Source: a virus
Strand: one strand, 5' to 3'
Length of the DNA: 64,000 nt
Virus record (IMG/VR): IMGVR_UViG_3300032285_001316
Span: 1-64,000 of that record
Part shown: one piece after another, positions 1 to 64,000 of the stretch
How the letters are laid out: the number at the start of each line of letters is the position of its first letter
Position numbering within the stretch: the stretch's first letter is position 1
The notes under the pieces: model-generated
Database searches by the model: none
What the model was told of the DNA's origin: nothing
The model's input: only the letters and a program-made list of their open reading frames with translations
Position numbers and translations under genes: made by a program

Positions 1-2
1 AC

Positions 3-1565
3 ACCGTATTCAACGGTACGTGGACCATCTCGGGTCACACTACCACCACGGTTAGTTTTGCGCTGACACACACCAACATTACCGAAGCAAATGTTACGGG
101 TACCATGACTTACTCGTACAGCCAGAACCCTACATACGCTACATTTGCAGCTAAGCACCGTGGTCTGGATGGAAACAACATCCGTATCCAGATTGCTCAG
201 TCAAAGGCTATTCGTGAGACTGGGTACTACGATGTGACCGTTCTGTACGAAGCTGGTGTTCCTGACACCGTTGTTGGAAACGTTGTTACTGCAAACGCTG
301 GTGACGACACAATTGTTGAGCAGTTCAATGGCGTTGTTTTCAATGACCCACTGTCTGGTGACTACATTGTGTCTGTTCTCGAATTTGGCTCAGCCTATGT
401 TCGTGTACTTGAAGGTGCTGTTGTAGAATACCAGAACGACGGTTCGCTGGTTAGCCCAGAGGTTACTTACACCGTTGGTGGTGTAGGAACTCCTACAGTA
501 GACACAGTGTTCCCACTTTCAGGTGCTCCTAGCCCCGAGAATGCCCTTACATATGGTGACTACACAGGTAACTTCTACGTTGCAGGTCCCCCCGCAACTG
601 GTTATGATCCTGCTACTCCATCGGGAACGTTCAACGTTGATGACTGCGTAGTCTTCACGGAGTTCGAGACAATTGACAAGCCACTGGTGTTCTTCCTGCC
701 AGACGTAACGGCAAAGATTGCTGACACCCCAACTGCTACTACCCTCAGCGGTTGGACACGCGCCAAGGACGTCTACAACGCTCTTATTGAGTGGGTTGAG
801 GCTCCTAAGACCAACGGCCGTCACTTTGTTGTTGTTGAGACAGATGGTGGCCTGAGTGTTGACGGTGCTATTAGCGTTTCTGGTGATCTCACCGAAACCA
901 GCCGTGCAGCTGTTTACTACCCTCACGTATACATCAAGGATCCAGTAGGTCGTTCGGGTGCTTCGGTACGTCGTATCGGTCCTTCGGGTTCTGTTGCAGG
1001 TCTGTTCCTGAACACTGACCGTTTGGTTGGTCCCTTCAAGGCAGCTGCTGGTATCGACACCAAGATCGTTGATGCTATCGCTCTTGAGCGTGCATTCAGC
1101 TCAGCTGATCTTGACGCCCTAAACACAGGTGTTACCACAACGGGTATCATCAGCGGAAAGAACGTTGTAAACGCTATTCGTAACGTTCCTGGTGCTGGTG
1201 TTGTTGTTATGGGTGGCCGTACTCTCAAGCAGGATGGTACAGCTAACCGTTACGTCAACATGCGTCGTTCGCTGACCTACCTGGAAAAGCGCCTGAACGA
1301 CCTGGCCTCGTTTGCTGTATTCGAGAACAACACTGAGACACTGTGGGCACGACTCATCACTGTCGTAGGTGCGTTCCTCAATGAGTACCGTAACCAGGGT
1401 GGTCTTCGTGGATCCACCGTTGCTGAGTCATTCTACGTAAAGTGTGACGCAGAGAACAACACTCCCACCACTATCGCCGCTGGCGAGGTTCACGTCGAGG
1501 TTGGTGTTGCTCTTGAGTACCCAGCTGAGTTCGTGGTTATTAACCTCAGCCAGAAGACCGTTTAA
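3..1565 (+). CDS. Contractile tail sheath protein (5'-truncated by window edge)
   Basis: Frame is open from position 3. C-terminal sheath motifs: YYPHV, SGSVAG, GVVVMGGRTL, RYVNMRR, VFENNTETLW, VKCDAENN, PAEFVVI. Confidence 0.95.
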   Translation, partial: TVFNGTWTISGHTTTTVSFALTHTNITEANVTGTMTYSYSQNPTYATFAAKHRGLDGNNIRIQIAQSKAIRETGYYDVTVLYEAGVPDTVVGNVVTANAGDDTIVEQFNGVVFNDPLSGDYIVSVLEFGSAYVRVLEGAVVEYQNDGSLVSPEVTYTVGGVGTPTVDTVFPLSGAPSPENALTYGDYTGNFYVAGPPATGYDPATPSGTFNVDDCVVFTEFETIDKPLVFFLPDVTAKIADTPTATTLSGWTRAKDVYNALIEWVEAPKTNGRHFVVVETDGGLSVDGAISVSGDLTETSRAAVYYPHVYIKDPVGRSGASVRRIGPSGSVAGLFLNTDRLVGPFKAAAGIDTKIVDAIALERAFSSADLDALNTGVTTTGIISGKNVVNAIRNVPGAGVVVMGGRTLKQDGTANRYVNMRRSLTYLEKRLNDLASFAVFENNTETLWARLITVVGAFLNEYRNQGGLRGSTVAESFYVKCDAENNTPTTIAAGEVHVEVGVALEYPAEFVVINLSQKTV

Positions 1566-1587
1566 TCACTGAAGGAGAAAGTAATAA

Positions 1588-2223
1588 ATGGCTGGTCCAA
1601 CTATTATCAATAACCGCTCAACTCTTGAGACGGATCCGATTAGGAATTTCCGATTCCTGGTCACATTCAAGCCCCTGACTGGTGGAAACACTGGTGGTGG
1701 CTCATGGCTGCAGACTGCGTCTAAGGTCACCATTGGATTCACCTCGGTATCGGGTCTGTCGGTAAACACCGATAGCATCCCCTACCGTGAGGGTGGATAC
1801 AACACCACGGTTCACCAGATTCCTGGTCAGACCACATTCTCACCAATCACTCTGCAGCGCGGTGTCGTTCTCGGCACGTCGCAGCACTGGGACTGGATGC
1901 GGAAGTTGTTTGCAACGGTTCAGAACGGCACATCTTCACTCCAGGGTGAGAACTTCCGCGCTGACGTTGAGATCGAGGTACTCACACACCCAATCGCTGG
2001 TTCTGGTGGTTCAAATGTAGAGCTTACTTCGGACAACTACAAGGACCACGTTTCAGCACGTTTCCAGGTATACAACGCTTGGCCTACAAGCATTGCTTAC
2101 TCGGACCTTAACGCTGGTGACAACGCCCTCTTCGTAGAGCAGCTTACGCTGGTTCACGAGGGCTTTGACATGACGTGGGCTACCGACCTCACTCAGGGCG
2201 GAAGCGCTCCCGCGTTTAACTAA
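1588..2223 (+). CDS. Tail tube protein (T4 gp19-like)
   Basis: DPIRNFRFLV, GFTSVSGL, YREGG, ITLQRG, NAWP, EQLTLVHEG motifs; follows the sheath gene. Confidence 0.93.
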   Translation: MAGPTIINNRSTLETDPIRNFRFLVTFKPLTGGNTGGGSWLQTASKVTIGFTSVSGLSVNTDSIPYREGGYNTTVHQIPGQTTFSPITLQRGVVLGTSQHWDWMRKLFATVQNGTSSLQGENFRADVEIEVLTHPIAGSGGSNVELTSDNYKDHVSARFQVYNAWPTSIAYSDLNAGDNALFVEQLTLVHEGFDMTWATDLTQGGSAPAFN

Positions 2224-2250
2224 TAGCAATAACTAGGAGAATAATTCGTA

Positions 2251-3063
2251 ATGGAAAACGTAAAAACAGCCTCAGGAAACCAACTCAATAATGACCTTAT
2301 TGATCAAGTACTCTCGGCTACAGAACAACCTGAAGAACAAAATATTCACATCACTCCTCCTTCGGATACTCAGGTGGATCTCCCCGCTGGCTACATTACG
2401 CCAGACGGGGAGGTCGCCCGAGTAGCGGAAGTTCGCGAGCTAAATGGTCGCGATGAGGAAGCCCTCGGAAAGAGCGGTGGCGGAGCAAAGTCGTACAGCG
2501 TACTTCTTAGTCGTGCCGTTGTTTCTATCGGAGGACAGCCCGTCACCGAGCAGGTTCTTGATTCTTTGATTCTTGGAGATCGAGACGCACTTATGCTCGG
2601 TATTTACAAGGCAACATTTGGTCACACGGTAGAGCTGGTGGGTATTTGCCAGGGCTGCGGAGACTTTAAGACTGTTGAAGCAGACTTAAATCGCGATGTG
2701 ACAACAAAAGTATTGACAGATCCTGTAGCTGATCGAACATTTGTAGTTCAGGGACGTAGCAAGGAATTCCTTGTTACTCTTCCTACAGGTGCTCTGCAAA
2801 AGGAACTTGCTAATGCGGGAGACAAGTCAGCTGGAGAAAAGAATACGATTCTCCTTCAGAACACTGTTCTTGAGATTGACGGAAGCCCCGTAATCGGTAA
2901 AGCACAGGTTCAAAACCTAGGAGTAATGGACCGAAACACCATTGCTGCCGAAATTGGTAAGCGACTACCTGGCCCACAATTTGAGGACATCACACTCAGC
3001 TGCCCTGAATGTGAGGGAATGGTGGTGGTTCCGTTTAATCTCGGAACTTTGTTTCAGCTCTAA
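2251..3063 (+). CDS. Tail/baseplate assembly chaperone (T4 gp26-like)
   Basis: LPAG..EVRELNGRDEE, GDRDALMLGI, CxxC pairs (CQGC, CPEC); lies between tube and tape measure. Confidence 0.75.
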   Translation: MENVKTASGNQLNNDLIDQVLSATEQPEEQNIHITPPSDTQVDLPAGYITPDGEVARVAEVRELNGRDEEALGKSGGGAKSYSVLLSRAVVSIGGQPVTEQVLDSLILGDRDALMLGIYKATFGHTVELVGICQGCGDFKTVEADLNRDVTTKVLTDPVADRTFVVQGRSKEFLVTLPTGALQKELANAGDKSAGEKNTILLQNTVLEIDGSPVIGKAQVQNLGVMDRNTIAAEIGKRLPGPQFEDITLSCPECEGMVVVPFNLGTLFQL

Positions 3064-3085
3064 AGTATCTTCCTACGAAAACCTG

Positions 3086-3220
3086 ATGGTGGACTGGGTT
3101 GTTTTAACCAACTTTTTCCCTGGATGGTCCTTAGAAGAAATTAAGTCTCTTTCACCCAGAGAAAGAAAAAACTGGATAGACCTCTCTACGGGGTTTAGAA
3201 AAGCCCAAGTAAGGATTTAG
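3086..3220 (+). CDS. Small tail assembly chaperone second part (possibly reached by +1 frameshift)
   Basis: GWSLEEIKSLSPRERKNW motif typical of the second chaperone ORF; frame is open from 2942 and overlaps the end of the upstream gene. Confidence 0.7.
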   Translation: MVDWVVLTNFFPGWSLEEIKSLSPRERKNWIDLSTGFRKAQVRI

Positions 3221-3223
3221 CGT

Positions 3224-5755
3224 ATGCCAGAAATCGATAGCTTTGAGAAGCTCGTTTCTGTACTCAATGAGGCAAAGAAACTGTCGTCTCAAATTGAGTC
3301 GTCTTGGGAGAAGATTGAGAAAGCTTCTAAGGGAGCGTCAGAATCAGGCATTGGCGGAAACGTTGGTGGTCAAGCTGGTCACTCTAAAGGACGGCAAGTC
3401 GCATCCAGTTTTTCTGGTAGCGGTGCACCCAAAAAGACTGGGGCCATGCCTTCTCAGGGAGATATGGCCGCTGGTGGTGGAACTGGCTTAGGCAGGGTCG
3501 CTGCAGCTGCTACCCGCGCAGTTTTTGGTGGTTCTCGCGGAGGTGGGAGGGGTTCTGCCCTTAACTCTTTTATGCAGATGCAGCCAGAACAGCAGCAATC
3601 TATTTCTAGTAACTTGTTTGGTTTGGGGGATGCGCTAGCTCTATTCCAAAACATGTCTTCAGCAACTGCTCAGTTCCTCCCTGGTGTATCTGACACCATG
3701 AATCGTGCCACAAAGTATTACAATGCCACTACATACGGTGGAAACCAAATGTCTCGCAATGCTGTTCAGTCGGCTACATTTGGCACGCTTGGCGGTATGG
3801 CTGGGATTACTTCTGCTGGATCTGACGCTGCTGTTGCACAGATTTTATCTGGTCGTGGAATGACTGTTTCATCAGATCCAAACAGCACGTACCAGCAGAC
3901 CTTGCGTACGGTAGCAAATGCGGGGCGCTATCTCAACATCTCCAATGAGCAAGCTGCTGCATCTGTAGAGGGGCTGACCTCTGCTAAGGGTTCCGCAAAT
4001 ATGCTGCGTAACTTTGGTATTTACACGGCTGATCTGAGCACAGGTAAAGAAAAGACTCAGGGGCAGATTTTCCAAGAACTGGCTGACCGACTTACCGCTG
4101 GTCGTGGACAAGCCACAGTAGAGCAGACGCAGGCGTCTATCCGTCGCGGCGCTCTGGGTGTGACTATTGACTCCTTCTTCCAAGGAGATCAGCAAGGTGC
4201 ACAAATGTTCAAGCAGTACATGATTGAACGTGCTGGTGGAAAAACGATGGACCTCTCGCAGGCCACTCCTATGGGTGGTCCCGCAGGCAACCAGAACCCT
4301 CTGCAGCCTCAAATGAATTTGGCGACAAAACAAACTGGCGCAATGGGCATGGCTGAGTCAGAATTCATTAAGGGTGTTACGGCTGCCACAGGAGCACTCA
4401 GTGCCCTGACAGATGCGTCTGGTGGTCTTGCGTCTGTGATTGGTGGGGCTTCCTCCCTTTTGCAAACACTTCTTGGTAATCAGAGTTTTAAGGGTCTGAC
4501 TAGCGGCGCTACCTCTCTTGTTAACTTTGCTAGCAAGGGCATCACGGGAATTAGCAACACTCTTGCGGGGCTAAACCCACTTAACCCCGCTCCTTCACTC
4601 CTTCAGGCGGGAGTAATCGCGGGTGGTATGACAGCTGCAATTGGCGGTGTTGCAGCTATGGGCGGTGTGGCTCAGATGGCGGCTAATGCTTTTGGCGGAA
4701 CTGGAGGGTCTTCTTCGTCATTAACGGGGTCTATAGGAAGCCCTTTTTCTGGAAAGGGAGCGTCAGTATCTACGGCGTTTAATCCATCAAGCGACTTCAG
4801 TAACATTCCTGGTATGCGACAAGGAGACGCTGTAACCAGTTCTTCTGGAACTGGATCCCCCGCTATTGGTCAAGCTATGGTTTCTCTTGATTACCTCTCA
4901 GGAGTTCAGCACACCACAGAATATGGTGAACCTCAGGCGGTTGTTGGAGGAATTCACCACGGAACAGACTACGGCCTTCCTGCTGGAGCAGATGTTAAAG
5001 CGGTTGCCGACGGTGTGGTATGGAGCGTCATCACTTCAGGTCAGGTTTGGACTCAGGCTCAAATTGACTCTGGTAGAGGTCCTGGTGGAATTGACGGAAA
5101 CCAGGTAAAGCTCAAGCACACAGCTGCTGATGGAACGGTGTTCTTCAGTATGTACAACCACCTATCTCAAGTACTGGTTTCCACAAGTGACCAGGTAACT
5201 AGAGGACAGGTAATCGGTAAGGTTGGTCGAACTGGCGCTGCCACAGGTCCCCATCTTCACCTGGAATTCCAAAACTCTCATGGAACACCCATTCCTCCAG
5301 GAGAAGTTATGGGATATTTGGAGGGGGCAAATAGTGGTGGACAGGCAACTAGCTCCTCGGGGTCGTATAGTCAAAAGGCGCTTACAGATGCTATGACCCA
5401 AGGGGCTAAATATCAGCAGATGCCCACCGCTGCAGTAAACGCGTTTAACACACTGCAAAGTCTCTACTCTGGAGATACATCACAGATTCTTGCAGCTGTT
5501 AATACTATGGGCGGTACTCTTGGAATTAGCCCTAGTATCTTAGGGCAGTACATGAACGCGACTAACCCTACAGCAGGTACCCCTGCCGCATCAGCAGCGG
5601 CTGCTGCTGCCTCTGGCGGTGGGGCGGTAAACAACAACGTTAGTATTACAGTTCAAGTTCCCGATGTAACATCTGCTGACGCACTAAAATTTGCCAACCT
5701 TGTTAAGTCCTACCTGGACAACAACACGCTCATGTCTAACACAGGAAGTGTATAG
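3224..5755 (+). CDS. Tape measure protein with C-terminal M23 peptidase domain
   Basis: Long Ala/Gly/Ser-rich helical protein after the chaperones; M23 motifs HHGTDY, YNHL, GPHLHLE. Confidence 0.88.
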   Translation: MPEIDSFEKLVSVLNEAKKLSSQIESSWEKIEKASKGASESGIGGNVGGQAGHSKGRQVASSFSGSGAPKKTGAMPSQGDMAAGGGTGLGRVAAAATRAVFGGSRGGGRGSALNSFMQMQPEQQQSISSNLFGLGDALALFQNMSSATAQFLPGVSDTMNRATKYYNATTYGGNQMSRNAVQSATFGTLGGMAGITSAGSDAAVAQILSGRGMTVSSDPNSTYQQTLRTVANAGRYLNISNEQAAASVEGLTSAKGSANMLRNFGIYTADLSTGKEKTQGQIFQELADRLTAGRGQATVEQTQASIRRGALGVTIDSFFQGDQQGAQMFKQYMIERAGGKTMDLSQATPMGGPAGNQNPLQPQMNLATKQTGAMGMAESEFIKGVTAATGALSALTDASGGLASVIGGASSLLQTLLGNQSFKGLTSGATSLVNFASKGITGISNTLAGLNPLNPAPSLLQAGVIAGGMTAAIGGVAAMGGVAQMAANAFGGTGGSSSSLTGSIGSPFSGKGASVSTAFNPSSDFSNIPGMRQGDAVTSSSGTGSPAIGQAMVSLDYLSGVQHTTEYGEPQAVVGGIHHGTDYGLPAGADVKAVADGVVWSVITSGQVWTQAQIDSGRGPGGIDGNQVKLKHTAADGTVFFSMYNHLSQVLVSTSDQVTRGQVIGKVGRTGAATGPHLHLEFQNSHGTPIPPGEVMGYLEGANSGGQATSSSGSYSQKALTDAMTQGAKYQQMPTAAVNAFNTLQSLYSGDTSQILAAVNTMGGTLGISPSILGQYMNATNPTAGTPAASAAAAAASGGGAVNNNVSITVQVPDVTSADALKFANLVKSYLDNNTLMSNTGSV

Positions 5756-5758
5756 TAG

Positions 5759-6985
5759 ATGGCTAGTAAAGTTATACAAAGTATTACTAAGAATACACAG
5801 ACATCTCGTGATCGTCTTCTTGCGGAAAAGCGCCGTGCAGAAACGGCCATCAAGGCCGCAACTGCGACGTCTAGCATTGATCAAAAGGTGGCAGATTTGA
5901 CCACTGAAGTAGTTGTTCTTGACACGAGTATTTCTCAAAAGACGCTTGCTCTTCAGAGCCTCATTACTTCGGGAGCGTCACAAGGAGCAATTAATGCAGC
6001 CTTGATTGACCTGAGTACGACTAAAGATACTCGACTGGCTATTTCTGAACAGCTTACAGCTGCTCAGATTCAGAGTGTTAATGCTAAGTCAACTCAAAGC
6101 GCGGCAGGAACTATTGCGGTTGCTTCTGCTGCTGCACGAGTAACCACCCTTGCCTCAGGTACATACCAGGGAAGTAGTAGCCAAATTACAGGGTCTCTGC
6201 TGTACAACGCCAGTGCTGTTAAAGAAGCGTACTTCAGTAACAAGACTAACTTTACTGGCCGTGTTCAAGGCCCCTTTAACCAGCCCTCTGCTGTAAGTGC
6301 CGCTAGTCAACTGTGGGCATCATCTACGGGTAGCAAGGGAATGATCGTTACATCCGAGCAGGTTCTTAAGGCCTGGAACTCTGGCTCGAACAAACCGCAA
6401 AGTGCAAACTACTTTGATAACCACAACTATGGTTTCCAGTTCCAGTACAACCCTGGAACGGTGGGGATGTCGTACTTTACTGCCCCCAATGTAGACGTCG
6501 CCATGATGACAAGTGGTACTGAAATGTTTAACTTGGCGGGTGTTTCTGGTTCTCAAGGATCCGTTAGCTTCCAGATTGTCATTAATCGCATCTTTGATAT
6601 GCAGTACTACACCTCTTCAGGAGCGTTTAAACCTGGCGTATCCGACACGGACATCTACCCCGTGCGCCCTAACAATACATCTGATTATTTGGATATCTAC
6701 AATAAGGGCACCATGTACGACGTAGAATACCTGCTGCGTGTTCTTATGGGAACAACAATGACTAGTTACCTCCGTGGAACCAAGACTGCTGACATGGGGT
6801 GGCTCCCCGCAATTCCTGTGGAACTACACCTTGGTAAGAGTCTTCGTTACTTGGGAACAATCAACTCATTGAACATTAACCACGTTATTTTTGATTCTAG
6901 AATGGTTCCCCTGTTTACAACAATGGATATTGCGTTTGCCCGCCTACCAGACTACCCACCAGCTGGAACGACAGCTACGTCTTAG
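5759..6985 (+). CDS. Tail tube initiator / baseplate-tube junction protein
   Basis: FQFQYNPGTV motif and tube-like C-terminal half; located after the tape measure. Confidence 0.65.
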   Translation: MASKVIQSITKNTQTSRDRLLAEKRRAETAIKAATATSSIDQKVADLTTEVVVLDTSISQKTLALQSLITSGASQGAINAALIDLSTTKDTRLAISEQLTAAQIQSVNAKSTQSAAGTIAVASAAARVTTLASGTYQGSSSQITGSLLYNASAVKEAYFSNKTNFTGRVQGPFNQPSAVSAASQLWASSTGSKGMIVTSEQVLKAWNSGSNKPQSANYFDNHNYGFQFQYNPGTVGMSYFTAPNVDVAMMTSGTEMFNLAGVSGSQGSVSFQIVINRIFDMQYYTSSGAFKPGVSDTDIYPVRPNNTSDYLDIYNKGTMYDVEYLLRVLMGTTMTSYLRGTKTADMGWLPAIPVELHLGKSLRYLGTINSLNINHVIFDSRMVPLFTTMDIAFARLPDYPPAGTTATS

Positions 6986-6993
6986 GAGTTATT

Positions 6994-7269
6994 ATGATTT
7001 TTTCAGACAGCAGATACGCTAAAGGACTTGTTACCAAGGTACAGGACCCTAGGAACGGCGTTTATCGCCTAGCGGTTTACCGTAAGTTTCCTACAGCTCG
7101 CGCTCAGTTTTACTTCTACACATGGGTAGAAGGAGATCGCATCGACCGAGTTGCTGCGGACCTATTAGGTAGCCCATCTTTCTGGTGGAAGATCATGGAC
7201 TTTAACCCAGAGATTATTGATCCGTTCAGCATTCCTATTGGTACGACTCTAAGGATTCCGAGTGTCTAG
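6994..7269 (+). CDS. LysM / tail protein X-like baseplate protein
   Basis: EGDRIDRVAADLLGSPSFWWKIMDFNP..IGTTLRIP LysM-like signature. Confidence 0.85.
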   Translation: MIFSDSRYAKGLVTKVQDPRNGVYRLAVYRKFPTARAQFYFYTWVEGDRIDRVAADLLGSPSFWWKIMDFNPEIIDPFSIPIGTTLRIPSV

Positions 7270-8539
7270 TCTAACTACGACTAAATACAGGAAGGGTACT
7301 GCGACCCATGTTTCTTTTCCTACGGTTCCTTCTTTAACTGCGCAGCCTCGAAAGATTGATCTATTACAAAATCAATACAACCACGATATTTTGACGCTGG
7401 AGTTTCCTGCGGAGAGCACACTCTGGTTTGAAACTTTAAAAACGGGTATCCCTGTTGAGTTTAACTGGAGGCAAGATACTCTGGATAAAAATTGGGTGGG
7501 ATACGTCTCGTCTATTTCTAAAATAAATGCTCCTCAGAGAACCAACATTATGCAAGTCATGTGTGTAGGAGGAACCTTTCCCCTTAAGCAGCGTGCCACA
7601 CGAGTGTTTGAAAATTCCACAGTACCTGATGCTGTTAGTGCTATTGCTTCCGAGTTTGGGTTTAATGTACTTACTGAACCTCACAAGCAGGTATTTCCTC
7701 AGCTGGCTATTACTGGAAACTCCTACTGGGAGTGGATCCAAGAGCAGGCCAAGCGTATTGGTTATGGCGTAATTATTGATGGTATGACGTTTGTTTTTAA
7801 GCCTATAGACAAACTAATTGACATGACATTTTCTAATGCTCCTATACTTTCTTTGGGAAATGCTGGCGCTCCTTTTAACACCCAGTTTTTAGACCGAACT
7901 CTTGATGAGTTCAGCATTATTTATGGTGACAATGTTGAAAGTTCTGCTAACTTCAGGACTGTAAAGAATGTTGGTGGTGTGGACCCTGAAACCGCACAGG
8001 TGTTACTCTCTACCGCCAGTCCAGATACAGTAGGAGACTCTCTTCGTCAGGATGTTAGCCAGGTTCTTTTCTCTGAGTTTAGGACAGACAGGGTAGTCAA
8101 CTCTATCGATGACGCCCGTCAAATTGCTAATGCCGCAGCTCAATTGTCTCGGTTTAGCATTCCAGCAAAGATAAAGGGGCAAGGAGACCCTCGGCTGCGT
8201 CCATTTGGAACAGTGTATGTTTCTGGTACGGGAAACCTTACTGACGGATTCTGGATTATTAATTCTGTCCACCACATGTTCCATCAGATTGGTGATTATC
8301 AAGTGGAGATGTCAGTATCTACCGATGGTATTGGGGATACGGTTGTAGAAACTCCTTTTAGAACTAGAACCGAGACGGGCCAAGGCACGATAAACTTAAA
8401 TGAAGCCTTAATTAATGCGGGTGCTGCTGCACTGGCATTTACCATGGAATCAGTAAAGCTTACGGACTACACACAGTACGCGACGGAATCAAACCAAGGT
8501 TATTTACGTACGCCTACTAGATGGCAGAATGCAGGTTAA
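7262..8539 (+). CDS. Baseplate hub protein (gp27/gpD/VgrG-like)
   Basis: GQGDPRLRP..V.VSG.G..DG.W.I.SV.H hub motif; synteny. Confidence 0.8.
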   Translation: MSSLTTTKYRKGTATHVSFPTVPSLTAQPRKIDLLQNQYNHDILTLEFPAESTLWFETLKTGIPVEFNWRQDTLDKNWVGYVSSISKINAPQRTNIMQVMCVGGTFPLKQRATRVFENSTVPDAVSAIASEFGFNVLTEPHKQVFPQLAITGNSYWEWIQEQAKRIGYGVIIDGMTFVFKPIDKLIDMTFSNAPILSLGNAGAPFNTQFLDRTLDEFSIIYGDNVESSANFRTVKNVGGVDPETAQVLLSTASPDTVGDSLRQDVSQVLFSEFRTDRVVNSIDDARQIANAAAQLSRFSIPAKIKGQGDPRLRPFGTVYVSGTGNLTDGFWIINSVHHMFHQIGDYQVEMSVSTDGIGDTVVETPFRTRTETGQGTINLNEALINAGAAALAFTMESVKLTDYTQYATESNQGYLRTPTRWQNAG

Positions 8540-8541
8540 CA

Positions 8542-8949
8542 ATGACAGAAGTAGCACTTGTTTTGCCATTCAGTTTGAATCCTCAGACTGGAACTATCAT
8601 GACGACTACAAACCAAGACCTTATTTGGTCTAACAGGGTGCGTATTGCCGTAGAAACCGCCCTTGGGGAACGCGTGATGCGCCCTACTTATGGTACAAAA
8701 ATTCCTAATGCCTTGTTCAATACTGTTGACGGATTTGATGACGTTCTTCAAAAAGAAATTGGCAGGGTTTTTGTTGATCAGCTGCCTCTTTTGAAGCTAG
8801 TTTCGATAAGCACGTCACACGACACTGCTTACAATAAACTTTCTGTAAATGTCACGTACCAACTTCCAAACAACACAGAAATTACAACCAAGGCTGGTGT
8901 CATGGTTATTTCCAATGTTAACCCGCCTTACCAGGAGCTTACATCATGA
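8542..8949 (+). CDS. Baseplate wedge protein (gp25/gpW-like)
   Basis: TALGERVMRPTYG signature. Confidence 0.88.
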   Translation: MTEVALVLPFSLNPQTGTIMTTTNQDLIWSNRVRIAVETALGERVMRPTYGTKIPNALFNTVDGFDDVLQKEIGRVFVDQLPLLKLVSISTSHDTAYNKLSVNVTYQLPNNTEITTKAGVMVISNVNPPYQELTS

Positions 8950-11900
8950 CCGCTGCAGCTAGTAGTACCCCTCTTTCAGTAGATTACACTGGTCGCGATT
9001 ACTACGCGATTAGGGACCAGCTGATCCAGCGTGTAAAGGAGCGCGTTCCCGAGTGGCAAGGCAGCGACCCTAATGATTTTGGTCTTGCTCTTATCGAGGC
9101 ATTCTCTTACATGGGTGACCTCATCAACTACTATGTTGACCGCGTAGCCAATGAGTCATTTATTCTTACTGCAACTCAGCGTGAGTCGCTGCTCAACATT
9201 GCCTCAATGTACGGTTACAAACCAGCAAACTATGTTAGTTCATCCACCACTCTGTCGATTACTAACTCAAAGCAGGGTTATCAGGGGGCCATTGGTGGTG
9301 CCATTATTGAGTCGGGTGACGCCACCCACACTCTGGGTAACTACGCAAAAGTAATTGTTCCTAATGACCATCCATTCACGGTTTCTGGACCAAATAACTT
9401 TATCAAAGTTAACTCTATGCCTAATGTTGCGGTAGGTACTGTTGGGGATGTCACTCTTACGTATAACACATCTGTATTTAACGGCGTATTCCCAGTCTCG
9501 TTTGTTGGATACGATAACTTTGGAAAGAACGTTGTTTGGTACCGACCATCCGCAAATGTAACTAATGTTGCTCCTGTGGCGGTTACTGTTACTGCAGCAG
9601 TAGGTTCTGGAACTGTAGTTACATATACAGCCAGTAACGCATTTGCTGTTGGCGATGTAGTTACTATTACTGGTCTTGGTACGGAATCTGGGTCTTCCCT
9701 TAACCTATCTAACGTTGTTATCGCGTCTGTTACTTCAACGCAGTTTACGGTAAACAACACCACTACGGGTGTCTCCTCTGGTACGGGAACCGCTACAGCA
9801 TCTTCACGCTTTGTTATTACCGTGTCAGATACCAACAGAACTCTAGAAGCCTATAATGGTCAGAAAATTCTTCTTCACGGTGTTGTTTCTAGTGGAAACA
9901 ACTACAACGGTAAGTGGGTTGTAGATTCCTCTATTGATTCCACGCTGACCACTCCAACTCAGATTGTTGTAACAACTACTGCTGCTGATACGGTTGCGGA
10001 TATCAGCAACGCTCGAGTTTCTGGTTCAAACATCCTTTACTCTGCTTGGAATGACTTTATTGTTGGCGAGTATATTAGTGTAACTAAGGCTTCGCCAAAT
10101 AACTTCAACGTTTCCAATAAGGCCGTTACGGTATCAAAAAACGTAGAGGTAGCCATTTCAAAGACAACCTACACGTCGAGTCCAAACACAATTACGTACT
10201 ATGTCAGCGATCAGCTTGCTGTTGGTGATTACGTTTCAATTAGAAATATCTCTAGTACGGATAATGTACTGGCGCAAAAGGATCTTGGATACAACCTTAC
10301 AGATCAAACGGTAGCTGATACCTCTGCCACTACATCCATTGGTATTACATCAGTTGTGGGAGCGTCTCCTATTACTGGTCAGATTACGTACCAAACGGTA
10401 TCCAACCACAGCTTTGTTGTTGGTGATTATGTCACAATGACTGGTATTGCAAACTCTGTTAACACCGCAGTTACACAAACCGATGTGTACAACCTCAAGT
10501 CAGCAAAGATCATTAATGTTCCAAGCCCAACTACTTTTGTTGTTGAGGGTTACTGGACTAATGCTTTTGACGCTGTAAACTCCTCATCTCCTACAGCAAC
10601 AATGTATGCATTTACTTTGACTGGGTTGGCAACGGCTCCTGGAAACATGCTTTCTACGGGTATTGCCGTTTCTCAATACTTTGGTGTTGCTAAGGGAAGC
10701 GTCAGTGCTTCTTGGTTCTCTTCGGCATCAGTTACTGCCGCTACAGGAAACGGAACAACAGTTACCTACACGGCTACTAACTCTTTTGTTCCAGGACAAT
10801 CCGTCAGTATTACTGGCCTGGGAACCGCTTCAGGGGCATCTCTTAACCTCACAAATGTTATAGTGGCCACAGCTTCTGGAAGCCAGTTTACTGTAACCAA
10901 TAGTACTGTAGGAACAGCTTCTGGTACAGGAACGGCAACTCTCTCATCTGCTGCTCTCGCAACCCCTCAGGTAGGCGGAACCTATTCTTCTGGTGGAGAA
11001 GTTGTTTACGCAGAGATCCCCACACTGATTGTCAGTGGTCCTTATGTCACCTCTGTAGGCTCTACCGTTGTTCCAAAGGGAACCCAGGTAAGTACTCAGG
11101 TTACAGTTGATGGGGGAACAAAGACTATTGTATTTTCAACTCAGTCTGATATTGCCGTACCCTACCGTGATACAGCATCTGTTCTGGCTATTCAGGGTGA
11201 AGATATTTCTCTGAGGGCTGCAAATGCTGCAAACACAACAGCTAAACCTTATGACATTGCTGGTGAACTTCTCGGCTATTCAGACGGAACTGCCGATCAG
11301 GTATTCGCGCTTAAAGAAGTAACGGTAGACCCGCACAATGTACGCGTGTTTATCGACAACGGTACCGCATGGGAAGAGTGGACTCGGGTGGACTTCATCC
11401 AGGACTATACTCCATCGTCTGCTGTTTTCTCAGTGTCTGTTGCTGCTTCTGAAGAGGTCAGTGTTGTCTTCGGTGATGGAATTTCGGGAATGATTCCTCC
11501 CAAAGAATCTGGCGTAAAAGCTGTGTATATTTCTGGTGGCGGTGTTATCGGTAACGTTTCCGCTGACTCCCTCACCACTTGGGACTCTGTTCTCGGTGTA
11601 AACGCACCTGCTATCCGAACAATGTCGGTCACTAATGCAGTTGCTGCCACTGGTGGTGCTGACCCTGAAAGTAACGACTCTATTAGGTATAACGCGCCAC
11701 GTTCTCTCCGATCTCTTAATCGAGCAGTTACTCTTGAGGACTTTGCTAATCTTGCCTTGTCAATTGACGGTGTTGTTAAAAGCAATGCTATTGCTGATTC
11801 ACGCAGTTCGGTAACGGTCTACATCGCGCCTAATGCTACGGGAAGCGCTGAAGAGACTCCAGGTGTAGACAGCTCCAATGCTGATACCCCGCAGATGACA

Positions 11901-12590
11901 AACTACATCTCTTTGGTGTCTCAGTATCTTGCTAACAAGAAGCAGATCGGAACAACTGTCACTGTTTTGTCGCCAGCGTACTCCCCAGTACATGTTGATA
12001 TTCAATACAGTGCTCTTCCGCAGTACAACCCCAGTACGGTTTCAACAGCTATCAAGCAGGCTTTATTGTCTGACTTCTCATACAGCAATGTTGACTTTGC
12101 CGACGTCATTACTCCTGAAGAAGTTGAGTTTAAACTTCGTCAGGTCGAAGGTGTATCCAATGTTAAGGTTACTGGTTTGTTCCGAGTCGGAGGTAGCGGA
12201 AGAAATAGCCTTATAGGCGATCCCTCAGAAATATTTGTTTTCACTGAAGCTGAAACAGTTATTACTCCTACTAGCCCTCTTGCTTTGGCTAATACAATCA
12301 CGTTTGTTCCTGAAGATAGCGCGGGATCATCAACGGGCTCTGCGATTGTAAGCCCAACGTTTAACCAGGGCGTATACGCATACGCCTTGTCTTTGCCGAC
12401 TGGCACAAAGCAGGTCGCTATTACTCTTGGGGTTAGTGCTAATGCAAGTATCACGGTTAATGACAACGCGGTTAGTGGAGGAACAATTACTGTTCCTGTA
12501 GCTAGCTACGAAACATTGGCTGTAACAGTTGTTGCTCAAGATGGAATCACAACCAACACCTACCGATTTAAAGTAACTATTTCATCGTGA
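8946..12590 (+). CDS. Baseplate wedge protein (gp6/baseplate J-like) with large insertion of repeated beta-rich domains
   Basis: DYTGRDY..DFGLALIE..E.F..TA.QRES N-terminus; FGDG..G.IP, GGADPES, RAVTLEDF C-terminal half; Thr/Ser/Val-rich repeats between them. Confidence 0.9.
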   Translation: MTAAASSTPLSVDYTGRDYYAIRDQLIQRVKERVPEWQGSDPNDFGLALIEAFSYMGDLINYYVDRVANESFILTATQRESLLNIASMYGYKPANYVSSSTTLSITNSKQGYQGAIGGAIIESGDATHTLGNYAKVIVPNDHPFTVSGPNNFIKVNSMPNVAVGTVGDVTLTYNTSVFNGVFPVSFVGYDNFGKNVVWYRPSANVTNVAPVAVTVTAAVGSGTVVTYTASNAFAVGDVVTITGLGTESGSSLNLSNVVIASVTSTQFTVNNTTTGVSSGTGTATASSRFVITVSDTNRTLEAYNGQKILLHGVVSSGNNYNGKWVVDSSIDSTLTTPTQIVVTTTAADTVADISNARVSGSNILYSAWNDFIVGEYISVTKASPNNFNVSNKAVTVSKNVEVAISKTTYTSSPNTITYYVSDQLAVGDYVSIRNISSTDNVLAQKDLGYNLTDQTVADTSATTSIGITSVVGASPITGQITYQTVSNHSFVVGDYVTMTGIANSVNTAVTQTDVYNLKSAKIINVPSPTTFVVEGYWTNAFDAVNSSSPTATMYAFTLTGLATAPGNMLSTGIAVSQYFGVAKGSVSASWFSSASVTAATGNGTTVTYTATNSFVPGQSVSITGLGTASGASLNLTNVIVATASGSQFTVTNSTVGTASGTGTATLSSAALATPQVGGTYSSGGEVVYAEIPTLIVSGPYVTSVGSTVVPKGTQVSTQVTVDGGTKTIVFSTQSDIAVPYRDTASVLAIQGEDISLRAANAANTTAKPYDIAGELLGYSDGTADQVFALKEVTVDPHNVRVFIDNGTAWEEWTRVDFIQDYTPSSAVFSVSVAASEEVSVVFGDGISGMIPPKESGVKAVYISGGGVIGNVSADSLTTWDSVLGVNAPAIRTMSVTNAVAATGGADPESNDSIRYNAPRSLRSLNRAVTLEDFANLALSIDGVVKSNAIADSRSSVTVYIAPNATGSAEETPGVDSSNADTPQMTNYISLVSQYLANKKQIGTTVTVLSPAYSPVHVDIQYSALPQYNPSTVSTAIKQALLSDFSYSNVDFADVITPEEVEFKLRQVEGVSNVKVTGLFRVGGSGRNSLIGDPSEIFVFTEAETVITPTSPLALANTITFVPEDSAGSSTGSAIVSPTFNQGVYAYALSLPTGTKQVAITLGVSANASITVNDNAVSGGTITVPVASYETLAVTVVAQDGITTNTYRFKVTISS

Positions 12591-12934
12591 TAAAAGACTC
12601 CTATGGTAATACACGCTTCTTTGGTGTTTACCGAGGAGTGGTGTTTAGCGCGGACGACCCACTAAGTAAGAATAGGGTTCGTGTAAAGATCCCTCAAATT
12701 TTGGCAGATAATGCTACCCAATGGGCTTGGCCTGTTGGAGTAGTTGGAACCACACCTAATGTGGGAGATGGTGTTTGGGTTCAGTTTGAGGGAGGTGACC
12801 CCGCCTACCCAATTTGGCAGGGTTCTTTCAATGAAAATGCTGTGACAGCTGGAGCGGCAACATCAACAATAACCAATAATGTTACCACTATCTCGCCTGC
12901 TTACAACGGTACAATAGATGGTGGAAGTGCCTAA
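12587..12934 (+). CDS. Baseplate spike OB-fold protein (gp5/gpV N-terminal domain only)
   Basis: GVYRGVV..DPL..RVRVKIP..WAWP..P.VGD.VWV.FEGGDP.YPIW.G. Confidence 0.88.
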   Translation: MIKDSYGNTRFFGVYRGVVFSADDPLSKNRVRVKIPQILADNATQWAWPVGVVGTTPNVGDGVWVQFEGGDPAYPIWQGSFNENAVTAGAATSTITNNVTTISPAYNGTIDGGSA

Positions 12935-12947
12935 CCTAGGAGTTTAA

Positions 12948-13232
12948 ATGGCCGCTAGTTACCCAACCTCAATTAAGTCTTTTACCTATCGCGTAGATAA
13001 CCAAGACAAGGTTATTGCTGCAGACGTTAACGTCAGCTACGACGAGATCACGGCTATTGAGCTGCAGCTTGGTGCTGGCGGCGTTGCTTCTCGCACCACT
13101 GCTTTCGGTTCGGCTAACTTTGACAGCACTACTATTGACTGGACAAACTCTGGCGGTCTTAGGGCTCGTATTGAAAATTTGGAAAATGGCGTTTACTTTG
13201 CCAGCACCAATGTTGACGGTGGAACACCCTAA
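12948..13232 (+). CDS. Small virion structural protein
   Basis: MAASYPTSIKSF N-terminus, RARIENLE coil, C-terminal DGG motif; within the tail module. Confidence 0.6.
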   Translation: MAASYPTSIKSFTYRVDNQDKVIAADVNVSYDEITAIELQLGAGGVASRTTAFGSANFDSTTIDWTNSGGLRARIENLENGVYFASTNVDGGTP

Positions 13233-13236
13233 ATAA

Positions 13237-15399
13237 ATGCCTAAATATAATGAGTTTTATTACCTTAACGGGTACTACGGAGTCAAGAGTGCGGTTGCGT
13301 ACTCCGCTGAGCCTGTGCAGGCCACAGCTATTAACTATGACAACGTACTTGTTACATGGCTTACCCCCACAGGTTCTTACTCTGACTTTCGTGTAGTTAG
13401 AAACCAAAACTCTATCCCACAGACACAGGAAGATGGAGTAGTAGTTTACTCCTCTTTGGGAAAACCCGTTAATAATTCCGTAGTAGATTCATCTAATAAT
13501 TCTCTGGCTCCCCTTGTTGCTGGACACTTTGCTTTTTATAGGGTTTGGGTTCGTAGGGCTGACTCCTCTTCCTGGATTCCAGCGGGAGACACCTACACCC
13601 TAGTCCCTTCCCCTCACTCATTAAGCGTTGGGCGCGATGCTGTTTACTCTAGTGTGGGCATTGATGGGGTCAGTACGTCTGATGCATTAGTTTATTCCGA
13701 TACTCGTGTCAGCCCTATTGTGTCGACTACTCATCAGCGATTCCTTGACATGCTGCCTAGGGTTATCACGTCAAATACTAACAGTGCCGTGGATGTAGTC
13801 CAAGATGTTTACGATCAGTATGGTGAGCCAACAGGTGTTAAGGAAAACTCATTAATCTCTGCTTTTCTCTCTGGGTTCTCTTTTACTTTAGATGAGTTCC
13901 TTACTTTTGCATCTTTGATCGTACCCAATACAACGCAACACTTTTCTAGCCCTACCACGATATTTTTAGGTAGCCATGAGTTAGCAATGACTCTAGATGT
14001 GGAGCCCGTTACAGATACTCAGCGCAGGCTTCTTCGTCACGCCACAGAAATCTATTCTGAAAAGGGTACTGCTGCTGGTTTGGAGCTGCTTACACAAAGC
14101 ATGACTGCGTATGACGCCACCCTTACTGATACCGCAAATCTTCTTCTTTCTGTTGGCGATGCCACATTTAACCTGCTTAATTGGTACCCTGGCGATAACG
14201 TAGGTAACTGGTCTTCTCTATCTAGCAGCCTCACCTTGTCTGTAGAGTCTGGTGCGGTTCCCCTGACTGCAGCTGACGTTCCCGCAACTTTGGACACGGT
14301 GTATTGTGCAAAGATCCTTTCAACTGTTGCAAACAAGTCAATTGGTCTAGGTATTACAAATCCAGTAACCACTGCTATTCCAGTAACTGCTGGTCTTCCT
14401 TACAGTTTTTCTTTTTATGGAAAAGAAGGAACCGAGTCAGAGGGTGGCGGAGAAACAGATGCCGTTACTGTAGAGCTTCGTTGGTATGACCGAAAAGGGC
14501 AAACAATCTCTTCCTCGATCTCTTCGGATACGCTGGAAGGCTCGAGCTGGGCCCGATATTCGGTTGCAAATAAAGTTGCTCCTACTGGAGCTGTATATGT
14601 AGGCATTGTTCTTACCTTTGCTGCTACCTACCCCATTTACATTGACATGGTTCAGCTTGAGCAATCAACAACAGTGACAGCATATCAAGAACCTCGTGGT
14701 GTCCAGATTATGTTGGCCCCAGCAAAAGTTAACTTTATTAAGAACCCCAACTTCCAGGTAGATGCCAACTTCTGGACAACAGTTAATACGTCCTCTACGG
14801 CTGTTGTAGCGGCTACGTCTACTCAGTTGGCCCGTTCTGGCCCAAGCTACTTTAAGGCTGTATCAAATGGTTCTGGTCCGCTTAAGGTGTACTACAACCA
14901 GTACATTCCAGTAACTCCTGGACTCTACTACTCTGGCTCAATGTATGTCGAAGACTACAACACTAATAAGCAGTACGAAGCGTACATTGAGTTCTACAAC
15001 TCTTCTAATACTTTGATCTACACCGAAACAGGCGATCCTACATCGGTACTTACGTCTGATTGGACGCGAGTAACCGTAAGTGGTAAGGCTCCTGTAAACG
15101 CTGCTTCTGCACGTTTGTTTATCAAGTCAATTGGAAGCACAAACCCCGCTTCTGGGCAATACGCATTGTTTGACTGCGGTCAATTTGAGCAGTCTGCTCT
15201 ACCAACCGATTACTTTGACGGTTATCTTGTCGATGATGGTGGAGAGTTTTTTGGTACGGCCAATCTTTCTTACTCAGGAAACTACCCCTCTAAATCCGTG
15301 CGTATTGGTCGACTGGTGAATGAGATTCAAAACTTTATTGGATTTGATACTCCCTACTATATTCGTACTTATCAGACAGCGTACTCAGGCATCTCGTAG
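13237..15399 (+). CDS. Baseplate wedge/tail protein (gp7/gpI-like) with carbohydrate-binding-like domains
   Basis: FN3-like N-terminus, IYSEKGT..GL wedge motif, two jelly-roll-like repeats (D.VQLEQ, NPNF, YFDG). Confidence 0.75.
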   Translation: MPKYNEFYYLNGYYGVKSAVAYSAEPVQATAINYDNVLVTWLTPTGSYSDFRVVRNQNSIPQTQEDGVVVYSSLGKPVNNSVVDSSNNSLAPLVAGHFAFYRVWVRRADSSSWIPAGDTYTLVPSPHSLSVGRDAVYSSVGIDGVSTSDALVYSDTRVSPIVSTTHQRFLDMLPRVITSNTNSAVDVVQDVYDQYGEPTGVKENSLISAFLSGFSFTLDEFLTFASLIVPNTTQHFSSPTTIFLGSHELAMTLDVEPVTDTQRRLLRHATEIYSEKGTAAGLELLTQSMTAYDATLTDTANLLLSVGDATFNLLNWYPGDNVGNWSSLSSSLTLSVESGAVPLTAADVPATLDTVYCAKILSTVANKSIGLGITNPVTTAIPVTAGLPYSFSFYGKEGTESEGGGETDAVTVELRWYDRKGQTISSSISSDTLEGSSWARYSVANKVAPTGAVYVGIVLTFAATYPIYIDMVQLEQSTTVTAYQEPRGVQIMLAPAKVNFIKNPNFQVDANFWTTVNTSSTAVVAATSTQLARSGPSYFKAVSNGSGPLKVYYNQYIPVTPGLYYSGSMYVEDYNTNKQYEAYIEFYNSSNTLIYTETGDPTSVLTSDWTRVTVSGKAPVNAASARLFIKSIGSTNPASGQYALFDCGQFEQSALPTDYFDGYLVDDGGEFFGTANLSYSGNYPSKSVRIGRLVNEIQNFIGFDTPYYIRTYQTAYSGIS

Positions 15400-15411
15400 T
15401 AAACTGTCCGC

Positions 15412-15681
15412 ATGGACATCTTCATCTGGACTCTTTTAGCTGGAACAGCTACCGCCTTTACTACGGAGTTCATCAATACCGTCTTTGCACGGGTTTGGTG
15501 GTTCCCCATCCCAAGAATTATTCGCCTTACTTGTACGCTCCCTTTTTGCTTCGGAGCCGCTTGGTTATTGGGATGCGAGTGGCCCAGTATCGTCGTCGTT
15601 ACACTTGCGGCTGGATTTTTTTCCAATGCCCTCTTGCTTCTCCTTGAGCGAGCATCTATAGTTGTAACTCCACGACGCTAG
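15412..15681 (+). CDS. Small membrane protein (holin-like), leaderless
   Basis: Three hydrophobic segments; TAAACT 6 nt upstream of ATG. Confidence 0.55.
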   Translation: MDIFIWTLLAGTATAFTTEFINTVFARVWWFPIPRIIRLTCTLPFCFGAAWLLGCEWPSIVVVTLAAGFFSNALLLLLERASIVVTPRR

Positions 15682-15690
15682 GAGGGCAAC

Positions 15691-16590
15691 ATGCACGGAT
15701 TAAAACCCCGTGAGCGTTCTCTTCTCTCAGTAATGGAATCCAACACGGATCGCTGGGGGGAGGTACGACTGACGATGAACGAATTGACTGAGATAACTTC
15801 GATGAGCCGTACCACCCTTTGGCGTGCGTTGGTGAACTTGACTGAACGTGGTTTGGTGACTACTGTTCGTACTAAGCGCAATCTAGGGCGTCTGTACAAG
15901 AACGTGTACAAGGTTGTCAAAGTTGAAACATCAACAGCTGATACAAGTAGTCAAGTTAACCAAGTTAACTCAGTTAACCAAGTAACTACCTTGACTACCT
16001 TAACTATCAAAGTAAAGAATACTTCGTATTCTTTAGTGCGCTCCGCGCACGGAGGAACAAAAATGGTAAATAAATGGAACGAAGAAGATGGGGATCTCAT
16101 GGGATTTGGTTTAGTTGACGTTGTTGCACCTACGGAGAAAGTGAAGAAGGTCCCTAAGACCCGTCACTTGCGACCCCAGGAAGAGTGGACAGCCATGGAT
16201 GTGGCTTCAGAGTTCACGGCTCAGGTCTACGACAAGGTGCGGGGTATTCCAGGCCTGGTAAACACCCAGCGTTTGGGCATTGCCTTGGCTACCAACCGCA
16301 AAAAGCATGGCATCACAGCTACTCAGGAAATGCAGATCCTGCAGAAGTTCTTTGCAGATGACCGCAACCTGGTCACTATCAAGAAATTCCCTAAGCGCAC
16401 GGCAGGTATCTTTTTGAACTTCATCACCCAGAACATCTCTGAGGTCTCAGATGTGGTTACGATTGAGACAGCCATTGCAATGGAAGACCAACTAGAGTAT
16501 ATTTATGCTTCAGATGGCCGTAAGTTTGTCCGCTCCATTTCGGGACGTGCAGAGCTGGCTCAGTATGAGAAGCAATTAAAGGAGGAGTAG
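15691..16590 (+). CDS. Winged-HTH replication initiator-like protein
   Basis: N-terminal wHTH (LTMNELTEITSMSRTTLWRALVNLTERGLV); 9-bp tandem repeats in the linker; a DnaC-like ATPase gene lies downstream. Confidence 0.6.
   Translation: MHGLKPRERSLLSVMESNTDRWGEVRLTMNELTEITSMSRTTLWRALVNLTERGLVTTVRTKRNLGRLYKNVYKVVKVETSTADTSSQVNQVNSVNQVTTLTTLTIKVKNTSYSLVRSAHGGTKMVNKWNEEDGDLMGFGLVDVVAPTEKVKKVPKTRHLRPQEEWTAMDVASEFTAQVYDKVRGIPGLVNTQRLGIALATNRKKHGITATQEMQILQKFFADDRNLVTIKKFPKRTAGIFLNFITQNISEVSDVVTIETAIAMEDQLEYIYASDGRKFVRSISGRAELAQYEKQLKEE
15943..16014 (+). repeat. Tandem 9-bp iteron-like repeats inside initiator gene (candidate origin)
   Basis: caagttaac caagttaac tcagttaac caagtaact accttgact accttaact. 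Confidence 0.6.
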
Positions 16591-16757
16591 TGATCACGTT
16601 ACTAGCGTTCTTCCTTTTTGTTTCGGGAGTTATGACCTCCGTTATCGGACTGTATTACTCTCACGCCAAGGTTTTCTTCGCTGGTATTCTTTTGATCGCC
16701 GTATCCTTATCGATTGTTTTCTTCTCAATCCTCTCTTTTTTATTTGGAGTTAAATAA
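16590..16757 (+). CDS. Small membrane protein
   Basis: GTG start overlapping the previous stop, after GGAGG; 55 aa, hydrophobic. Confidence 0.5.
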   Translation: MITLLAFFLFVSGVMTSVIGLYYSHAKVFFAGILLIAVSLSIVFFSILSFLFGVK

Positions 16758-16882
16758 TGGAAGTCGCACTAACCGCCGCACTGTGGACAGGCGCAGTAAT
16801 GTTTTTAACCGTGACAGCTGTAGGTGTAGCCGTGCTTGTAACGGCAATTGTTCTCGCAGTTAAGATGCGTGCAGGAAAGTAA
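16757..16882 (+). CDS. Small membrane protein
   Basis: MEVALTAALWTGAVMF...; TAATG-coupled to the previous gene; 41 aa, hydrophobic. Confidence 0.5.
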   Translation: MEVALTAALWTGAVMFLTVTAVGVAVLVTAIVLAVKMRAGK

Positions 16883-16883
16883 C

Positions 16884-17054
16884 TTGCCTACTTACAACTA
16901 TGTATGCCAGCAGTGTGGCGATACCGAAGAGGTGTTCCACTCTATGACGGCAACCGTTCGCATTATCTGCGAGAAGTGCAACGTTGACAAGATCCGCAAA
17001 CCAGCAACAACCGCCATCTCGTTTACTGGCGGAGGATGGGCAAGTAAAGAGTGA
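16884..17054 (+). CDS. FmdB-family zinc ribbon protein
   Basis: (M)PTYNYVCQQCG..E..CEKC..F.GGGW. Confidence 0.85.
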   Translation: MPTYNYVCQQCGDTEEVFHSMTATVRIICEKCNVDKIRKPATTAISFTGGGWASKE

Positions 17055-17266
17055 CTCCTGAAGAGATCATCATGGAAGCAATCGATCGACTTACAGACGC
17101 GGAGTTTTTACTTACTTATCCTCGTGCTCAGGACTTGGCTCGAGCCATCCCTATGCAGATCCAACTGCTTGAGGACGCCCTGCCAACATATGAGAACAAT
17201 GCACCCCCTTCCCCCACAGATATTTACGCGCTAGACTTTGCTACACAGATCGTAGGAGAACAGTAA
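17051..17266 (+). CDS. Hypothetical protein
   Basis: Coupled ORF within operon. Confidence 0.6.
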   Translation: MTPEEIIMEAIDRLTDAEFLLTYPRAQDLARAIPMQIQLLEDALPTYENNAPPSPTDIYALDFATQIVGEQ

Positions 17267-17422
17267 TGGGACTATTCAACTTATTCAAAAAAGCAAAGCC
17301 AGTGGTAGACATCACTGAAACAGAGTGGATTCTCGTTCAAAAGGCTGAGTTGTACCCCGACAAGCTCACGCTCAAAGAGGTTGAGGCACTGAAGAAGATT
17401 GTCGACCGTGTGGAGAAAGCTA

Positions 17423-17746
17423 ATGGCTGACTACACGCCAACAATTGAGGAAGTTCGTGAGGCTTACCGCAAGACACTTCGCAAGGTCGAGGGCGTTTAT
17501 TCGTTGGTTCTTCCTGAAGATGCTGATGCAGCGTTTGACCGTTGGCTTGAAGCCGAACGACTTGCTGAACGTGAACGCATCATCGCACTACTTGAAGAAG
17601 AATATGCGCTTGCTGTTAAGTACGACTTTGAGATTGTTCATGGACTACACGCAGCTATCGCTCTTATCAAGGGAGAACAGCCAGTATCCGCAAATCCTGA
17701 TACGAGCGTTGTATCTGAAAAAACAGATAAGAAAGAAGAAGCATGA
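17423..17746 (+). CDS. Hypothetical protein
   Basis: MADYTPTIEEVREAY..FDRWL..ERERIIALL, a pattern common in actinophage small proteins; SD GGAG. Confidence 0.6.
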   Translation: MADYTPTIEEVREAYRKTLRKVEGVYSLVLPEDADAAFDRWLEAERLAERERIIALLEEEYALAVKYDFEIVHGLHAAIALIKGEQPVSANPDTSVVSEKTDKKEEA

Positions 17747-17822
17747 GTGAATGGCTACAGGGATTCCTTACAGCATTATTGTTCTCTGTGATTATTGAAA
17801 TTGTGTGGCAATTAGTTAAGGG

Positions 17823-18092
17823 ATGGAAGTAATGGGTAAGACACTTGCAGAGCAAAAGTGGGAGCAGGTTCAGGTAGAAGCTGCCACCGCTTGGGCCAAT
17901 CTTGACATTTCGATCGAGATGATTGAGAATAATAAAGACGAGTTGACCGAAGAGCAATACGCCGAGATTATGGCAAAGGTCGACGAGCAACAGAAGTACA
18001 TTCAGGACTACCTGCTTCAGGCAAAGGTAGACTACGAGGCTTCACTAAAAAAGGGAGAAATAAATGTCGTACGATCTGGCGGAGCTGACTAG
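17823..18092 (+). CDS. Hypothetical coiled-coil protein
   Basis: ORF track; acidic and helical. Confidence 0.55.
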   Translation: MEVMGKTLAEQKWEQVQVEAATAWANLDISIEMIENNKDELTEEQYAEIMAKVDEQQKYIQDYLLQAKVDYEASLKKGEINVVRSGGAD

Positions 18093-18786
18093 CCTCAAGC
18101 GCCAATGGTTACTTCGTTCCTCTAACATCCCCCGCCGATTCCTTGGCTGGGGTTCTGAGGACATTGCACGAGACATGGGGGAGTTCTCTCCTCAAATTGA
18201 GTCCTGGCTCAAGACTGCGCTTAATGGAGACGTTATTAAGCAGATTGGTGGCCTGGGTACAACTGGCGTTGGAATCCTCTTAGACGGCGGTCCAGGCAAG
18301 GGCAAGACCACTCACGCGGTAACTACTCTCATGGAGTTTGTCCGCCGCCTCCCCGAGAAGGATACAGCCGCCCGTGACGTGCTAGCCATGTCACCTGAGG
18401 TCTACGGGATGAACGCTCGTCCCGTTTACTACCTCACCTTCCCCGAGTTTCTTTCTCGCAAGAAAGCTATCTTCGAAGCAGATGCTGACACCAAACGCGG
18501 TATGTTCGAAGAGATGGAGGGTCTTCACGGTCGCGCTGATGATGACCGCTTAAACGTGCGCCTCCTCGTACTTGACGATCTTGGTAAGGAGTACGGCTCG
18601 AAGTACGACGACACGTCATTTGACGAGATCCTTCGTGCTCGTTACGATAAGGCATTACCAACAATTATCACCACCAACGTTCCTCTGGAAAACTGGGGAA
18701 AGAAGTACGGTGAAGCAATGGGAAGTTTTGGTCACGAGGCATTCCGCCTTGTGCGTATTATGGGAGAGGATCTTCGTAAAAAATGA
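18064..18786 (+). CDS. DnaC/IstB-like helicase loader ATPase
   Basis: Walker A GGPGKGKT, Walker B LLVLDDLGKE, R..RY...PTIITTN. Confidence 0.88.
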   Translation: MSYDLAELTSLKRQWLLRSSNIPRRFLGWGSEDIARDMGEFSPQIESWLKTALNGDVIKQIGGLGTTGVGILLDGGPGKGKTTHAVTTLMEFVRRLPEKDTAARDVLAMSPEVYGMNARPVYYLTFPEFLSRKKAIFEADADTKRGMFEEMEGLHGRADDDRLNVRLLVLDDLGKEYGSKYDDTSFDEILRARYDKALPTIITTNVPLENWGKKYGEAMGSFGHEAFRLVRIMGEDLRKK

Positions 18787-19091
18787 AGGAAGTAAGCATG
18801 GACATCACGTGGCGTACCGTACAGGTATTTCTTGAGGACTACGGCGTCATTGAGGTCGAGGTAGATCAGGAAAACAATCAGAAGGCTCGTTGCACCTGCC
18901 CAGGGTTTATGCGTGCGGGTCGCTGCAAGCACACCAAGCACGTCAAGGATGTTATGGCCGAGAACGATGGCCACTACTCCATTCACATCCCTGTTGATGT
19001 AGACGAAGCAGAGGCTATCCGCGCTCTTCGTGATCCAGAACTGTTCCGTGACTTCGTAATCAAGTACGGTAAGGTCGAGGTAATTGATTAA
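18783..19091 (+). CDS. SWIM zinc-finger protein
   Basis: CTCPGFMRAGRCKH (CxCxnCxH). Confidence 0.75.
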   Translation: MKEVSMDITWRTVQVFLEDYGVIEVEVDQENNQKARCTCPGFMRAGRCKHTKHVKDVMAENDGHYSIHIPVDVDEAEAIRALRDPELFRDFVIKYGKVEVID

Positions 19092-19497
19092 CGGAGACAT
19101 CTCAAACGCGACTCCACCTCGCATCGTTGTGATGGTGGACGTTGTTGCTGAGGTAACCTTTGCGGAAGAACGCAAGGGTCTTCGTAAAACCAAAGTACCA
19201 AAGGCAAAGTGGCGCAAGGAAAACCTGAGCCACCTATGGAACCTTGCCTATAAGTTTGGTTTGTCCGTAGAGCTAGCTGCCACAGAAGAAGATGGCTGGA
19301 CTGACGAGATGCTTTCGGGCATGATGGACAAACTTGACAACCGTGGTGGTAACCCGTTTAATTACTACTACGTGTACGAAAGCATCCAGGAAGTAGTGGA
19401 AGAGCTTCCGTACAAGGCAAACTTTAAGGGCATAGTAGATGTCCCAGGACGAGTCGCACGATTCGGTTCATGGGGTATCGAGATTCAAAATCTTTAG
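19084..19497 (+). CDS. Hypothetical protein (degenerate HAD-like fold possible)
   Basis: ORF track; coupled within the replication operon. Confidence 0.55.
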   Translation: MINGDISNATPPRIVVMVDVVAEVTFAEERKGLRKTKVPKAKWRKENLSHLWNLAYKFGLSVELAATEEDGWTDEMLSGMMDKLDNRGGNPFNYYYVYESIQEVVEELPYKANFKGIVDVPGRVARFGSWGIEIQNL

Positions 19498-19517
19498 AAA
19501 CAAATGGAGGGCACACC

Positions 19518-20765
19518 ATGGCGGCAGACAACGAGTACCGCCTCGTAAGTAAGATCATTCTTGATCGCAACATCATTCCTGTACTGGAACGTGGCATCAA
19601 GGATGACTGGATTGTCGATGACGATCTGCGCCGTGTGTACAAGTTTATTCGTGAGCACTACGCAAACTACCGCGAGGTACCTACAGCCGTAGCGGTCAAT
19701 GATAACTTCCCTAACTTTAAGACTCTTAAGGTTGAGGACACCATCGACTACCTCATTGACAAGATGGTTGAGTTCCGTCGCCGCACCATCACGCGACGCG
19801 GTGTCGAGTCGGTAGTTGAGCAGCTCAATGGTAACGACCACGAGTCAGCGCTCCTAGAGATGAGCAAAGCCCTCACGCTTGTCAACGAGCAGGGCATCGT
19901 AGGTACCACTCACATCGACGTTTCGGCAGACCCAGACAAGTTCTGGACTGAGTACGAGAACGTTCACAACTCTAAGTTCTTAGGTATTCCTACAGGGTTT
20001 AAGAAGATTGATGAAGCCACTGCTGGCCTTCAGGGGGGACAGCTGATTACAATCATTGCTCCCCCAAAGACAGGTAAGTCTCAGATCGCTCTTCGTGTTG
20101 CCGCGAACGTGCATAATGACGGGTTTGTTCCTCTGTTCCAGTCCTTTGAGATGAACAACCATGAGCAGGCTCTGCGCTATAACGCAATGCAGGCACACAT
20201 TTCTACTGCAAACTTGCGTCAAGGAAAGCTTTCTACAGACGAAGAAGACCGTTTCCTCAAGCACCTCGACGCTCTCAAGGAAAGCAAGTCCTTCCACTTT
20301 GTAGACGCGGTTAACGGTCTCACCGTGGACTCGTTGGTGGCTAAAGCAGAGCAGCTTAACCCAGACATTCTTATTGTTGACGGTGTGTACCTGATGATGG
20401 ACCAAGTAACTGGTGAGGCTAACACTCCTCAGGCATTGACCAACATCACACGTGGACTCAAGCGCGTTGCTCAGAAACTAAACATTCCTGTAATCATCAC
20501 TACGCAGACACTGCTATGGAAGATGAAGGGAGGAAAGGTCTCCGCAGACTCTATCGGTTACTCGTCCTCGTTCTTCCAGGACTCTGATGTTATCTTAGGT
20601 CTTGATCCCATTGAAGGCGCAGACGACCTGCGCATGCTTCGCATCGTTCAGTCCCGTAACTCTGCCCCAGAGGAAACCTCCATTACTTGGAAGTGGGACA
20701 CTGGTTGCTTCCACGACGAAGACGCTAGCTGCAAGCACTGCACCACGTTTGGGTACAAGTTCTAA
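19518..20765 (+). CDS. dnaB: Replicative DNA helicase (DnaB-like)
   Basis: GIPTGF..ID..T.G, Walker A APPKTGKS, SFEM, IVDGVYLM, QDSDVILGL. Confidence 0.92.
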   Translation: MAADNEYRLVSKIILDRNIIPVLERGIKDDWIVDDDLRRVYKFIREHYANYREVPTAVAVNDNFPNFKTLKVEDTIDYLIDKMVEFRRRTITRRGVESVVEQLNGNDHESALLEMSKALTLVNEQGIVGTTHIDVSADPDKFWTEYENVHNSKFLGIPTGFKKIDEATAGLQGGQLITIIAPPKTGKSQIALRVAANVHNDGFVPLFQSFEMNNHEQALRYNAMQAHISTANLRQGKLSTDEEDRFLKHLDALKESKSFHFVDAVNGLTVDSLVAKAEQLNPDILIVDGVYLMMDQVTGEANTPQALTNITRGLKRVAQKLNIPVIITTQTLLWKMKGGKVSADSIGYSSSFFQDSDVILGLDPIEGADDLRMLRIVQSRNSAPEETSITWKWDTGCFHDEDASCKHCTTFGYKF

Positions 20766-21763
20766 TGCTTCTTGATATTCCAGCAGCTCTCGATGCCTTG
20801 GGTATGGAGTACATGGAGCACGGGCATGAGGCTAATGCATTATGCCCAGCCCACCTAGCTCGCACAGGAAAAGAAGATAACTCTCCCTCATGGTGGATAA
20901 ACCTTGAGACAGGGCAGCACATCTGCTTCTCTTGTGGTTACAAAGGAAACCTCACTCAACTTGTCTGTGATGTTAACGAGTTCTACATCAAGACATGGGA
21001 CAACAAGTACTCCTATGACTATGACACTGCCCAGGCATGGTTGGCAGATATCTCTTCAGTTCCCATCGAGGAGCTGCTGCAGATGGTTAAGTCCCTACCT
21101 AACCGTATTGAGGCATACCCCAAACCTTTAGAAATGTCTGAGGCTCGTCTTGTTGTTTTTGACGCGCCACCTGCAAAACCCCTTGCAGATCGAAACCTAA
21201 CTCCAGACTCAGCGTCTAAGTACGGCGTGCTGTGGGATAATAAGAAAGCGACATGGATCCTTCCCCTTCGTGAACCAGAGAACCACCGCCTAATGGGGTG
21301 GCAGGAAAAAGGCACGGAACAGCGCACTTTCTTTAACCGCCCAGCTGGCCTACAAAAGGCCAAAACCCTGTTTGGAGTTGATGTCCAGGATGTGGATCTG
21401 GCTATCGTGGTTGAGTCTCCCCTTGATTGCCTTCGTATTGCTTCTGCTGGATATCGCGGAGCGGTGGCTATCTGCGGAGCGACGCCATCAGAAGAACAAA
21501 TCAAAATCATCCGAGGATCCGAACGAGTCATCGTCGCACTAGACAACCCAAATATTGATTCAGCTGGTAAAAAGGGTTGCGAAGAGTTCCGTAAGTTTGC
21601 AAACAAATACGGCATAAACCTGTTCTTTTTCAACTATGGTAAGAGTGGTAAAAAAGACCCAGGTGGTATGACTGATGAAGAAATAGCCTGGGGAATCCAG
21701 AACGCTAAATCGTCAGTACTCGGAGAACTCGCATATGTTTCAGGGGACACTCAAGCCAATTAA
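20765..21763 (+). CDS. DNA primase (zinc finger + TOPRIM)
   Basis: CPAH..PSW..CFSCG zinc finger; VVESPLD, ALDN..D.AG, KDPG TOPRIM motifs. Confidence 0.9.
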   Translation: MLLDIPAALDALGMEYMEHGHEANALCPAHLARTGKEDNSPSWWINLETGQHICFSCGYKGNLTQLVCDVNEFYIKTWDNKYSYDYDTAQAWLADISSVPIEELLQMVKSLPNRIEAYPKPLEMSEARLVVFDAPPAKPLADRNLTPDSASKYGVLWDNKKATWILPLREPENHRLMGWQEKGTEQRTFFNRPAGLQKAKTLFGVDVQDVDLAIVVESPLDCLRIASAGYRGAVAICGATPSEEQIKIIRGSERVIVALDNPNIDSAGKKGCEEFRKFANKYGINLFFFNYGKSGKKDPGGMTDEEIAWGIQNAKSSVLGELAYVSGDTQAN

Positions 21764-21809
21764 GGGTACACTGTTTCCATCAGTTAAAAGGAAACAAAAA
21801 TGCCAGTAA
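21735..21809 (+). pseudogene. Remnant of original SNF2 helicase 5' end (MFQGTLKP...)
   Basis: SD GGAG + ATG; translates as MFQGTLKP, resembling the MSFTGKLKP start of the helicase downstream of the HNH gene. Confidence 0.55.
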
Positions 21810-22294
21810 AAGCCATAGATCTATCAAACCAAACATTCGGACGGTTAACAGTTATTGACCGAGCAAATAACCGAGGGCAGTATGTTTGCTGGAATTGTTT
21901 ATGCGAGTGTGGGGCAAAGGTAGTCGTCTCTTCTGCTGATCTTCGCAGAGGAGACACCCGTTCATGCGGTTGTTTAGCCAAAGAAACTTGGCAGCGTATA
22001 TCCTTAGCTAAAAAGCACGGACATAGCGGGGATTCTCGAACACCCGAATACCGCTCTTGGGAGTCGGCTAAACAACGTTGTTTTAATCCCAATACTACTG
22101 GGTATAAAAACTATGGTGGTCGAGGCATAACGATGTGCGCTACTTGGGCCAATGACTTTTCTTCTTTTCTAGAGAGTATGGGCCCCCGCCCAGAAGGGAC
22201 TAGCTTAGACCGAATTAACGTTGACGGTAATTATGAGCCAGGAAATTGTCGCTGGGCAGATCGATCAATGCAACGAAATAATCGGAGACGTTAG
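21800..22294 (+). mobile_element. Free-standing HNH homing endonuclease
   Basis: DL....FGRLTV, W.C.CECG, SCGC, YGGRGI.MC..W..F..F...MG.RP, SLDRINVDGNYEPGNCRWA. Confidence 0.9.
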
Positions 22295-23862
22295 TGTCTT
22301 TTACTGGAAAATTAAAGCCTTATCAGGTTGAGGCCGTTGAGAAGATGGTCAGTCAAAAGACCATCCTTGTAGCGTACGAGATGGGTCTCGGTAAGACCCC
22401 CATGACCATCGCCGCTATCGAAGAGCTTAGAGCTAAGGGCGAGATCACTACATCTGTTCTTGTCCTCTGCCTTGCCAGCCTTAAGTATCAGTGGCAAAAA
22501 GAGATAGCCAAGTTCAGCGATGCTGATTCAATCGTCATTGACGGTACTCCCAAGGCTAGGGCCGCGCAGTACGCCGAAGCCGCTAACTATGAGTACATCA
22601 TCATGAACTACGAGCAGGTAGTCAATGACTGGGAAACCCTGAAGCAGTTTGCATTTTCTGCAATCATCTGTGATGAAGCTACCGCGATCAAAGGGTTCAG
22701 GGCTAAAAGAGCAAAGAAGGTAAAGGAACTTTCCAAAAAGATTCCAGTCAGGTTTGCTCTTACGGGTACCCCAATTGAGAACGGTAAACCCGAAGAGATC
22801 TTTTCGATCATGCAGTTCGTCGACCCCAAGGTGCTGGGTAGGTTTGACATCTTTGATGACACGTTTATCGTTCGTAATCATTTCGGTGGCGTACAGAGGT
22901 ATAGGAACCTGCCTCTCCTAAACAAGACCGTAATGAATAGCACCGTCCGCAAATCTCAAAAAGATGAAGACGTAAAGCCGTACCTACCCGAAGCAAATTA
23001 TCGAGAGCCAATTATCGTAAAGCTAGATCGTGGCGGTCAGGTTCTATACAACAGGGTTGCCACAGATCTCCTTGAGCTACTTACTCAGGCTAAGGATATG
23101 TTTGGTTCTTCCTTTAACATTGCTGCACACTACGGGCAGACTTATCAGCCAGGTGATCCCGCAATGGAGATGCGCGGTGAGATCATGTCCAGGGTTGGTG
23201 CACTCAGGATGCTGTGCTCAAGCCCCAACGTTCTCCTTTCCAGCGCAGAAAAGTTCGACCTGCAGAACGGGGGAAGCGCGTACATCCACTCGCTAGGTAA
23301 CTTGCTTAATGGACTCTCAAAGACCCCCAAGCTTGACGCTGCGATTGACTACTTGGTAGAGCACCTCAGTATTGATGAGTCTTACAAGGCCGTTGTCTTT
23401 GCCTCCTACCTTGATTCTGTAGGAGAGCTAGTCGACAGGCTTAATGCTAAGAGCTTTGGAGCTGTGGCATACACGGGCGAGATGAACGCTGTCCGCAAAG
23501 AGGACGCTAAAGTTAAGTTCCAAACTAGGTCACACATCCGTGTACTAGTAAGCAGCGACGCTGGTGGGTACGGTGTCGACCTTCCACAAGCTAACCTTCT
23601 ACTCAACTATGACCAACCCTGGTCATCAGGGCTGCTTGTTCAGCGCAATGGTCGCATCAATAGAACATCCAGCGAGTGGACAACAATTACTATCCAGGAC
23701 ATTCTAATTAAAGACTCAATTGAGCAGCGTCAGTACGACATGCTTCAACAAAAGAGCGACATTGCGGGGGCGATCCTTGACGGAGAAAACATCAACGCCA
23801 AAGGAGGGGTTGACCTCACGGTTGGCAGTATGTTAGAGTTCATTACCAACAAGCTTATTTAG
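22294..23862 (+). CDS. SNF2-family helicase
   Basis: LKPYQ, EMGLGKT, DEAT, LTGTPIEN, GGYGVDL, QRNGRINR. Confidence 0.92.
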   Translation: MSFTGKLKPYQVEAVEKMVSQKTILVAYEMGLGKTPMTIAAIEELRAKGEITTSVLVLCLASLKYQWQKEIAKFSDADSIVIDGTPKARAAQYAEAANYEYIIMNYEQVVNDWETLKQFAFSAIICDEATAIKGFRAKRAKKVKELSKKIPVRFALTGTPIENGKPEEIFSIMQFVDPKVLGRFDIFDDTFIVRNHFGGVQRYRNLPLLNKTVMNSTVRKSQKDEDVKPYLPEANYREPIIVKLDRGGQVLYNRVATDLLELLTQAKDMFGSSFNIAAHYGQTYQPGDPAMEMRGEIMSRVGALRMLCSSPNVLLSSAEKFDLQNGGSAYIHSLGNLLNGLSKTPKLDAAIDYLVEHLSIDESYKAVVFASYLDSVGELVDRLNAKSFGAVAYTGEMNAVRKEDAKVKFQTRSHIRVLVSSDAGGYGVDLPQANLLLNYDQPWSSGLLVQRNGRINRTSSEWTTITIQDILIKDSIEQRQYDMLQQKSDIAGAILDGENINAKGGVDLTVGSMLEFITNKLI

Positions 23863-23871
23863 GAGGGCAAC

Positions 23872-24315
23872 ATGGCTAAGGTCATAGAAGAAGAGGTATC
23901 GCGGTTCCAAGACCCCGATAGCCTTGAGTCGCAGGTCAGCGAGTACGCAAAGCTAAAGGCGTCTATTGAGATCATGGAGTCTCGTAGCAAGGAGATTCGC
24001 ACAAAGCTGTTCAGTCAGCTAGACCTCGAAGGTCTGGAAGATGACAAGGGCAATATCATCCTGGAGCTTCCTGCCGTTATCGACGGTATTGCTCGTATCG
24101 AGAAGCAACGACGTGCAACCCGCAAACTTGACGAAGATGTTGCAGAAGCCATTATTGAGCAGACTGGTCTGCAGGACATGGTTTACGAAATGAAGCGCGT
24201 CATTAACGAGGACGCCCTCATGGCTGCTTACTATGAAGGCATCCTGTCTGAGGAACAGCTCGACGAAATGTTTCCTACAACTGTTGTGTGGGCACTTCGC
24301 ACTGTAAAGAAGTAG
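23872..24315 (+). CDS. Hypothetical protein (Gam/Gp157-like coiled coil possible)
   Basis: SD GGAGG; helical N-terminus. Confidence 0.55.
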   Translation: MAKVIEEEVSRFQDPDSLESQVSEYAKLKASIEIMESRSKEIRTKLFSQLDLEGLEDDKGNIILELPAVIDGIARIEKQRRATRKLDEDVAEAIIEQTGLQDMVYEMKRVINEDALMAAYYEGILSEEQLDEMFPTTVVWALRTVKK

Positions 24316-24318
24316 CCC

Positions 24319-24789
24319 ATGGTAGGTATTCGCGGTGTAGACGAGGTCCTCAAATCTTTTGAGGGTCTCGAACACATCCCTGGGTCTAAGCAAAAGCGCC
24401 GTGAAGACAGCCCCGCTGCAGAGAAGCGTCGCAGAAAAGCCGCAGGTGAAACTAACGGCTGGGATGCTAACCCAATTATTAAAACTCTTAAAGGCGAAGA
24501 GGTCGAAGTTTTTACCATCGGCGCTCTAGCTAACGCTCTCGAAAAGAAGATCGTTACTGTTCGTCTTTGGGAAAAGAAGGGCTACATTCCTGTTGCCCCA
24601 TATCGACTCCGTTCCAAAAGCCTCAATGGCCAGAAGGTAAACGGTAACCGCGTGTACACCCGTGACCTCATTGAGATCACAATCGCTGAGTTCGAGAAGC
24701 GAGGAATCATGGGTGCTGCACGGGTAGAATGGAAAGATCACGCTGATTTGCCAGGGGTACTTGCGCAACTTTGGCGTGAAGCACTATAG
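24319..24789 (+). CDS. MerR-like HTH DNA-binding protein
   Basis: FTIGALANALEKKIVTVRLWEKKGYIP..R.YT. Confidence 0.75.
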   Translation: MVGIRGVDEVLKSFEGLEHIPGSKQKRREDSPAAEKRRRKAAGETNGWDANPIIKTLKGEEVEVFTIGALANALEKKIVTVRLWEKKGYIPVAPYRLRSKSLNGQKVNGNRVYTRDLIEITIAEFEKRGIMGAARVEWKDHADLPGVLAQLWREAL

Positions 24790-24813
24790 TAATAAAAGTG
24801 GTTCAGATGAACC

Positions 24814-24851
24814 CAAGACCGAAAAAGTAGACGCAAGTCTCAAGACCGAAA
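24814..24851 (+). promoter_or_regulatory. Direct repeat-hairpin-repeat leader upstream of SSB gene
   Basis: CAAGACCGAAA at 24814 and 24841 flanking an AGAC-GCAA-GTCT GNRA hairpin. Confidence 0.45.
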
Positions 24852-24860
24852 GATACCAAA

Positions 24861-25511
24861 ATGATTAACACTCCATCCGTTGACGCTGAGTCCTACTTGG
24901 CTGAAGACACCGTAGATAACATCCCTGCACACGGCACCACCGTGCAGGCTGGCTGGGGAGCCGCTAAGGACGCCCTCAAGCCCAAGAAGGACAGCCAGTA
25001 TCCTACTGACTTCCGCTTCTCTGAGCAGGCACAGCTTGTTCGCTTCCTCCAGGACGAGCCTTTCGCTGTATACGAACAGCACTGGGTAGACCGCACCGAA
25101 GGTAAGCGTTCGTTTGTATGCCTCGGAGACGAGTGCCCCCTGTGCACCATCGCTGGTGACAAGCCTCGCCCCAAGTTCGCTTTCAACATCATTGTTCTCT
25201 CTGATGGTGAACCAAACGTCCAGATTCTGACTGCGCCACCTTCGTTCGCACGTCAGCTTCAGGCAGCTAACGACGACGCACGTCGCGGACCGCTGACGAA
25301 GTACTACTGGGCAATCGCTCGCACTGGTTCGGGTAACACGACGCAGTACACGCTTGACCGTGTTCGCGCCACCGACCTTGCTGAGGAGTGGGAGCTGGAT
25401 GCAGACTCGATTGACGAGTTCGCCGCATCCGCCGTGTCGTATGACACATCTGCAGTCTACGTGAGCCCTCGCGAAGAACTGCTGACGTTGGCACGTACGC
25501 TCGTATCGTAA
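24861..25511 (+). CDS. Single-stranded DNA-binding protein (T4 gp32-like)
   Basis: VRFL..QHW..FVCLGDECPLC zinc site, I.RTG.G..T.Y; acidic C-terminus; upstream of PolA. Confidence 0.8.
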   Translation: MINTPSVDAESYLAEDTVDNIPAHGTTVQAGWGAAKDALKPKKDSQYPTDFRFSEQAQLVRFLQDEPFAVYEQHWVDRTEGKRSFVCLGDECPLCTIAGDKPRPKFAFNIIVLSDGEPNVQILTAPPSFARQLQAANDDARRGPLTKYYWAIARTGSGNTTQYTLDRVRATDLAEEWELDADSIDEFAASAVSYDTSAVYVSPREELLTLARTLVS

Positions 25512-25524
25512 CCACTCACTAACT

Positions 25525-25572
25525 AGGGGAGCCATGGTCTTTTCCCCCCATTTTTGGCCATGGCTCCCCTTC
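25525..25572 (+). terminator. Long stem-loop with C6 loop between ssb and polA
   Basis: aggggagccatggtc / ggccatggctcccct 15-bp stem; loop ttttccccccattttt. Confidence 0.6.
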
Positions 25573-25591
25573 ATTATCTTCAGAGGGCAAA

Positions 25592-27595
25592 ATGAACATA
25601 ATCACAACACAGGAACAACTCGACGAGTTTGTCAACGCCTATTCAAAGGTTGACGCATTTGCGTGGGACGTAGAGACGATCGGTGAAAACCGCCTCTACC
25701 CAGTCATCAATGACGTATGCTGGATTTCTTTTGCGACAGAAGGTCGCACTGATGTTATTCCTATGGGCCACCCCAACGGTGAGCTAGAAGGATGGGACAA
25801 GCCGCTTCTCCTCCCTGGACAGCGTCGTCTTGCGGAGGGGAAGCCCATCCTCGAATCCCACTACTCAAAGGACCAACGGAAGTGGGTTCCTAAGTTTGGT
25901 GAGCCTCCTGTACAGCTGACTCCTCGTCAGGTGTTTGACGCAATCAAGCCCCTGATGTTTGGTCCTGCTCTTAAGATCGCTCACAATGCTAAGTTTGACT
26001 TGAAGTCTGTTGCCAAGTACTACCGTGGCGTTGTCCCAGCTAAGCCACACTTTGATACTCTCATGGCCGCATTCCTTGTAAACAATCTGAACAAGTTTGA
26101 ACTTGGTTTGGCCGCATGTGTCAAGCGCGAACTTGGCATTGAGGTAGAGAAGGGCGTAGGAGAAAACGTGGCTCTCCACGCATTCTCAGAGGTCGCCAAG
26201 TACTCTGGTATTGACGCAGAAGTAACCTGGAAGCTCTACAAGGCACTCGCTCCAAAGATTGAGGGAAACCTTCAGCGCGTATGGCGTCTGGAGATGGACG
26301 TACTATCCGCTCTCTGTGACATGGAACTCACTGGTGCTTACATCGACCAGGACGCCCTCAAGGTGCTTGCGGAAGAGATTGAAAAGGGCAAGATTGCCGC
26401 TGAAGCCAAGTGCTACAAAGCCGCAGGTAAAGCTTTTGCCATCAACTCTGTACCAGCCAAACAGAAGCTCCTATTCGGGTCTGAGAACGGCGAGAAGCCC
26501 CTTCTGCCGCGTCCAAACCCCAAGTTCAATACAGCGCTTACCCCCAAGGGTAAAGAGGCTTACAAGGCAAATGAGCCCCTCACTGACGCACACTACTCCG
26601 TGTCCGCAGATGCCTTGGAGTACTACCGTGGTAAGCACGAGTTGGTCGATGCAATTCTGGAATACCAGGACCTCAACAAACTCATGACTACCTATGTAAC
26701 GCCCTACACTGGCGGAGATGTAAAGCGCGTTACCAACGGTAAAGAGAAGGTAACCAAGCGCGAAAGCATCCTGATCAATGGACGTGTGCACACTAACTTC
26801 AAAGCACATGGTGCGGAGACAGGGCGTTTCTCTTCCTCTAACCCCAACCTGCAGAACATCCCATCCTCAGGTGAATACGGAAAACTTATTCGTAACCTGT
26901 TTGTGGCTCCTCCTGGGTACAAGCTAGTCGTCGCTGACTACTCTCAGATTGAGCCTCGCATCATTGCTGCATTCTCCGAGGATCCCGTGATGATGGAGAA
27001 CTACCTGACTGGTGGAGACATCTACACCACCATCGGTGACACCATGGGCGTAGACCGTAAGGCAGGTAAGGTTCTGGTTCTTGCCATCTCATACGGCGTA
27101 GGCCCCGATAAGATCGCCGCATCAATTGGGTGTACCGTACAGGAAGCAAAGGACCTACTTAACCGCTTCGAGGAGAAGTTCTCTTCAATTAATAAGTACA
27201 AAGCCAAGGTCATCCGCATGGCAAAGCAGGCTGGCAAGGTTCCTTTCGTGGAGACCATGTTCGGTCGTCGTCGCTACATCCCTGAACTAAACGCCAAGGA
27301 GTTTGGTCCTTTAGGACGTGCAGAGCGCCAAGCGTTCAACACGATCATTCAGGGATCTGCCGCAGACCTGATGAAGCTTGCACTTATACGCGCCCACTCT
27401 TGCTTTCTAGACGAACCTGATGTTAATGTTATCTTGACAGTTCACGACGAACTCGTGACCATTGCCCCTGAAGACAAGGCTGACGAGGTAGCAGAAGCTA
27501 TCCGCCAATCAATGGAAGGAATCAAATTGCCTCAAATTACAGTTCCATTGATCGCGGAAGTCTACGTAGTAGACAAGTGGGGCCAAGCAAAATGA
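25592..27595 (+). CDS. polA: DNA polymerase I family A (3'-5' exonuclease + polymerase)
   Basis: Exo DVET, HNAKFD, YSGIDA; TGRFSSSNPNLQNIP, ADYSQIE, K....AISYG, IQGSAAD, VHDEL. Confidence 0.96.
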   Translation: MNIITTQEQLDEFVNAYSKVDAFAWDVETIGENRLYPVINDVCWISFATEGRTDVIPMGHPNGELEGWDKPLLLPGQRRLAEGKPILESHYSKDQRKWVPKFGEPPVQLTPRQVFDAIKPLMFGPALKIAHNAKFDLKSVAKYYRGVVPAKPHFDTLMAAFLVNNLNKFELGLAACVKRELGIEVEKGVGENVALHAFSEVAKYSGIDAEVTWKLYKALAPKIEGNLQRVWRLEMDVLSALCDMELTGAYIDQDALKVLAEEIEKGKIAAEAKCYKAAGKAFAINSVPAKQKLLFGSENGEKPLLPRPNPKFNTALTPKGKEAYKANEPLTDAHYSVSADALEYYRGKHELVDAILEYQDLNKLMTTYVTPYTGGDVKRVTNGKEKVTKRESILINGRVHTNFKAHGAETGRFSSSNPNLQNIPSSGEYGKLIRNLFVAPPGYKLVVADYSQIEPRIIAAFSEDPVMMENYLTGGDIYTTIGDTMGVDRKAGKVLVLAISYGVGPDKIAASIGCTVQEAKDLLNRFEEKFSSINKYKAKVIRMAKQAGKVPFVETMFGRRRYIPELNAKEFGPLGRAERQAFNTIIQGSAADLMKLALIRAHSCFLDEPDVNVILTVHDELVTIAPEDKADEVAEAIRQSMEGIKLPQITVPLIAEVYVVDKWGQAK

Positions 27596-28005
27596 GCTGG
27601 TTGAAAAAAAAGAAGAACGAACTTTCGCTAGCTGACGTGACAAATCGTATTCGTGGACTAATTTTGGATTCGCAAATACAGAACGCACACGAGTTGAGTG
27701 TTATCCTAGGATGCACCGCAATTAGCGATGATGTGCAGGAGCGCGAAGAAGAGGAATCCGACAAGCGCGTTGCCAAAATCTCCTATTTGGTCCCCTTGCT
27801 TTATGCCCACGTTCACCTCCTTTCTGAAGGTGCCGTAGAGTTTCAGAAGAGCAACTTACCAGAGGATATGGAAATAGAACTTCCTGAAGAACTCTGGTAC
27901 GAATCCCGCAAAATGATGGAACAAGTGTCGTTGTCCGCAATAATGGGGTCCATATCTCAACTCATTGATATGGGCCTACTAGAAATCCCAAGAAAGTACA
28001 AGTAA
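27592..28005 (+). CDS. Hypothetical protein
   Basis: ATGA-coupled to polA. Confidence 0.6.
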   Translation: MSWLKKKKNELSLADVTNRIRGLILDSQIQNAHELSVILGCTAISDDVQEREEEESDKRVAKISYLVPLLYAHVHLLSEGAVEFQKSNLPEDMEIELPEELWYESRKMMEQVSLSAIMGSISQLIDMGLLEIPRKYK

Positions 28006-28108
28006 ACTATGAATGAAAACAAAGACAACGTAGGCGGATACACCATCCCCATCGATCCCATGGACGCTTTCCAGTGCGAGAGCTGCCAGTAAAACTATAG
28101 GAGCATAA

Positions 28109-28498
28109 ATGAGCAACGCCGACTGGTGGGCAAACAGGCTCGCTGGAACCACCTCTAACCAGGGACAGCAGTTCCGCCCAGATCCTACTCCCCCCATGCC
28201 GCCGTCGCAGCTCCCTATGACGCCTATGCCCACGCCTCAGCAGATGCAGCAGCCTTCTGCTGGGCGTGCGCAAAGCGCATACCAAACACAGACTTGTCCT
28301 GAATGTGGTTCTTCTAACTACATGGCTGCCGACAACAGCAAGCCTCGATGCTTCGAGTGCGGATACCCCGTCAATCAATCGGGAAGCCGCTACGGAAATC
28401 TCTCTACTGCCCGAGTAGAAGGCACTGCACAAGCCTCCTTGGGTAATGACCCAGTAAGTAACTGGAACCCTCAAGGGATTATCGGCAACATCGGCTAA
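28109..28498 (+). CDS. Zinc-ribbon protein with Pro/Gln-rich N-terminus
   Basis: CPECGS..CFECG; SD GGAG. Confidence 0.65.
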   Translation: MSNADWWANRLAGTTSNQGQQFRPDPTPPMPPSQLPMTPMPTPQQMQQPSAGRAQSAYQTQTCPECGSSNYMAADNSKPRCFECGYPVNQSGSRYGNLSTARVEGTAQASLGNDPVSNWNPQGIIGNIG

Positions 28499-28527
28499 AA
28501 CTAAACACTCGGAGAATAACTAGGAAT

Positions 28528-29583
28528 ATGAAAATGGCAATCAATCCCGAAGCACTAAAGATCATGGCCCAGATAAACAAGAGGTTGGGCGAAGGGTCTG
28601 TCGTTATCGGCCAGGACATCCGCTCAGACCTCATTGAGCGAGCCACAACGGGGTCTACAACGTTCGATTACATCCTTGGTGGAGGATTCCCCACCAACCA
28701 ATGGAACGAGCTTGTAGGCGAACCTAGCCACGGTAAGACTGCAATTGCGTTTAAGACAATTGCAGCTAACCAGGCTAAGAATCCTGAGTTCACTGCTGTG
28801 TGGGTCGCCGCTGAGCAGTGGGTTCCTGAGTATGCAGAGATGTGTGGTGTAGACACTAGCCGCGTGATCGTTATTGAGACGAACATCATGGAAGAAGCGT
28901 ACGATGCTGTACTTGCTTTTGCTGAGTCCAAGTCTGTAGATGCTATCATTATCGACTCCCTGCCAGCCCTAGTTCCTGGACCAGAGGACGAGAAGAGCAT
29001 GGACGAGATGACCGTTGGTCGTGGCGCACTGATCACCAACAAGTTCTTCCGTAAGGCTGGCGCAGCCATGAAGCGTTCCATGGTGGAGGCAGAGCGCCCC
29101 ATCCTCGGTATCGTTATCAACCAGTACCGCATGAAGATCGGTGTTATGCACGGAGACCCCCGTACAACTCCTGGTGGTCAGGGTAAGGACTACGCGTACT
29201 TCACTCGCACCGAGGTTCGCCGCAAGGAGTACATCGAGACTGGCCCCGCAGGTAACAAGACGCGCGTAGGACAGACGATTGCCCTGAAGACCCTGAAGAA
29301 CAAGACTGCTCCCCCTTCGCGTACTGCGTTCGTAGACTTCTATTTTGCTCCTTTGGGAATCTACGACGCAGGTGACTTTGACACCGCAAAGGAAATTGCT
29401 GCAATGGCAATTGTTCTAGGTGTTGTAGACCGCAAGGGTGGCTGGATCTACTACGGAGAGCGCAAGTGGCAGGGTGTAGAAAACCTGACCAGCTCTATTC
29501 GTGAAGAGGTAGACCTGTTTGACGAGCTTCGCGAAAAGGTGCTGAGCACCACGGACACTCCTACACCAGAAATGGTTGACTAG
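28528..29583 (+). CDS. recA: RecA/UvsX-like recombinase
   Basis: TGS..FD..LGGG.P, GEPSHGKT, IIDSL, INQ.R.KIG, TPGG, KNKTAPP. Confidence 0.93.
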   Translation: MKMAINPEALKIMAQINKRLGEGSVVIGQDIRSDLIERATTGSTTFDYILGGGFPTNQWNELVGEPSHGKTAIAFKTIAANQAKNPEFTAVWVAAEQWVPEYAEMCGVDTSRVIVIETNIMEEAYDAVLAFAESKSVDAIIIDSLPALVPGPEDEKSMDEMTVGRGALITNKFFRKAGAAMKRSMVEAERPILGIVINQYRMKIGVMHGDPRTTPGGQGKDYAYFTRTEVRRKEYIETGPAGNKTRVGQTIALKTLKNKTAPPSRTAFVDFYFAPLGIYDAGDFDTAKEIAAMAIVLGVVDRKGGWIYYGERKWQGVENLTSSIREEVDLFDELREKVLSTTDTPTPEMVD

Positions 29584-29585
29584 GC

Positions 29586-29903
29586 GTGAAGAGCGAAGGC
29601 CAGAAGCAGTCCCAGAAGCATGAAAAGCGTATAGCTAAAACGGTAGGAGGGCGACCCACCGCTGCTTCTGGGGCCTTCTGGTCCAACAAGGGAGACGTTC
29701 GTGCAGACGGTCTCCTTATTGAGCACAAGTGGACTGGTAAAAAAACCAAGACCATTAGCTCAGCAGAGCTGAAGAAGATCAGCATGGAGGCGTTCATGGA
29801 CGGTCGCCTCCCTATTTTTGGTATTCATCTTGACGGTGAAGACTACGTCATTCTCGCGGAAACTGATTTCCTTGAAATTTGGAACAAACTAAACAATGAT
29901 TGA
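29586..29903 (+). CDS. PD-(D/E)XK Holliday junction resolvase-like nuclease
   Basis: HE..A..ASGA..KGDV..LIEHK.T. Confidence 0.75.
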   Translation: MKSEGQKQSQKHEKRIAKTVGGRPTAASGAFWSNKGDVRADGLLIEHKWTGKKTKTISSAELKKISMEAFMDGRLPIFGIHLDGEDYVILAETDFLEIWNKLNND

Positions 29904-30234
29904 ATATGAGCACTGGACCGAAGACGCTAGGTGCTACGGCATCGAAGACCCAGACATCTTCTTCCCACCCAGGGATAAGGTCCTTTACAAGCAGATCGCG
30001 GCAGAAGCAAAGGTGCACTGCCTAGGAGCTAACGGAAAGGACCCATGCCCTGTTAGAGCACAGTGCCTGTGGTCTGCCGTTAAGGATGACGAACAGCACG
30101 GTATCTGGGGAGGCCTCAGCCATAGAGAACGCAACGCACTTGTGCGTAAGTGGTCTCGTGAGCTAAGATCAAAAATGACGCTGCAAGAGTACATCCTGCA
30201 GATAGACAAAAAAGGAGCAACTAAATGGCAGTAG
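29896..30234 (+). CDS. whiB: WhiB-family transcription regulator
   Basis: C..DPDIFFP..C..CPVRAQC..GIWGG..ER. Confidence 0.9.
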   Translation: MIEYEHWTEDARCYGIEDPDIFFPPRDKVLYKQIAAEAKVHCLGANGKDPCPVRAQCLWSAVKDDEQHGIWGGLSHRERNALVRKWSRELRSKMTLQEYILQIDKKGATKWQ

Positions 30235-31082
30235 TGAAGTCAGACCTAAAAAAGTTTTTAGAGGCTAAGACAAAGCCTTCTCGCTTGCTTGGGGATATTG
30301 AACGTCACCTGCAGAAGCGCCCTGTAGGAGACCGCTCCACCACAGTTCTGCACCCCTCAGAAATGATTAAGAAAGACTTCTGTCGTCGCGGCTCGTTCTT
30401 TCTACTGAGTGGTCGTACCAAGATTGCTGAGAAGCCAGGACTTCGCCTGCAGTCCATCTTTGATGAAGGACACGCTATCCACGCCAAGTGGCAACGCTGG
30501 TTCCAGGAGATGGGTGTGCTGCACGGACAGTTCCAGTGCCAGCGCTGTGACAAGATCACGTGGGGTACTTCCCCCGAGCAGTGTGAGCACTGCGACGCTC
30601 CTTGGCAAAAGCTCACCTACGAAGAAGTAACCCTGTTTGACAATGACCTGCGCATCAAGGGTCACACGGATGGTTGGATCAAGGGCATCGGTGACGATAC
30701 TCTGATTGAGATCAAGTCCATTGGTCCAGGAACAATTCGCTCTTCAGCTCCTGGGTTGTTTATGGACGCTGACGGAGATTTCATGAAGGCATGGAGCAAC
30801 GTTCGCCGCCCATTCTCCGACCACATCATGCAAGGCCAAATGTATCTGGAACTCATGAAGCGTATCGGTAACCCCATCAACGAAATTACCTTCTTGTACG
30901 AACTCAAGGCAGATCAGTCTTACAAAGAATTCAACGTCAAGGCAGACTATGAACTGGTACGTCACGTATTTGACAATGCCAAACTTATCGTGGATGCTGT
31001 AGATGCAGGCATTGCGCCTGAATGTAACAATAACCCTGGTGGCACGTGCAAGCAGTGCGCACCTTACGAGGAGGAAAATTAA
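30225..31082 (+). CDS. Cas4-like PD-(D/E)XK exonuclease
   Basis: HPS..C.R, G.AIH, GHTDG, EIKS, Q.QMY, C-terminal C..C..CAPY Fe-S cysteines. Confidence 0.85.
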
Positions 31083-31360
31083 TGCAAGAAACATCGGTAG
31101 AGGCAAAGAAGAGCCTCAAGAGCAAGAACATCGAGGAAGTTCGCAAAAACATTCTGATGATTCTGAAGCGTAAGCCTATGGTCGACTGGGACATGATTGA
31201 CGCCTACAAGGCCCGCAAGCGTGCTCCTAAGGCATCTGACTCAGGTCTCCGCACTCGTCGTTCAGAACTGGTCAAGCTTGGTCTGATTCGCGACAGCGGT
31301 AAGCGCGCGCAGCTTCGCTCAGGACGCTACTCAATCGTATGGGAAGTCGTTAAGAAGTAA
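31082..31360 (+). CDS. Small winged-helix DNA-binding protein
   Basis: [28 protein letters not shown]. Confidence 0.65.
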
Positions 31361-31815
31361 TGTCAGCAGTAAAGAAGTTCGAGGGGTGGGGCCTGACATT
31401 CCAGCGCCCCACTGGTGATCAGGTGCAGTTACCACCAGATATCACCGACATCTCTTCTGAGAACCTTGGCCTACTGTTTACTCAGTTAACAGCGTGGACG
31501 GACTACATCGCTTCACAGGCAACCATGGCTCAGCTTGAGGAGCGTGCAGCCCTCAAGAAGAAAGAGCAAGTAGAGAACGCTCTCATGTTTAAGCGCATGG
31601 GCGCTCAGGCTAAAGGAGAGCGCGTAACTGCCATTAAGGCAGAGATTGCCGCGATGCAGGACGTTATCGATCTTGACAACGACTACGAAGAGAAGTACGC
31701 TTATCGTAAGTTGGTAGAGATGCTCTTGAGCAATCATGAGCGTGATCTATCACTGGTTAGCCGAGAGATTACTCGACGGTCTAACGAATCACGGTTCACA
31801 AGAAAGGAATTTTAA
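31360..31815 (+). CDS. Helical protein, UvsY-like recombination mediator candidate
   Basis: All-helical 151 aa ending VSREITRR; near RecA and SSB. Confidence 0.45.
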   Translation: MSAVKKFEGWGLTFQRPTGDQVQLPPDITDISSENLGLLFTQLTAWTDYIASQATMAQLEERAALKKKEQVENALMFKRMGAQAKGERVTAIKAEIAAMQDVIDLDNDYEEKYAYRKLVEMLLSNHERDLSLVSREITRRSNESRFTRKEF

Positions 31816-31816
31816 A

Positions 31817-32173
31817 ATGGGTAAGATGAAGAATTTGTTCACTGAAATGAATGAAGTTCCCGAAGACCTTTGGGATAGCTGGGAAGATTTTCAGTTTGAA
31901 CAGGCAGCTGAGGCACAGTACCTTGAAGCCCTAAGCATTTTGCTATCAAAGCACCGCGACTACGGACCCAACAACATCGCTGGAAGCCCTGGTGGTCCTC
32001 TCAATGGACTACGTGTTCGCATGTGGGACAAATTGGCGCGTATCAACCACTTGATCGAGCAGGAAGTTTCTCCTAACCACGAAAGCCTTCGTGACTCATT
32101 CCTCGATCTTGCAAATTATTCCATGATTGCACTTATGGTTATTGACGGAGAGTGGCCCGATGGAGTTTCCTAA
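31817..32173 (+). CDS. DUF1599 / nucleotide-modification-associated MazG-like domain protein
   Basis: KHRDYG..NI..RMWDKLARI..ESLRDSFLDLANY. Confidence 0.8.
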   Translation: MGKMKNLFTEMNEVPEDLWDSWEDFQFEQAAEAQYLEALSILLSKHRDYGPNNIAGSPGGPLNGLRVRMWDKLARINHLIEQEVSPNHESLRDSFLDLANYSMIALMVIDGEWPDGVS

Positions 32174-32363
32174 TCTAGCAGCCTTGCCAGAAGATCAGGT
32201 ACAGCTAGTTCTTCAGGGGTACGTTGCAGGAATGATGGACGAAAAAGAATCCATCATTGCTCTCCTTAAGGACATGCAGGCAGACACCCAAGACCTGGTA
32301 GAGAAAGCTGTATACGAAAGTATCTTCGAACAACTCTCCGAGGGAGATATCAGTGGCGAGTAA
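32160..32363 (+). CDS. Hypothetical protein
   Basis: ORF track; overlapping gene arrangement. Confidence 0.5.
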   Translation: MEFPNLAALPEDQVQLVLQGYVAGMMDEKESIIALLKDMQADTQDLVEKAVYESIFEQLSEGDISGE

Positions 32364-32904
32364 GTGGGTCTATAGCCTCACTCCTAAGGAAGAAGCCGTT
32401 GCTGCCCGTGTAGGGTGGGAGCGGCAACTTCCTATGTTGGGGCAACCAGAACGCAATCGTAATTACAGCGAAGGTGATATCTGGGAAACCTGGCAGCACA
32501 TGATCTGTGCAGCATCCGAGATCGCCGCAGCCCGAATGATGGGCATGGATGATTTCGAGCCACACGCCAACACGTTTAAGAACGTGCTGGATATCCCAGG
32601 ATATGAAATTCGTTATTCCTTTACGCGGGAATGGGGAGACGCCAAGTACTCCCTCCGTTTCAAGGAAGGCGTAGACGATCCCAACCAGATCTACATTTTG
32701 ATCGTAGGTGGACCAGAGCAAAAGACGCGCCGTTCTGCGGAAGACGGGTATGTAACCCCTCCCTTCCGTGCCATAGGGTGGATGCGAGGAGCAGACATGG
32801 TACAGGAAAAGTACCGTGCACCATACGGTAAAGATAATTTCGCAGTAACTCCGATGGACCTTAACGAGATGGCAACCCTGCCCGTGGTGGAAGCCGTACA
32901 ATGA
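32353..32904 (+). CDS. Hypothetical protein (possible degenerate restriction-endonuclease fold)
   Basis: E.AAA..D...YEIR pattern. Confidence 0.55.
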   Translation: MASKWVYSLTPKEEAVAARVGWERQLPMLGQPERNRNYSEGDIWETWQHMICAASEIAAARMMGMDDFEPHANTFKNVLDIPGYEIRYSFTREWGDAKYSLRFKEGVDDPNQIYILIVGGPEQKTRRSAEDGYVTPPFRAIGWMRGADMVQEKYRAPYGKDNFAVTPMDLNEMATLPVVEAVQ

Positions 32905-33509
32905 GTGTCAAGGAGTTCGACGGACATCTGCAAAAGAACCACAAAGTTTCAGTTGGTATTGACCAGTCGTTGACAGGGTTCGCTTTTTCAGCGGTGTCCG
33001 TCGAATCTCCCCAAGAGCATCACACGTGGGTGTTTAAGTCTCCGTACAAAGGCGTGCAGAGGTTACAAGACATTCAGGACTTTCTTTATGAGCGGTTTGA
33101 AGAACTGCGAGAGAATGACAACGAGATCCACGACATTGCCATGGAAGGCACTGTTTTGGCATCCCAAGCTGCCCTAGTGTTGGGTGAGCTGGCAGCCACA
33201 GTAAAGCTGTTTATGTATGAGCACTTCTGGGGCCTCAACCACTACACGTCTGAACCCCCCAGACACCTACTGACTCCACTGCAGGTACCTCCGATGACAC
33301 TAAAGAAGTATGCCACGGGTAAAGGAACAGCCAAGAAGCAGGAGATGCTCCTACAGATCTTTAAACGCTGGGGTATTGAGTTCAATGATGATAACGCTGC
33401 AGACGCATACGCACTCGGAAGACTTGCTGGTGGTCATGCAATCGATAAGATCGAGCAAGAAGTTGTAGACAAAATGAATGACATTAAATACAGGGACGTC
33501 ATTCAGTAA
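32901..33509 (+). CDS. ruvC: RuvC-like resolvase
   Basis: GIDQSLTG, MEG, P.TLKKYATGKG.A.K, DNAADA. Confidence 0.85.
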   Translation: MSVKEFDGHLQKNHKVSVGIDQSLTGFAFSAVSVESPQEHHTWVFKSPYKGVQRLQDIQDFLYERFEELRENDNEIHDIAMEGTVLASQAALVLGELAATVKLFMYEHFWGLNHYTSEPPRHLLTPLQVPPMTLKKYATGKGTAKKQEMLLQIFKRWGIEFNDDNAADAYALGRLAGGHAIDKIEQEVVDKMNDIKYRDVIQ

Positions 33510-33571
33510 CTCCTGTATCCTTATTGTTGAGGACGGCGCACTAATTTCGACAATTAAAGGACCACAAAATC

Positions 33572-33868
33572 GTGAGTGAAGAAGTAATTGCCCTGCCCTC
33601 AACCGAAGAACCGTTTCTCCGTGTAAGTGCAGGCTCAAACCCACAATCCGTTGCAGCAGCAATTGCACACGCAATCTACGAGAACCGAGCCGTAAAGCTC
33701 CGTGCCGTAGGAGCAGGTGCAGTTAACCAGGCAGTTAAGGCCATGGCAATCGCACGAGGCTACGTAGCCCCTCGAGGTTTAGACCTCACCTGCAAGCCAG
33801 GCTTTACCACAATTGAATCTCGTGACGGTGAGATTTCCGCAATTGTGTTTGCCATTTCAGCAGCCTAA
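33572..33868 (+). CDS. spoVS: SpoVS-family (Alba-like) protein
   Basis: LRVSAGSNPQSVAAAIA..AVGAGAVNQAVKA.AIARG..P.G.DL.C.P.F..ISAI. Confidence 0.92.
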   Translation: MSEEVIALPSTEEPFLRVSAGSNPQSVAAAIAHAIYENRAVKLRAVGAGAVNQAVKAMAIARGYVAPRGLDLTCKPGFTTIESRDGEISAIVFAISAA

Positions 33869-33905
33869 AAATAGCTTATTCTGGTAATAAGCGAAGGAGT
33901 CATTA

Positions 33906-34337
33906 ATGGCAACTCAGTACAGCGTGGGACACGGTATGCGTCGTCGTAGCGGAATCCCCTCGAACCCTCTGGAAGCAGCAGGAACAAGCATGGCACGTAG
34001 TCACCAGACCTCAGAAGAGGCCCACGAGGCAGCCTCGGCAGCAGGCAGCCACCGTATTGCTATCGGTAGCGACGTATACGGCACCACCGCCGTTCCCGCT
34101 ATTGCTGGTACTCCCGTTCCCCGTAAGAACACTCAGGCAGCTGACCCCACCGCTGGTGGCAAGGCAAACCGTAGGAACATCGAGAACATCGGCGCTACTT
34201 ACCGCGTACAGCCTAAGTCGACTTTCGTACAGCTGGACCCTTCGGCTGGCCCCACAATGGCTAACGCCCGTATCGTTCCCTCGGTTCAGGGTCGCGAAAA
34301 CCCTAACTTCGAAAGCGGCATCCAGGCCTCTTACTAA
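33906..34337 (+). CDS. Hypothetical low-complexity protein (putative virion internal protein)
   Basis: SD AAGGAG; Ala/Gly/Pro-rich. Confidence 0.7.
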   Translation: MATQYSVGHGMRRRSGIPSNPLEAAGTSMARSHQTSEEAHEAASAAGSHRIAIGSDVYGTTAVPAIAGTPVPRKNTQAADPTAGGKANRRNIENIGATYRVQPKSTFVQLDPSAGPTMANARIVPSVQGRENPNFESGIQASY

Positions 34338-34347
34338 GGAGTAGGGT

Positions 34348-34551
34348 ATGAACCCTAACCTTTCTAACACGGCATTCCAGGACACTGGCATTCCGAGTGC
34401 AAACGCGCCTCACGCGCGTGTTCTTCCTATTGCCAAGGGACAGGGAGGCGGAATGCGTACTACGCAAGAAGCCTCGGTAGCCTCAATGTGGATGAACCCC
34501 GTAGATAGCCCACGCCCTGGCGGACTTTACATGGGATCGGTGGCACAGTAA
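34348..34551 (+). CDS. Hypothetical small protein
   Basis: SD AAGGAG; N-terminal NLSNTAF. Confidence 0.6.
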   Translation: MNPNLSNTAFQDTGIPSANAPHARVLPIAKGQGGGMRTTQEASVASMWMNPVDSPRPGGLYMGSVAQ

Positions 34552-34823
34552 TGGAAACTCCACGCGATGTAGCTGCTCCCCAACACAGCGCCTTACCACA
34601 ACGTTCTTATGCAGAGGTTTTGGGAGGCGCTAATACTGCTTCCTCGCACGTTACAAGCCTCGCTCAGTTTAAACAGCGTGGTGCACGTCCCCTCTCCTTG
34701 ATGAAGGAGACTGCCACATCGTCACCTCTAATCTGGCAGTCAAAGGATGTTAACGCTGGAGAAGGCCACATCGCTGGTTTGAACAAGACCAACCGAGGAA
34801 CCGCACTAGAGACTGGTTTCTAA
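34551..34823 (+). CDS. Hypothetical small protein
   Basis: TAATG coupling. Confidence 0.6.
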   Translation: METPRDVAAPQHSALPQRSYAEVLGGANTASSHVTSLAQFKQRGARPLSLMKETATSSPLIWQSKDVNAGEGHIAGLNKTNRGTALETGF

Positions 34824-34825
34824 TT

Positions 34826-35359
34826 ATGGCTGGTGCAGTAAACAACTTTTCTCCTCAGCAGAACTGGCAGTCCATTGGTGGTAATGGACTAAACGGGTAC
34901 AACAACCAGGGCGGATATGGTGGCCCCGTAGCTCGTGGTGATCTAGATGCCATTCGTATCGGTACTGGCCGTGTTCCCCAGGCGGAATACCCCGATGGCT
35001 ACCTCGGTACGATCCGTTCACGTCGCGATGACCGCATCCTGGACTCCATTAAGAGTCGCGTAAATCAAAAAGCATATCAACGCGGTGTTCACAAGGGTGA
35101 GCGTGTTGAGCCTTCGGCATACTACTGGACCCCAGACTTTAATGATCAGTCTGGTCTGCAGCGTCAAATGAAGGCCAAGCAGGTTGAGATCAATGGTGTA
35201 ACCGTATGGAAGTCACCCCGATACACCCAGGATGTTCGCCTGGTTCCTGCACCACACCTTGTTAATGACGGTAAGTCCAACATGGTTTCCGATTCTCCTG
35301 GAACCATTAATGTGCAGCGATCCAACCAGCTGAACTACCTGAAGCCAAAGTGGGCCTAA
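34826..35359 (+). CDS. Hypothetical protein
   Basis: AEYPDGYLGTI..RR.DR..YQRGVHKGER; operon context. Confidence 0.7.
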   Translation: MAGAVNNFSPQQNWQSIGGNGLNGYNNQGGYGGPVARGDLDAIRIGTGRVPQAEYPDGYLGTIRSRRDDRILDSIKSRVNQKAYQRGVHKGERVEPSAYYWTPDFNDQSGLQRQMKAKQVEINGVTVWKSPRYTQDVRLVPAPHLVNDGKSNMVSDSPGTINVQRSNQLNYLKPKWA

Positions 35360-35360
35360 T

Positions 35361-35723
35361 ATGAGCCAGTTTGACGGACGTTATGATTACACTAAGCCCT
35401 GGAACAACCAAGGGCCTATTACCCCTGGAGGAAACACTCGGTGGACCTACAACGGTCCCTGGTCCTCCAACGAAGAGCGCCTAACACAGCAGGCCCTCGC
35501 CGTAGCGTTGATTCCTGGCGCTGAATTACAGGAATTGGTGCGCCCGAACCTTCCCCAAATCCAATTGTTCCCACCTCGATTTGGGTATGGCCCCCGTCCT
35601 CAACCAGAGATTGATGACGTTGTAAGTATCGACAGAAACTACGTGGAGCCTCGCGTTTCCTGGTATTCTGGAGGAGTTGGCTCCTACAGCGGTAGCAGCC
35701 GAAATGACTTAGGAGCAAACTAG
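35361..35723 (+). CDS. Hypothetical protein
   Basis: ORF track; operon context. Confidence 0.65.
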   Translation: MSQFDGRYDYTKPWNNQGPITPGGNTRWTYNGPWSSNEERLTQQALAVALIPGAELQELVRPNLPQIQLFPPRFGYGPRPQPEIDDVVSIDRNYVEPRVSWYSGGVGSYSGSSRNDLGAN

Positions 35724-35727
35724 TCCA

Positions 35728-37227
35728 ATGGGTATTGAGCACTTTAACGCAGGGGCCGAAGCAGCACGCGGCAACGAAGCGCCTACACGCGACGCATCTG
35801 TAGCCCGAGATGAACGTGGAAACAGGCAAGTAGTTGACCCAGAAACAGGGATCATTGCTCCCCGCAACCCTAACGCACCAGAAAACCAGGGCCTGCGGAT
35901 GACTCCTGCTGGAAAGACCCCCGCATTTAAGGGAACAGGTAGGGGCCGCGCCACAATATCTGGAGGACGTGCATCGTCGGTTCCCACACGTCCTGCATTG
36001 CCCCACCCAGAATTTATTGATGAAGAGGGTAACCGCCGTGCATCAAACGCACAGCACCAGGCTGAAAACGACGCCGTTCGTTCACAGGTATCTTCCTCTC
36101 AGGCAGAGTGGGACTCCAAGTACGCTCCAAAAAACGCTGCAGGAACTTCTACCCCAAAGCAGGTAGGTCCATCACACCCCACAACCGACCGTAGAGAACT
36201 CTACAATGCAATGAATGAAGGCGGAGGACGTGAGCTAAAGAGCAGTAAAAAGCTCCTACAAGAAGCAAATGAGCACGCCAGCGTACTCCAGGGCCACATT
36301 ACTCAGCTTATGGCAACACACGGAGATCATCCCGTAGTAGGTCCGCACATCCAGCGAGCACAGCGGTCACTTGTGGCGGCACAAAAAATCATGTCAGACA
36401 GCAGTCCTGCACGAAAAGACGGCGCAAACTCTATGTCGTATGGTCGTTACGCCAATACCGAGACGATGCAAAAGGCTCGACCAGCAGTCGCAGATATTCT
36501 TAAGCACGTTCTTGATGCGCACGATCACCTAACTCATAGCGATGTAACATCCGCAGGAGTATCTGCCCCCAGCGTTCCTCGCGTAGCATTAGAGCAAAAC
36601 CACGCCATCGCAGAGGTGCAAGCGCGACACCCCAAGCTAAACTTCAAGCAAAGAGGTAAGGCTCCCAAGATTGTTGACTGGGGTCCCGTAGGTAAAGTCG
36701 ACATGACCACTACTCATGGGCAAAACCTTGCGGCAGCCGCACGTGAGCAGCACGAAGCCAAGACTCCTGGAGTCGACGTTAATGTTTCTGGTGAGCTGGG
36801 CGCTCCACAAGGAACTGCGCGCGTTCGTAAACGTTTTGAGAAAATGCCTGTTTCTGAAAGCACAAAAATAAATCGAAGCGGTGCCGCTCAGCAGCCTCGT
36901 CGTCGTCCAGCAAAGGCAGCCAGGGCAACCTCGTCAGCAAATATAGACGCTCCCAAAGCTAACGTTGAAACTAGAGCATTTACTACAAAAGATAGTAAAA
37001 AAGTAAAGGCTGATCAGGACCAGCCTACGCGTAAGCCACTACCGCAGGTAGAGGACGGTAAAACGTACGCTCCAGACCAGATTTACACACAACTTCGTAT
37101 GCCTAAGGAAAACCCTGTAGCAGCTGGGCGTGTTGCAGAACGCAAGGCAAAGCGTAAGCCAGCCCAGACTCCTGAAATTAAGTCTGCACTGAAAAACATT
37201 GACAAGAAGCTTCGCGGCGGTAAGTAA
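35728..37227 (+). CDS. Large disordered basic protein with N-terminal EHFNAG motif
   Basis: 499 aa, Ala/Lys/Arg/Pro/His-rich. Confidence 0.75.
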   Translation: MGIEHFNAGAEAARGNEAPTRDASVARDERGNRQVVDPETGIIAPRNPNAPENQGLRMTPAGKTPAFKGTGRGRATISGGRASSVPTRPALPHPEFIDEEGNRRASNAQHQAENDAVRSQVSSSQAEWDSKYAPKNAAGTSTPKQVGPSHPTTDRRELYNAMNEGGGRELKSSKKLLQEANEHASVLQGHITQLMATHGDHPVVGPHIQRAQRSLVAAQKIMSDSSPARKDGANSMSYGRYANTETMQKARPAVADILKHVLDAHDHLTHSDVTSAGVSAPSVPRVALEQNHAIAEVQARHPKLNFKQRGKAPKIVDWGPVGKVDMTTTHGQNLAAAAREQHEAKTPGVDVNVSGELGAPQGTARVRKRFEKMPVSESTKINRSGAAQQPRRRPAKAARATSSANIDAPKANVETRAFTTKDSKKVKADQDQPTRKPLPQVEDGKTYAPDQIYTQLRMPKENPVAAGRVAERKAKRKPAQTPEIKSALKNIDKKLRGGK

Positions 37228-38195
37228 TGGCCAAGTTTAGGGTCGGTAAAAGCGGAAAGGCCACCACGGTTTCTGGTCAGGCCGCTGTTAGTGATGTAAC
37301 TAACAAACGAGAGGCGCAGGAAACCGAGCTGAAAGCTAGAGACAACGCGTATTCCACCCTAAACGCAGCAAAGCCAAACCTAAAGTCACTGGGTTTTGTG
37401 GGCCGTGATGCAGCTAATCCTCAAGGTGGTATGGCATCGCAGTTGACCAAGCAAATTGGTAAGGCAAGTTCCATCAGCAACAACCCCATGCACGGTCTCG
37501 CCATGACACGTATTGGCGATGAGCTAATGACGCGTATTGGTCACGCCGTTGCAGGTAGTGAGTCGGACGCAGAAGCCCTGGCAACCAGCCACGCACACAT
37601 TGACAACGCTCGCGCAGATATTGCTGCTCATCAGGCAGCTCACGGAGCAGGAAACACCAAGGCAGCCCTTGGCTACCTGCACAGGGCGGGGATGCACCTG
37701 TCTAGTGCAGTAAACTCAATGCCTGAAGGATCCAAGGAAATCCTCAAGGACTCCTGGACTCCTGCACAAAAGACACCGTGGCGAGTTCCCACAACAGAAA
37801 AAGACATAACTGGTTCTGGGTCTGTAAAGCAAGAAGCAGCTGATTTTGTTTCCTTGGCAAATGCCCACAGAGACATCAACAACATTGTTGGCGCATACCA
37901 CGATCATGTTAAGGACATGACTGGTAGCCTGCCAGAAGGCATGGAGCGTCCCAAAAAGGTATCGAATACCACCAATCTAGACCTCAGTCGACCAGTAATT
38001 GCCACTCCTTTGCGTTCATACGTACATGAGTCAAAGCACCGTGATATTGCCGCCAAGGGCATGGAAGACGCAATGAAAGAGCGCATTCAGCAGATGGCGG
38101 AGGATGCCGTTGCATCCGCATCAGAACTGGGTGGGTCCTCCTCTGCAAAACTTGGAGAGCATTTTAACGCTGGCGCAAAACACGGGAGGTCATAG
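37227..38195 (+). CDS. Ala/His-rich protein with C-terminal EHFNAG motif
   Basis: 322 aa; TAATG coupling. Confidence 0.75.
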   Translation: MAKFRVGKSGKATTVSGQAAVSDVTNKREAQETELKARDNAYSTLNAAKPNLKSLGFVGRDAANPQGGMASQLTKQIGKASSISNNPMHGLAMTRIGDELMTRIGHAVAGSESDAEALATSHAHIDNARADIAAHQAAHGAGNTKAALGYLHRAGMHLSSAVNSMPEGSKEILKDSWTPAQKTPWRVPTTEKDITGSGSVKQEAADFVSLANAHRDINNIVGAYHDHVKDMTGSLPEGMERPKKVSNTTNLDLSRPVIATPLRSYVHESKHRDIAAKGMEDAMKERIQQMAEDAVASASELGGSSSAKLGEHFNAGAKHGRS

Positions 38196-38395
38196 TGTTT
38201 GATGGAGATGGTGCAGATACCCTAGAGCTGCAAGCCTGGAAGATCGCACAAAATCAAATTGAGTACCGTGGGTCAGCCCCCTGTCCTACATGCGGTGTAA
38301 TCATGAACCCAGTGGAGTTTATGTACAGCAAGGGCCTGTGTGCACCTTGTTATGAAAACCGCATGGCAGGACGAGTAAAGCGAAAGCTCGCATAA
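38195..38395 (+). CDS. Small zinc-binding protein
   Basis: CPTC..CAPC. Confidence 0.6.
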   Translation: MFDGDGADTLELQAWKIAQNQIEYRGSAPCPTCGVIMNPVEFMYSKGLCAPCYENRMAGRVKRKLA

Positions 38396-38733
38396 TGGCC
38401 GAGATAGAGGCTGCATACGACATTCACCAGCGTGCACGTCACCTCGCGACGTTTAGTCAAGATCCCAAAGTAGTCCGTTATGCTAACCTCGCAGCAGACC
38501 ACGCTGAAAAGGCTAATGGAGCCCACAACACGGGAGACACCGTTGGTGCTAGCGCTCACTTAGGTGAGGCAGCAAAGTATTTGCAGTCCGCCGCTACCCT
38601 TCATACTGGTAAAATGAACCGTGGAGATGTCGCATCCCCAGAGATTTTGGACGTGGCGCACCTCGGTAAAGCACAAGAGCTGCACCAGAACTACGTAGAC
38701 GAAATTAACAAAGGAAAGAACGATGGCCGTTAA
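38395..38733 (+). CDS. His/Ala-rich helical protein
   Basis: Shares AH..G....A..HL..A...L.SA pattern with 37227-38195. Confidence 0.65.
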   Translation: MAEIEAAYDIHQRARHLATFSQDPKVVRYANLAADHAEKANGAHNTGDTVGASAHLGEAAKYLQSAATLHTGKMNRGDVASPEILDVAHLGKAQELHQNYVDEINKGKNDGR

Positions 38734-38935
38734 CACAAGCCGTTCAATGAACGAAAGCCTTGCTGAAGGAGCAACCGACGGTAAGTACCGTAAGGCGCGC
38801 CCAGATACTGAGGTCCTCGACATCGCAGGTCACGAAAAGACCATGGACAACCGTCAGACACTGCACCCATTTGCAGGTTACGGTTTCTCCACATCTGAAG
38901 CTCCTGCAGAAGCACGCGTAAACCCAGGCAAGTAA
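38723..38935 (+). CDS. Hypothetical small protein
   Basis: SD AAGGA. Confidence 0.6.
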   Translation: MAVNTSRSMNESLAEGATDGKYRKARPDTEVLDIAGHEKTMDNRQTLHPFAGYGFSTSEAPAEARVNPGK

Positions 38936-39129
38936 TGTCTGCCCCAATGCCGCAGCCTCCTAAACCTGGGTTGCCAGTAAAAAACGCAACGCAGTTTCCC
39001 GTATCATCCCCCTCACAGGCCATGGGAGCTGCCAAACAGCGGTTACTTTCGCACATTCGCACAACCGCCGCGTTGAAAAAACTGTAGGAACATAGTAGAC
39101 TAATCCGTAACACTAATTAGGAGCATTAC

Positions 39130-39699
39130 ATGTCGAAGTTGGTCGACCCAACGGGTAAGCCACTCATCGGATCCAAAGAGATCGATGGACCAGTTATCCG
39201 TTTGCTGCGTTGTTTTGTATGCGAATCGTGGGAAGAGCTGCCCGATTATGAGGGCCCATCCAACAAGGATTACCTGTTGGAGATTACCCTAGAGAAGCAC
39301 GTGTTTCCATCGGGGGACCCACACGTAGGAAAGCTGTTCAAAGTACCCGTTAAGACGTGGGCAAACGCCGAACAGCGCAAAGCAGTCCTAGACAATTTGG
39401 GTTCAGGGTCACGTGGTCTGGATGATCTGGACCCAGAGAAGTCGTTTTACGACACCAAGATGACGTTTGCCGCAGATGCAATGACGTGTTGGAAGCAGCA
39501 CAACAGCCCCAAGCAGGATTGCAGCGATTACCAAAAGGATTCCAAGCGCCTGTTGCCTAACACGGCAAAGGAGCGTGCAGACCTAAACCTGCCCAAGCCA
39601 GAGCATCTGGATGGCCCAAAGATTTATACATGCAATTTCTGTCCCGTTCACTCAATGGTCCTGCAGCGCAAACGTGCGTTTCTGGGCATGTACGATTAA
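39130..39699 (+). CDS. Hypothetical Cys/His-rich protein
   Basis: CFVC, CW..H..C, CNFCPVH; SD GGAG. Confidence 0.7.
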   Translation: MSKLVDPTGKPLIGSKEIDGPVIRLLRCFVCESWEELPDYEGPSNKDYLLEITLEKHVFPSGDPHVGKLFKVPVKTWANAEQRKAVLDNLGSGSRGLDDLDPEKSFYDTKMTFAADAMTCWKQHNSPKQDCSDYQKDSKRLLPNTAKERADLNLPKPEHLDGPKIYTCNFCPVHSMVLQRKRAFLGMYD

Positions 39700-39713
39700 T
39701 AAGGAAAAACACA

Positions 39714-40019
39714 ATGGAAGACAACAAGGTAGTAGAGACGGTTTACACCGTTACCATTTTCACCGATGGCACATTTTCGGCAGCACTAGAGCAGCCCGAA
39801 GCACCCGTCGAGGTTCAGCGTACCGCAACAGTGTACGATGTCCTGAGCATTTCGCAGGCACTGGCAAAGGAAATTGAGCACTCACAGCTGACCGACCGCA
39901 TCATCATGTCGCTGGTTCAGGTACTGCAGGCAATGGCCCCCCAGACACCCGCAGAGACCGTAAAGGACGCCCTAAAGGAGCGCGGTATTGACCCAGAAAG
40001 CACCGCAGCAGCCAACTAA
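39714..40019 (+). CDS. Hypothetical protein
   Basis: SD AAGGA. Confidence 0.65.
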   Translation: MEDNKVVETVYTVTIFTDGTFSAALEQPEAPVEVQRTATVYDVLSISQALAKEIEHSQLTDRIIMSLVQVLQAMAPQTPAETVKDALKERGIDPESTAAAN

Positions 40020-40028
40020 ACTGGGTAT

Positions 40029-40913
40029 ATGAGTTATTTTGGCGAAGAACCCACGAGTTATTTCAGTGCACCCGCAAACACACTAGATCCAAAACTGTTT
40101 GAGGGACGCACACTGCGTTCGTGGGCACGCCAAGGAATCCTGTCATTACTGATGGATTTCCTAAACCTGCACTACCGTCACCCAGAGCTGTGGGCACAGC
40201 CCTGGTTGGCGGGGTCAGGTGTCTCATACCAATGGAGCGCCGCCAGAGAGCCAGGAGACCTGGATTGTTTGGTAGGCGTTGATTTCGTTCAGTTCCGTAA
40301 GGCAAACCCAGAGTTTGCAGGATTGCTGGACAAAGAAATCGCCGCAATGCTAAACGAAGAGTTCCACGAAAACCTTCAGTTGCAGACAAGTAACTGGAAC
40401 GGTTACGAGCTGACGTTTTATGTTAATCCTTCAGCCACAGACATCAGGGCAATTAAGCCATACGCAGCGTACAACCTGAAGCACGATGACTGGACAGTAA
40501 GCCCAGACCCAAATGCACACCCAGTAGAAAACGCTGAATGGGACCGCATCGTTCAGAGTGACGCAGAAGCAGCCAATCAGTTCCACACGCAGTTTACAGG
40601 AGCATTACAGGACATTCAGGGGTCTAGGAACAGCCCCATGCAGCGTAATGCGGAAAATAAGCTGACAATGATTGCCGCCAGTGCCAATGCGTTGTACAAC
40701 ATGATTCATGAGAATCGTTCAATGGCGTTTTCCGCAACAGGTGAGGGGTACAACGATTTCCACAACTACCGTTGGCAGGCAGGAAAGCGTTACGGAACCA
40801 TCCAAAAGCTGCGTGGTATCCGCGAATACATGAAGAATAACCTGTCCTACGGCGTAGAGATGCCTGATGCGGACACAATGATTCGTCGTGCAGCGACGTA
40901 TAGGAACATTTAG
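40029..40913 (+). CDS. Pol-beta-superfamily nucleotidyltransferase
   Basis: hG[S] motif LAGSGVSYQW followed by DLDC (DxD) and a third acidic residue in YELTFYV; leaderless (TAAACT-6nt-ATG). Confidence 0.75.
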   Translation: MSYFGEEPTSYFSAPANTLDPKLFEGRTLRSWARQGILSLLMDFLNLHYRHPELWAQPWLAGSGVSYQWSAAREPGDLDCLVGVDFVQFRKANPEFAGLLDKEIAAMLNEEFHENLQLQTSNWNGYELTFYVNPSATDIRAIKPYAAYNLKHDDWTVSPDPNAHPVENAEWDRIVQSDAEAANQFHTQFTGALQDIQGSRNSPMQRNAENKLTMIAASANALYNMIHENRSMAFSATGEGYNDFHNYRWQAGKRYGTIQKLRGIREYMKNNLSYGVEMPDADTMIRRAATYRNI

Positions 40914-41023
40914 TGTCCATTACCGACTACTGTCATTGGTGCGGACACGAATTACTGAAGGGTATCTGCACCGAGGATTATTGCAAGTGTGATTGCAATG
41001 GAGCTGACGACGAGGATTATTAA
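40913..41023 (+). CDS. Tiny Cys-rich peptide (36 aa)
   Basis: GTG start overlapping the previous stop; CHWC..C....C.C.C. Confidence 0.45.
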   Translation: MSITDYCHWCGHELLKGICTEDYCKCDCNGADDEDY

Positions 41024-41025
41024 TA

Positions 41026-41514
41026 GTGCATGTACTGGTGGATTTAGATGGTGTACTGCGAGGCGGTGACAAAGATCAACCGATTTCGCAAGGAATTATT
41101 ATGGTTGGATCGCTGAGTGCGTGGAACCAAATCACGCTGATGTCGCCGTTAAACGCGAAGCAGACACAACAGTGGTTGGATGTAAATAAGATTGTTGAGT
41201 TCGACCGTATTATCGACAGTTCAGTAGGACTGGTTGATGAGTCGTTGGCAGAACGTCAGATTAGGTTTGCACGTTCCGTTGGTCCTGTAGACCTGTTTAT
41301 TACCAACAGCCCCACGAGCTGGGCATTTGCGTTCAATCAGGGAATTGCATGCGTGATGTTTGGAGTCCCCTCCTACACACGCCCAGAGTTTAGGCCAGAT
41401 GCGCCCCGCAGAGTACGCGCATGGAGCGATATTGAGCAGGCCATTGAGGAGCAAAATGCGTTAAGGACGCAAGATGCCCGCCTGACACGAACAGAGGGGC
41501 TGATGTTCGAGTGA
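41026..41514 (+). CDS. HAD-superfamily protein
   Basis: N-terminal VLVDLDGVL (DxDG). Confidence 0.7.
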   Translation: MHVLVDLDGVLRGGDKDQPISQGIIMVGSLSAWNQITLMSPLNAKQTQQWLDVNKIVEFDRIIDSSVGLVDESLAERQIRFARSVGPVDLFITNSPTSWAFAFNQGIACVMFGVPSYTRPEFRPDAPRRVRAWSDIEQAIEEQNALRTQDARLTRTEGLMFE

Positions 41515-42998
41515 CCGACGTTATATTTGGTGGCGTAGAGATTCCGTCAAACCGCACATTACTAGAAGCCAGTGGAGTAACCAATGTGTTGCTGAATTAT
41601 TGGGGACTTAGACGAAGAGGATTACCCAAGACAAAACCATACCTCATTGGGGAGCATTTTTACCCAGAGATGAAGGTATGGGTTGATAGTGGAGCAACAC
41701 AGGCAGACAAAGCAAACCTGTCAGCACGTGAGCTGGAAGAATACGCAGCAGATTACGAAGAGTTCATTGCCCTGAATTATGACCGCATTGAGGGGTTCAC
41801 AGAGTTTGATTCCCAAGTACTGGGGTTGCCAGCCATCGTGCAGAACCGTGCAGTATATGAAAACGACCCAAAACTGTGGGTTGTCTGGCACGAAGGGTAC
41901 AACGTAGCGTTATTGGAGCAGTGGGCCCAGGAATGGCAGAACATCGCCATTCCAGGCAGCGCAATCGACACGGTTACAACACTGGCCGCCATAGTCCGTA
42001 GGATTAAAGGAGCGTACGACGTACAGTTCCATGGATTGGCCGCAGCAAAACCAGATAACCTGAGATCAATACCGTTTGATACGGTGAGCACATTGTCGTG
42101 GTTGTCGCCAATGCGGCGAGGAGAGACAATCGTGTGGGACGGAAGTAAATTGGTCCGTTACCCAAAAAAAATGAAAGCCCAGGCACGATTGAGGTACAAA
42201 ACAGTCGTGGAGAAAGCTGGGCTAGATTTCAGAAAGTTCGTCGACGATGACACAAAAGAAGCCACAAAAGTCGCAATTTGGTCCTACATACAGTTAGAGA
42301 AGTCCATGTTAAACAACCAAAAGGGCCCAAAAAAGCCCGTAGTATCTGATAATAGTGATGACACCCTATACACAGGTTTGATGGAAACTGGTATAGGGGG
42401 TTCTAATAACAGTGTGTCCGAAATGCGGAAACCTGAAACCACAGAAATCATCCAAAGAGACCCTCAAGAGATAGTTTCCATGCCTGTTTTTGGGTATGAA
42501 ATGAAGACAGTTGTCGAGACAGAAGACGGTCGCGATATCCTGAAGGATGTCCCAGTTGTGCAGAGCAATTCGGGCAGTTTACGACAGTGCGATACGTGTT
42601 TTGTATCCTCAAATTGCCCCGCATTCAAGCCGTCAAATACGTGTGCGTTTAGTTTGCCAGTAGAGGTAAAGACAAAGGACCAATTAAAGGCGTTGTTGAC
42701 CACGATCGTTGAAATGCAGGGCCAAAGAGTGGCATTCATGCGTTTTCAGGAAGAGCTAAACGGTGGATACGCTGACCCAAATGTGTCACAGGAAATCGAT
42801 CGTTTGTTCAAGTTGGTGGGTAACATGAAGGACCTAGAGACCAACAAAGAGTTCGTTCAGATTACTGCCTCAAGGGAGACATCTGGAGGAGTCCTTAGTG
42901 CCATTTTTGGTGATAAAGCATCCGCTCTAAAGGAGATGCAGAAGCCCCTGGACGAGGAGCAAACCACCATCATCATTAACAACAGCCTAGAGAAGTAG
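41511..42998 (+). CDS. Fusion: divergent TGT/DpdA-like TIM-barrel domain + Cys4 and helical C-terminal domain
   Basis: WVDSGA, EFD, VWH, HGL, PFDTVSTLSW motifs in the order seen in phage TGT-like proteins; C-terminal CDTC..CP.F..C. Confidence 0.55.
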   Translation: MTDVIFGGVEIPSNRTLLEASGVTNVLLNYWGLRRRGLPKTKPYLIGEHFYPEMKVWVDSGATQADKANLSARELEEYAADYEEFIALNYDRIEGFTEFDSQVLGLPAIVQNRAVYENDPKLWVVWHEGYNVALLEQWAQEWQNIAIPGSAIDTVTTLAAIVRRIKGAYDVQFHGLAAAKPDNLRSIPFDTVSTLSWLSPMRRGETIVWDGSKLVRYPKKMKAQARLRYKTVVEKAGLDFRKFVDDDTKEATKVAIWSYIQLEKSMLNNQKGPKKPVVSDNSDDTLYTGLMETGIGGSNNSVSEMRKPETTEIIQRDPQEIVSMPVFGYEMKTVVETEDGRDILKDVPVVQSNSGSLRQCDTCFVSSNCPAFKPSNTCAFSLPVEVKTKDQLKALLTTIVEMQGQRVAFMRFQEELNGGYADPNVSQEIDRLFKLVGNMKDLETNKEFVQITASRETSGGVLSAIFGDKASALKEMQKPLDEEQTTIIINNSLEK

Positions 42999-43063
42999 TA
43001 TCTGATAGGAGCACGCGTGTAGGCATGGAACGTGTGTCCCCCGCAAATCGCGCCCAACACAAA

Positions 43064-43098
43064 CAAATGCCCCCCACCATAAAGTGAGGGGCATTTGC
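43064..43098. terminator. Stem-loop between convergent + and - transcription units
   Basis: caaatgcccc...ggggcatttg. Confidence 0.7.
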
Positions 43099-43106
43099 TA
43101 TTGGTG

Positions 43107-43382
43107 CTAGTGCGTATAGTTAATTGGCTCGAGAGGTATGTGGAACTCTCGGCGGTAATCTGCTCGCTCTGGAGCGGTCGCTCCACCCCAGATACCGTCG
43201 CGCTCATGACGTATTCCATGATCGAAACAGTTGAGCTTCTCAGAACATCCCGCACATATCTGCTTGGCTAGGACTACGCTCTCAATGTGAGAGTCGCTTC
43301 CATTAGGAAAGAAGATATCGGGAGTGTCTACTTTGGTACATGCTGCTTGGTCGTAATCGATGTTGATGCTGTATTGCGTCAT
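43107..43382 (-). CDS. whiB: WhiB-family regulator
   Basis: AAC..PDIFFP..AKQICAGC....C..GIWGG.T..ER. Confidence 0.9.
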   Translation of the reverse strand: MTQYSINIDYDQAACTKVDTPDIFFPNGSDSHIESVVLAKQICAGCSEKLNCFDHGIRHERDGIWGGATAPERADYRREFHIPLEPINYTH

Positions 43383-43636
43383 CGCTTCTTCCTTGTCTGC
43401 TTGTGCTTGATCTCGATAAAGCCATTCATGCGTAGATCCTTTCTGATCTTCATCACTACGCGCCAGTCACTAGGTGAGCTGGAAGAGTAGAACAACCCTC
43501 CATTAGGATTGGTCCACTTGAGGTGAGAGTTTTTAGTGATGGTCACTAGCCACCCTTGCCTCTCGGCATCCTTGATTAGTTCGTTGACATCTTTGTTAGT
43601 TGTGAGTCCCACAGATTCTCCTTTTGTTGTTCCCAA
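43379..43636 (-). CDS. HicA-like protein
   Basis: LIKDAERQGW.V..TKNSHLKW..P.G...SSSPSD.R; dsRBD-like HicA pattern with the conserved His. Confidence 0.65.
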   Translation of the reverse strand: MGTTKGESVGLTTNKDVNELIKDAERQGWLVTITKNSHLKWTNPNGGLFYSSSSPSDWRVVMKIRKDLRMNGFIEIKHKQTRKKR

Positions 43637-43860
43637 TCAAACATTACCTCATACGTCTGACGTATAAGCTCACTGGTCGGCATACCAAGAGCAGAGGCAA
43701 TAACCTCAACCATTTCTGATGAGGCGTCTTTCTGTCCACGTTCAACTTCGCTTAGATAGCTTAATGCGATGAACGCCTTCTTGCATACATCTCGCAAACC
43801 AAGCCCTTGCTTTAGTCGTTCGGTCCGCATGACATACCCAAGTGCTGTTTTAAATAACAT
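43576..43860 (-). CDS. XRE HTH regulator, ClgR-like
   Basis: LRDV...A.I.LSYLSEVERGQKDASSE, close to the actinobacterial ClgR HTH. Confidence 0.8.
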   Translation of the reverse strand: MLFKTALGYVMRTERLKQGLGLRDVCKKAFIALSYLSEVERGQKDASSEMVEVIASALGMPTSELIRQTYEVMFDWEQQKENLWDSQLTKMSTN

Positions 43861-43862
43861 TG

Positions 43863-44144
43863 TTACCGTCCTTCGTACTGCCACATGACTGCGTTGCACA
43901 GTGAGTGCACTGCGCCCTCAGTCATGCCTGTATCGTGATTGTGCTGTAGGTGTACGGGGTACTTAAGGAACTGAGGAGGAAATAAGTTCCAATTGACTTC
44001 CTTGTTACGTACTTCCTCTGAAGGAGACCAGTTAAGCGCTTTGCCACAGTAGTAGCACTTACCTTCTTGTAGCTTGACGTACTCTTCACGTACTTCCTTG
44101 CGTTCAAGTGTGGTTAGCTCCTCATAGTTAACAGGTAGTTCCAT
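43863..44144 (-). CDS. Endonuclease VII-like protein
   Basis: Q.GKCYYC..HLQHNHDTG...G.VH..CN. Confidence 0.7.
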   Translation of the reverse strand: MELPVNYEELTTLERKEVREEYVKLQEGKCYYCGKALNWSPSEEVRNKEVNWNLFPPQFLKYPVHLQHNHDTGMTEGAVHSLCNAVMWQYEGR

Positions 44145-44155
44145 TGTTTGCTCCT

Positions 44156-44629
44156 TTACACAGGCCAGATATATTCGTAGTCAGTTGGTTGGTAGCCTGG
44201 ATCTTCAGCCCAACCGAACTGTGAGTACCACTCGTAGTCCTTAACAAGTAGCGCCTTGCGGTGAGTACTTGCGATGCTCTCGTAGTCAGGACCAGTCATC
44301 CACAGTGGGGCAACGTCTACAAAGGTATCGTGAGACGCCTGAATAGTTGCTGTTGCCTTTTCACCGATGGTTGACTTGAAGCCACGTCGCTTCCACTCCT
44401 CCACCATCGTGACGATGTAGTTGTAAAGGACGAGCTCGTGACCGCGCCACATCTTAGCTGCGGGATGGTTGTACCAGCCCTTGGGTTCACGGTGATTACC
44501 TTGTGGGTCAAGCTTGAGGTTGGTCATAAGTATCTGCCAGCCCTCAAGTGCTTGCTTGTTAAGGCGTTTGTTGTCTAGTACTTTAGCGATGTCCGCGAAG
44601 GAACTCGTCAAAGGAACGAACGTCTGCAT
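44156..44629 (-). CDS. Pyrimidine-dimer DNA glycosylase-like (MSMEG_6728 family)
   Basis: MQTF.P..LD.KRL.KQ..E..QI..HPA..MW.G..EW..RG..SHR..L..KD. Confidence 0.8.
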   Translation of the reverse strand: MQTFVPLTSSFADIAKVLDNKRLNKQALEGWQILMTNLKLDPQGNHREPKGWYNHPAAKMWRGHELVLYNYIVTMVEEWKRRGFKSTIGEKATATIQASHDTFVDVAPLWMTGPDYESIASTHRKALLVKDYEWYSQFGWAEDPGYQPTDYEYIWPV

Positions 44630-44868
44630 ATTTTCTCACTTCCCTTTCTTCCAATAGTCCACGTACACTGACGCAGATTCCAAATACACAAAAGGACATA
44701 AGCCCGATGCTTACTGCGGTAAAGATGTCCTCAATCATTAATCGTCTCCAAACATCTCAAAAGACTTCTCTTGATAGTCGTCATACATCTCGTCACAGTA
44801 ACAGGGCGAGAATCCGCAGGTAGAACAAGGCTCGTCCTGTTCCTCTTCCTCAATCATTGTTTTCTCCT

Positions 44869-45060
44869 TTATTCGTGGCTAATGCCGTGTTCTTGATCGA
44901 TCTCAGTGTGGATGTCCCGCCTCAATCGGGGCAAGATCCATTTTTTAAATACTACGTTGTACAGCAGGGCAATAACAATACCGTCAAAGATAACTGTCCA
45001 AAATAGTTCAGCGATGATGTGATTGGGGTCAGTGGCTATGTCCCACCATGTCTCAGTCAT
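44869..45060 (-). CDS. Small membrane protein
   Basis: One TM segment. Confidence 0.55.
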   Translation of the reverse strand: MTETWWDIATDPNHIIAELFWTVIFDGIVIALLYNVVFKKWILPRLRRDIHTEIDQEHGISHE

Positions 45061-45197
45061 CTAAGTACTCCTTTAGGCACACTACACATATTGGCGTGTA
45101 GTCCCCTTTATTGGAGAACATGACTGGGATATCGGGATGTCTCTCACACATCCCCATATCCTCGTCTAGCCAGTTGTAATTTGTTTGTGTTGGACGT

Positions 45198-45581
45198 TTA
45201 CGCAGCCCCTTGATAGAACCGCGTAATGTCTCCCACACGTCGTGCACGCGCGACATCTGCATCCTCCTCTTTCTTAGTAAGGACCTTCTTACGTTTCTCC
45301 ATGGCACGGATGTGCTCTGGGATTATTGACTTGTCTCGTTCCATGATTCGGCGCTCATATTGTGTTGCGCCTCCCCAAATACCAAACTCCTCTTCGTTGG
45401 TAAGTGCGTAGTCTAAACACTGTTGCAGGATGTCACAGCGAGCACACACGTCGATTGCTTTAAGCATCTTGTGTGTCTTCTCACTTCCAGCACTAAACAC
45501 TTCAGGAAAGAATATGTCTGGGTCAGTGTTTTGACAGTTAGCCTCATCGGCATTGGGTACGTAGTTGATGAGGTTGAACAT
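45198..45581 (-). CDS. whiB: WhiB-family regulator
   Basis: ANC..TDPDIFFP..CARC....C..GIWGG.T..ER. Confidence 0.9.
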   Translation of the reverse strand: MFNLINYVPNADEANCQNTDPDIFFPEVFSAGSEKTHKMLKAIDVCARCDILQQCLDYALTNEEEFGIWGGATQYERRIMERDKSIIPEHIRAMEKRKKVLTKKEEDADVARARRVGDITRFYQGAA

Positions 45582-46169
45582 TGCATCCTCCTTAGGACTT
45601 CATCATGAGTGACTGCAGGTGTCGGTATGCTTCATAGTTACCTTGCGTCCATTCATCCATGTCCTCTCCATCAAAGCCCCACATCTCCATGTCATCTTCG
45701 ATGGCGCGTACACGATCGCAGATGTACTTGAAGATGTCCTCGTTACTCATGAGTGCCACTAGTTATCTTCTCCTATGATGTCGTGCTCAAGAGCGAACGG
45801 CTCGAGAGTGTTATAGTCATCGCCCAGCGTCATGTTGAGCGATATAAGGATGTTACCGTCAGCCTGTGACATTGCCACAGCCTCGGGAGCAAACGCGAGA
45901 ACGTGCTCCATGATGTCGCTTAGTGTTGCCTTACTCATCTGTTTCTCCTTTTATCTCATCTATCGCTCTCCACCAGTTGAAGTGCGCGATTGTTCCTGAA
46001 GGCATATTACCGAAGATTTCAGTCACGATTTCCATCGCTCGTTTTCTTTCGTCTTGTCGTGCCTTTGCTATTGCTTGCTCCTTGTTCAGTGCCATTTACT
46101 TTCTCCTTATGACAATCACACGGACACACTAGGGGTGCGTTGTTCCATTCGAACTCGTTGATACATTCG

Positions 46170-46952
46170 CTATGCTGGCTGGTTAGACACCACCCGAACT
46201 TCAGACTCATCTTCCTCCTTTGTTCCTGCGTTACGATACTCCTCTGCGTACTCTACGTCCTTGATTTCAGCAGCCTCGGGAAGGTCATACCCAGACTCGG
46301 CTGCCTTAGCTGCCTCAAGAGCATCAACCTCAGTGCGCGCTTGTACATAGTACTTGGTTACTACCTCAACTACATAAACGCTTTTGGTTTTGCCTGGGCA
46401 GTCATCGAACCAGTCGTCAGGGTCACTAGAGTTGGCGCACCAACACCCGTCTTCATCGTCACGTTTGACATAGTCTGCGTGAGATGATGGGCTGTCCCAC
46501 TCCTCCATAGAGGTAAGGATGTTAGCCTTCATCGTGTACTCTGCGCCGTACTGTTGCTCCTCTTCCCACCAGACATCGAACTCAAGAGCAGGATACTTAG
46601 CAGACATAGCTTCAATTACAGGCAGAGGGTGACTCCACGCTGTCTCAAAAGAGATGTACACGCTTGTAGGATCAACGGAGACCTCTGCGTTACAGGCATC
46701 CCATTTCGTATTCCAGTGGGCGTTGTTCCAGTCATACCAGACACCTCCTTTAGTTTCGCCAAAGGAGCTACCCTCTACAGGAGTTCCAAGGTATTCTTCC
46801 TTTGTTAGGTCAGGCGTTACAAAGGAGTGGAATGAGAATGGGGATGGTTCATTACCAGCAAGCTTAGGGGTGTCCTCAATGTGTTCTAGGAACGCTATGC
46901 GGTCATCCTCTGGCCCAGTAATGCTAATGCGGTTGTATACCCAGTTAGGCAT
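46170..46952 (-). CDS. DUF1281/YubB ferredoxin-like domain protein
   Basis: MPNW..WYDWN..HW.TKWDA..F.TAWS.P. Confidence 0.75.
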   Translation of the reverse strand: MPNWVYNRISITGPEDDRIAFLEHIEDTPKLAGNEPSPFSFHSFVTPDLTKEEYLGTPVEGSSFGETKGGVWYDWNNAHWNTKWDACNAEVSVDPTSVYISFETAWSHPLPVIEAMSAKYPALEFDVWWEEEQQYGAEYTMKANILTSMEEWDSPSSHADYVKRDDEDGCWCANSSDPDDWFDDCPGKTKSVYVVEVVTKYYVQARTEVDALEAAKAAESGYDLPEAAEIKDVEYAEEYRNAGTKEEDESEVRVVSNQPA

Positions 46953-46980
46953 GATTATTCCTTTCGTTTGTTTGTGTTGG

Positions 46981-48930
46981 CTACACGCCAGCGTTGATTA
47001 GGTTGCGCTTGATGCCAAGGTTGACGATGCCACGACCAAGTGCGAACAGGTCATTGGTATCAGTGATGTGTACGGCTACCTCGCATCCGTGAGTATCTAC
47101 GGGAGTATCATCATTGTGATACGTTTCTCGTGGGTCAGATACAAAGGCTAGTGCGGTAAGCACACCAGCACGACGGAACTCTTTGAGTAGCTTGTCACTT
47201 GCTTCGCTGTCACTCCATACACCATCAGTGATAGTGATACAGAGCTTGATAGCACGCTTAGACTCAGCAAGAACATTCTTGGCATACTTGAGCGTTTGTA
47301 GTGGCTCAGTACCACCACGACACCAAGACATGCGTACGTTAGTACTTACTCGCTCCTCAGAGGAGTAAAGGACAAACGGACGGTGGTCATAGGCAAGGAC
47401 TGTAGTACTTGCGTTAGCACGATCAAGGGCACGCTTCATAGCCCACATGGACTCGAACGCTCCCTTGGCCATACCCTGCATAGACCCAGAGATATCTAGC
47501 AGGATGACTGCCTCGATGTCTACGGCATCCTCACGCCCGATATCCCACTCATCGAAGCACTCGTCAAGGTCAGTGCCTGTAACGTAGCGTTGGATGTTGA
47601 GACGCCCGTGCTCAGTACGGCGTAGCCAACCTGGGTCAAACTCTGCTCGCAATCGCTCTAACTCGGTAGCAAAGGACTTGGAAGCCTGTGCTATTTCCTT
47701 AGGAACAACCTCGTCAAAGGTATCGAGACGTGATGGCTTGCCAGCATTGGTAGACGTAAGCTCAGCGTCTGCGTTGTACTGCTTGATTGTCTGGGCAATC
47801 TCACGCGCCTTAGACTGCTTGACCGTGTTGATGATGTCCTTGGCAATATCTGACAGGGACTTGTCACCAGTAGCAGAGCCACTGCCCATGGAGTCAGGCG
47901 TACCATCTTGAGCGCCCTCGTTGCCGTTGGTATCTGCGGATGTTGCGTTATCCTGCTCGATAGCATCAGCCACACGTTCGCTAACCTTCTGCTGTTCTGC
48001 CTTGGACATGGGCTTAGACTTGGAAGCCTTCCACTCACCAGTAGCACGGTGGTCATGACCTGATGGGTCACTTACACGCTTCCACCCACTGTTGTTGTTC
48101 CAACTGTTGTTGTTCCAGTAGTCCGTAGACGTGCTAGGCAACTGGGTGATTAGTGCGTCGTACTTTTGGATAATGTCTAGCGCAACTGCGTAGTTCTTAG
48201 GGTCAGCAAGGTTGAGCACAATGTACTGGTCAATCAAGCTACCAATTTCCTGTACGTGCTGAGGCTGTTCGTACAAGTCAGCTACCTGCTTACGCAATTC
48301 CTTAGGCAAGTACTTGCGCCCATGGAGTAAAGGAAACGCTACATTCCATTGCTCAGGCTCATCCATGATGAACTTAGCGACTGCCGCCTTGAGCCAGTCA
48401 GCTACATTACCGAAACGCTTAGTCATATACATCTCGATACGCTGGTCTTCTAGAGCATTGAACGCCCGCCATAGACCCTGCTTCTGTACATCCTTGGCAA
48501 GGTTGCTACCAGCACGTGGGGTAAGGAGGATGTGGGCAATCTCGTGAAGGCTAAGCCCCTTGATGTTGAGCACGGTGTCGGGGCTGGTGAGATCCTGTAA
48601 CGAGTTCTCGTGAAACCAGATGTTATCGGAGTCTGACCATGCGGGAGCGTCAGGCGTGCCCTGAGCCATCTTGCCCCCCATGTCTACACGGATGGGGCGC
48701 AAGGTAAGAGTGCTAGCGAACTTAGACACAACTTGTAGCATACGTACACGTCTAGCAGTGTCGGGGTCTAGCAGGTCGGTGTTGTAGAACTTAGGCGTGG
48801 AAATGTTTGTGTTGGTAGCATCCTCGCCTACTTGGATGTTGTCGATAGCGTCTACCATGTTCTGCACGTGCTTGTCCTTGGAGGACTGTATCGCAGACAG
48901 GATTGACTGTAGTGCGTCATCAGGGTTCAT
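46981..48930 (-). CDS. VWA-domain protein with HExxH metallopeptidase-like motif (CobT/NorD-like partner)
   Basis: HEIAH, NALEDQRIE, MIDAS DISGSM, GGT, ITDG. Confidence 0.85.
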   Translation of the reverse strand: MNPDDALQSILSAIQSSKDKHVQNMVDAIDNIQVGEDATNTNISTPKFYNTDLLDPDTARRVRMLQVVSKFASTLTLRPIRVDMGGKMAQGTPDAPAWSDSDNIWFHENSLQDLTSPDTVLNIKGLSLHEIAHILLTPRAGSNLAKDVQKQGLWRAFNALEDQRIEMYMTKRFGNVADWLKAAVAKFIMDEPEQWNVAFPLLHGRKYLPKELRKQVADLYEQPQHVQEIGSLIDQYIVLNLADPKNYAVALDIIQKYDALITQLPSTSTDYWNNNSWNNNSGWKRVSDPSGHDHRATGEWKASKSKPMSKAEQQKVSERVADAIEQDNATSADTNGNEGAQDGTPDSMGSGSATGDKSLSDIAKDIINTVKQSKAREIAQTIKQYNADAELTSTNAGKPSRLDTFDEVVPKEIAQASKSFATELERLRAEFDPGWLRRTEHGRLNIQRYVTGTDLDECFDEWDIGREDAVDIEAVILLDISGSMQGMAKGAFESMWAMKRALDRANASTTVLAYDHRPFVLYSSEERVSTNVRMSWCRGGTEPLQTLKYAKNVLAESKRAIKLCITITDGVWSDSEASDKLLKEFRRAGVLTALAFVSDPRETYHNDDTPVDTHGCEVAVHITDTNDLFALGRGIVNLGIKRNLINAGV

Positions 48931-48977
48931 TGTTTGCTCCTTTGTTTGTAGGAGGGGGGCTTGCGCCCCCCACCTGG

Positions 48978-50399
48978 TTAGTTAGTGGAGTACTTACCGA
49001 TGCTAACGCCAAGCTCGTTGGCGATAGTAGGCGCTTCAGCATCAAAGCGCATCTTGATAGCGTCACGCTCACCGTCCATCTTGGGGTAGTTGGACAGGAG
49101 AGAGTTGACCGCGAACTCAAAGTTCAGGCTCGTAGCATGAGACACAAAGTTCTTGAGGATACGAGTGGACATTGGTACAGAGAACTCATCGTTCATCTCG
49201 GATGCTTCACGGATATTGCTAGCAAATCCTAGGAGCGTGAAGGATGGGATGAAGTTACTCTCGATGTTGGTATCGTAGGTGAACTCCAACTTAGTACCGA
49301 AGCGGTCAATCAGCGCGGCATCTTGACGGCTAGTACCTGTGTACCCAATGCCTGTGTTCTGGTCGGCAATGAATAGCACGTCGGGGTGTACCTTGATGAC
49401 CTCATTGAGTGGGTCGATACGCAACTCGCGCTCTTCCAAGAGGCTAAGGAACAACGGAGCAGCCTTAGGAGTCATACGCGTCAACTCGTTGATGAGGATA
49501 ACACTAGGCTGTTGGATTGCCGTAGCCAGTTGGCTGTACTTCCAGCGGGTAGTGTTACCTACGCCTGTCGGTACGAACCTACCCTGTGTAACTGTCTGGT
49601 CAATCTGCTGGGTACATTCGATGGTTACGAATGGCAAGCCCTTGATTGCCGCGTAGTTACGGGCACTCGATGTCTTACCTGTACCAGCATCACCAGTAAG
49701 CAAGACATTGTCTTGCTTGCTACGTGCGTTGTCGTATATCTGCTCCTCAGTAAGTCCAAAGAACTTACGTGTGAAGTAGGGCTTGACATCTGGCACGGTA
49801 AGCACTGCGCCATTCTCTGCGGTGCTGGCAACGATTGTGCTGTAATCCATGTCTGGCTCACTTTCTGTTGTCGGAGGCAATCCCACGGTGGGAAGCTCGT
49901 AGATAGGCTCACTCAAAGGTTGCGAAGCAACCCCCGCGTAAGCGGGCTCTAGTACTACTGGCTGTTCTACGGGAACAGGAACAACCTGAATGCTAGGGCT
50001 TACTACCACTGGGGTAGCAACAAGATACTTAGCAAGTACTGCTGGGTTAGCGATCGCGGCATCCATCACTTCGTCATAGACTTCGTGGAATGGGCGACCA
50101 CTTACCGTATCCATATCCTTTACTGTGCGTACAAGCTTCTGTACTAGCACGGTAGGGGTGATTGGGAACTGAAGCATCTGGTAATCGGCTGGGGTAAGGG
50201 CTACTGACATAGGCACGCCTACGCTATCACCTACGAAGCTCAGCACATCTCCACCAGATAGCTCTCGCCAAGCACCTGCCGTACCCCTAAGCCCCTTACC
50301 ATCACGGGTGAACCTACGGATATTGCCGTCTTGTAGAGGCACAATAACTACCTGCTGAATACCTGTTGGGGTATCTTGCTGAAGGATAGTCGCGAACAT
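48978..50399 (-). CDS. MoxR-type AAA+ ATPase (CbbQ/NorQ/CobS-like)
   Basis: GDAGTGKT, ILINE, DAALIDRF, STR; adjacent to the VWA gene. Confidence 0.88.
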   Translation of the reverse strand: MFATILQQDTPTGIQQVVIVPLQDGNIRRFTRDGKGLRGTAGAWRELSGGDVLSFVGDSVGVPMSVALTPADYQMLQFPITPTVLVQKLVRTVKDMDTVSGRPFHEVYDEVMDAAIANPAVLAKYLVATPVVVSPSIQVVPVPVEQPVVLEPAYAGVASQPLSEPIYELPTVGLPPTTESEPDMDYSTIVASTAENGAVLTVPDVKPYFTRKFFGLTEEQIYDNARSKQDNVLLTGDAGTGKTSSARNYAAIKGLPFVTIECTQQIDQTVTQGRFVPTGVGNTTRWKYSQLATAIQQPSVILINELTRMTPKAAPLFLSLLEERELRIDPLNEVIKVHPDVLFIADQNTGIGYTGTSRQDAALIDRFGTKLEFTYDTNIESNFIPSFTLLGFASNIREASEMNDEFSVPMSTRILKNFVSHATSLNFEFAVNSLLSNYPKMDGERDAIKMRFDAEAPTIANELGVSIGKYSTN

Positions 50400-50686
50400 T
50401 ACTTATCTCCTTTGTTGTTTAGAACAATGCGCTTGTATTGGACATTGTCTGTGTGGTTGTTTACGTACTCGCTATCAAACTCGATGCGACTACTGGGTAG
50501 GTCATTGTCTAACAACCTATCCTCTAAGTACCTGACTAGGTCAAGCACTGCGTAGGGGTCATTACTTGTGTCGAAGTACAGGGCATCTAGTACCGTGTAC
50601 AACTCTCGTGCCGTAAACACTACGTCTACGGTTGTGCTGTCGATGGGGTCTAGAGTCTCTACAACCTCATCATCTATCTCTAACAT
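50399..50686 (-). CDS. Acidic hypothetical protein
   Basis: SD AAGGAG; directly downstream of the hammerhead. Confidence 0.65.
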   Translation of the reverse strand: MLEIDDEVVETLDPIDSTTVDVVFTARELYTVLDALYFDTSNDPYAVLDLVRYLEDRLLDNDLPSSRIEFDSEYVNNHTDNVQYKRIVLNNKGDK

Positions 50687-50698
50687 GGGCTCTCCTTT

Positions 50699-50767
50699 TG
50701 ACTCATCAGGCTAGGCTCTTACCTAGCGACGTGTAGCCCCCACACACAAGGGCTACACGTTTCGTCA
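50699..50767 (-). ncRNA. Type II hammerhead ribozyme
   Basis: Minus strand: UGAC GAAA C GUGUAGCCC-loop-GGGCUACAC GUC^ GCUAGG uaagag CCUAGC CUGAUGA GUCA; full core and three stems. Confidence 0.92.
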
Positions 50768-50782
50768 TCTCCGAAGAGGGGC

Positions 50783-50950
50783 TCAGATAATCTCTGTGCG
50801 TGTCTCGCAGTAATCTACGCAACTAGGGCAGTCAGGGTCACCACAAGGGCAAGGCTCACCGTCTAGGTATGCGTACATCTTTGCGAGTGCTTCATCCTCA
50901 CTGTCTGCTGTGACAGTGTAGGACTCTCCTGTGAGGATTGTGTACTCCAT
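50783..50950 (-). CDS. Small Cys-rich acidic protein
   Basis: MEYTILTGESYTVTADSEDEALAK..CPCGDPDCPSC; SD AAGGAG. Confidence 0.6.
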   Translation of the reverse strand: MEYTILTGESYTVTADSEDEALAKMYAYLDGEPCPCGDPDCPSCVDYCETRTEII

Positions 50951-51104
50951 TACTTACTCCTTAGGTTGAGTAGTACTAGGGCTAGTGCGCTCCCTAGGGC
51001 TACGGCTATGCTGACGGAATTGTTTGTGTTGGCAAGGCTTGCGCCTAGTGCGCTTGTCACGCCTAGCAGGGCGCACATTGTCGCGCCTAGCTTGAGATAC
51101 CTAA

Positions 51105-51356
51105 TCACTTTGCGCTCCAATCAACTTGGTAGTACAAGTCCATGTGTAACTTGTACTCGTACTCTGACTCTTCTTGTGAGTTTGAGTAGGCGTCGTTGAT
51201 TAGCTCCCAACCGTAATTGGCAGACTCATCTTTGACGTAGGTCTGTACTGCGTACCATGAGTCACCGTCGCTCTGGTCTACCAAGATAGTCAGGTAGTAA
51301 TCATCGCTGTACTCGTGTAGTACATTCTCTGTTTCTTCCCAAGTGACTAGGGACAT
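51105..51356 (-). CDS. Acidic, Tyr-rich hypothetical protein
   Basis: SD AAAGGAG. Confidence 0.6.
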   Translation of the reverse strand: MSLVTWEETENVLHEYSDDYYLTILVDQSDGDSWYAVQTYVKDESANYGWELINDAYSNSQEESEYEYKLHMDLYYQVDWSAK

Positions 51357-51763
51357 TGCTTGCTCCTTTGTTATGTGTGTGAGAGTAGGCAGTTTAGACA
51401 CTTGCCTAGGTGCTTCCTTTGATCCAAGGGCGGTCACTTTAACGGCTCGTGCTACGGACGCTCGTCATGATTGCCTAACGCGGTCATAAATCGCGACTAT
51501 TTCAAAGGTCTACTATGAGCCAAGACATCATCACTAGCCCTTGCGGGGGGACTATAGTCTCGTCACTGCGCGCCCTCAGGCATAGTTACCTCTTACCTAT
51601 CGAGAATTACATCTCTCTAGGAAGTTCTTGACGGCTTCACTCTTGGTGAAGTCGAAGTACTGGCAGTGCTCTAGGTAGGCGTGGATACCATCCACTACTA
51701 CGGCTGAACACTCCCAAGCACCTTGAGAGGTACGTCTTACGGATACGTCACTCTTGGTAACCA

Positions 51764-51973
51764 TTAGTCCGTGTACCCTTCTACGAGCGTGCCATCTTCG
51801 GCAAGACTATCTGCGTAGTCTGCTTCTCCTACACGGTAGGCGATAGGGTCGCACAACCTAAGAATTGCGGAAGGCGAAAAGCTTACGTACCCCATCTTGT
51901 AGATTGGGTAAACCTCATCGAGCATCTCTTCGTAAAGCTCAATGAACTTCTCGTGTGTGATTGTTGTTGCCAT
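51764..51973 (-). CDS. Hypothetical protein
   Basis: YEEMLDE..PS.IL...DPIAY pattern; SD AAGGAG. Confidence 0.65.
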   Translation of the reverse strand: MATTITHEKFIELYEEMLDEVYPIYKMGYVSFSPSAILRLCDPIAYRVGEADYADSLAEDGTLVEGYTD

Positions 51974-51983
51974 GAGTATCTCC

Positions 51984-52325
51984 TTAGTTCTTGTGTGTGA
52001 TTAGTGTTAGTACTTCTTCGAGCTTAGAGTCGGATAGACCTAGGTCATCTCCCTCATCATCTACGCCCCCAACTAGGATGGCGTCGCCCATGATGATGTC
52101 TGTCGCCCCAAAGCGCGTTCTAAAGAGCAACGTCGCTAAGAGGTTGAGAGGTAAGCCGTCGAGCTTTCCCTCTTCGTTGACGTACATAGTGAGGTCATCA
52201 TCTAGGCTAACGGCTTCGATGTATCCTCCTACGGCGTCGCTAATGACTCTGTATGAGCCCTCAGGTGCGTCTAGGTCGACTGTCTGTATGCTCTTAGAGG
52301 CTCTGACAATAAGTGCTTTGCGCAT
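51984..52325 (-). CDS. DUF3846-family protein
   Basis: VGGYIEAV..MYVNEEGKL..LP.N..AT..I.GD. Confidence 0.85.
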   Translation of the reverse strand: MRKALIVRASKSIQTVDLDAPEGSYRVISDAVGGYIEAVSLDDDLTMYVNEEGKLDGLPLNLLATLLFRTRFGATDIIMGDAILVGGVDDEGDDLGLSDSKLEEVLTLITHKN

Positions 52326-52585
52326 TAGAGGCTCCTCTCTATGTATTCTGATTGTGCTTTGACTAGACGCTTTAGGGCGCTAATCGTGTCGTGCATTTTC
52401 TCTACGCGATGCTCATAGGCGTTGACTGTTGCCTCTAGGTCTCGCTCTAGGTCTTTCTCCACACTAGAAAGGTTCTCTACTGTGAACTGATGCTCTAGCA
52501 AGTACCTTTCGTAATTGCTAATGTCTTGCGCTTTGTCTGCGAATAGAAGCTCATACTCCCACTCCGCTAATGGCTCTTTGCTCAT
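52325..52585 (-). CDS. Hypothetical coiled-coil protein
   Basis: SD AAAGGAG. Confidence 0.6.
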   Translation of the reverse strand: MSKEPLAEWEYELLFADKAQDISNYERYLLEHQFTVENLSSVEKDLERDLEATVNAYEHRVEKMHDTISALKRLVKAQSEYIERSL

Positions 52586-53027
52586 CTTGCTTTGCTCCTT
52601 TACTCTAGGGCTACCCTAAGGACGCCCAAGCTTGTGGGGGTTCTAGGGGGCGAGAGCCCCCTAAGTCTCTTTCGAGAGGCTTTGTGTGTTATCTAGAGAG
52701 ATAAAGACTTATAGAGAGAGACACACATACGTCTATACACGCTCTCCCTATAAGCCCTCACCTGTTACATATGACATACCCTAAGAGAGTTTCTCTATCG
52801 TGGGGATTCTGTCTTATGCCTGACTTATGTACATACCATGCCTAAGAGTGACTCTCACCCTTGTTAGCCTATGGCGATGTGCTTCCTAAGCCTAGAAACA
52901 CAAAAAGCCCTACAGGCTTACCTGTAAGGCTCTCTCTGATGCTAGTACCTGATACGAGTAAGGGGGGCTAGTCTGCGACCTGGCGGTACACTCGCTTAGC
53001 CCCCCTCTCTCTTAGAGCAGTAGCCTA

Positions 53028-53387
53028 TTAGGCGTTGATCAGCTCTACAATGTCTTCCCAGCCTGCGTTGAGACCGAGACCCTTGATGATGCTAAGGCAT
53101 TCGGTGCTTACCGCGTAGGCAAAGGAGTCTTTCCGTGCCTGCTCACTCTCGTAGGCAGACTTAGGCATACCCTTGAAAGCCTGGTATGCCTGGGCAATCT
53201 GAGGGATAGTGAAGAAACCGCCAAGGCTAGTTACCTCGTATTCGCGCGAGAGAACCTCAGCACGCTTAGCGCGCTTGAAGTCAAGCACGAATGGGCGGAA
53301 CTGGGGCATACCCTCTAGCACGCGTAGTTGTGCGGGCGTAGCGGTTTCGAGGTTGAGTGCGTCGGCGGTAATAACTGAAGTAGACAT
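53028..53387 (-). CDS. Hypothetical protein, first gene of the leftward early block
   Basis: SD AAAGGGG. Confidence 0.65.
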   Translation of the reverse strand: MSTSVITADALNLETATPAQLRVLEGMPQFRPFVLDFKRAKRAEVLSREYEVTSLGGFFTIPQIAQAYQAFKGMPKSAYESEQARKDSFAYAVSTECLSIIKGLGLNAGWEDIVELINA

Positions 53388-53788
53388 ATGTCTACCCCCT
53401 TTCTTATGTGTGTGTTTAGTTGGGGCGAATACCCCTTAGAGCCTAGGTGCGAGACATAAGCCCTAAGGGGAACAGGGTGCGCACGCGCCTTAGAGACACG
53501 CACGCGCCCTGCCCGTGTAAACACACGGAAAGATTACCTAGCCCCGTTAGCGCGTCTCTCACACGCGCCTAGGGGCGTTGCCGTATTAGGGCGGAAACCA
53601 CAGTTGCCGAAGCCCCTGCGTCTAAGACAAACCTAGCCCAAGACCTGCCAAAGTAACCGCACGCTTAGCCAGTAAGCACCAGGTGAGAAACACGGTTGAG
53701 GCCCTCTCAATCTAGGCAGTAGCCTAAATCGGCCACAGTAGCTCAATTAACAGATAGATCGCCCCTACCGATGTGGCAGACTTGATAT

Positions 53789-53920
53789 ATGGACGAGTTT
53801 GACGAGATCATCGAAGTGTCATTTACTGACCGCGAAATCGCCACGCTCAACATGCGCGCCCTCACCTTTGAGGAGTGGAAGGCCATGGTAGAGGGCAACG
53901 GGATCGAATTCGAACCCTAA
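53789..53920 (+). CDS. Small acidic leaderless protein (43 aa)
   Basis: MDEFDEIIEVSFTDREIATLNMRALTFEEWKAMVEGNGIEFEP; TGGCAGACT-6nt-ATG. Confidence 0.55.
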   Translation: MDEFDEIIEVSFTDREIATLNMRALTFEEWKAMVEGNGIEFEP

Positions 53921-53967
53921 GATCGCCCCTGCTATAAACGCTGTGTAGTTATCAAGCTGCTAGTACT

Positions 53968-53996
53968 AATCTAGTCAAAGTGGCTACCTGAGTCAA
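53968..53996 (-). promoter_or_regulatory. SigA/sigma70-type promoter driving the leftward early block
   Basis: Minus strand TTGACT-17nt-TAGATT. Confidence 0.7.
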
Positions 53997-54087
53997 ATTA
54001 GCGGCGCGCGTATAAGCAGGGGCGTTTTAAGGGTAAAAATTGTGTCACAATGGGATGAACATCCCCCCAGGCGAATAGGAAACCGTC

Positions 54088-54201
54088 ATGGCAGCAAAGA
54101 AGTCTCGTGGAGACCGTAACGACAACCGTCCCAGTGGCAAGGCGTCAAAGAAGACCCCTAAGGTATTTGACCCCATTAAGCGTCGTCTCGTAACGAAGTA
54201 A
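54088..54201 (+). CDS. Small basic peptide (37 aa)
   Basis: MAAKKSRGDRNDNRPSGKASKKTPKVFDPIKRRLVTK; SD AGGA. Confidence 0.55.
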   Translation: MAAKKSRGDRNDNRPSGKASKKTPKVFDPIKRRLVTK

Positions 54202-54213
54202 GGGCTCTCGGTA

Positions 54214-54555
54214 ATGACAACCCCAGAAAATACCCCCAAAAGCTCGTGGACACCAGCAGAGTGCGCGCACTGTGGCTATGAGGTAGTACCTGCAGAAGTA
54301 GGTCACGAGATCCACGGTAGTCACTGGGAAGAACCTTCCCCAAATGGTTGGGTACACAACCCCGCCACGGTAGGCAAGCACTGGACAGAGAATTACGACA
54401 CCAAGACTCACGCAGCCATGCCTTACGACGGACGTACAGTAGAGCAGGAGCACGCTGGGGCTGAGGAGTTCCAACGTCAACTGGACGCGACGCACACAAA
54501 AGCGGCCTTCGAACAGATCATGAAGAACAATAACCTAGGGCGACAGTTCGACTAA
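54214..54555 (+). CDS. Hypothetical protein ending NLGRQFD
   Basis: CAHC, His-rich. Confidence 0.65.
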   Translation: MTTPENTPKSSWTPAECAHCGYEVVPAEVGHEIHGSHWEEPSPNGWVHNPATVGKHWTENYDTKTHAAMPYDGRTVEQEHAGAEEFQRQLDATHTKAAFEQIMKNNNLGRQFD

Positions 54556-54908
54556 TGAGCCAAAGAGAAGCCTTTGAGAACGGTAAAGAACACTTTACCT
54601 ATCAGTTCCACCAGGCACCAACGTACGCAGGTACGCACGAAGTAACTGCCCACGACACCAAGGGCAAGAAGGTTGGCTCCCTCACATGGAACGCCAACGA
54701 GATCGAGAACATCGACGTAGCTAAAAAGCATCAGGGCAAGGGTATAGCCGAGAGTATGCTCGTCCATGCTAGGCGTCAAGCAAATGACGAAAAAGCCCCT
54801 GTGCCCTCACACAGCCTCACTCGCACCCGTGCAGGACATGCATTTGCTAAAAAAACTGGCGGCGCAGGAAGCGCCATTCCAGATAAGTACATCACGTTCC
54901 TAGACTAG
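54555..54908 (+). CDS. GNAT-family acetyltransferase
   Basis: Motif A: I.V...HQGKGIA..ML; T.AG.AF. Confidence 0.75.
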   Translation: MSQREAFENGKEHFTYQFHQAPTYAGTHEVTAHDTKGKKVGSLTWNANEIENIDVAKKHQGKGIAESMLVHARRQANDEKAPVPSHSLTRTRAGHAFAKKTGGAGSAIPDKYITFLD

Positions 54909-54952
54909 GTTTCTGGCACACTAGTTAATGGGGAGCTGACTAGTGGAGTGAC

Positions 54953-55189
54953 ATGTCACGCATTCTTGATATCTTCTTGCGTATCTTAGCGGTGTTCAGC
55001 ATTTCGGCCCTTTCTGTAGTTGGAGCTGGTGCGGTCGTGCATGTGGACCCCCTCCAAACGATCTTGATGGCAGGCATTCTTGGTGTAGCCAATGTTCTAG
55101 AAGAACTAGCTCGTAAGTATGTTAATGACGGTCGTTTAAGTGATGACGAGATCAACGAGACGTTTAAAAAGGCTAGCGAGGCCGATTAA
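54953..55189 (+). CDS. Holin-like membrane protein
   Basis: Two TM segments; C-terminal DGRLSDDEIN..F. Confidence 0.6.
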   Translation: MSRILDIFLRILAVFSISALSVVGAGAVVHVDPLQTILMAGILGVANVLEELARKYVNDGRLSDDEINETFKKASEAD

Positions 55190-55226
55190 CCATAAAACGA
55201 GGGTTCTTCCTGGCACACTTGAATCT

Positions 55227-55712
55227 ATGAACAGAAACGAGCACTTTGCTGCGGGAACTGATGACGGTCGGTCGCATGAGGTCCCATACTGGCATTGGGA
55301 TCCTAACGGGGGCTCTGAGGTACGGCACTCTACCTTAGGTAAAACCGTTACAGACGAAGATCGCTGGGTGTTTCAAAACGGTCAGTGCCATGCGTTGGCG
55401 GAGCATCTCCATAAGTCCGAAGGGCACCCTATTTACTCGGTGTCAGAGCACGGCATGTCTGGCAAGCGAGAGGTCACACACTTTGTTAACGCACACAAAG
55501 ATGACCCCAACCTTATTCACGATGCTGATGGTTGGCAAAATATTCAAGATTTTCATGAAAAGTGGGATCCAAGTGGGAACAACCGCGTAATTCTGCGTAA
55601 AGTCAGTTTGAAGGCTATGCAGCAACGTACTGAAAATAACCCAGACTGGCTAGCCCCACACCACGAGGGTGCAGCGGCGTTTTACTCCCGTAGCAACAAG
55701 GGAAATCGTTAA
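55227..55712 (+). CDS. Hypothetical protein with putative Cys-His-Asp triad
   Basis: FQNGQCHALA..THF..HDADG; N-terminal RNEHFAAG; leaderless. Confidence 0.6.
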   Translation: MNRNEHFAAGTDDGRSHEVPYWHWDPNGGSEVRHSTLGKTVTDEDRWVFQNGQCHALAEHLHKSEGHPIYSVSEHGMSGKREVTHFVNAHKDDPNLIHDADGWQNIQDFHEKWDPSGNNRVILRKVSLKAMQQRTENNPDWLAPHHEGAAAFYSRSNKGNR

Positions 55713-55748
55713 CCCTTAACACACTGGTTATTCTGGCACAATTGTTCT

Positions 55749-55892
55749 ATGAGTGATAACTGGCGTAAGGCCCTAGAGCAGAAGGCCAAAGAAGCTGAGG
55801 CGGCGGATAAGCGTCCCCTGGCTACGGTTACTCCTATTACCCAGGCTCCAAGTGTTCGTTCAAAGATGCAGGCTGAGTCAAGTAAGCACTAA
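55749..55892 (+). CDS. Small leaderless protein (47 aa)
   Basis: TGGCACAAT-6nt-ATG; MSDNWRKALEQKAKEAEAA... Confidence 0.55.
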   Translation: MSDNWRKALEQKAKEAEAADKRPLATVTPITQAPSVRSKMQAESSKH

Positions 55893-55943
55893 AACAGCTT
55901 TGCTTACTAGCACAATTAATTAACAAGCTTTAAAGGAGCCCTC

Positions 55944-56183
55944 ATGGCTAAGAATCTCAAAGACTTTGGTAATAAGGTAGCTACAGCTGCTGGCTGGGCA
56001 ACAGTCCCTGCCATTGTTACCGCTCAAGCATTGGGTGCAGGCACTAACGTAGCTGCAAACTTGGGCGCTGCTGGCTTGGCTGCAGGTATCGGTGCTGGAG
56101 CTGCAGTAGTTGGCCAACGTCGTCAGGTTGTTCGCAACCGTAAGGCCCACGCAATGGACGCATTTAACAGCGCACGCAAGTAG
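55944..56183 (+). CDS. Ala/Gly-rich small protein
   Basis: SD AAAGGAG. Confidence 0.6.
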   Translation: MAKNLKDFGNKVATAAGWATVPAIVTAQALGAGTNVAANLGAAGLAAGIGAGAAVVGQRRQVVRNRKAHAMDAFNSARK

Positions 56184-56364
56184 CAGGGGCCTTCTTAGGT
56201 TAAAAAATGATGCGAAACCGCTATATCCTTAAGGGAGCCAACTACCTGGCAGCTGAGGCATATGCTGAAGAGCAGGGCTGGGAAGCCACCGAATGGATCT
56301 ATTTTGGCGCTACAACCGCCGAATTGATCATTATTGATCTCGAAGACAAGGATGTGAACTGGTA

Positions 56365-56562
56365 ATGCGCGACAATCACGAAGCACGTACCAATCTGTAC
56401 GAAACAGCCAAGAAAATCGGTCTAGGCAACAGCATCGAAGACCCTCAGACAGGCACACACTGGGTAGACCTCTCTGGCTTGACCCCCGAACAGGTGTACC
56501 AGCACCCTCTTTTTGGCTCTGAAAAGCCTTGGGAACGCGAAGAACGAGAAAAAGGCAAGTAA
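56365..56562 (+). CDS. Hypothetical protein
   Basis: ORF track. Confidence 0.5.
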   Translation: MRDNHEARTNLYETAKKIGLGNSIEDPQTGTHWVDLSGLTPEQVYQHPLFGSEKPWEREEREKGK

Positions 56563-56769
56563 ATGGCATCTATCTCTGACTCAATTGCCCTTATTGGCCT
56601 CATTTTGGGCTTTTCATTCCTCTACATCGTCAAATATGACAGTCTGAACCCCAAAACTAAGCGTTTTATGTGGGTTCTTGGCCTTCTTATCCTTCTCTAT
56701 GTTGTTTTTACTTACGCTGACGACTTCGTTATCGACGTAAAGAACTTCATTGCCGCGATCAACGCGTAA
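56563..56769 (+). CDS. Small two-TM membrane protein
   Basis: Hydrophobic segments. Confidence 0.55.
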   Translation: MASISDSIALIGLILGFSFLYIVKYDSLNPKTKRFMWVLGLLILLYVVFTYADDFVIDVKNFIAAINA

Positions 56770-56814
56770 AAAAATAGGTCGCGTCGGGAAAAAACGGGTA
56801 GGAAAGATAAAAGT

Positions 56815-57066
56815 ATGGGCCAGAGCAAGCGTGGGCGCACCTTTAAAACGGGTGAAGCCAAAAAAAGCTACTATGAGCGCCTAGAGCACTACAATGCTAC
56901 TGGGACATGGCCTAAGGCTAAAAGTGCTCTTAGCGGGGCACAGAAGGCTCCTGAGGCACATTCTGAGGTGCATCCAGAAGAACAAGCGCCTGCAGCTGCT
57001 CCTCACCCCACTCTTTTTGATCTAGACATCCCTACCCCACCTTCTAGGGGCACGTTCGACCACTAG
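56815..57066 (+). CDS. Hypothetical protein
   Basis: ORF track. Confidence 0.5.
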   Translation: MGQSKRGRTFKTGEAKKSYYERLEHYNATGTWPKAKSALSGAQKAPEAHSEVHPEEQAPAAAPHPTLFDLDIPTPPSRGTFDH

Positions 57067-57074
57067 TAGCCTTA

Positions 57075-57157
57075 TTGACACCGTTTTTTTATGGTGTAAC
57101 ATAGTTACTAGCTGGGCGGCGGTTTTTCCTCCTTTCTTCCGCCGCCTAGCCTTTTCT
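57075..57157 (+). ncRNA. Candidate ~50-nt sRNA: promoter + hairpin displaying an anti-SD loop
   Basis: TTGACA-16nt-TAACAT, then a 12-bp stem gctgggcggcgg/ccgccgcctagc with loop tttttCCTCCTTTCTt and a U tail. Confidence 0.55.
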
Positions 57158-57231
57158 CAGTTTTTTTAGGCAATGCCTTCTGAGGTTGTTCTCTACACTT
57201 AAAAATAGAGATTACAACCCTAGGAGATATC

Positions 57232-58395
57232 TTGACTATTTACGACTTCCCACCCATGACATGGAGCGACTTCCTCGCTATCCCAGATGGTGAGACTGTC
57301 CACAACTACGGCGCGCAGGAATGTGTCGCTCTTGCAAACCTGTACGCAACATCCGTACTTGGCTGCAACCTCCGCACTGTAAACATCGGTTCTGCCGAAG
57401 AGTGGTGGACCACTGACGCGATCCTCGATGCATGGGGCTTTGACCGTGTTACCGAAAACCCACAGGTTGGTGACATCTTCATTGGTTCGTTCGGTCTGTA
57501 TGACAGCCAGTTCGGTCACATCGGTGTTGTTGTCCGTGCATGGGATGGCTCGACCTTCGGAACCATGGAGCAGAACGTAGGCCGTGAGGTTGTCTCACGT
57601 CACGACCGCACCATGCGTAACATTGACGGATTCCTGCGTACCCGCAACCAGGCTGCTATTGGTGGGGGCGCTCCTACACCTGCCCCTGCAGCTAACCTCG
57701 CTCCTACACAGCGTCAGGCTGGCCCTCTCGGTGTATTCCGTCGTGCAGAGCCTAATCAGTCGTCAGAGCACCTTGACGGTGACCTCGAGGCTGGCGAAGT
57801 TGGTAACTTCGTAGGCTATGTCCACGGTGAAGACCGTGGCGGAAACGACATCTGGTTCCAGGGTGTATCGGGCAACTACTTCTGGTCAGGTGCCTTCACA
57901 GACTCAGGAACACACGATTTGCCTGATCTGAACGCTCCTGCAGCTCCTGCACCTGCTCCCGAGCCAGCACCAGTGGCTGACCCAGCTCCAGCAGCACCCG
58001 TTGCTGATCCAGCTCCCGTAGAGCCTGCGCTTGTAAATGTAGACCCTACTCCCCTCCCCTCCGTAACCCCCACCTCAACAACGTCTGACGTTGTTGCCCC
58101 AGTAAAGGAAGCCCCCGTGCCACTCACCGCTGAAGAAATTGCAAAGCAAACCGCTTCGATCGAGGCTCTTCCCGAGCCAGACCTCGGTGCGATCATCCCT
58201 ACCGCTAAGGGTCGCAAGGTTGCTTACGCACTGTACGCAGGTGTTTCACTTGTCGTAGCTAACACCGCAGTAGCATTCGCCGCACTCCAGACGGCATTCC
58301 CCGCATGGTTGGTAGTTGCCCTTGCCGTAGTTGGCAACCTGGCCACACCATTCAGCGCGATTGCTATCGCCAACGCGAAGAACGCATCTAAGTAA
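57232..58395 (+). CDS. Endolysin: CHAP domain + wall-binding region + Pro/Ala linker + C-terminal two-TM domain
   Basis: QECVAL (Cys), FGHIG (His), EQN; V.G...G..IWF cell-wall-binding-like segment; hydrophobic tail. Confidence 0.85.
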   Translation: MTIYDFPPMTWSDFLAIPDGETVHNYGAQECVALANLYATSVLGCNLRTVNIGSAEEWWTTDAILDAWGFDRVTENPQVGDIFIGSFGLYDSQFGHIGVVVRAWDGSTFGTMEQNVGREVVSRHDRTMRNIDGFLRTRNQAAIGGGAPTPAPAANLAPTQRQAGPLGVFRRAEPNQSSEHLDGDLEAGEVGNFVGYVHGEDRGGNDIWFQGVSGNYFWSGAFTDSGTHDLPDLNAPAAPAPAPEPAPVADPAPAAPVADPAPVEPALVNVDPTPLPSVTPTSTTSDVVAPVKEAPVPLTAEEIAKQTASIEALPEPDLGAIIPTAKGRKVAYALYAGVSLVVANTAVAFAALQTAFPAWLVVALAVVGNLATPFSAIAIANAKNASK

Positions 58396-58411
58396 CACCC
58401 GACAAGGAATT

Positions 58412-58450
58412 TCCCCCAGTAGCTGAAAAGTTATTGGGGGATTTTTCTTT
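58412..58450 (+). terminator. Rho-independent terminator
   Basis: tcccccagtagc-loop-gttattggggga + T run. Confidence 0.75.
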
Positions 58451-58569
58451 GTTAGTAGAAGGGTCCTTTGCTCCTAAGTTGTAGACTGGAAATCCTTCAA
58501 GCCGCTCCTTGCCTTTCGAGATGTGGGGCGGCATTTTTCACCCCTAATTACAAACGAAAAGAGACCGCC

Positions 58570-59547
58570 ATGGGCATTCTAGGAACGGGCATTCAAGAGG
58601 GAATTCTCCTCAAGCCAATCAAATATCAGTGGGCAATGGACCTTTATGACCAGGCGGTAGCAAATACCTGGTTCCCTAATGAAATTCAACTGGGTGAAGA
58701 TATTGCAGACTTCAAAAAGATGTCTGAGGATGAGCAGCATGCCATCACCTTCCTGCTGTCATTCTTTAACCCCTCTGAGCTCATTGTAAACAAGGCCCTA
58801 GCATTTGGCGTGTACCCCTATCTAAACGCGCCAGAAGCCCATTTATACCTTGCTAAGCAGATGTGGGAGGAAGCCAACCACTGCATGAGCTTTGAGTACG
58901 TTCTGGAGACTTTCCCCGTGGATCGTGCCAAGATCTATGACCAGCACGTATCTGTACCCTCTATCAAGGCCAAGGAGGACTTTGAGGTCAAGTTCATTAA
59001 GCGAATGACCGAGCAGACTCTCGACATCACTACTGTAGAGGGCAAGCAGGACTTCGTACGCAACCTGGTGGCCTACTCGGTCATTATGGAAGGCATCTGG
59101 TTCTACAGCGGCTTTATGACCGCTTTGTCGTTCCGTCAGCGTAACCTACTTCGTAACTTTGCCTCGTTGATCGACTGGGTAGTGCGCGACGAAAGCCTCC
59201 ACCTCAAGTTCGGCATTAATCTCATTGTGACCGTACTGGAAGAGAACCCAGAGATTGTTACTGAGGAGTTTGCCGCTGAGATCCGCAAGATGATTCTGGA
59301 TGCTGTAGACATGGAAATCGCGTACAACCAGGACCAGTTCCCCAACGGTATCCTCGGTCTAAACGCTAAGTACGTAGCTCAGTACACGCAGTACCTGGCA
59401 GATCGTCGCCTGGAAGAACTTGGGTTTGCTCCTGAGTACAACGTGGCTAACCCAGCCCAGTGGATGGCCACAGCTAACGATACTCTGCAGCTCGTGAACT
59501 TCTTTGAGTCCACCAACACTTCGTACGAAAGTAACGGAGCAAAGTAG
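58570..59547 (+). CDS. nrdB: Ribonucleotide reductase R2 (beta) subunit, class Ic-like signature
   Basis: W.P.EI...D, EEANH, MEGIWFYSGF, RDESLH, NFFE...Y. Confidence 0.93.
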   Translation: MGILGTGIQEGILLKPIKYQWAMDLYDQAVANTWFPNEIQLGEDIADFKKMSEDEQHAITFLLSFFNPSELIVNKALAFGVYPYLNAPEAHLYLAKQMWEEANHCMSFEYVLETFPVDRAKIYDQHVSVPSIKAKEDFEVKFIKRMTEQTLDITTVEGKQDFVRNLVAYSVIMEGIWFYSGFMTALSFRQRNLLRNFASLIDWVVRDESLHLKFGINLIVTVLEENPEIVTEEFAAEIRKMILDAVDMEIAYNQDQFPNGILGLNAKYVAQYTQYLADRRLEELGFAPEYNVANPAQWMATANDTLQLVNFFESTNTSYESNGAK

Positions 59548-59549
59548 TC

Positions 59550-59715
59550 TGCTACACTAATCACGAAAGCTAACACAGGCTGTTAGCCGTAGGACTCTCC
59601 TTAACGGGAGGTGCCCTAGCTGGGCCTCACGAGTGTGCCCCTCCAAAACAGTTGTATGCCATAACCCCCGCCGTTGACCTCCCTACTATCTGGGAATGCC
59701 GATGACGGGGGTTTT
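59550..59715 (+). ncRNA. Candidate structured ncRNA 1
   Basis: TGC-TACACT extended -10; hairpins GCTAACA/TGTTAGC, CTCC/GGAG, GCCC/GGGC; terminator aacccc..ggggtttt; no ORF. Confidence 0.45.
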
Positions 59716-59716
59716 G

Positions 59717-59885
59717 TGCTAATATCTCTACTACGAGACTGAGCCTCTGTTGGACAAGTTACTGCAGTAACCCCATCACGCAAATGAGCTTAGCTAGCTC
59801 CCCCAGGTATCAGGGCGGTCATATTTGAGGCGGTACCGCCGCACACCCCCATCACTAAGCGCTCTACAGTTGGTGGGGGTTTTGT
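59717..59885 (+). ncRNA. Candidate structured ncRNA 2
   Basis: TGC-TAATAT extended -10; palindromes GTTACTGCAGTAAC, GAGCT..AGCTC, GGCGGTACCGCC; terminator accccc..gggggtttt. Confidence 0.4.
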
Positions 59886-59893
59886 GTTTACAA

Positions 59894-59925
59894 AAAGCCC
59901 CCCAGTAGTTAGCTGGGGGGCTTCT
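59894..59925 (-). terminator. Terminator of the NlpC/P60 gene (possibly bidirectional)
   Basis: aaaaagccccccag...ctggggggctt. Confidence 0.75.
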
Positions 59926-59936
59926 TATTGGCTGTC

Positions 59937-60446
59937 TTAAGACAGCCGAATGATCACTGCATAGTGGGATGGGGAACCATCTGTTGATGTCTCAACAGTG
60001 CGTCCTTCAAACCCCCCCTGAACAGCAACACCATTGCCAGCGTAAATGGCCACATGGCCCCAACGCATCATGATGTCTCCTGGCTTGGCATCAGCCGCTG
60101 TTACTCGTGTACCGTATCCCCCGAAGTCCATAGGACCGAGGTCTCCAACGCTAAAGCCGATAGATCGTAGGGATTTCTCAACTAGAGCGGTGCAGTCTTG
60201 ACGTACACCGAGTTGTGATCGTGCAGCGGCAAGTAGCGCCAACCCAGCATCATAAGCTGGGGCTGCGGGTGCGGGAGCAATAACTACTTCAGGTACAACA
60301 GTTTCCTGTGTAACTGGAGCGTTGCTCGCTTCGATGATTTCTTCTCCGTGAGCAGGAGCCGCATTTGCGAGCGTAGCTGCTACTAGAAGAACGGAAGCCA
60401 CCAAACTAGTGGTGGCTACTTTTGTTACTGTGATTAGCTTCTGCAC
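59937..60446 (-). CDS. Secreted NlpC/P60 peptidoglycan endopeptidase
   Basis: Signal peptide (..ANAAPAHG); AARSQLG..DCTALV, PGDI, GHVAIYAGNG. Confidence 0.85.
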   Translation of the reverse strand: MQKLITVTKVATTSLVASVLLVAATLANAAPAHGEEIIEASNAPVTQETVVPEVVIAPAPAAPAYDAGLALLAAARSQLGVRQDCTALVEKSLRSIGFSVGDLGPMDFGGYGTRVTAADAKPGDIMMRWGHVAIYAGNGVAVQGGFEGRTVETSTDGSPSHYAVIIRLS

Positions 60447-60554
60447 CTGGGTTCACGTCCTTTCAGCCCGTGGGTATTTCCCGTGGCTTGTTCTAGTGAC
60501 TTGCGTGTGAAGTTGTCTGAATAGACTAGCACACGTTTTGGTGCTGTTAACCTG

Positions 60555-60926
60555 CTAGCAACCTCCCACCCCAACAATGGGACATATCCACTGAGGGTTA
60601 ACTGTGCTTGTAGGTGTGGGTGTTGGCGTGGGTACAGGGGTTGCACTTGGGAGGGGGACTTGTGTGGGAGAAGGGGTCGGAGTAGGCGTTGCGACTATAG
60701 CGGGAGCCTGAGGAACTACTGGGGGCGCGGGAGCTACAGGAGCTACCTGTGCTGGTGCTGCGGGAATCAGGGGTTGTCCTACAGGGGCACTGACAACTGT
60801 TATGTTTAGGGATTTTATGAGGCTCTCCATTGAACTCATTCCCAAAGGGTACGCCCAGCTTATTACCCATAGAAAAAAGGGTATAAATAAGACGCTAAGT
60901 AAAAAGTTAAGTAATAACTTAATCAT
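60555..60926 (-). CDS. Membrane-anchored Pro/Thr-rich protein
   Basis: N-terminal TM; PTPTP repeats. Confidence 0.55.
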   Translation of the reverse strand: MIKLLLNFLLSVLFIPFFLWVISWAYPLGMSSMESLIKSLNITVVSAPVGQPLIPAAPAQVAPVAPAPPVVPQAPAIVATPTPTPSPTQVPLPSATPVPTPTPTPTSTVNPQWICPIVGVGGC

Positions 60927-60978
60927 GTTGAACACAGTACCCCTGTGTGTTAGAGTAGTCAAGCCCCCAGAGGGCAAT

Positions 60979-61055
60979 GCCCCCTTAACTCAGTTGGTCA
61001 GAGTGCGATACTTGTAATATCGAAGTCAGGCGTTCGAACCGCCTAGGGGGCCCCA
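60979..61055 (+). tRNA. tRNA-Thr(UGU)
   Basis: Acceptor GCCCCCT/AGGGGGC, anticodon arm CGATA-CTTGTAA-TATCG, T loop GTTCGAA, encoded CCA. Confidence 0.93.
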
Positions 61056-61091
61056 TTTGTCCACATTAATGCTAGCTGCTATACTTTTTAC

Positions 61092-61550
61092 ATGAAACTT
61101 TGTCATGTATGTAAAGAAGGCCCAGTAGTTAATTCTGGAAAGTGTCGCCCATGCTACAACGCCTACATGCTTACGTACACTACTGCACGATATCACCGTC
61201 GCCGCAAGGAAGCAATTGAAAAGCTGGGCGGAGCGTGTGTTGTTTGCGGTGCTGTTGACGGGCTAGAGTTTGACCACAAAGACTCTAAAGATAAGGCTTT
61301 GGAAATCAGTAAGGTTCTGACTCACTCTTGGGCAAAGATCGACACGGAACTGTCTAAGTGCCAGCTACTATGCAATAGCTGCCACGTAGAAAAGAGTTTC
61401 CGAGAAGGAGACATTGAGTCTGTAGAGCATGGCGGTGGAAAAACAGGTAAACGAAATTGTCGTTGCGAACTTTGCAAGCCACTAAAGAACGCTTACATGC
61501 GAGAACTTAAAAATAAACGACGCACAGCCCTAGAACTACAGAAAGAGTAA
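61092..61550 (+). CDS. HNH endonuclease next to tRNA, leaderless
   Basis: LGGACVVCG..LEFDH.D..K..C.LLC..CH; TATACT-6nt-ATG. Confidence 0.85.
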   Translation: MKLCHVCKEGPVVNSGKCRPCYNAYMLTYTTARYHRRRKEAIEKLGGACVVCGAVDGLEFDHKDSKDKALEISKVLTHSWAKIDTELSKCQLLCNSCHVEKSFREGDIESVEHGGGKTGKRNCRCELCKPLKNAYMRELKNKRRTALELQKE

Positions 61551-61552
61551 AA

Positions 61553-61861
61553 ATGATCAAGCACATCACGCAAGATGAATACGCAGAGGCTACAGGCAGC
61601 GGTCTGAAGCTTGTTAAGTTCTGGGCACCATGGTGCACGTCCTGTGTAGCTATTGAGCCTGTCCTTCAGCAGGTACAGGAACAGATCCCCAGCGTAGACG
61701 TTCTTAAGATTAACGTAGAGGATGCCGTGGAGTTCTGCATGGGTCTGGGCGTCTCTGGGCTTCCTGCTTTGCACCTTTACAAGGATGGCGAAGTAGTTTG
61801 GAAAGAAAAGGGCGCTAAGCCTTTCGGCTATTTGGTAGAGAAGATCTCACCGTTCGTCTAA
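61553..61861 (+). CDS. trxA: Thioredoxin
   Basis: VKFWAPWCTSC, KINVE, GLP, G. Confidence 0.88.
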   Translation: MIKHITQDEYAEATGSGLKLVKFWAPWCTSCVAIEPVLQQVQEQIPSVDVLKINVEDAVEFCMGLGVSGLPALHLYKDGEVVWKEKGAKPFGYLVEKISPFV

Positions 61862-61908
61862 AACGGTTTAGGGGGTTGGCGAGTACGTCAGCCCCCTATA
61901 CTTTTTAG

Positions 61909-62382
61909 ATGAGTAGAAACAACGAGTTCGAGACACAGCGTGCGCTACACAAGCGCAACGACACTGTCGTATTCGATCTCGACGGCACTATTGCCGATAC
62001 CATGACTTACGAAAAGCACCACAAGGCTAAAAAGGGCAAGAACGAAGACTTTGCCAAGGAAGCTCTTGATGTAGGTGTCAATGACGACATCCTAAAAAAA
62101 ATGAAAAAGGCCGCTGATCAGGGAAAAAACGTTGTTATCCTGACTGCTCGCTCTGCTCACTACCGCGATGAAACCAAGAAGTGGCTTCATGAGAACGGTG
62201 TTCCTCACGACGCTTTGGTTATGCGTCCTACCGATAACACAGACAAAGACGCCAAAGTAAAGCGCAATTTGCTTGAGGAAAACATCCTTCCAGAGTTCGA
62301 TGTCAAGAAAGCATACGACGATAGGGCAAAAAATCGTCGAATGTTTGAGAAACTTGGTATTAACGCTAAAGGAGTAAAGTAA
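61909..62382 (+). CDS. HAD phosphatase (PNKP 3'-phosphatase-like)
   Basis: FDLDGT, LTAR, T..WL, L.MRP, K, YDDR; N-terminal MSRNNEF motif. Confidence 0.85.
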   Translation: MSRNNEFETQRALHKRNDTVVFDLDGTIADTMTYEKHHKAKKGKNEDFAKEALDVGVNDDILKKMKKAADQGKNVVILTARSAHYRDETKKWLHENGVPHDALVMRPTDNTDKDAKVKRNLLEENILPEFDVKKAYDDRAKNRRMFEKLGINAKGVK

Positions 62383-62564
62383 TGTGCGCAGGTTGTGGTA
62401 GCAGCGGTCAGTTCACTGACAATAATGGCGCACAGTCTGACACAGGCTCAGTAGCGGAAAACTCTAAGTACACTGGCGCTAGTTCTACTGACGAGAAGTT
62501 TGAGGGACAACACCCTGGCAGCGAGGCTAACCCCCGCATTGGAAATGTAGGTTGGGGTAACTAG
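62382..62564 (+). CDS. Hypothetical small protein
   Basis: MCAGCG start; TAATG coupling. Confidence 0.55.
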   Translation: MCAGCGSSGQFTDNNGAQSDTGSVAENSKYTGASSTDEKFEGQHPGSEANPRIGNVGWGN

Positions 62565-62887
62565 TGAAGCAGCAGAGAAAGCTTAAAGATCAAACTACTG
62601 GCATGTTTGCTGGTCCTCGCGGATCTATCGGGCAGTACGACACCGAGAACGCAGCAGAAACATCGGGAACCACATACGGTGGTCAGGGCCTAGGTTGGTT
62701 CTGGCAAGGATATCCAGCAGTAATCGGTGGACTTACTGAGTACGACCCTCGGGCTTTACAGCCAGGGTCTAACCTCAATGCAGCTCAGTTTAACTCGGAC
62801 ACACTAGCTAAACGGGCTGGTTACGATGACAACGTTTCTACTGGCGCTAGCGTGGGCGGCACAGCCCCGTACATGGGAGCAATCTAA
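62564..62887 (+). CDS. Gly-rich hypothetical protein
   Basis: Contains SNLNAAQF. Confidence 0.6.
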   Translation: MKQQRKLKDQTTGMFAGPRGSIGQYDTENAAETSGTTYGGQGLGWFWQGYPAVIGGLTEYDPRALQPGSNLNAAQFNSDTLAKRAGYDDNVSTGASVGGTAPYMGAI

Positions 62888-63135
62888 TGGCATTTGCAGC
62901 ACTTATTCCCGAGTTGCTTGCTGGCGGAGAGGCCGCTGGAGCAGGCGCAGGACTCTTCGGTGGTAGAGTGGCCGCTGGTGGACTTTTCGGATCCACCGAA
63001 GCCGAGGCAGCAGGAAACATTGCCTCTATGGCCCCTAGTGGACGACGTGTAAACGGAAACGTAAGTTCACAGCAGCAGTCAATTGCTTCTCCTGTGTACC
63101 ACCCAGAAACTACGGCTGAGGAAATCCACGGATGA
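62887..63135 (+). CDS. Ala/Gly-rich hypothetical protein
   Basis: TAATG coupling. Confidence 0.55.
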   Translation: MAFAALIPELLAGGEAAGAGAGLFGGRVAAGGLFGSTEAEAAGNIASMAPSGRRVNGNVSSQQQSIASPVYHPETTAEEIHG

Positions 63136-63323
63136 TCCCCCGTAAACCACTGCGACCCAACAACAGTCGCAAGTCTTTGAAGCAGCTCTTTAACTCAGCA
63201 GCTGCCCCTGCACCATTTGTGAAGTCTATTGAAGAACCATCTATCGCAACATACGCTGGACCAGGCCGTCAAAACGGCGAGGGCTTTGGGGGCGGCAACC
63301 GAGTAACGAGGCGTCAGCGATGA
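63132..63323 (+). CDS. Basic hypothetical protein
   Basis: ATGA coupling. Confidence 0.5.
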   Translation: MIPRKPLRPNNSRKSLKQLFNSAAAPAPFVKSIEEPSIATYAGPGRQNGEGFGGGNRVTRRQR

Positions 63324-63691
63324 CCATTCAAGACGTTCTCTATTGGGCTGCTGCCATTATCGCGATTGGCGGTGCGGGTACAGTGGTGTGGAAAATTACT
63401 AAGCCCCTGGTTGTTCAGACCAAGAAACTACTTCACTCTCTCGACAAGTTTACTGAAGACTGGTTTGGCACAGAGGCGGGACCTGGTAGGGACGCTGTTC
63501 CAGGAGTAATGGCTCGACTCAACAACATTGACGGTGAACTCAAGCACAACGGCGGGTCTACAATGAAAGATGCGGTTAAGCGCATTGAGGAACGCCTGAC
63601 TACTATCGACGGTAGACTTGAAGAAGGAAACGCTCGTTTTGACGAGTTTGACAAGCGCCTTACAGAAGTTGAAAAAGGATCACAATCATAA
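63320..63691 (+). CDS. Membrane protein, DUF2746-like
   Basis: N-terminal TM; DWFG..PGVM.RL..EL.HNGGSTMKDAV. Confidence 0.7.
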   Translation: MTIQDVLYWAAAIIAIGGAGTVVWKITKPLVVQTKKLLHSLDKFTEDWFGTEAGPGRDAVPGVMARLNNIDGELKHNGGSTMKDAVKRIEERLTTIDGRLEEGNARFDEFDKRLTEVEKGSQS

Positions 63692-64000
63692 TGCCTGAAA
63701 CAATGCAGTTTGGTTTGCCTATGGGGGAGTCAAAGGGTGGGCTAACAAACGCGATTAAGAATGCGATTGAAGCCAAAAAGAAAGCGGTGCTGAGTGGCCG
63801 TGCGCGGCTCGATGCGCAGATCAAAGAGCAGAACGCCAAGAGGGAAGCTGGTGGAGCAGAACAGATCGACGCGTCTACTGGGGCATCTTCTCACCCCGAA
63901 GACGCATACTCAGACTGGCTTCAGAAGCGTGACATCAAGAATAACGCACAGTTTGCAAAGCAACAAGAGCAGCAGCACTTGAACCTTCAGGCTGAAAAAA
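63691..64000 (+). CDS. Hypothetical protein (3'-truncated by window edge)
   Basis: TAATG-coupled ATG at 63691; open to the end of the window. Confidence 0.55.
   Translation, partial: MPETMQFGLPMGESKGGLTNAIKNAIEAKKKAVLSGRARLDAQIKEQNAKREAGGAEQIDASTGASSHPEDAYSDWLQKRDIKNNAQFAKQQEQQHLNLQAEK

Follow-up and report, generated by a model that had tools for sequence, protein, structure and literature searches.

What removes almost every CTT and CTC from one strand of a 4-kb phage operon? The question arose from a window of 64,000 nucleotides, positions 1 to 64,000 of the IMG/VR record IMGVR_UViG_3300032285_001316, belonging to an uncultured phage of 93 kb. The predicted host is an actinobacterium, judged from two WhiB genes, a ClgR-like regulator and the kinship to Streptomyces phages, which are the nearest cultured relatives. 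Natural selection has stripped nearly every CTT and CTC from the coding strand of this operon, and the analysis suggests that its mRNA must escape a factor reading that word.

The purged zone and its genes

The features of the locus are listed below, where CTY denotes CTT or CTC and RAG denotes AAG or GAG.

35000 to 39046, + strand: upstream flank, partly depleted, chiefly in CTT (4-8 per kb)
39047 to 43127, + strand: CTY-purged zone, 14 CTY in 4.08 kb, RAG normal on the same strand
39073 to 39101, + strand: predicted sigma-70-like promoter, TTGAAA-17-TAGACT, at the left zone edge, a consensus match only
39130 to 39699, + strand: 189-aa Zn-ribbon-like protein with conserved CxxC...CxxC cysteines; 2 CTY, 20.6 expected
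39708 to 40019, + strand: 103-aa protein, no function assigned; 1 CTY, 9.3 expected
40029 to 40913, + strand: 294-aa Pol-beta/MNT-like nucleotidyltransferase (NTase); 3 CTY, 29 expected
40913 to 41023, + strand: 36-aa open reading frame with six cysteines; its start overlaps the NTase stop and its end lies 3 nt before the HAD-like start
41026 to 41514, + strand: 162-aa HAD-like protein with an N-terminal DLDGVL motif; 1 CTY, 18.6 expected
41511 to 42998, + strand: 495-aa TGT-fold protein; 7 CTY, 45 expected
43066 to 43098, no strand assigned: hairpin AAATGCCCC...GGGGCATTT between convergent units, read from the sequence

The 189-aa protein gave no family match. The NTase carries an invariant GS...DLD and a C-terminal three-helix bundle, and its comparison with 1ylq yielded a Z of 7.1 over residues 35-150; Foldseek matches to NTases were weak. 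The HAD-like protein had no HMM match, its assignment being a motif read from the sequence. In the 495-aa protein, the N-terminal ~265 residues adopt the TIM-barrel fold of tRNA-guanine transglycosylases (TGT/DpdA-like); after them come a linker of low confidence, a cysteine cluster and a helical tail. This protein matched phrog_887 (E 7e-66) and, in Foldseek, the Z. mobilis TGT (E 5e-6, prob 1.0), and gave no match to the Pfam TGT model. The labels NTase, HAD and TGT-like proposed by an earlier sequence-only reading of this DNA hold only at the level of motif or fold.

The last CTY site upstream of the zone is at 39046. The purge ends just past the hairpin, the next CTY and the return of normal density being at 43128. 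The hairpin is likely a bidirectional terminator, and the purged zone would accordingly span the interval from a promoter-like site to a terminator, both predicted elements. A similar -35/-10 pair lies 5' of the first cassette gene in the related loci L002, L023, L007 and L004; L009 and L017 have, in its place, a terminator hairpin and then a -10-like box.

Avoidance of the word in all frames and at codon junctions

In positions 39061-43120 the + strand holds 4 CTT (40374, 40429, 41607 and 42894) and 10 CTC, 8 of which are CTCA; the counts of about 4 and about 10 (mostly CTCA) given by the sequence-only reading were confirmed. In + strand genes at 17-36 kb each word occurs ~15-16 times per kb. 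The two longest CTY-free gaps of the 93-kb genome both lie within the zone, 941 nt at 40429-41370 and 820 nt at 41643-42463, the second being the one that had been placed at ~41650 to 42460. AAG (89) and GAG (87) are present in normal number on the same strand (176 in total), as had been noted. Classical restriction-site avoidance, which concerns both strands of double-stranded DNA and palindromic sites, fails on these counts. CTY avoidance is strand-specific, with RAG normal on the same strand here and in all relatives.

The true target is the dinucleotide CT, graded by the following base, with abundance rising in the order CTT < CTC < CTA < CTG. To obtain expectations, proteins were held fixed and codons were drawn from the genome's own usage. 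This resampling gave 123.3±8.3 CTY against the 14 observed (z -13.1), and 252.9±10.3 CT against 102 (z -14.7), so that codon-shuffled controls did not reproduce the counts. CT is depleted in all three reading frames: NCT codons number 17 (~130 expected) and leucine CTY codons 5 (46 expected). At NNC|T codon junctions 18 were observed and 63 expected. Within-block synonymous codon shuffling gave 56.7±5.4 junction CT, and 0 of 2000 shuffles were as low as the 18 observed. No C|TT junction occurs, compared with 20.6 expected. CTY is also missing from the non-coding parts of the unit (~150 nt, a 108-nt 3' region among them) and from the 3' stretch 42999-43127. Because the junctions are purged as well, the depletion is not one of codon usage, and tRNA or codon bias is ruled out. 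The avoidance acts on nucleic acid, independent of the reading frame, rather than on codons, in agreement with the frame independence that had been claimed.

Codon choice outside CT is the same in the zone as in the rest of the genome, and the codons substituting for the purged ones (NCT to NCA, NCC and NCG) rise in proportion to their normal usage; T content is not raised. A recent transfer from a CTY-poor donor, a possibility that could have undone the earlier claim, was rejected on the grounds of this normal usage and of the synteny of the cassette in all relatives.

Confinement of the purge to one operon

A per-gene CTY scan of the ~125 open reading frames gave z values of -3.6 to -9.7 for the five long cassette genes. 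Outside the cassette three open reading frames reach about z -3, and the genes at 37227-39087 lie between -1 and -3. The structural-protein operons are not purged. Within this genome, the strong purge is limited to the cassette operon, and in the complete genomes G001, G003 and G004 it is likewise confined to the cassette genes. The six genes that the zone was said to span are found once the 36-aa frame is counted.

Dependence on transcript polarity among related phages

Across ~60 relatives with the same cassette, the ratio of observed to expected CTY ranges from 0.11 to 1.7. The avoided motif set is identical throughout, and synonymous sites are near saturation; the purge is therefore actively maintained. 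Between this genome and its closest relative, codon identity at conserved 4/6-fold residues is only 46%, and the leftover CTY sites mostly fall at different places in the two. The CTY purge is thus ongoing selection, not history. In 34 of 62 relatives, the orthologous cassette is unpurged and lacks any other purged word, which places the selective pressure outside the cassette.

The genes downstream of the cassette differ in orientation among these phages. Where a ribonucleotide reductase (RNR) gene follows in the same orientation, its first 1 kb holds 2-17 CTY per kb in 8 of 10 loci of purged relatives, compared with 24-47 in unpurged ones, and the purge reaches 1-1.7 kb into the gene, fading inside it. 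Where convergent genes follow, the + strand of purged relatives carries 41-77 CTY per kb in 6 of 7 loci, against 39-55. Since the purge continues into a co-oriented gene and stops at convergent ones, it tracks the transcript, not the DNA position, and depends on transcript polarity. One relative, L007, has an HNH gene on the minus strand between the TGT-like gene and the RNR gene; this gene uses AAG once and AAA 13 times, as expected if read-through RNA of the + strand is what matters. The protected unit varies between lineages, as L017 has purged 5' genes and an unpurged TGT-like gene, and in L013 the first cassette gene is unpurged. To the question raised earlier, whether homologous blocks keep the depletion, the answer is that they do in some relatives and not in the 34 unpurged ones, and the depletion followed the transcript rather than the position.

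These results bear on the proposal that the cause is a strand- or position-based DNA process, such as avoidance of primase sites at CTN, packaging or ejection, or else a trivial one (foreign origin, mutation bias or a codon bias linked to expression). CTN triplets are the start sites of DnaG-type primases, and a DnaG-like primase is encoded at 20765-21763; yet the classic DnaG triplet, CTG, is avoided least. The purge of the + strand breaks off sharply where the genes change orientation, and the trivial causes are opposed by normal usage of non-CT codons, conserved synteny, unpurged structural genes and purged codon junctions. The codon, junction, per-gene and polarity results largely refute this group, to which we assign very little probability. 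The suggestion of the sequence-only reading that primase, terminase or ejection machinery must not act here is disfavoured, since the effect goes with neither the physical strand nor the position.

Readings based on DNA

An alternative places the word on the template strand. G or A in 5'-RAG-3' would be nicked or bulkily modified on phage DNA, by a phage system including the TGT-fold protein or by an Nt.CviQII-type (R^AG) nickase, and a RAG-free template would stay readable by RNA polymerase. Such a mechanism fits the presence of a TGT-fold protein within the operon, the strandedness with respect to transcription and the edge on the promoter side. AG is avoided generally and RAG most strongly, matching the words of the chlorovirus enzymes Nt.CviQII (R^AG) and M.CviQII (AG) (PMC3017599), and phage DpdA motifs are of dinucleotide size, GA in one case and GA plus GGC in another (PMC10484667, PMC7544227). 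However, a block in the downstream template cannot affect an upstream gene, yet the purge enters the RNR gene, beyond the cassette. A variant with nicking plus resection predicts a RAG purge in adjoining convergent genes, and none was seen. The five complete genomes contain no Pfam TGT match, no QueC (PF06508), the one preQ0 supply gene searched for, and no conserved DNA methyltransferase: of the two families searched, PF01555 and PF02086, neither occurs in G000, G001, G002 or G004, and G003 alone has them. Unpurged relatives have the same cassette; in the GA-modifying phage CAjan, GA is not locally depleted across the dpdA cluster, and BRock shows no CT purge. The earlier hypothesis of a modified or nicked template RAG is thus compatible in part, and we consider it unlikely.

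The displaced non-template strand, in a transcription bubble or R-loop, could instead be attacked by a CTY-preferring ADP-ribosyltransferase, deaminase or nuclease acting on single-stranded DNA, the operon having dropped the targets. Short-motif modifiers of single-stranded DNA of the DarT type exist, and the polarity and transcription-unit limits would be the same as for an RNA target. DNA damage would, however, be equally harmful in any transcribed unit, and other operons, including the major structural ones, are unpurged. Composition does not fit a deaminase, given the unraised T content and the normal-usage replacement of NCT. We regard this alternative as distinctly improbable.

The avoidance hierarchy on the template strand, AAG≈GAG > TAG > CAG, also resembles the PAM preference of type I-E CRISPR systems, which are common in actinobacteria and have AAG and GAG, then TAG, in their PAM series. 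Removal of these words from the template strand would delete protospacers whose crRNAs pair with the mRNA or the non-template strand. Strong I-E PAMs also include ATG and AGG, yet the observed/expected ratio of CAT, complementary to ATG, is 1.10, which shows no avoidance, and CCT is only partly depleted. Moreover, DNA interference works in both orientations and the avoidance is on one strand only, shielding 4% of a genome confers no immunity, and the general purge of NCT and CT exceeds any PAM. PAM avoidance is accordingly a highly improbable cause.

Proposed explanation: a transcript kept free of CUY

The explanation we favour, with somewhat less than even confidence, is that the cassette mRNA is kept invisible to an RNA nuclease or RNA modifier reading CUY. 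Selection would keep the six-gene transcript (39.1-43.1 kb) nearly free of 5'-CUY-3' and, less strictly, of CUA and CUG. The agent, an endoribonuclease or RNA-modifying enzyme, would read a short word on single-stranded RNA independent of the ribosome. Most likely it would belong to the actinobacterial host, as one of its defences or toxins, and only some lineages would have hosts that carry it. Every leftover site would carry a chance of cleavage followed by exonucleolytic decay, and this risk could account for both the near-complete purge in the operon and its fading over ~1-2 kb of co-transcribed flank. We infer that RNA is the molecule read, that it is cut or modified by an agent and that expression of the cassette is required at times when this agent is active. 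Given the MNT-like NTase and the HAD-type phosphatase, the cassette may neutralise the agent or repair its damage.

Several observations count against RNA as the target. All other mRNAs of the phage are full of CUY and only this operon is purged, the protected unit differs among lineages (L017, L013), and a transcription-coupled DNA effect would give the same polarity. The residual CUY sites have a predicted RNA accessibility that is not below what composition accounts for, and no CUY-specific RNase or RNA modifier was recognisable in the phage genome. We know of no RNase or RNA modifier with CUY specificity. A precedent in favour is that CU-rich words, U^CCUU and UU^CCU among them, are cut by MazF toxins of actinobacteria (PMC5408214). 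Of the earlier claim that a protein reads an oriented motif, the short oriented motif under selection stands, while no agent was found and the mechanism is conjectural; similarly, the proposed CUU/CUC-cutting enzyme is the best fit, as it is the transcript's sense strand that the purge follows, and the enzyme itself was not found.

In a broader and more tentative proposal, which we hold possible rather than probable, some actinobacteria or their phages would have a factor, acting without the ribosome, by which single-stranded RNA is cut or modified at CU(U/C). The conserved cassette of NTase, Cys-peptide, HAD and TGT-fold proteins would be the countermeasure, by toxin neutralisation or RNA repair, and would be CUY-free so as to be expressible under attack.

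To our knowledge, a three-base, strand-specific purge of one operon, kept over long divergence, has not been previously described in phages. The purge would be the footprint of an unseen agent, from which one reads its specificity (CUY, sense strand), RNA as the likely substrate and the operon that has to survive it, and it makes the host-phage conflict directly testable. It also provides a biological context for a widespread cassette without known function. Screens for local, polar k-mer purges could find RNA-targeting defences and counter-defences in metagenomes.

Comparison with known systems

As in restriction-site avoidance, and in the site-free first-entering DNA of T7 and T5, words of a host enzyme would be selected out, sometimes in one block. 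Such sites measure 4-8 bp, are palindromic in most cases and are avoided on both strands, whereas the word here has 3 nt, is avoided on a single strand and goes with transcript polarity. Phage DpdA systems (CAjan, GA and GGC; iggy, GA) share a TGT-fold protein in a replication-module operon and a family specificity on the dinucleotide scale. They differ in that the present protein, unmatched by the Pfam model, is a putative transglycosylase by fold.

The chlorovirus NYs-1 enzymes Nt.CviQII, which nicks R^AG, and M.CviQII, which methylates AG, read the same word on the complementary strand and form a virus-encoded pair for frequent nicking and modification (PMC3017599). The template-strand avoidance RAG > TAG > CAG matches their word, although avoidance alone is no proof of such an enzyme. 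That pair belongs to a eukaryotic algal virus and acts on both strands of double-stranded DNA, whereas the polarity seen here fits RNA better.

CmdTAC, which ADP-ribosylates mRNA at GA dinucleotides, is an example of an anti-phage system that recognises a word of two bases on single-stranded mRNA (PMC11618068). By analogy, an agent of this kind would select word-free transcripts, although the word of CmdTAC is GA, not CU, and the system is one of E. coli and T-even phages. The mqsRA message is reportedly poor in GCU, the word of the mRNA interferase MqsR. The closest parallel in form is that of ACA-less mRNAs, still translated in MazF-expressing cells while others are cut, in which a three-base word is likewise gone from the whole sense message in all frames (PMC5408214). 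Unlike these cases, the present one is a natural 4-kb, six-gene phage operon with the word CUY and not a toxin-antitoxin pair, and its purge varies in degree from one related phage to another and extends into flanks that are co-transcribed.

Strand-specific depletion of CTT and CTC

The sequence-only reading had claimed a one-stranded avoidance of CTT and CTC (CTY, or CUY in RNA) over about 4 kb, and its counts proved exact. Between positions 39061 and 43120 the sense (+) strand holds 4 CTT and 10 CTC, 8 of the 10 within CTCA, compared with about 15-16 per kb of each word in comparable + strand genes. The complementary words AAG (89) and GAG (87) are normal on the same strand, and the longest CTY-free gaps of the whole genome fall within this zone. 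The depletion is wider than CTY, with the CT dinucleotide at 0.45 of background and the order CTT < CTC < CTA < CTG. It is present in all frames, as the same reading had proposed: Leu CTT/CTC codons number 5 (46 expected), NCT codons for Ser, Pro, Thr and Ala 17 (about 130 expected), and junctions of NNC with a following T 18 (63 expected). Codon families without CT are used as in the rest of the genome.

When the five long proteins were held fixed and codons were drawn according to genome usage, 14 CTY were found against 123.3±8.3 expected (z -13.1) and 102 CT against 252.9±10.3 (z -14.7). In a synonymous shuffle confined to the block, so that its codon usage was retained, junction CT stood at 18 against 56.7±5.4, and none of 2000 shuffles was as low; junctions of C with a following TT were 0 against 20.6. 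Codon-shuffled controls thus failed to reproduce the counts, and the effect is oligonucleotide avoidance, not a codon or tRNA effect; a codon/tRNA bias is also ruled out by the unpurged structural genes. A deamination-type mutation bias was rejected, as T is not raised and replacement codons increase in line with how often they are normally used. The sequence-only reading had named a recent transfer from a donor lacking CTY as a refuting alternative; this was likewise rejected, since non-CT codon preferences match the remainder of the genome and every relative has the cassette in synteny.

When about 125 ORFs were scored one by one, the cassette's five long genes reached z -3.6 to -9.7, three further ORFs lay near z -3, and the genes directly upstream (37.2-39.1 kb) were mildly depleted. 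Among the few ORFs outside the cassette passing z -3 is a 95-aa gene at 50399-50686 (-), located at the start of a MoxR-like AAA/VWA pair, with mild sense-strand CT depletion (CT 11 vs 19.4, z -3.2).

Organisation of the operon and its genome

The zone corresponds to a six-gene + strand operon, in agreement with the number of genes claimed earlier once a 36-aa ORF is included. Genes were called by us from ORFs.

Features of the operon and the convergent unit
39073-39101, +, sigma-70-like promoter consensus match TTGAAA-17-TAGACT, the sole such match in 38-44 kb
operon gene 1, 189-aa Cys-rich protein
operon gene 2, 103-aa protein
operon gene 3, 294-aa Pol-beta/MNT-like NTase (GS...DLD) with a helical bundle
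40913-41023, +, unannotated 36-aa ORF with six Cys (MSITDYCHWCGH...CKCDC...), between the NTase and HAD-like genes
operon gene 5, 162-aa HAD-like protein (DLDGVL)
41511-42998, +, 495-aa protein whose N-terminal domain has a TGT (tRNA-guanine transglycosylase) fold; phrog_887, Foldseek E 5e-6
43066-43098, between the convergent units, hairpin, putative terminator by consensus match, where the zone ends
43107-43382, -, WhiB-family gene, convergent operon
43576-43899, -, ClgR-like HTH regulator, convergent operon
45198-45581, -, WhiB-family gene, convergent operon

The purged zone starts just past the promoter match, and several relatives have a similar promoter-like pair. CTY is dense again from 43128, within the first minus-strand gene. 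The start of the 36-aa six-Cys ORF overlaps the NTase stop, so the apparent gap between the NTase and HAD-like genes is probably coding. When the cassette proteins were compared with Pfam, PHROGs, NCBIfam, PADLOC, PDB profiles and the ESM Atlas, the sole match was phrog_887, to the TGT-like protein, whose barrel did not match the Pfam TGT model. At residues of about 270-388 this protein has an extended low-confidence linker; after it come a conserved Cys cluster (C360, C363, C369, C378) and a helical tail.

The virus record is 93,151 bp with a 123-bp terminal repeat, the window being its first 64 kb. The phage is a myovirus, with tail sheath, tube and baseplate genes at 0.1-12.6 kb. A long + strand replication/recombination operon encodes an initiator, a DnaC-like loader, a DnaB-like helicase, a DnaG-like primase, a helicase, PolA, UvsX, a Cas4-like nuclease and RuvC. 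The block had no cultured-phage match by megablast; Streptomyces phage BRock is distant kin, PolA and the TGT-like protein each being about 36% identical. This kinship, the two WhiB genes and the ClgR-like regulator point to an actinobacterial host. An Rfam scan of positions 1-64000 at gathering thresholds gave only tRNA-Thr(TGT) at 60979-61052; a hammerhead ribozyme near 50.7 kb scored below its threshold. Four further genes are also found on the phage.

Further genes, names and coordinates paired by list order
61092-61550, +, HNH endonuclease
61909-62382, +, HAD-type polynucleotide kinase/phosphatase-like
43863-44144, -, endonuclease VII-like
44156-44629, -, pyrimidine-dimer DNA glycosylase

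Variation of the purge among relatives

A first set of 24 loci was followed by the best 80 of 338 relatives with the same cassette. In the 62 usable loci, cassette CTY relative to the upstream genes ranged from 0.11 to 1.7, with 13 loci strongly purged, 15 intermediate and 34 not purged, and same-strand RAG was about 1.0 in every locus. The purged words (CTT, CTC, GCT, ACT, TCT) are constant among purged lineages, and a search of the unpurged lineages found no alternative missing word. The proteins of unpurged relatives show that synonymous CUY-containing codons can be tolerated in the cassette. Three further complete genomes likewise had their strongest purge in the cassette genes; a fourth genome had a normal cassette. 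The purge is not a built-in property of the proteins, nor of what the cassette itself does. The sequence-only reading had set a gene-linked depletion against a position-linked one; among the relatives the purge appears to track the transcript and not the DNA position.

On a FastTree tree of the TGT-like protein, the purge clusters, with exceptions, in a clade at least about 66% identical to the window's phage. Even for this phage and its closest relative, with 46% identical codons at conserved 4/6-fold residues, synonymous sites are nearly saturated. Their residual CTY positions are mostly unshared. The purge is therefore being upheld by selection now, in several lineages. In gene content, apart from a Zn-ribbon protein and a ClgR-like HTH, the only differences between four purged genomes and one unpurged genome are small ORFs without known function, and no neighbouring gene correlated with the purge across 44 loci.

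The purge follows transcript polarity

Where a co-oriented class II ribonucleotide reductase (RNR) gene lies downstream, the purge continues into it. Its first roughly 300-375 codons are nearly CTY-free and the remainder is partly depleted, with a fading point that varies among lineages sharing only about 85% identity in RNR. The first kb downstream has 2-17 CTY/kb in 8 of 10 such purged loci, compared with 24-47 in unpurged relatives. With convergent genes downstream, as in the window's phage, the + strand is immediately back at 41-77 CTY/kb in 6 of 7 loci (39-55 in unpurged ones). The effect therefore tracks the sense strand of the predicted transcription unit, in line with the oriented motif proposed by the sequence-only reading.

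One relative (loci L062 and L063; cassette about 5600-9480, RNR 9596-11638) has a purge (CTC 3 vs 48, CTT 8 vs 53) stronger than that of the window, covering about 6 kb and reaching roughly 900 nt into RNR. In another (L007) an HNH endonuclease gene on the opposite strand (11503-12084, -) sits between the TGT-like gene and RNR; it uses 1 AAG codon and 13 AAA codons, and thus its antisense (+) strand is also partly purged.

A primase, terminase or ejection machinery had been suggested as the reader of the word. A DNA process tied purely to position, for example priming, packaging or ejection, should not halt where gene orientation changes, as the + strand purge does, and positional or trivial causes are hardly credible. 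Nicking or modification of RAG on the template strand has a striking motif match in the chlorovirus enzymes Nt.CviQII, acting at R^AG, and M.CviQII, acting at AG (PMC3017599). However, a block on the template strand would exert no selection on sequence 3' of the genes needing expression, yet the start of RNR is purged, and nick-plus-resection would also purge the adjoining convergent genes, which are unpurged. In five complete genomes of the group, moreover, no match to the Pfam TGT model, no QueC and no conserved DNA methyltransferase was found, and we consider this explanation unlikely; attack on the displaced non-template strand is judged improbable. Selection for a RAG-free antisense read-through RNA was rejected, as RNR is less purged in its promoter-distal half, the one closest to the convergent genes. 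Avoidance of type I-E PAMs, whose series the hierarchy of purged words resembles, is most improbable: ATG and AGG are not avoided, one orientation only is affected, and shielding 4% of the genome would be pointless.

Reading of the word on RNA explains the patterns on which the positional, template-strand and nick-plus-resection explanations fail. A cut at any point of the message, its co-transcribed 3' flank included, would open the operon to exonucleases, with an effect declining with distance. Predicted local folding makes residual CUY sites less accessible than average, a property shared with other pyrimidine triplets and with CUY sites in unpurged relatives.

Proposed mechanism and comparison with known systems

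We tentatively propose, as a real possibility, that the operon mRNA is kept CUY-free and thereby beyond the reach of a ribosome-independent enzyme that would cut or modify CUY-containing single-stranded RNA. This agent would probably be specific to host lineages, which would account for the patchy distribution of the purge. Most simply, the operon products would have to be synthesised at a time when the agent is active. MNT antitoxins neutralise RNase toxins, and the MNT-like NTase could act on such a toxin in the same style; alternatively, the NTase and the HAD phosphatase could heal RNA ends.

The purge is not general in known phages with DpdA, the phage 7-deazaguanine transglycosylase: in CAjan GA is not locally depleted across the dpdA cluster, and BRock is without a CT purge. 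Precedents exist in ACA-less messages under MazF and in actinobacterial MazF toxins that target CU-rich words (PMC5408214), as well as in CmdTAC, which ADP-ribosylates mRNA GA-specifically (PMC11618068). In kind, the purge is target-word avoidance. Its form appears new, with a three-base word avoided on one strand of one operon, in a polar manner, graded among relatives and spilling into co-transcribed flanks.

Follow-up and report, generated by a model that had tools for sequence, protein, structure and literature searches.

A CTAG-rich, palindrome-purged early block beside a probable genome end in an uncultured actinophage-like virus

Why should one short stretch of a viral genome multiply a single 4-bp palindrome? 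The question is raised by positions 50690–53720 in the 93-kb genome of an uncultured actinophage-like virus (IMG/VR record IMGVR_UViG_3300032285_001316), of which positions 1–64,000 form the 64,000-nt stretch analysed here and referred to as the window. This stretch contains 37 CTAG, compared with 7.5 predicted from the remaining genome (ratio 4.9, Poisson P = 1.2e-14) and 8.1 predicted from the remainder of the 64-kb window. A preliminary description of the DNA had claimed such an enrichment in a promoter-proximal early region, and the full-genome k-mer profile that it proposed has its sole CTAG peak at 50–54 kb, with 11, 8, 15 and 9 sites per kb against about 3 (1-kb bins). Its six CTAG within 50941–51120 were recovered (at 50976, 50982, 50994, 51045, 51063 and 51087), as were both of the sequence runs that it quoted (at about 52693 and 52782). 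CTCT, also said to be enriched, occurs 43 times against 12.5 expected and TAGG 35 times against 7.6 (plus strand), and the top enriched 5-mer is CCTAG/CTAGG, at about 10-fold. Over 45615–54290 the CTAG count is 61 against 20.5 expected. The remark that CTAG is among the rarest tetramers does not fit this genome, where it is only mildly depleted beyond the block, at 0.72 of the mononucleotide expectation. Neither a flank consensus that would extend the recognition site nor regular spacing was found for the CTAG sites, and the search for large repeats in the window returned short words only.

The coding sequences of 50690–53720 hold 25 CTAG in 2,220 nt (about 11 per kb), and 15 of the 37 sites were counted outside called genes, at roughly 15–18 per kb of intergenic DNA. 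CTAG itself could be functionless, a neutral by-product of the codons and amino acids that early genes favour (CTA for Leu, AGR for Arg, acidic proteins) and, between the genes, of promoter, terminator or hairpin repeats that incidentally hold YTAGG or CTWAG. Several observations agree with this. Local CTA, TAG and TA counts predict 33.9 CTAG compared with the 37 observed, and because CTAG is about as frequent as these counts predict, the compositional shift is one of di- and trinucleotides (CT, TA). In 22 of the 25 in-CDS sites, CTAG is read as a CTA codon followed by G, and the heavy use of CTA for Leu claimed earlier is real, since 40% of Leu codons are CTA in the nine minus-strand genes of 50399–53387, against 12% in rightward genes. 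Two related genomes, G002 and G004, show the purge described below with no in-CDS CTAG excess, the excess in Streptomyces phage LuckySocke is confined to repeated, hairpin-like intergenic motifs, and relatives carry lineage-specific repeat arrays at the position of IG1 (Table 1), namely CTAGGYAA x6 in G003, TGTATAACA in G004 and GGTAAGCC in G002.

Codon use alone is nevertheless ruled out as the cause by resampling and shuffles, the intergenic DNA being equally rich. Recoding with genome codon usage gave 6.2 CTAG compared with 25 observed in CDS, and Gibbs recoding that also avoided palindromes, A-tracts and CAG/CCA/GGA gave 10.5 ± 3.0, so that avoidance of other words accounts for only this rise. 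A synonymous-swap null kept the proteins and fixed the codon counts, with no extra forbidden words and with the avoidance of other palindromes retained; together with the Gibbs recoding it rules out the excess as a by-product of avoiding other words. Under this null, CTAG was expected 29.9 ± 3.8 times in G000, where 44 were observed, 31.4 times in G001 (54 observed) and 27.3 times in G003 (41 observed); for GATC, the figures were 66.1 in G009 (118 observed) and 54.0 in G005 (73 observed). The word-level excess over synonymous nulls reaches z of 3.4 to 12.7 in six genomes, and it is block-specific, the ratio of observed to shuffled counts being 1.3–1.84 within the block and 1.04–1.18 outside. 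Two palindromes among 256 tetramers, CTAG here and GATC in a sister clade, would also be an improbable outcome of chance. We therefore regard a neutral by-product as unlikely.

Translation or RNA could be the cause if the preference for CTA and ACA were tied to tRNA supply, or if CUAG acted in early mRNA as a signal for RNase or for structure. ACA, like CTA, is favoured in early genes (47% against 28% elsewhere) and is read by the only tRNA of the phage, Thr-UGU; no tRNA-Leu was found in the phage, and LuckySocke has a tRNA-Leu(UAG). Such a cause is very hard to reconcile with noncoding densities of the enriched word equal to or above the coding ones, with an excess that remains at fixed codon counts and with sister-clade GATC that uses frames 0 and 2 equally; an RNA signal, moreover, needs no palindromy. 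Reassignment of TAG stop codons was rejected, as CTA is in frame and the minus-strand ORFs run uninterrupted behind strong Shine-Dalgarno sites.

CTAG is not the only word to behave unusually here. Over its first ~8 kb, the leftward operon shows a purge of several 4-bp palindromes such as Type II restriction enzymes cut, and in this zone CTAG is kept and multiplied, in coding and noncoding DNA alike. TGCA, TTAA, GGCC and GATC together occur 13 times in 45615–53699 against 116.2 expected (P = 4e-34). Over 45615–54290 the observed and expected counts are 3 and 39.8 for TGCA, 4 and 30.7 for TTAA, 5 and 24.7 for GGCC, and 11 and 30.1 for GATC, and the coding sequences compared with synonymous shuffles give 3 against 25.2, 0 against 16.4, 2 against 15.2 and 6 against 26.3, respectively. 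These palindromes occur through the remaining genome, and the relatives are depleted likewise; in the family genomes the edge of the purge is sharp at a conserved element, with a palindrome set that varies by genome. At the inner edge (45.6 kb), no terminator, promoter or other landmark was found. Genome-wide, CCGG is absent (0 against 356 expected), and relatives have GATC, CGCG or AGCT at zero; such whole-genome zero counts of single palindromes indicate strong restriction pressure on the family. Palindromes depleted beyond composition and codon use, in sets that differ between related phages, are the mark of restriction-site avoidance, and the zone is very probably a restriction-avoidance island.

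Table 1. Features of the leftward block and of the neighbouring DpdA-like operon (window coordinates)
Feature	Position	Strand	Remarks
DpdA-like guanine transglycosylase operon	39130–42998	+	Transglycosylase (41511–42998) and three conserved upstream genes
Palindrome-purged zone	45615–53699		First ~8.1 kb of the leftward operon; the CTAG-rich stretch of the preliminary description is its promoter-proximal 3 kb
Conserved core genes in purge zone	46170–50399	-	Api92-like, VWA-like (weak match) and AAA_5 (MoxR/CobS-like) ATPase; Pfam
Eight small early genes	50399–52585	-	CTA-rich and AGR-rich codons; without conservation in relatives
Hammerhead-like ribozyme (type II)	50699–50767	-	Stem I GCUAGG/CCUAGC supplies two CTAG
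Intergenic region IG2	52586–53027	-	AGAGAG runs and a terminator-like hairpin at 52902–52935
Putative short direct terminal repeat, ~0.7 kb (low confidence)	52982–53682		From motif pair spacing
First gene of leftward operon, 119 aa	53028–53387	-	ORF with AGGGGG Shine-Dalgarno-like site
Upstream regulatory region IG1	53388–53678	-	Four CTAGG words, three GGCGCGTG words
Conserved noncoding element	53679–53728	-	Reads TTTAGGCTACTGC-N17-CAACCGTGTTTCTCACCTGG; probable terminase recognition/cut site

The outer edge of the zone offers the best view of its position in the linear genome. The 50-nt element there is shared with eight related uncultured genomes at the sharp zone edge, is single-copy in 9 of 9 family genomes, and was also found in 10 IMG/VR contigs and 48 metagenome contigs; wherever a family genome retains the early block, the compositional boundary coincides with it. 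It aligns with the concatemer junctions of the cultured Streptomyces phages LuckySocke and GiJojo, with CAGTAGCC placed 36 nt inside the left end. The deposited linear records of these relatives have exact repeats at both ends (344 bp and 197 bp, respectively), and their ends and repeats occupy the same syntenic place, with the leftward block to one side and the rightward genes to the other. LuckySocke is collinear in gene order, with identities of 60% for the major capsid protein, 54% for the portal and 51% for TerL. A second GGCTACTG copy lies at 53018–53025, 699 nt from the first. In LuckySocke the motif copies lie 36 and 37 nt inside its two repeat boundaries, a rule that GiJojo breaks, as its second copy is not at the repeat boundary. 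Every family genome that retains the stretch has a second copy 208–1976 nt downstream; G007 has one copy only, and its contig stops 163 nt beyond the element. None of the 48 metagenome contigs ends exactly at the element and 11 of them stop ≤225 nt past it, although these stops are not proof of a terminus because strain variation fits them equally well. On these alignments, the genome probably ends at 53.68 kb, and if the element is the terminase cut site, the purge would begin at the physical genome end. Of the two ends proposed earlier, the one near 53.7 kb is thus plausible, given the family-wide element and the junction in cultured relatives, and nothing marks the other, at 43.0 kb.

The explanation favoured in the preliminary description was a T5-like, first-step long terminal repeat that spans the full 10.8 kb of the leftward block, with a binding field and an exclusion zone. 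The purge does resemble T5 first-step-transfer DNA, G007 (82% complete) lacks just the early block, its contig being limited by the point past the element and by a denV homologue, and the anomaly at 39–43 kb discussed below co-varies with the CTAG clade. The short repeats of the cultured relatives and the length of about 0.7 kb predicted from the motif pair speak against so long a repeat, the purge ends at 45.6 kb and not at 43.1 kb, the assembly closes into a circle through a 123-nt overlap, relatives differ in where their contigs start, and A1/A2-like genes were not recognised. A long terminal repeat of this kind is highly improbable. What survives of the related claim of first-injected DNA is a sharp-edged purge of restriction palindromes, the behaviour of DNA that is exposed first, in a zone that stops at ~45.6 kb, short of the end of the leftward block.

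A packaging or concatemer-processing field, made of CTAG-type words close to the end, might instead serve terminase or help to duplicate the terminal repeat. All four repeat boundaries in LuckySocke and GiJojo touch CTAG (left ..ACTAG/GG..; right ..CC/CTAG or ..C/TAG, the slash marking the boundary), and CCTAAG- and CTAGG-type words crowd both intergenic regions beside the putative repeat. The enrichment, however, extends 3–8 kb into coding DNA, far beyond any known packaging site. The cut in LuckySocke and GiJojo comes after CTAG, whereas the aligned position here is CCAG, the aligned cut pentamer of the family being CCAGG and not CTAGG, and the same element is present in the GATC clade. We consider a packaging field very unlikely.

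For seven of the nine early proteins, Pfam and PHROG were uninformative, and Atlas gave no usable lead for two of them; the product of the first leftward gene had no lead in Pfam, PHROG or Atlas. Among the eight small genes, the only family matches are DUF3846 (51984–52325) and phrog_9294 (51764–51973). The 95-aa product of 50399–50686 is very acidic and is a candidate DNA mimic by composition alone, with no Pfam, PHROG or Atlas support, and Pfam, PHROG and Atlas searches of the early proteins revealed no recognisable anti-restriction gene. LuckySocke and GiJojo have ArdA just beyond the block, on the opposite strand. Homologues of the core genes are 30–64% identical in relatives that retain the block. 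In G002 the ribozyme core, GACGAAAC...GUC...CUGAUGAGUC, is conserved and the changes in stem III are compensatory; the ribozyme has no Rfam match at E≤1, as is true of all of 50.3–54.3 kb, and only tRNA passed the Rfam gathering threshold. A convincing sigma-70-type promoter was not found in 53388–53678, and one TTGACT-17-TAGATT lies at 53968–53996 on the minus strand. IG2 contains two similar CTCTTAGG...TATGT...CAGG units and a hairpin, TAGGGGGC..GCCCCCTAGAACCCCC (52625–52661), which also occurs twice in G003, and motifs of this style fill the intergenic spacers of the LuckySocke terminal block.

Relatives that retain the early block share a similar purge with different palindrome sets, and each clade enriches one palindrome, CTAG in one and GATC in its sister (up to 25 per kb), a contrast that counts as a single independent event. 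In five genomes, comparison of the block with the rest gives CTA/TAG as the most enriched 3-mer, CCTA/TAGG and CTAG as the most enriched 4-mers, and TGCA, AGCT, GGCC and TTAA as the most depleted 4-mers. A search of the phage collection for near-identical DNA returned no match. Host methyltransferases could account for this pattern if CTAG and GATC were methylated and dense methylation of the exposed block were favoured, as a self mark, as a shield for neighbouring DNA or for the timing of early promoters via hemimethylation. The enriched 4-bp palindromes are typical methyltransferase targets, GATC is the Dam site, and clusters read by methylation state are established at oriC and P1 pac; the phages are without a methyltransferase of their own, PF01555, PF02086 and PF00145 being absent from the five family genomes searched. 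Even so, sites methylatable by restriction-modification systems are normally avoided rather than multiplied, and the enriched word tracks the phage clade, while the purged sets shift between near relatives. Host methylation is accordingly improbable in our view. Since the enriched word follows the phage clade and the purged words vary between near relatives, presumably driven by the host, a phage-encoded protein would be the better candidate.

One such candidate lies in the neighbouring operon. The product of 41511–42998 matches phrog_887 over nearly its full length (E = 7e-66), and every family member, as well as the cultured relatives, encodes a conserved DpdA-like transglycosylase, the homologue in GiJojo and LuckySocke being 35% identical and annotated as dpdA-like in GiJojo; the three conserved genes upstream have no PHROG match. 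On the plus strand, 39–43 kb contains 4 CTT against 51 expected and 10 CTC against 61 expected, and the coding strand of the operon is almost CT-free (CTY 3.6 per kb compared with 28.9). The shortage described earlier as a mirror of the early block is therefore real. It is a property of the coding strand, and because the early block is coded on the opposite strand, so that a coding strand is compared with a template strand, the two anomalies are mirror images in physical-strand terms only. Their proposed coupling in related phages was observed, in that low CTY in the operon is kept in seven CTAG-clade genomes and not in the two GATC-clade genomes.

Taken together, we propose that selection at the DNA level has produced the CTAG excess in the leading early block of a linear phage genome, a reading to which we give even chances. 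The purge would start at the terminase-cut physical end, adjoining the putative ~0.7-kb short terminal repeat, and the block would be the DNA present in the cell ahead of the phage's counter-defence action, either because it enters first or because it is exposed alone, without the protection that covers the remaining genome. Being present before counter-defence works, such a block could not afford cleavable sites. That it is the first-entering DNA is nearly as credible as the proposal as a whole. More tentatively, CTAG, or GATC in the sister clade, may be the site of a putative reader or writer, a two-fold-symmetric protein that would bind or modify the exposed DNA. The DpdA-like transglycosylase is a rather doubtful candidate for this protein; equally doubtful is the fuller picture of a palindrome-dense, first-exposed end targeted by the phage's own base-exchange or binding system, for which the DpdA-like operon is the candidate; the scarcity of CT on the coding strand of this operon goes with membership of the CTAG clade. 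On this picture, dense modification or coating would come on top of the loss of cleavable sites in the leading DNA, making a two-layer, position-specific shield. Alternatively, modified leading DNA could serve as a mark that separates parental from replicated DNA and times early expression.

If this proposal is right, base composition alone can reveal which genome end of an uncultured phage meets the host first and, phage by phage, the restriction specificities of the host population; metagenomes would then offer a cheap readout of infection polarity and of host defence repertoires. That a single palindrome should be enriched at a leading end is without an established explanation and points to a DNA reader or writer. 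As LuckySocke and GiJojo share the genome layout, the question is open to bench testing in cultured phages.

Several known systems resemble parts of this arrangement. In T5, an EcoRI site is cut only within the first-step-transfer DNA, and a pre-early function protects the remainder (bioRxiv 10.1101/866236). Like that DNA, the present block is a probably terminal segment of ~8–10 kb with small, inward-read early genes, free of restriction sites found elsewhere in the genome. The T5 segment lies inside a 10.1-kb terminal repeat and requires A1/A2 and an injection stop signal, whereas the repeat here is probably short (0.2–0.7 kb), neither A1/A2 homologues nor a stop signal were found, and the family is myovirus-like in contrast to the siphovirus T5; single-palindrome enrichment has, to our knowledge, not been described for T5. 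In T7, early genes are read inward from the first-entering end, and entry is slow enough for an early anti-restriction function (Ocr, the first gene) to act before most sites are exposed. Its short direct terminal repetition, flanked by short repeat arrays, has possible counterparts here in the putative repeat and the adjacent arrays, although the block has no recognisable Ocr- or ArdA-like gene and the virion tail is contractile. Phages that avoid palindromes genome-wide also lose single 4-bp palindromes wholly; the present genome differs from plain avoidance in its second, regional and sharp-edged layer and in its one enriched palindrome.

The 7-deazaguanine modification made by phage DpdA is sequence-selective and protects against restriction, with GA as the target in iggy and GA and GGC in CAjan (PMC10484667, PMC7544227). 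The virus studied here likewise encodes a transglycosylase of the DpdA/TGT family and, unlike those systems, has no preQ0 synthesis genes that we noticed; a link between DpdA and CTAG is something that we infer only. We know of no DpdA enzyme with a palindromic tetranucleotide target. Finally, the dense GATC clusters of oriC/SeqA and P1 pac, which are read via their methylation state, also multiply one 4-bp palindrome locally, GATC itself being the word enriched in the sister clade; those clusters span about 0.1–0.3 kb, whereas the field described here extends over 3–10 kb of mostly coding DNA.

The preliminary description had reported an enrichment in CTAG and heavy use of CTA leucine codons in the promoter-proximal part of the leftward early block (50690-53720), and both are borne out. 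This region contains 37 CTAG against 7.5-8.1 expected, the only peak in the whole genome. It is further enriched in TAGG, CTCT, TTAG and TCTC, with an approximately 10-fold enrichment in CCTAG/CTAGG. CTA accounts for 40% of Leu codons in the nine small minus-strand genes at 50399-53387, compared with 12% elsewhere, and these genes also favour AGR, AGC, ACA and GCC. The sole tRNA is Thr(UGU), and its cognate codon ACA makes up 47% of Thr codons in early genes versus 28% elsewhere.

The larger anomaly of the same region is a purge of other 4-bp palindromes. Between 45615 and 54290, TGCA occurs 3 times against 39.8 expected, TTAA 4 (30.7), GGCC 5 (24.7) and GATC 11 (30.1); the palindromes that are not purged include CTAG (61 vs 20.5), GTAC (65 vs 39) and GCGC (45 vs 26). 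Summed over 45615-53699, the four purged words total 13 against 116 expected (P = 4e-34). The block's own genes are likewise depleted compared with synonymous shuffles (TGCA 3 vs 25.2, TTAA 0 vs 16.4, GGCC 2 vs 15.2, GATC 6 vs 26.3), and a strong strand-symmetric depletion of GCWGC, CTGCA and CCAG/CTGG was found in 50.4-53.7 kb. The outer edge of the purge is sharp, with GGCC, AGCT, AATT, TTAA and GATC back at 53700-53757; the inner edge, at about 45.6 kb, lies within a run of coupled genes and has no landmark. Genome-wide restriction-site avoidance is also extreme: not one CCGG occurs in the genome, against about 356 expected over 93 kb at 50% G+C, and relatives show other total absences, the words at zero varying among GATC, CGCG, CCGG and AGCT. 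Sigma-70-like promoter matches are scarcer in 43000-50500 (1 vs 7.5 ± 2.6 in shuffles), and a second local word anomaly lies at 89-91 kb of the genome, where TAAG reaches 12-16/kb (about 3 elsewhere) and CTAAG 7-8/kb (about 1 elsewhere).

Within coding sequences, 22 of 25 CTAG arise as CTA followed by a G-initial codon. Codon use alone as the cause of the excess is nevertheless rejected, since the nine proteins recoded at genome-wide codon frequencies contained 6.2 ± 2.3 CTAG against the 25 observed, and shuffling synonymous codons among the nine genes gave 19.3 ± 2.6 (P = 0.02); CCTAG was found 14 times against 7.7 in the synonymous shuffle. The possibility that CTAG is a side effect of avoiding other words is rejected as well. 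With the purged palindromes, A-tracts and CAG/CCA/GGA forbidden, the genome-usage expectation rises only to 10.5 ± 3.0. A synonymous-swap chain run on the operon's first 8 kb, in which proteins and codon counts were fixed and forbidden palindromes kept at or below their observed number, gave 29.9 ± 3.8 CTAG against 44 observed. The excess is restricted to the block, with an observed-to-shuffle ratio of 1.50 inside it and 1.04 across the other 110 genes. As 15 of the 37 sites lie outside called genes, the CTAG density per kb of noncoding DNA is no lower than that of coding DNA. No flanking consensus was found past the tetramer, and the spacing of sites is approximately Poisson.

The intergenic regions 53388-53678 and 52586-53027 carry CTAGG, CTTAGG/CCTAAG, AGAGAG and GGCGCGTG words, together with a terminator-like hairpin and a hairpin common to the related uncultured genome G003. 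In the terminal block of the cultured Streptomyces phage LuckySocke, intergenic spacers contain 10.2 CTAG/kb inside similar GAGCC..CTAG..GGCTC motifs, and part of the CTAG signal is therefore a regulatory "dialect" common to this phage group; no in-CDS CTAG excess was found in that block. The same leftward block (103.3-114.2 kb of the record; 33280-44220 of sequence L055) has CGCG 4-fold commoner than in the rest, a G+C content of 57% vs 53%, and rarer AGCT, GATC, TCGA and TGCA, and an ArdA-like gene lies just outside it. The conserved hairpin common to G003, which with its tail reads TAGGGGGC-N-GCCCCCTAGAACCCCC, is found once here and twice in G003 (81.7-82.4 kb), between otherwise unrelated early genes. 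Between two early genes lies a hammerhead-like ribozyme with the parts GACGAAAC, stem III, GUC, stem I (GCUAGG..CCUAGC) and CUGAUGAGUC. It is kept in the relative G002 (8630-8690 of sequence L021) with compensatory stem III changes and a different loop I, and an Rfam search gave no family at E<=1.

The record is a single contig of 93,151 nt whose two ends overlap by 123 nt; it is therefore a circular assembly, labelled "direct terminal repeats" by IMG/VR. The window covers its first 64 kb. The phage is contractile-tailed, with tail sheath and baseplate genes. Genes, called as simple ORF picks, run rightward for nearly all of the genome, and the sole leftward block occupies 43.1-53.4 kb. No close DNA relative was found in the phage collection searched. 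Homologues of the DpdA-like protein number more than 1,600; almost all are unnamed metagenome proteins, many lie on contigs of 85-99 kb, and one comes from a record titled "uncultured Caudovirales phage". Among cultured phages, the Streptomyces myophages of the BRock group are closest; they are collinear in gene order and share 51-52% (TerL), 60% (capsid), 54% (portal) and 37% (PolA) identity.

Coordinates of features in the genome under study
Feature	Position	Strand	Remarks
Tail sheath	105-1565		
DnaB	19470		
PolA	25592		
DpdA/TGT-like protein	41511-42998	+	phrog_887, E=7e-66
Hammerhead-like ribozyme	50699-50767	-	
Conserved hairpin with tail	52625-52661	-	
Second CAGTAGCC copy	53018-53025		699 nt from first
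Conserved noncoding element	53679-53728		+ strand coordinates
tRNA-Thr(UGU)	60979-61055		
TerL, portal, capsid	67-73 kb		

Eight related IMG/VR genomes were fetched for comparison, giving a family sample of nine genomes in two clades. Identity is 62-82% for the DpdA-like protein and 34-64% for the AAA ATPase where that gene is present. The layout is conserved, namely the DpdA operon, a convergent junction, the leftward block (denV, Api92-like, VWA and AAA, then small genes) and a divergent region; conservation does not extend to the small early genes. In each genome retaining the block, palindrome content steps at the conserved noncoding element; G007, which ends 163 nt past it, was not scored. 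The purged set differs by genome, comprising TGCA, GGCC, GTAC, AGCT, AATT and TTAA in G001 (no AGCT in 10 kb, and none in CDS where the shuffle gives 38), TGCA, AGCT and GGCC in G004, AGCT and GTAC in G003, and TTAA and GGCC in G006. Across the five genomes tested, TGCA, AGCT, GGCC and TTAA are the 4-mers most depleted in the block relative to the rest, and CCTA/TAGG and CTAG those most enriched. The CTAG count is above the constrained null in G001 (54 vs 31.4) and G003 (41 vs 27.3) and above a simple synonymous shuffle in G006 (34 vs 24.1); G002 and G004 showed no in-CDS excess. In the divergent sister pair G005 and G009, the enriched word of the block is GATC, at 7-13/kb and 15-25/kb, respectively (in CDS 73 vs 54.0 and 118 vs 66.1 under the constrained null), and CTAG in G005 is rarer in the block than in the rest of the genome. 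The GATC-packed blocks span about 28.3-38 kb of G005 (L039) and 15.2-27 kb of G009 (L052), and GGATCC is avoided at GATC flanks.

The element at the block head, TTTAGGCTACTGC-N16-18-YCAACCGTGTNTNTCACCTGG, is common to all nine genomes and also occurs in 10 IMG/VR and 48 metagenome contigs. Immediately downstream, the sequence is unrelated between phages and carries lineage-specific short repeats. LuckySocke (OR725497) and its fellow cultured relative GiJojo (PP725410) are linear deposits with an exact repeat at both ends, and these ends fall between a leftward small-gene block of about 10 kb and the rightward genes, the syntenic place of the element. The family element aligns with their junction (alignment A1), CAGTAGCC and C-Y-A-G-G being invariant. 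In both phages CAGTAGCC begins 36 nt within the left end, and the base preceding that end completes CTAG (..ACTAG/GG.., with the slash at the end). A second CAGTAGCC lies 37 nt past the inner repeat boundary of LuckySocke, and a second same-strand copy lies 208-1976 nt further in in every family genome retaining the stretch. Based on the CAGTAGCC pair and the LuckySocke alignment, we predict ends near 53,682 and a terminal repeat of about 52,982-53,682, whose length is uncertain because the second copy in GiJojo does not obey the repeat-boundary rule. Of the 48 metagenome contigs, 11 stop <=225 nt past the element and none stops at it, a pattern that strain variation would explain as well as a terminus would. 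The 10.8-kb long terminal repeat proposed in the preliminary description is not supported, as the repeats of LuckySocke and GiJojo measure 344 bp and 197 bp. Given the predicted end, the purge would start right at the terminus of the virion DNA and extend inward, and the DNA across the junction, ordinary in composition, would form the opposite end of the linear genome.

The four-gene DpdA-like operon (39130-42998, + strand) has a coding strand nearly devoid of the dinucleotide CT in all frames (CTT 4 vs 51 expected, CTC 10 vs 61, TCT 13 vs 49). This holds for 7/7 genomes of the CTAG clade and 0/2 of the GATC clade, so the two anomalies that had been described as mirror images do co-vary by clade, but compared coding strand with coding strand they do not mirror each other. 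The DpdA enzymes known so far act on particular sequence motifs (PMC10484667, PMC7544227). No methyltransferase gene (PF01555, PF02086 or PF00145) was found in the five family genomes searched, and the operon is the only conserved candidate for DNA modification.

Both enriched words, CTAG and GATC, are two-fold symmetric, which speaks for a dimeric reader or writer acting on DNA rather than for an effect of RNA or codon use. Members of a clade share the enriched word, whereas the purged sets differ even between close relatives, and this single clade contrast hints at a phage-encoded factor behind the enriched word. Purging Type II-like sites from one region is sensible only if the block is exposed while the rest is not; the block may either enter the cell first or alone be without a protection. 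A precedent for regionally site-free exposed DNA is the first-step-transfer DNA of T5, the only part of that genome where EcoRI sites and CRISPR targets have an effect, and a part naturally without such sites (10.1101/866236).

Follow-up and report, generated by a model that had tools for sequence, protein, structure and literature searches.

The window analyzed here, the first 64 kb of a 93,151-bp IMG/VR virus record that has direct terminal repeats and is estimated to be complete, contains a tightly packed block of small genes on the minus strand, extending from ~52.6 kb to 43.9 kb. A gap of 96 nt in this block is occupied by a type II hammerhead ribozyme motif (Table 1). A separate transcription unit may begin at the strong terminator-like hairpin upstream of the block. 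The 95-aa ORF that follows the motif overlaps the start of the AAA gene by 1 nt, and its homologues occupy the same place in three related loci (L003, L074, and L081). The initial annotation had placed a AAA/VWA pair downstream of the motif. The AAA half of this assignment held up, while the VWA match of the second protein, which is possibly CobT-like, was weak and fell below threshold. As WhiB proteins are characteristic of Actinobacteria and of the phages that infect them, the WhiB-like gene in the window indicates that the host is probably an actinobacterium.

Table 1. Features of the hammerhead locus and of the surrounding window
Feature	Coordinates	Strand	Basis or remarks
Terminator-like hairpin	52902..52935	-	Strong; 15-pair stem followed by a U run; precedes the gene block with the ribozyme motif
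55-aa ORF, upstream	50783..50950	-	Stop codon ends 15 nt before the motif; no Pfam or PHROG match
CUCUUC pyrimidine tract, candidate anti-Shine-Dalgarno strand (IIb)	50773..50778	-	Fold; otherwise 5′ arm and loop of the UUCG hairpin
CUC(UUCG)GAG mini-hairpin adjoining stem II	50769..50778	-	Sequence
Complete type II hammerhead ribozyme motif	50699..50767	-	Sequence; sole descriptor match in the genome; model R1
Stem II, 5′ strand UGAC (11.4-11.1)	50764..50767	-	Pairs with GUCA; pair set covaries in 57 relatives
Core G12 A13 A14	50761..50763	-	Invariant in alignments A1 and A2
Stem III hairpin, A15.1 (50760) to U16.1 (50729)	50729..50760	-	Sequence and fold
C17, with the predicted cut on its 3′ side (50728/50727)	50728	-	Position from the canonical hammerhead core
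Stem I hairpin GCUAGGU-AAGA-GCCUAGC	50710..50727	-	Sequence and fold
Core C3-A9, CUGAUGA	50703..50709	-	A1: all but N7 invariant; U7 in at least 90% of sequences
Stem II, 3′ strand GUCA (10.1-10.4)	50699..50702	-	Sequence and fold
Shine-Dalgarno sequence AAGGAGAG of the 95-aa gene	50690..50697	-	Sequence
GGAGAG, candidate 3′ strand of extended stem II (IIb)	50690..50695	-	Fold pairs it with 50778-50773
95-aa ORF, downstream	50399..50686	-	ATG at 50686, 12 nt after the motif
AAA_5 ATPase, CobS/MoxR-like, 473 aa	48978..50399	-	PF07728, E 5e-21; phrog_249 'porphyrin biosynthesis', E 2e-30
649-aa protein, weak VWA match	46981..48930	-	PF13519, E 0.006, below the curated cut-off; phrog_1576
260-aa protein, DUF1281_C/Api92-like ferredoxin-like domain	46170..46952	-	PF18406, E 2e-10; directly after the VWA gene
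WhiB-like transcription factor, 127 aa	45198..45581	-	phrog_472, E 2e-20
tRNA-Thr (anticodon TGT)	60979..61055	+	Sole Rfam gathering-level match in the window

Type II hammerheads have the strand order IIb strand, GAAA, stem III, H17, stem I, CUGANGA, IIa strand. Read on the minus strand from 50767 to 50699, the sequence consists of UGAC, GAAA, stem III, GUC, stem I, CUGAUGA, and GUCA, a complete motif of this type. All core bases are present (C3 U4 G5 A6 N7 G8 A9, G12 A13 A14, and, at H17, C rather than G), and the pairs at the junction are canonical (G10.1-C11.1, A15.1-U16.1, and G1.1-C2.1). Three helices surround the core, with 7, 4, and 13-14 pairs in stems I, II, and III, respectively, an arrangement supported by covariation in relatives. 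Stem I consists of six Watson-Crick pairs (GCUAGG/CCUAGC) and a U.G pair beneath an AAGA loop, and the 13 pairs of stem III (11 Watson-Crick and two G.U) are closed by a GUGUGU loop. As expected for type II topology, both the descriptor parse and the fold revealed that stems I and III are loop-closed and stem II is open. The minimum-free-energy fold of 101 nt is exactly this three-way junction (-40.9 kcal/mol, z = -3.9), which is retained in a 191-nt context.

These findings bear out the claim of the initial annotation that a type II hammerhead with a complete core lies here, since sequence reading, folding, and the descriptor parse all led to the same structure. The cut that it proposed, between 50728 and 50727, is where the canonical core predicts it. 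The 41-nt leader that it described is also present, spanning 50727 to 50687 after the predicted cut and carrying AAGGAGAG (50697-50690) ahead of the ATG at 50686, and the UUCG hairpin that it noted just 5′ of the hammerhead is correctly placed at 50778-50769. In L081, the counterpart of this mini-hairpin, at the same place, is AUCUC(CUAA)GAGAU.

Rfam did not match the element at the gathering score, whether in the 64-kb window or in segments of 301 nt and 101 nt. The gathering cut-off of the Hammerhead_II model, RF02276, is 37 bits. When RF02276 and the other models of its clan were run on the 301-nt and 101-nt segments at E ≤ 10, the element was again not matched, and the only site that RF02276 reported across the genome was an unrelated one at 11.4 bits. 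Thus, the Rfam search suggested as a check in the initial annotation came out negative at both the gathering score and E ≤ 10. This result is what would be expected if the element were a chance match to the hammerhead consensus.

Several lines of evidence contradict a chance match. We scanned both strands of the whole 93,151-bp genome with a descriptor that covers all three hammerhead topologies and demands CUGANGA, GAAA, A15.1-U16.1, H17, and stems of at least 4, 3, and 3 pairs; this element was the only match. Shuffling the genome 300 times with dinucleotides preserved produced 17 loose matches altogether, the best with 15 stem pairs compared to 25 in the element. A covariance model (R1), built from an alignment of 57 related elements with short loops (A1) from which the window was excluded, matched the element over its full length (1-60) with 61.8 bits and an E value of 2.7e-16, and matched nothing else in the window.

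The relatives also carry the marks of a conserved structure. In A1, 96.8% of pair cells were standard pairs compared to 72% in shuffles, double-sided changes occurred in 14 of the 17 pairs, and stems I, II, and III all covary. Part of this signal follows from the selection of the sequences, which had been pre-filtered by a descriptor demanding minimum stems. Throughout the 57 diverged sequences, CUGA-GA, GAAA, and U16.1 were invariant, while position 17 was A, C, or U. The descriptor filter has less effect on a second alignment, A2, which contains the 11 sequences of a subclade and for which only three stem III pairs had been demanded. Here, 11 stem III pairs are intact in every sequence (100% of cells), and 10 of them have changed by compensation. 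Together, the shuffles, the independently built model, and the covariation effectively refute a chance match, to which we assign a negligible probability. The element is very probably a genuine type II hammerhead ribozyme, as judged from its sequence and those of its relatives.

The failure of RF02276 is explained by the kinds of hammerhead that it detects. We parsed 99 distinct type II elements, 41 with a long loop I and 58, including that of the window, with a short one. In 35 of the 41 long-loop elements, 4-7 nt of loop I are complementary to the 3′ tail, which corresponds to the known pseudoknot. Most of the 58 short-loop elements have a 7-bp stem I with a loop of 3-4 nt, and none of the 58 has more than 3 consecutive nt of loop I that are complementary to the 3′ tail; in the window, the longest such run is 1 nt. 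The element does not belong to the common pseudoknot form of type II hammerheads, for which loop I must make at least 4 bp with the residues immediately 3′ of stem II. On ten related loci, RF02276 recognized seven pseudoknot-type copies (four of 12 in L011 and three of five in L026) and none of ~16 short-loop copies (in L021, L022, L003, L081, L033, L041, and L042). Thus, the model misses the element because it recognizes pseudoknot-type copies only; the failure is a limit of the model, and the motif itself is sound. The short-loop elements form a large, mostly metagenomic subclass that lacks the usual pseudoknot between loop I and the 3′ tail. Since this subclass is invisible to the Rfam model, surveys that use the model undercount phage ribozymes.

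Short-loop elements share other features. The first base of the loop is U in at least 90% of sequences, and the seventh pair, which closes stem I, is either U.G or U-A. A predominates at each of the three positions that follow stem II (in 41, 37, and 31 of the 58 elements) and at the one that precedes it (35 of 58). These A-rich flanks could make a tertiary contact that replaces the missing pseudoknot. Pairing of loop I with the 5′ flank (AAGAG/CUCUU in the window and GAUG/CAUC in L081) was also considered as an alternative pseudoknot. By eye, we judged it to be due to chance, as the distances differ and L003, L048, and L074 contain no equivalent.

The closest phage found via the AAA protein (L003; 64% identity) carries the element too, its stem III differing by two compensatory changes. 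A search for cultured close relatives found none, with the best phage matches to the AAA protein only ~30% identical. Scanning viral contigs for UGACGAAA...GUC...CUGAUGAGUCA yielded 13 stretches, many of them with arrays of type II hammerheads in which each copy lies just before a Shine-Dalgarno sequence; L011 has the most copies, with 12. A scan for stem I and half of the core (GCTAGG N3-12 CCTAGCCTGATGAG) retrieved five viral and 79 metagenome stretches, and only three from genomes. Although this pattern specified stem I and CUGAUGAG only, 73 of its 83 viral and metagenome matches also contained GAAA, stem III, and stem II. Placement relative to genes was regular: among the 99 elements, the preceding gene usually stops no more than ~20 nt ahead of the 5′ end, and a start codon follows the 3′ end by 4-49 nt. 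The spacing in the window, 15 nt to the stop codon and 12 nt to the ATG, is typical of this set.

L021 (9152-13225) contains nine short-loop hammerheads and L022 (78-672) contains three, none of which is recognized by RF02276, and many of the copies are followed by AAAGGCACACAC(A) and a start codon. In L011 (3609-9067), 12 pseudoknot-type hammerheads occupy 5.5 kb, four of which are found by Rfam; each lies ~20-25 nt before a start codon and is itself preceded by GAAGGAGGAC.

Bacteria, prophages, and phages are all known to carry type II hammerheads, some of them clustered around single genes (Perreault et al., 2011; PMC3088659). The clusters around genes of prophage operons show cleavage both in vitro and in vivo, and their proposed role is to cut long transcripts into gene-length mRNAs (PMC3088659). 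The window copy shares with these examples and with RF02276 the catalytic core and the circular permutation (open stem II, closed stems I and III), and with the published examples the intergenic placement in phage polycistronic units and the proposed role. It differs in being a single copy rather than part of an array, in scoring below the reporting level of RF02276, and in having no pseudoknot, a 7-bp stem I with a loop of 3-4 nt, and a 13-bp stem III. The pseudoknot itself was reported for only the majority of type II examples (PMC3088659).

Two further systems are informative. Type II hammerheads of Desulfovibrio vulgaris are active in vivo, as cyPhyRNA-seq captured both the 2′,3′-cyclic phosphate and the 5′-OH ends from cells (PMC8782182). 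These are ribozymes of the same type and adjoin genes of phage origin, although they come from another organism and have other sequences, and we liken them by type rather than by a comparison of structures. The HHphage hammerhead of haloviruses HF1 and HF2 is part of a polycistronic transcript and precedes the start codon of an early gene by 13 nt, with a mapped 5′ end within 3 nt of the cleavage site (PMC3088659). Its placement before a start codon resembles that in the window. However, HHphage belongs to an archaeal virus and is a structural variant that needs high salt or Mg2+, while the core and stems of the window copy are canonical.

By analogy with these systems, the element most likely cleaves itself after C17 within a polycistronic mRNA. 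We judge this likely because the core bases are conserved, the stems evolve by compensation, and related type II copies cleave. As the loop I/3′-tail pseudoknot, the usual tertiary brace of type II hammerheads, is absent, fast cleavage at physiological Mg2+ is not assured. It is conceivable, if improbable, that the hammerhead has decayed or become very slow and acts, uncut, as a structured spacer, its two stable hairpins buffering mRNA decay or ribosome traffic. The missing brace, the unusually long stem III, and the dispensability of the element in relatives (described below) would fit a spacer. In contrast, all 11 fixed core bases (CUGA-GA and GAAA), U16.1, and C17 are intact, and an invariant core in 57 relatives whose stems change by compensation is the signature of selection for catalysis and not for hairpins alone.

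A model for the self-cleaving element is as follows. The ribozyme would be transcribed within the minus-strand polycistronic phage mRNA and fold into the three-way junction, and the cut after C17 (50728) would part the RNA of the upstream small genes from that encoding the 95-aa, AAA, and VWA proteins. Because loops close both stem I and stem III in type II topology, both products would have hairpin-capped ends. The upstream product would end in the 13-bp stem III hairpin with a 2′,3′-cyclic phosphate, while the downstream product would carry its 5′-OH on the first nucleotide of the 7-bp stem I hairpin, beyond which lies the remainder of the 41-nt leader with its ribosome-binding site. From the general features of bacterial mRNA decay, we infer that ends capped in this way would be protected from end-dependent RNases and that the cut would thereby insulate one mRNA segment from the other. 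With both new ends capped by structure, the stability and translation of the two segments should become uncoupled.

Cleavage might also control access to the ribosome-binding site. In this addition to the model, which we regard as tentative, the CUCUUC tract 5′ of the hammerhead pairs with the GGAGAG of the Shine-Dalgarno sequence, extending stem II (helix IIb). After the cut, the two strands would be on separate RNAs and would fall apart, exposing the ribosome-binding site of the 95-aa gene; given the 1-nt overlap between that gene and the AAA gene, the freed site would also help the latter. The minimum-free-energy fold does form the extension, and the modeled probability that GGAG is unpaired rises from 0.10-0.39 in uncleaved RNA to 0.61-0.87 in the 3′ product. 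The products are predicted to associate weakly (~-5 to -6 kcal/mol). The case for this addition consists of thermodynamic modeling only, and the CUCUUC tract can form the local UUCG hairpin instead.

Comparison of relatives gave a mixed picture. Eight of the 11 subclade members form a helix of 4-6 bp in one fixed register, in which a tract 2 nt upstream of stem II pairs with AAGGA just after stem II. Between homologous flanks, there is a clean compensatory change from UCCUU/AAGGA to UCUUU/AAAGA. L003 is significant on its own, as only 0.15% of genomic 18-mers pair as well. However, the window copy is at chance level, with 28% of composition-matched shuffles and 21% of genomic 18-mers as good, and both it and L081 require another register with an internal loop of 5-6 nt. 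Moreover, pairing between the 5′ and 3′ flanks gave no signal across the 99 parsed hammerheads (mean z of -0.05 for long-loop and -0.26 for short-loop elements), so the 58 short-loop elements show no general flank pairing. Thus, modeling makes masking by an extended stem II plausible for the subclade, while the pairing is not significant for the window copy.

A broader proposal, which we consider unlikely though worth stating, is that the short-loop subclass as a whole is a natural translation gate. The Shine-Dalgarno sequence would form the outer strand of stem II and be exposed only by cleavage and strand separation, and the canonical pseudoknot would give way to some tertiary contact of the tiny loop I with either the A-rich 3′ tail or the internal loop of stem II. 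A search of the papers available to us for natural coupling of hammerheads to Shine-Dalgarno sequences, or for masking by them, in phages found none. In engineered bacterial hammerhead switches, the Shine-Dalgarno sequence is masked in a hammerhead stem, and RiboJ-type insulators are also hammerhead-based. These devices resemble the masking idea and the defined hairpin at the 5′ end of the downstream product, a likeness of function only, as they are synthetic and use other hammerhead topologies.

The position of the element relative to genes is conserved in part. In the window, L003, L074, and L081, the hammerhead is at the 5′ edge of a conserved block that contains the 95-aa gene, the CobS-like AAA gene, and the VWA gene, and this fixed syntenic place fits an element that delimits this mRNA segment. 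The genes immediately after the ribozyme vary. L081 and L074 have the order hammerhead, 122-aa gene, 95-aa gene, AAA gene; L003 has one additional small gene after the ribozyme, and in the window the ribozyme is followed by the 95-aa gene without any of these additions. A homologue of the 122-aa family was not found anywhere in the genome of the window phage. A specific link between the ribozyme and the 95-aa gene of the window was considered and rejected, as no homologue of this gene follows any other parsed hammerhead.

The element is also absent from some relatives. R1 found one copy each in the whole records of the window phage and the L003 phage. Two relatives that are 99% and 100% complete have the AAA/VWA module, and R1 detected no hammerhead anywhere in their records. 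For L002, L004, and L005, neither the descriptor nor R1 found one in the loci or the whole records. Thus, the element is single-copy, sporadic, and dispensable, and, given the two complete relatives that do without it, any role must be accessory. In L020, the hammerhead and a gene of the 112-122-aa family sit after the VWA gene and not before the AAA gene. Taken with the relatives that have the module and no hammerhead, this placement indicates that the element follows a small-gene cassette no less closely than it follows the AAA/VWA pair. The analysis gave no support to the suggestion in the initial annotation that self-processing stabilises or activates the AAA/VWA module.

These distributions raise the possibility, somewhat unlikely in our view, that the hammerhead is a boundary marker of a mobile small-gene cassette and not a regulator of the AAA/VWA block, its location before that block being a by-product of cassette insertion and loss. 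The element directly precedes the 112-122-aa gene in L081, L074/L041, L064, and L020 and is one gene removed from it in L003. The L020 pair after the VWA gene, the window genome, which on this reading lost the 112-122-aa gene and kept the ribozyme, and the ribozyme-free L002, L004, and L005 all fit a mobile cassette. However, a cassette accounts for where the element is found and not for its biochemistry, and it is compatible with our preferred reading, that the hammerhead cuts the mRNA in which it lies.

It has been known since 2011 that type II hammerheads exist, that they abound in prophages and phages, and that they lie around single genes, and the idea that they cut polycistronic transcripts dates from the same year. 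The window element is one more hammerhead of this known type, in a subclass missed by Rfam, and the biology of the single copy is ordinary. It adds a well-supported hammerhead to an uncultured phage with a probable actinobacterial host. The function of phage hammerheads has been a question since 2011, and the fixed placement between a stop codon and a ribosome-binding site offers a simple, testable job for them. In the nearest relatives, the pairing of the stem II flank with the ribosome-binding site adds to this case from placement.

The 112-122-aa proteins form a family with a C-terminal ...DACT.DA.LQ.A.FG... motif, and their genes usually lie directly after hammerheads of this subclade. Members are encoded in L081 (690-1055, minus strand), L003 (3240-3608, plus strand), L064, L020, and L041/L074.

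Loop III contains a recurrent sequence. The (U/A)GUGUGUG motif at 50739-50748 of the window (minus strand) is common to L081, L041, L042, L064, and L036 and persists in members of the subclade despite differing stem III sequences. It may reflect simple-sequence drift. In the window, CACGCACA at 50802-50795 could pair with this motif.

Follow-up and report, generated by a model that had tools for sequence, protein, structure and literature searches.

A promoter-linked hairpin with an anti-Shine-Dalgarno loop, a candidate small RNA in an uncultured phage family

The window analyzed here is a 64-kb stretch (64,000 nucleotides) that forms the first part of a 93,151-bp virus record (IMGVR_UViG_3300032285_001316) with a G+C content of about 50%. 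A WhiB-like regulator gene on the minus strand (45198-45581) points to an actinobacterium as the host. The genome also encodes a baseplate J-type protein with distant likeness to its counterparts in Streptomyces phages. Gene calls made in this analysis gave the following layout around the locus of interest.

43.8-53.4 kb, minus strand: leftward gene block
53.8-57.07 kb, plus strand: rightward run of small genes
56815-57066, plus strand: ORF of 83 aa, the final gene of the rightward run, which would be terminated by the hairpin described below
57232-58395, plus strand: CHAP-domain endolysin with a TTG start
58412-58441, plus strand: terminator of the endolysin gene, directly 3' of it
58468-59547, plus strand: small subunit of ribonucleotide reductase (RNR)

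The 83-aa ORF matched no Pfam or PHROG family and had no relatives in IMG/VR, and a comparison of the DNA from 56500 to 57700 with GenBank phages returned zero matches. The lysin has distant relatives only, and their upstream contexts differ. When five complete relatives were searched by tblastn, no counterpart of the 50-62 kb region was found; they lack the lysin and RNR genes as well as the small ORFs. The locus at 57075 is thus situated in a part of the genome that is variable.

The module that occupies positions 57075-57168, for which orthologues were found in two relatives only, G011 (IMGVR_UViG_3300037189_005453) and G013 (IMGVR_UViG_3300028394_000066), is made up of the following elements.

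57075-57080, plus strand: −35 hexamer TTGACA, invariant as (A)TTGACA in the G011 and G013 modules
57097-57102, plus strand: −10 hexamer TAACAT after a 16-nt spacer; TAGTAT and TAAACT (TAnnnT) at equal spacing in the orthologues
57110-57111, plus strand: predicted transcription start, 7-8 nt past the −10 hexamer according to usual promoter geometry
57111-57122, plus strand: 5' arm of the hairpin, GCUGGGCGGCGG, with the lower stem GCUGGG common to G011 and G013
57123-57138, plus strand: all-pyrimidine loop of 16 nt, UUUUUCCUCCUUUCUU, unpaired in the minimum-energy and centroid folds
57128-57137, plus strand: CCUCCUUUCU within the loop, the same 10 nt with which many 16S rRNA genes end
57139-57150, plus strand: 3' arm of the hairpin, CCGCCGCCUAGC
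57151-57168, plus strand: U-rich tail CUUUUCUCAGUUUUUUU(A), which together with the hairpin resembles an intrinsic terminator and aligns with the tail of a plain terminator in L024, which has the most closely related lysin cassette

All components named in the preliminary description, a TTGACA-16-TAACAT promoter leading into a 12-bp GC hairpin with a U tail, are thus seen in the sequence. The stem consists of 12 pairs between 57111-57122 and 57139-57150, ten of them G-C and one G-U, and the hairpin folded alone has a predicted energy of −24.7 kcal/mol with the loop wholly open. Between the −10 hexamer and the hairpin lie 8 nt in this genome and 7 nt in each of the two orthologues. Transcription beginning near 57110 and stopping near 57158 would yield an RNA of about 50 nt. 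The promoter matches at 10 of 12 positions; six such sites occur in the 93-kb genome, against 11-22 in shuffled sequences, and the one at 57075 is one of two among the six that are wholly intergenic. The sequence CCTCCTTTCT occurs twice on the plus strand, against 0.075 expected occurrences, and the chance of a 16-nt loop composed of pyrimidines only is about 1e-5 by our own arithmetic.

The likeness of the loop to the 3' tail of 16S rRNA, proposed earlier, holds at the level of the genes: GCTGGATCACCTCCTTTCT is present in many genomes of Actinomycetota and in other phyla too. The identity extends over 10 nt and concerns gene-encoded tails, which may differ from the mature end in the host of this phage. 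The possibility that the loop is read on the opposite strand as the Shine-Dalgarno sequence (SD) of a minus-strand gene was rejected, as no start codon lies within reach.

With intrinsic terminators the hairpin shares a GC-rich stem, a U-rich tail (CUUUUCUC, with five U in eight positions, and a run of seven U beginning 10 nt past the stem) and a position on the sense strand after a stop codon. It differs from them in its loop, usually about 3-8 nt long and without sequence conservation in terminators but 16 nt long and conserved in sequence here, and in being fed by a promoter. Due to the long loop, the hairpin was skipped by a standard terminator scan. A promoter of its own that is conserved is expected of a stand-alone small RNA gene, and ATTGACA-16-TAnnnT is kept in G011 and G013. 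The U-rich tail, in contrast, follows the hairpin in this genome and is missing from both orthologues.

Relatives were drawn by means of the polymerase, which several hundred IMG/VR contigs encode at 71-86% identity; complete genomes of 90-96 kb are among them, and 15 genomes or large fragments from this set were compared. Both orthologues retain ATTGACA and the 16-nt spacing, while the letters of the spacer drift. Their upper stems are fully compensated, with CAGAGGU/GCCUCUG and UGGGGGG/UUCCCCA in place of the CGGCGG/CCGCCG found here, which amounts to three compensated positions among the three orthologues. The orthologous loops, CUUUCCCUCCUUUCU and UUUCCUCCUUUCUU, are nearly identical to that of the module. 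The homology is bounded exactly by the −35 hexamer and the end of the hairpin, and the flanks are non-homologous. In G011 and G013 an Hsp20 gene lies upstream of the module, and the hairpin, devoid of a U tail, ends 5 nt ahead of a conserved tRNA-like RNA of about 81 nt. A T arm and an acceptor stem with G3:U70 can be recognized in the latter, which was called by neither ARAGORN nor Rfam. Processing of its 5' end, presumably by RNase P, would release a free hairpin RNA of about 46 nt. Two routes, a U-rich tail in one genome and tRNA-like 5' processing in the others, would thus lead to one small product, which argues, without proving it, that the hairpin RNA itself matters.

At the tRNA-like locus of other relatives the picture is more varied. 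TTGACA is also found upstream of the tRNA-like RNA in G003 and G006. At the equivalent position G003 has a short loop, UUUCGG, G010 a C-rich loop, CCCCCCUUC, and G004 and G006 have no strong hairpin; an anti-SD loop is therefore not obligatory at this locus. Wider searches yielded little. The exact loop-plus-2 pattern retrieved from IMG/VR only antisense copies of ordinary SDs beside start codons, a pattern combining the promoter with the lower stem recovered G011 as the sole true relative, and the Hsp20 neighbor used as a query returned its own contig and one further contig with an identical match, nothing else.

That hexamers and loop are chance features of an ordinary terminator is, in our estimate, very improbable. 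Promoter-like sites are enriched neither in the region nor in the genome, and most relatives are without an orthologue of the module, as such a coincidence would predict. The hexamers, their spacing and the loop are nevertheless kept in two phages whose flanks are unrelated, and both the rarity of a 16-nt all-pyrimidine loop and the strand bias of loop cores given below speak against coincidence.

Downstream of the module, two further features precede the lysin.

57178-57227, plus strand: predicted lysin leader hairpin, in which CUUCUG is paired with the lysin SD, UAGGAG
57195-57200, plus strand: TACACT, candidate −10 hexamer of the lysin cassette, inside the leader hairpin

The lysin cassettes of this genome and of L024 have TTCTnTACACTT and AGGAGATATCTTGACTAT in common. 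At the position of the anti-SD hairpin, L024 carries an ordinary tetraloop terminator, and the U-rich tails of the two align. By this equivalence the hairpin also takes the place of a terminator in front of the lysis cassette. As far as the sequence allows a judgment, the hairpin doubles as the terminator of the rightward small-gene transcripts and so is not solely a small RNA gene. The lysin probably has a −10-like element of its own in TACACT. In RNA that reads through from upstream, the model fold would place CUUCUG onto the lysin SD, and no lysin would be made from early read-through.

These features bear on a reading in which the module controls the lysis cassette in cis, as a leader or switch. 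The promoter at 57075 would then serve the lysin and RNR genes and be followed by an attenuator, or the hairpin would be a 5' stabilizer whose loop masks the lysin SD. The order of promoter, terminator and lysis gene is that of lambdoid late control, where lambda PR'-tR' is read through under Q. The stretch from the tail to the lysin is devoid of a strong sigma-70-type promoter. The lysin SD UAGGAG is a complement of the loop, and in read-through RNA it is sequestered locally as well. The role of the module as the lysin's own promoter or leader is, however, weakened by TACACT and the leader fold within the lysin cassette itself. TACACT and the ribosome-binding site (RBS) are common to L024, where no promoter precedes the terminator, and in the predicted fold the loop is not paired with the lysin SD. 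The orthologous modules, moreover, are followed by a tRNA-like, non-coding RNA instead of a lysin, and the lysin of this genome is missing from the five complete relatives searched. We regard this explanation as improbable.

A scan of the whole genome revealed three strong plus-strand hairpins of similar design, with a long GC stem and a pyrimidine loop of 14-16 nt, each just past a stop codon. The two sisters of the hairpin in the module are the following.

25525-25570, plus strand: hairpin with a 15-bp stem and the loop UUUUCCCCCCAUUUUU, between the SSB and DNA polymerase genes
74626-74669 of the genome (outside the window), plus strand: hairpin with the loop CAUCUGCCCUCCUC, behind the gene next downstream of the one for the major head protein

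The capsid-operon hairpin was found in every genome examined. In 20 sequences, 99.7% of the cells were paired and nine of the 15 pairs were altered on both sides; none of 500 shuffles matched this covariation and slid registers did not come close. The core of its loop, GCCCUCCUC, is nearly invariant. The hairpin between the SSB and polymerase genes occurs in 62 distinct versions among 81 sequences (80 relatives). Loops of at least 10 nt are present in 47 of the 62 versions and consist of pyrimidines to 84%, CUUUCCUCCUUUGU and UCUUCCCUCCCUUCUU being typical. CCUCC, CUCCC or CCCUC was found in 20 of these 47 long loops, compared to 8.3 ± 2.3 after shuffling (maximum 16 in 2000 shuffles). The preliminary description had suggested a search for a conserved loop with a covarying stem in related phages, and such hairpins are indeed found, as two orthologous modules and two paralogous hairpin sets. 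It had named a plain terminator as the case in which the stem is conserved without the loop; the orthologues show the opposite pattern, a kept loop on a changing upper stem.

Further hairpins of the anti-SD-loop kind lie immediately 5' of tRNA-Asn in G002 and G007. The one in G002 is preceded by a TTGACA-18-TAAGAT promoter and has the loop UUUACCUCCUUUCU, 11 nt of which (ACCUCCUUUCU) are identical to the 16S tail. L186 and L199, which are unrelated high-GC viral contigs, also carry post-stop hairpins, with loops of 16-17 nt that read ..UUUCCUCCUUUCUC. In a census of strong hairpins between co-directional genes in 16 genomes, where counts are phylogenetically non-independent, 26 of the 42 long loops reached a pyrimidine content of 80% or more on the sense strand, a purine content that high being seen in none. 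Among these long loops, an anti-SD core of the CCUCC type was counted 23 times on the sense strand and an SD core 0 times.

Several other roles for these hairpins were considered and dropped. A role at the level of DNA was rejected on account of the sense-strand orientation and the U tails. A pseudoknot between the loop and the SD of the next gene was discarded given that downstream SDs are constant regardless of the motif and that some hairpins precede tRNA-type RNAs lacking an ORF. Zero covariation was found between loops and downstream SDs, which are the same with or without the loop motif. The position of class hairpins before non-coding RNAs, together with downstream SDs that do not depend on the loop, argues against cis control of the next gene. 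A phage-specific late promoter, 'AACATAGTTA', was also rejected; it matches a motif after the capsid terminator of G003 and G004 and is not conserved before the major head gene.

The anatomy of the module, its conservation, the covariation of the stems and the strand bias of the loops are direct observations. From the genomes compared, we consider the module to belong to a class of hairpins found throughout the lineage on the sense strand, with variable but compensating stems and conserved CCUCC-type loops, at the ends or starts of transcription units. The same comparison shows a genuine and conserved feature that goes beyond a plain terminator.

The last point bears on a further alternative, in which the hairpins act as terminators or insulators only, without an RNA acting in trans, and the pyrimidine loop is kept, for example, for a hypothetical termination or processing protein such as a cold-shock-type antiterminator or a reader of CUU/CUC. 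Every hairpin of the class occupies a unit boundary or directly follows a stop codon, always on the sense strand and mostly with a U-rich tail, and termination alone would explain the position of the hairpin at 57111, given the plain terminator that L024 has before its lysin cassette. The polymerase gene leaves no room for a promoter past its hairpin, so read-through must be regulated there. The loops consist almost entirely of CUC and CUU words, and the segment 40001-42000 is nearly free of CTT and CTC (6 in total, compared to about 44-116 in most other 2-kb bins of the genome). From these loops and the CTT/CTC-poor operon, a CUY-reading factor may exist. On the other hand, the CCUCC-type core exceeds what the composition of the loops leads one to expect, and the match to the 16S tail reaches 11 nt in G002. 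A conserved promoter 7-8 nt upstream has no role in a pure terminator, and the hairpins of G002, G011 and G013 lack a U tail and precede a tRNA or tRNA-like RNA. We consider this account unlikely, though less so than the other alternatives.

The simplest explanation for a CCUCC-type core in an open loop, by analogy with known RNAs, would be pairing with GGAGG-type sequences. As had been stated in the preliminary description, the early minus-strand genes use AAAGGAG-type SDs; strong ones are found in the block at 43.8-53.4 kb, behind CA-rich leaders. The loop was predicted to pair best with these sites, with a mean duplex energy of −9.9 kcal/mol for the leftward block and −6.5 kcal/mol for the other genes (Mann-Whitney p = 7e-5); within the block lie all four of the top-ranked loop-RBS sites. 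The top candidate partner is the following.

53395-53405, minus strand: AAGAAAGGGGG, within the RBS that serves the first leftward gene (53028-53387); a candidate only, ranked highest in the predicted pairing with the loop

Its predicted duplex with the loop reaches −16.0 kcal/mol with 11 consecutive pairs, one of them G-U. The modeled ranking of targets is at the same time a ranking of SD strength and shows capacity rather than specificity, since any sequence containing CCUCC is automatically complementary to strong SDs.

We favor a reading in which the module consists of a promoter and an anti-SD-loop hairpin that yields a small RNA, pairs through its loop with RBSs and serves as a terminator as well, and we assign it a probability of roughly 0.45. 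The host-type promoter would fire at the first base of the stable hairpin and give rise to a hairpin RNA of about 50 nt; we infer from the layout that this RNA is made and that it ends at the tail. The open 16-nt pyrimidine loop would then present the complement of a strong SD (CCUCCUUUCU) and may base-pair with purine-rich RBSs, presumably free of a chaperone as in Gram-positive RNAs with C/U-rich loops. Such pairing would lower the translation of messages with a strong SD. Within the phage, the best candidate targets are the genes of the leftward block (43.8-53.4 kb); messages of the host could equally well be targeted.

The preliminary description had gone further and proposed a decoy that masks strong SDs while leaderless phage messages escape. 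The conserved loop, the covarying stem and the preferred pairing with the leftward SDs agree with this proposal. The escape of leaderless messages is not supported: the neighboring plus-strand genes, described as leaderless in many cases, are packed or overlapping with weak SDs, and a −10-like hexamer suited to a leaderless start was found for one of ten. The terminator position ahead of the lysis cassette also sets a limit, as the hairpin is not solely a small RNA gene. Stoichiometric masking of all strong SDs by a decoy would, moreover, be less economical than seed pairing with a few RBSs. A broader scenario is doubtful in our view, namely that actinophage hairpins mimicking the 16S tail, whose sources would be a dedicated promoter, tRNA-type leaders and the 3' termini of abundant late messages, jointly reset translation in the infected cell and, as an RNA analogue of T4 RegB, silence early or host messages with strong SDs, or else act as decoys for host toxins that cut the anti-SD region.

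Mimicry of the 16S 3' tail could also be directed toward proteins, with the hairpin as a decoy or substrate of an anti-SD RNase toxin or as a ligand of proteins that bind the 16S tail, such as bS21 or Era-type KH proteins. Identity to 16S rRNA runs beyond the CCUCC core, both here (CCUCCUUUCU) and in G002 (ACCUCCUUUCU), and there are several copies of the hairpin per genome, one of them on a probably highly expressed late operon. Actinobacterial toxins that cut at or beside the anti-SD (RelE1) or inside it (MazF6) exist (PMC12620021), and bS21 provides a precedent through its binding to an SD/anti-SD-like element of OLE RNA (PMC12054373). The best-conserved set, however, the capsid-operon hairpin, has GCCCUCCUC without the UUUCU extension, and a cleavable decoy would be effective only in large excess. 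To us, protein-directed mimicry appears a rather remote explanation.

Among known systems, the closest in design to the small RNA proposed here are the cuckoo RNAs of Alphaproteobacteria (CcsR1-4, alpha-r14 and alpha-r15; RF02791, RF02345), in which anti-SD loops are conserved and stems are rich in compensatory changes (PMC4615179). Variable stems around an anti-SD loop are found in both, with CCUCCUCCC there and CCUCCUUUCU or GCCCUCCUC here. Cuckoo RNAs are stand-alone small RNAs with two to four adjacent CCUCCUCCC-loop hairpins, whereas the present module has one hairpin with the loop UUUUUCCUCCUUUCUU, is borne by a phage with an actinobacterial host as the probable context, has a U-rich loop with the UUUCU extension and, like its class, doubles as a terminator or leader. 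The nearest Rfam matches to 57083-57165 remained below threshold (CcsR1, 18.1 compared to 65.3 bits; ar15, 18.6 compared to 40). By its sequence the element would thus stand outside the cuckoo, CcsR and ar15 families while following their design.

The actinobacterial 6C small RNA, whose C-rich loops bind G-rich RBSs without a chaperone (PMC6486639), belongs to the same phylum as the putative host and likewise carries C-rich loops left unpaired on top of GC stems. The sister hairpin of the module, at 25525, has a loop with six C. The 6C RNA is, however, chromosomal and conserved in sequence, with two C-rich hairpin loops out of three loops in total, while single loops of CCUCC and U-rich sequence are found here. 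The Rfam model of 6C gave no match to 56950-57300 up to E = 10, and the element is a single hairpin where 6C has two with loops of six or more C. In Bacillota, small RNAs of the RNAIII, Rsa and LhrC types pair with SD regions through UCCC loops (PMC4615179). They are longer and multi-domain, with proven targets, compared to the minimal hairpin and candidate targets of the phage element. A precedent for the dual use proposed here is that the loop of a terminator hairpin can itself be a regulatory seed (10.1101/2024.01.16.575843). The RegB endoribonuclease of T4, which inactivates the SDs of early mRNAs (PMC3014915), is a functional analogy only, as another phage device aimed at the SD GGAG of an early class of messages. 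Whereas the protein RegB cleaves the SD as a nuclease, the RNA described here would mask it.

Regulatory RNAs with anti-SD loops are thus known from bacterial chromosomes (cuckoo/CcsR, 6C, RNAIII), and the phage-borne, single-hairpin form with dual use appears to be new. Our literature search found no description of anti-SD-loop RNAs in actinophages, and a 2025 review on phage small RNAs mentions neither 'Actinobacteria' nor 'mycobacteriophage'. The minimal unit consists of one hairpin with its own conserved promoter, and the design of its loop recurs across a large family of uncultured phages. If the loops pair with RBSs, they would provide these phages with a simple and portable means of shifting translation between classes of genes. 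A unit of about 50 nt with a promoter, a loop motif and candidate targets that can all be named is directly testable even though the phage is uncultured, and, if the proposed reading is true, it would offer a compact tool for translational control in actinobacteria.

Immediately 3' of the promoter-hairpin module, related phages carry a tRNA-like RNA that is conserved and about 81 nt long; its positions in the two genomes with an orthologous module are:

L224:3416-3496, tRNA-like RNA of the related phage genome G013
L182 about 825-905, minus strand, tRNA-like RNA of the related phage genome G011

It is additionally present in G003, G004, G006 and G010, and the genome studied here (G000) lacks it. 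The RNA has a T arm and a 7-bp acceptor stem that includes G3:U70, the pair that confers alanine identity and that tmRNA also has; the middle part of the RNA is atypical and contains GGAG. Neither an ARAGORN call nor an Rfam match was obtained for it.

In two related genomes, anti-SD hairpins lie directly 5' of a tRNA-Asn gene:

L113 about 1098-1200 (G002 genome 21098-21200), minus strand, hairpin upstream of tRNA-Asn
G007 88626-88664, hairpin upstream of tRNA-Asn

Their loops are UUUACCUCCUUUCU and UUAUCCCCCUUUC, and the G002 hairpin is preceded by TTGACA-18-TAAGAT, itself immediately 3' of a stop codon. Two viral contigs of 63-68% G+C that are unrelated to this phage, L186 (IMGVR_UViG_3300028573_000095) and L199 (IMGVR_UViG_3300042988_002298), also have hairpins immediately 3' of stop codons; their loops, 16-17 nt long, read UGGUUUCCUCCUUUCUC and UCUUUCCUCCUUUCUC. 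The L199 hairpin and the 57111-57150 hairpin of this genome have the stem start GCUGGGCGGCG in common.

Two conserved motifs accompany the paralogous capsid-operon and SSB|polymerase hairpins:

L153:2671-2735 (genome 74670-74734), GAGAACATAAATA, at the equivalent place in about 19 relatives
Window 25505-25524, CCACTCAC(T)AAY, at the equivalent place in about 80 relatives (L032-L111)

The first, with the variants CATAGTTA and CATAAGTA, lies 15-25 nt upstream of the invariant SD GGAGGAUU, which belongs to the gene that follows the capsid-operon hairpin. This motif is possibly a phage-specific late promoter and is reminiscent of T4 TATAAATA; its conservation is weak in this genome and it was not found upstream of the major head gene. 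The second motif follows the stop codon of SSB and stands ahead of the SSB|polymerase hairpin; a related sequence, CTAACTAAACT, precedes the capsid-operon hairpin. The role of the second motif may be to provide stop codons in several frames.

In the lysin leader (window 57178-57227), the predicted fold pairs the SD UAGGAG with CUUCUG, and the lysin SD would be masked in read-through transcripts only. A -10-like TACACT (57195-57200) inside this leader hairpin is shared with the closest relative of the lysin cassette (L024). Several distant relatives (L001, L005, L015, L019, L026) likewise have a small hairpin upstream of the lysin, directly adjoining the SD.

Between convergent genes, the long gene-free stretch at window 59548-59936 holds several strong hairpins and may contain another structured RNA:

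Window 59845-59880, hairpin with a 16-nt mixed loop
Window 59895-59923, hairpin reading as a terminator on both strands

Across the whole genome, sigma-70-type promoter matches of at least 10/12 are depleted (6 vs 11-22 in shuffles). On the plus strand, CTT and CTC together occur only 6 times in the 2-kb bin 40001-42000, most other bins holding about 44-116; this scarcity may or may not be connected with the anti-SD loops, which consist almost wholly of CUC/CUU words. Finally, the leftward genes (window 43863-53412, minus strand) have uniform CA-rich leaders (ACACAAACAAA...) immediately 5' of AAAGGAG, suggestive of a translational enhancer or leader cassette common to these genes.
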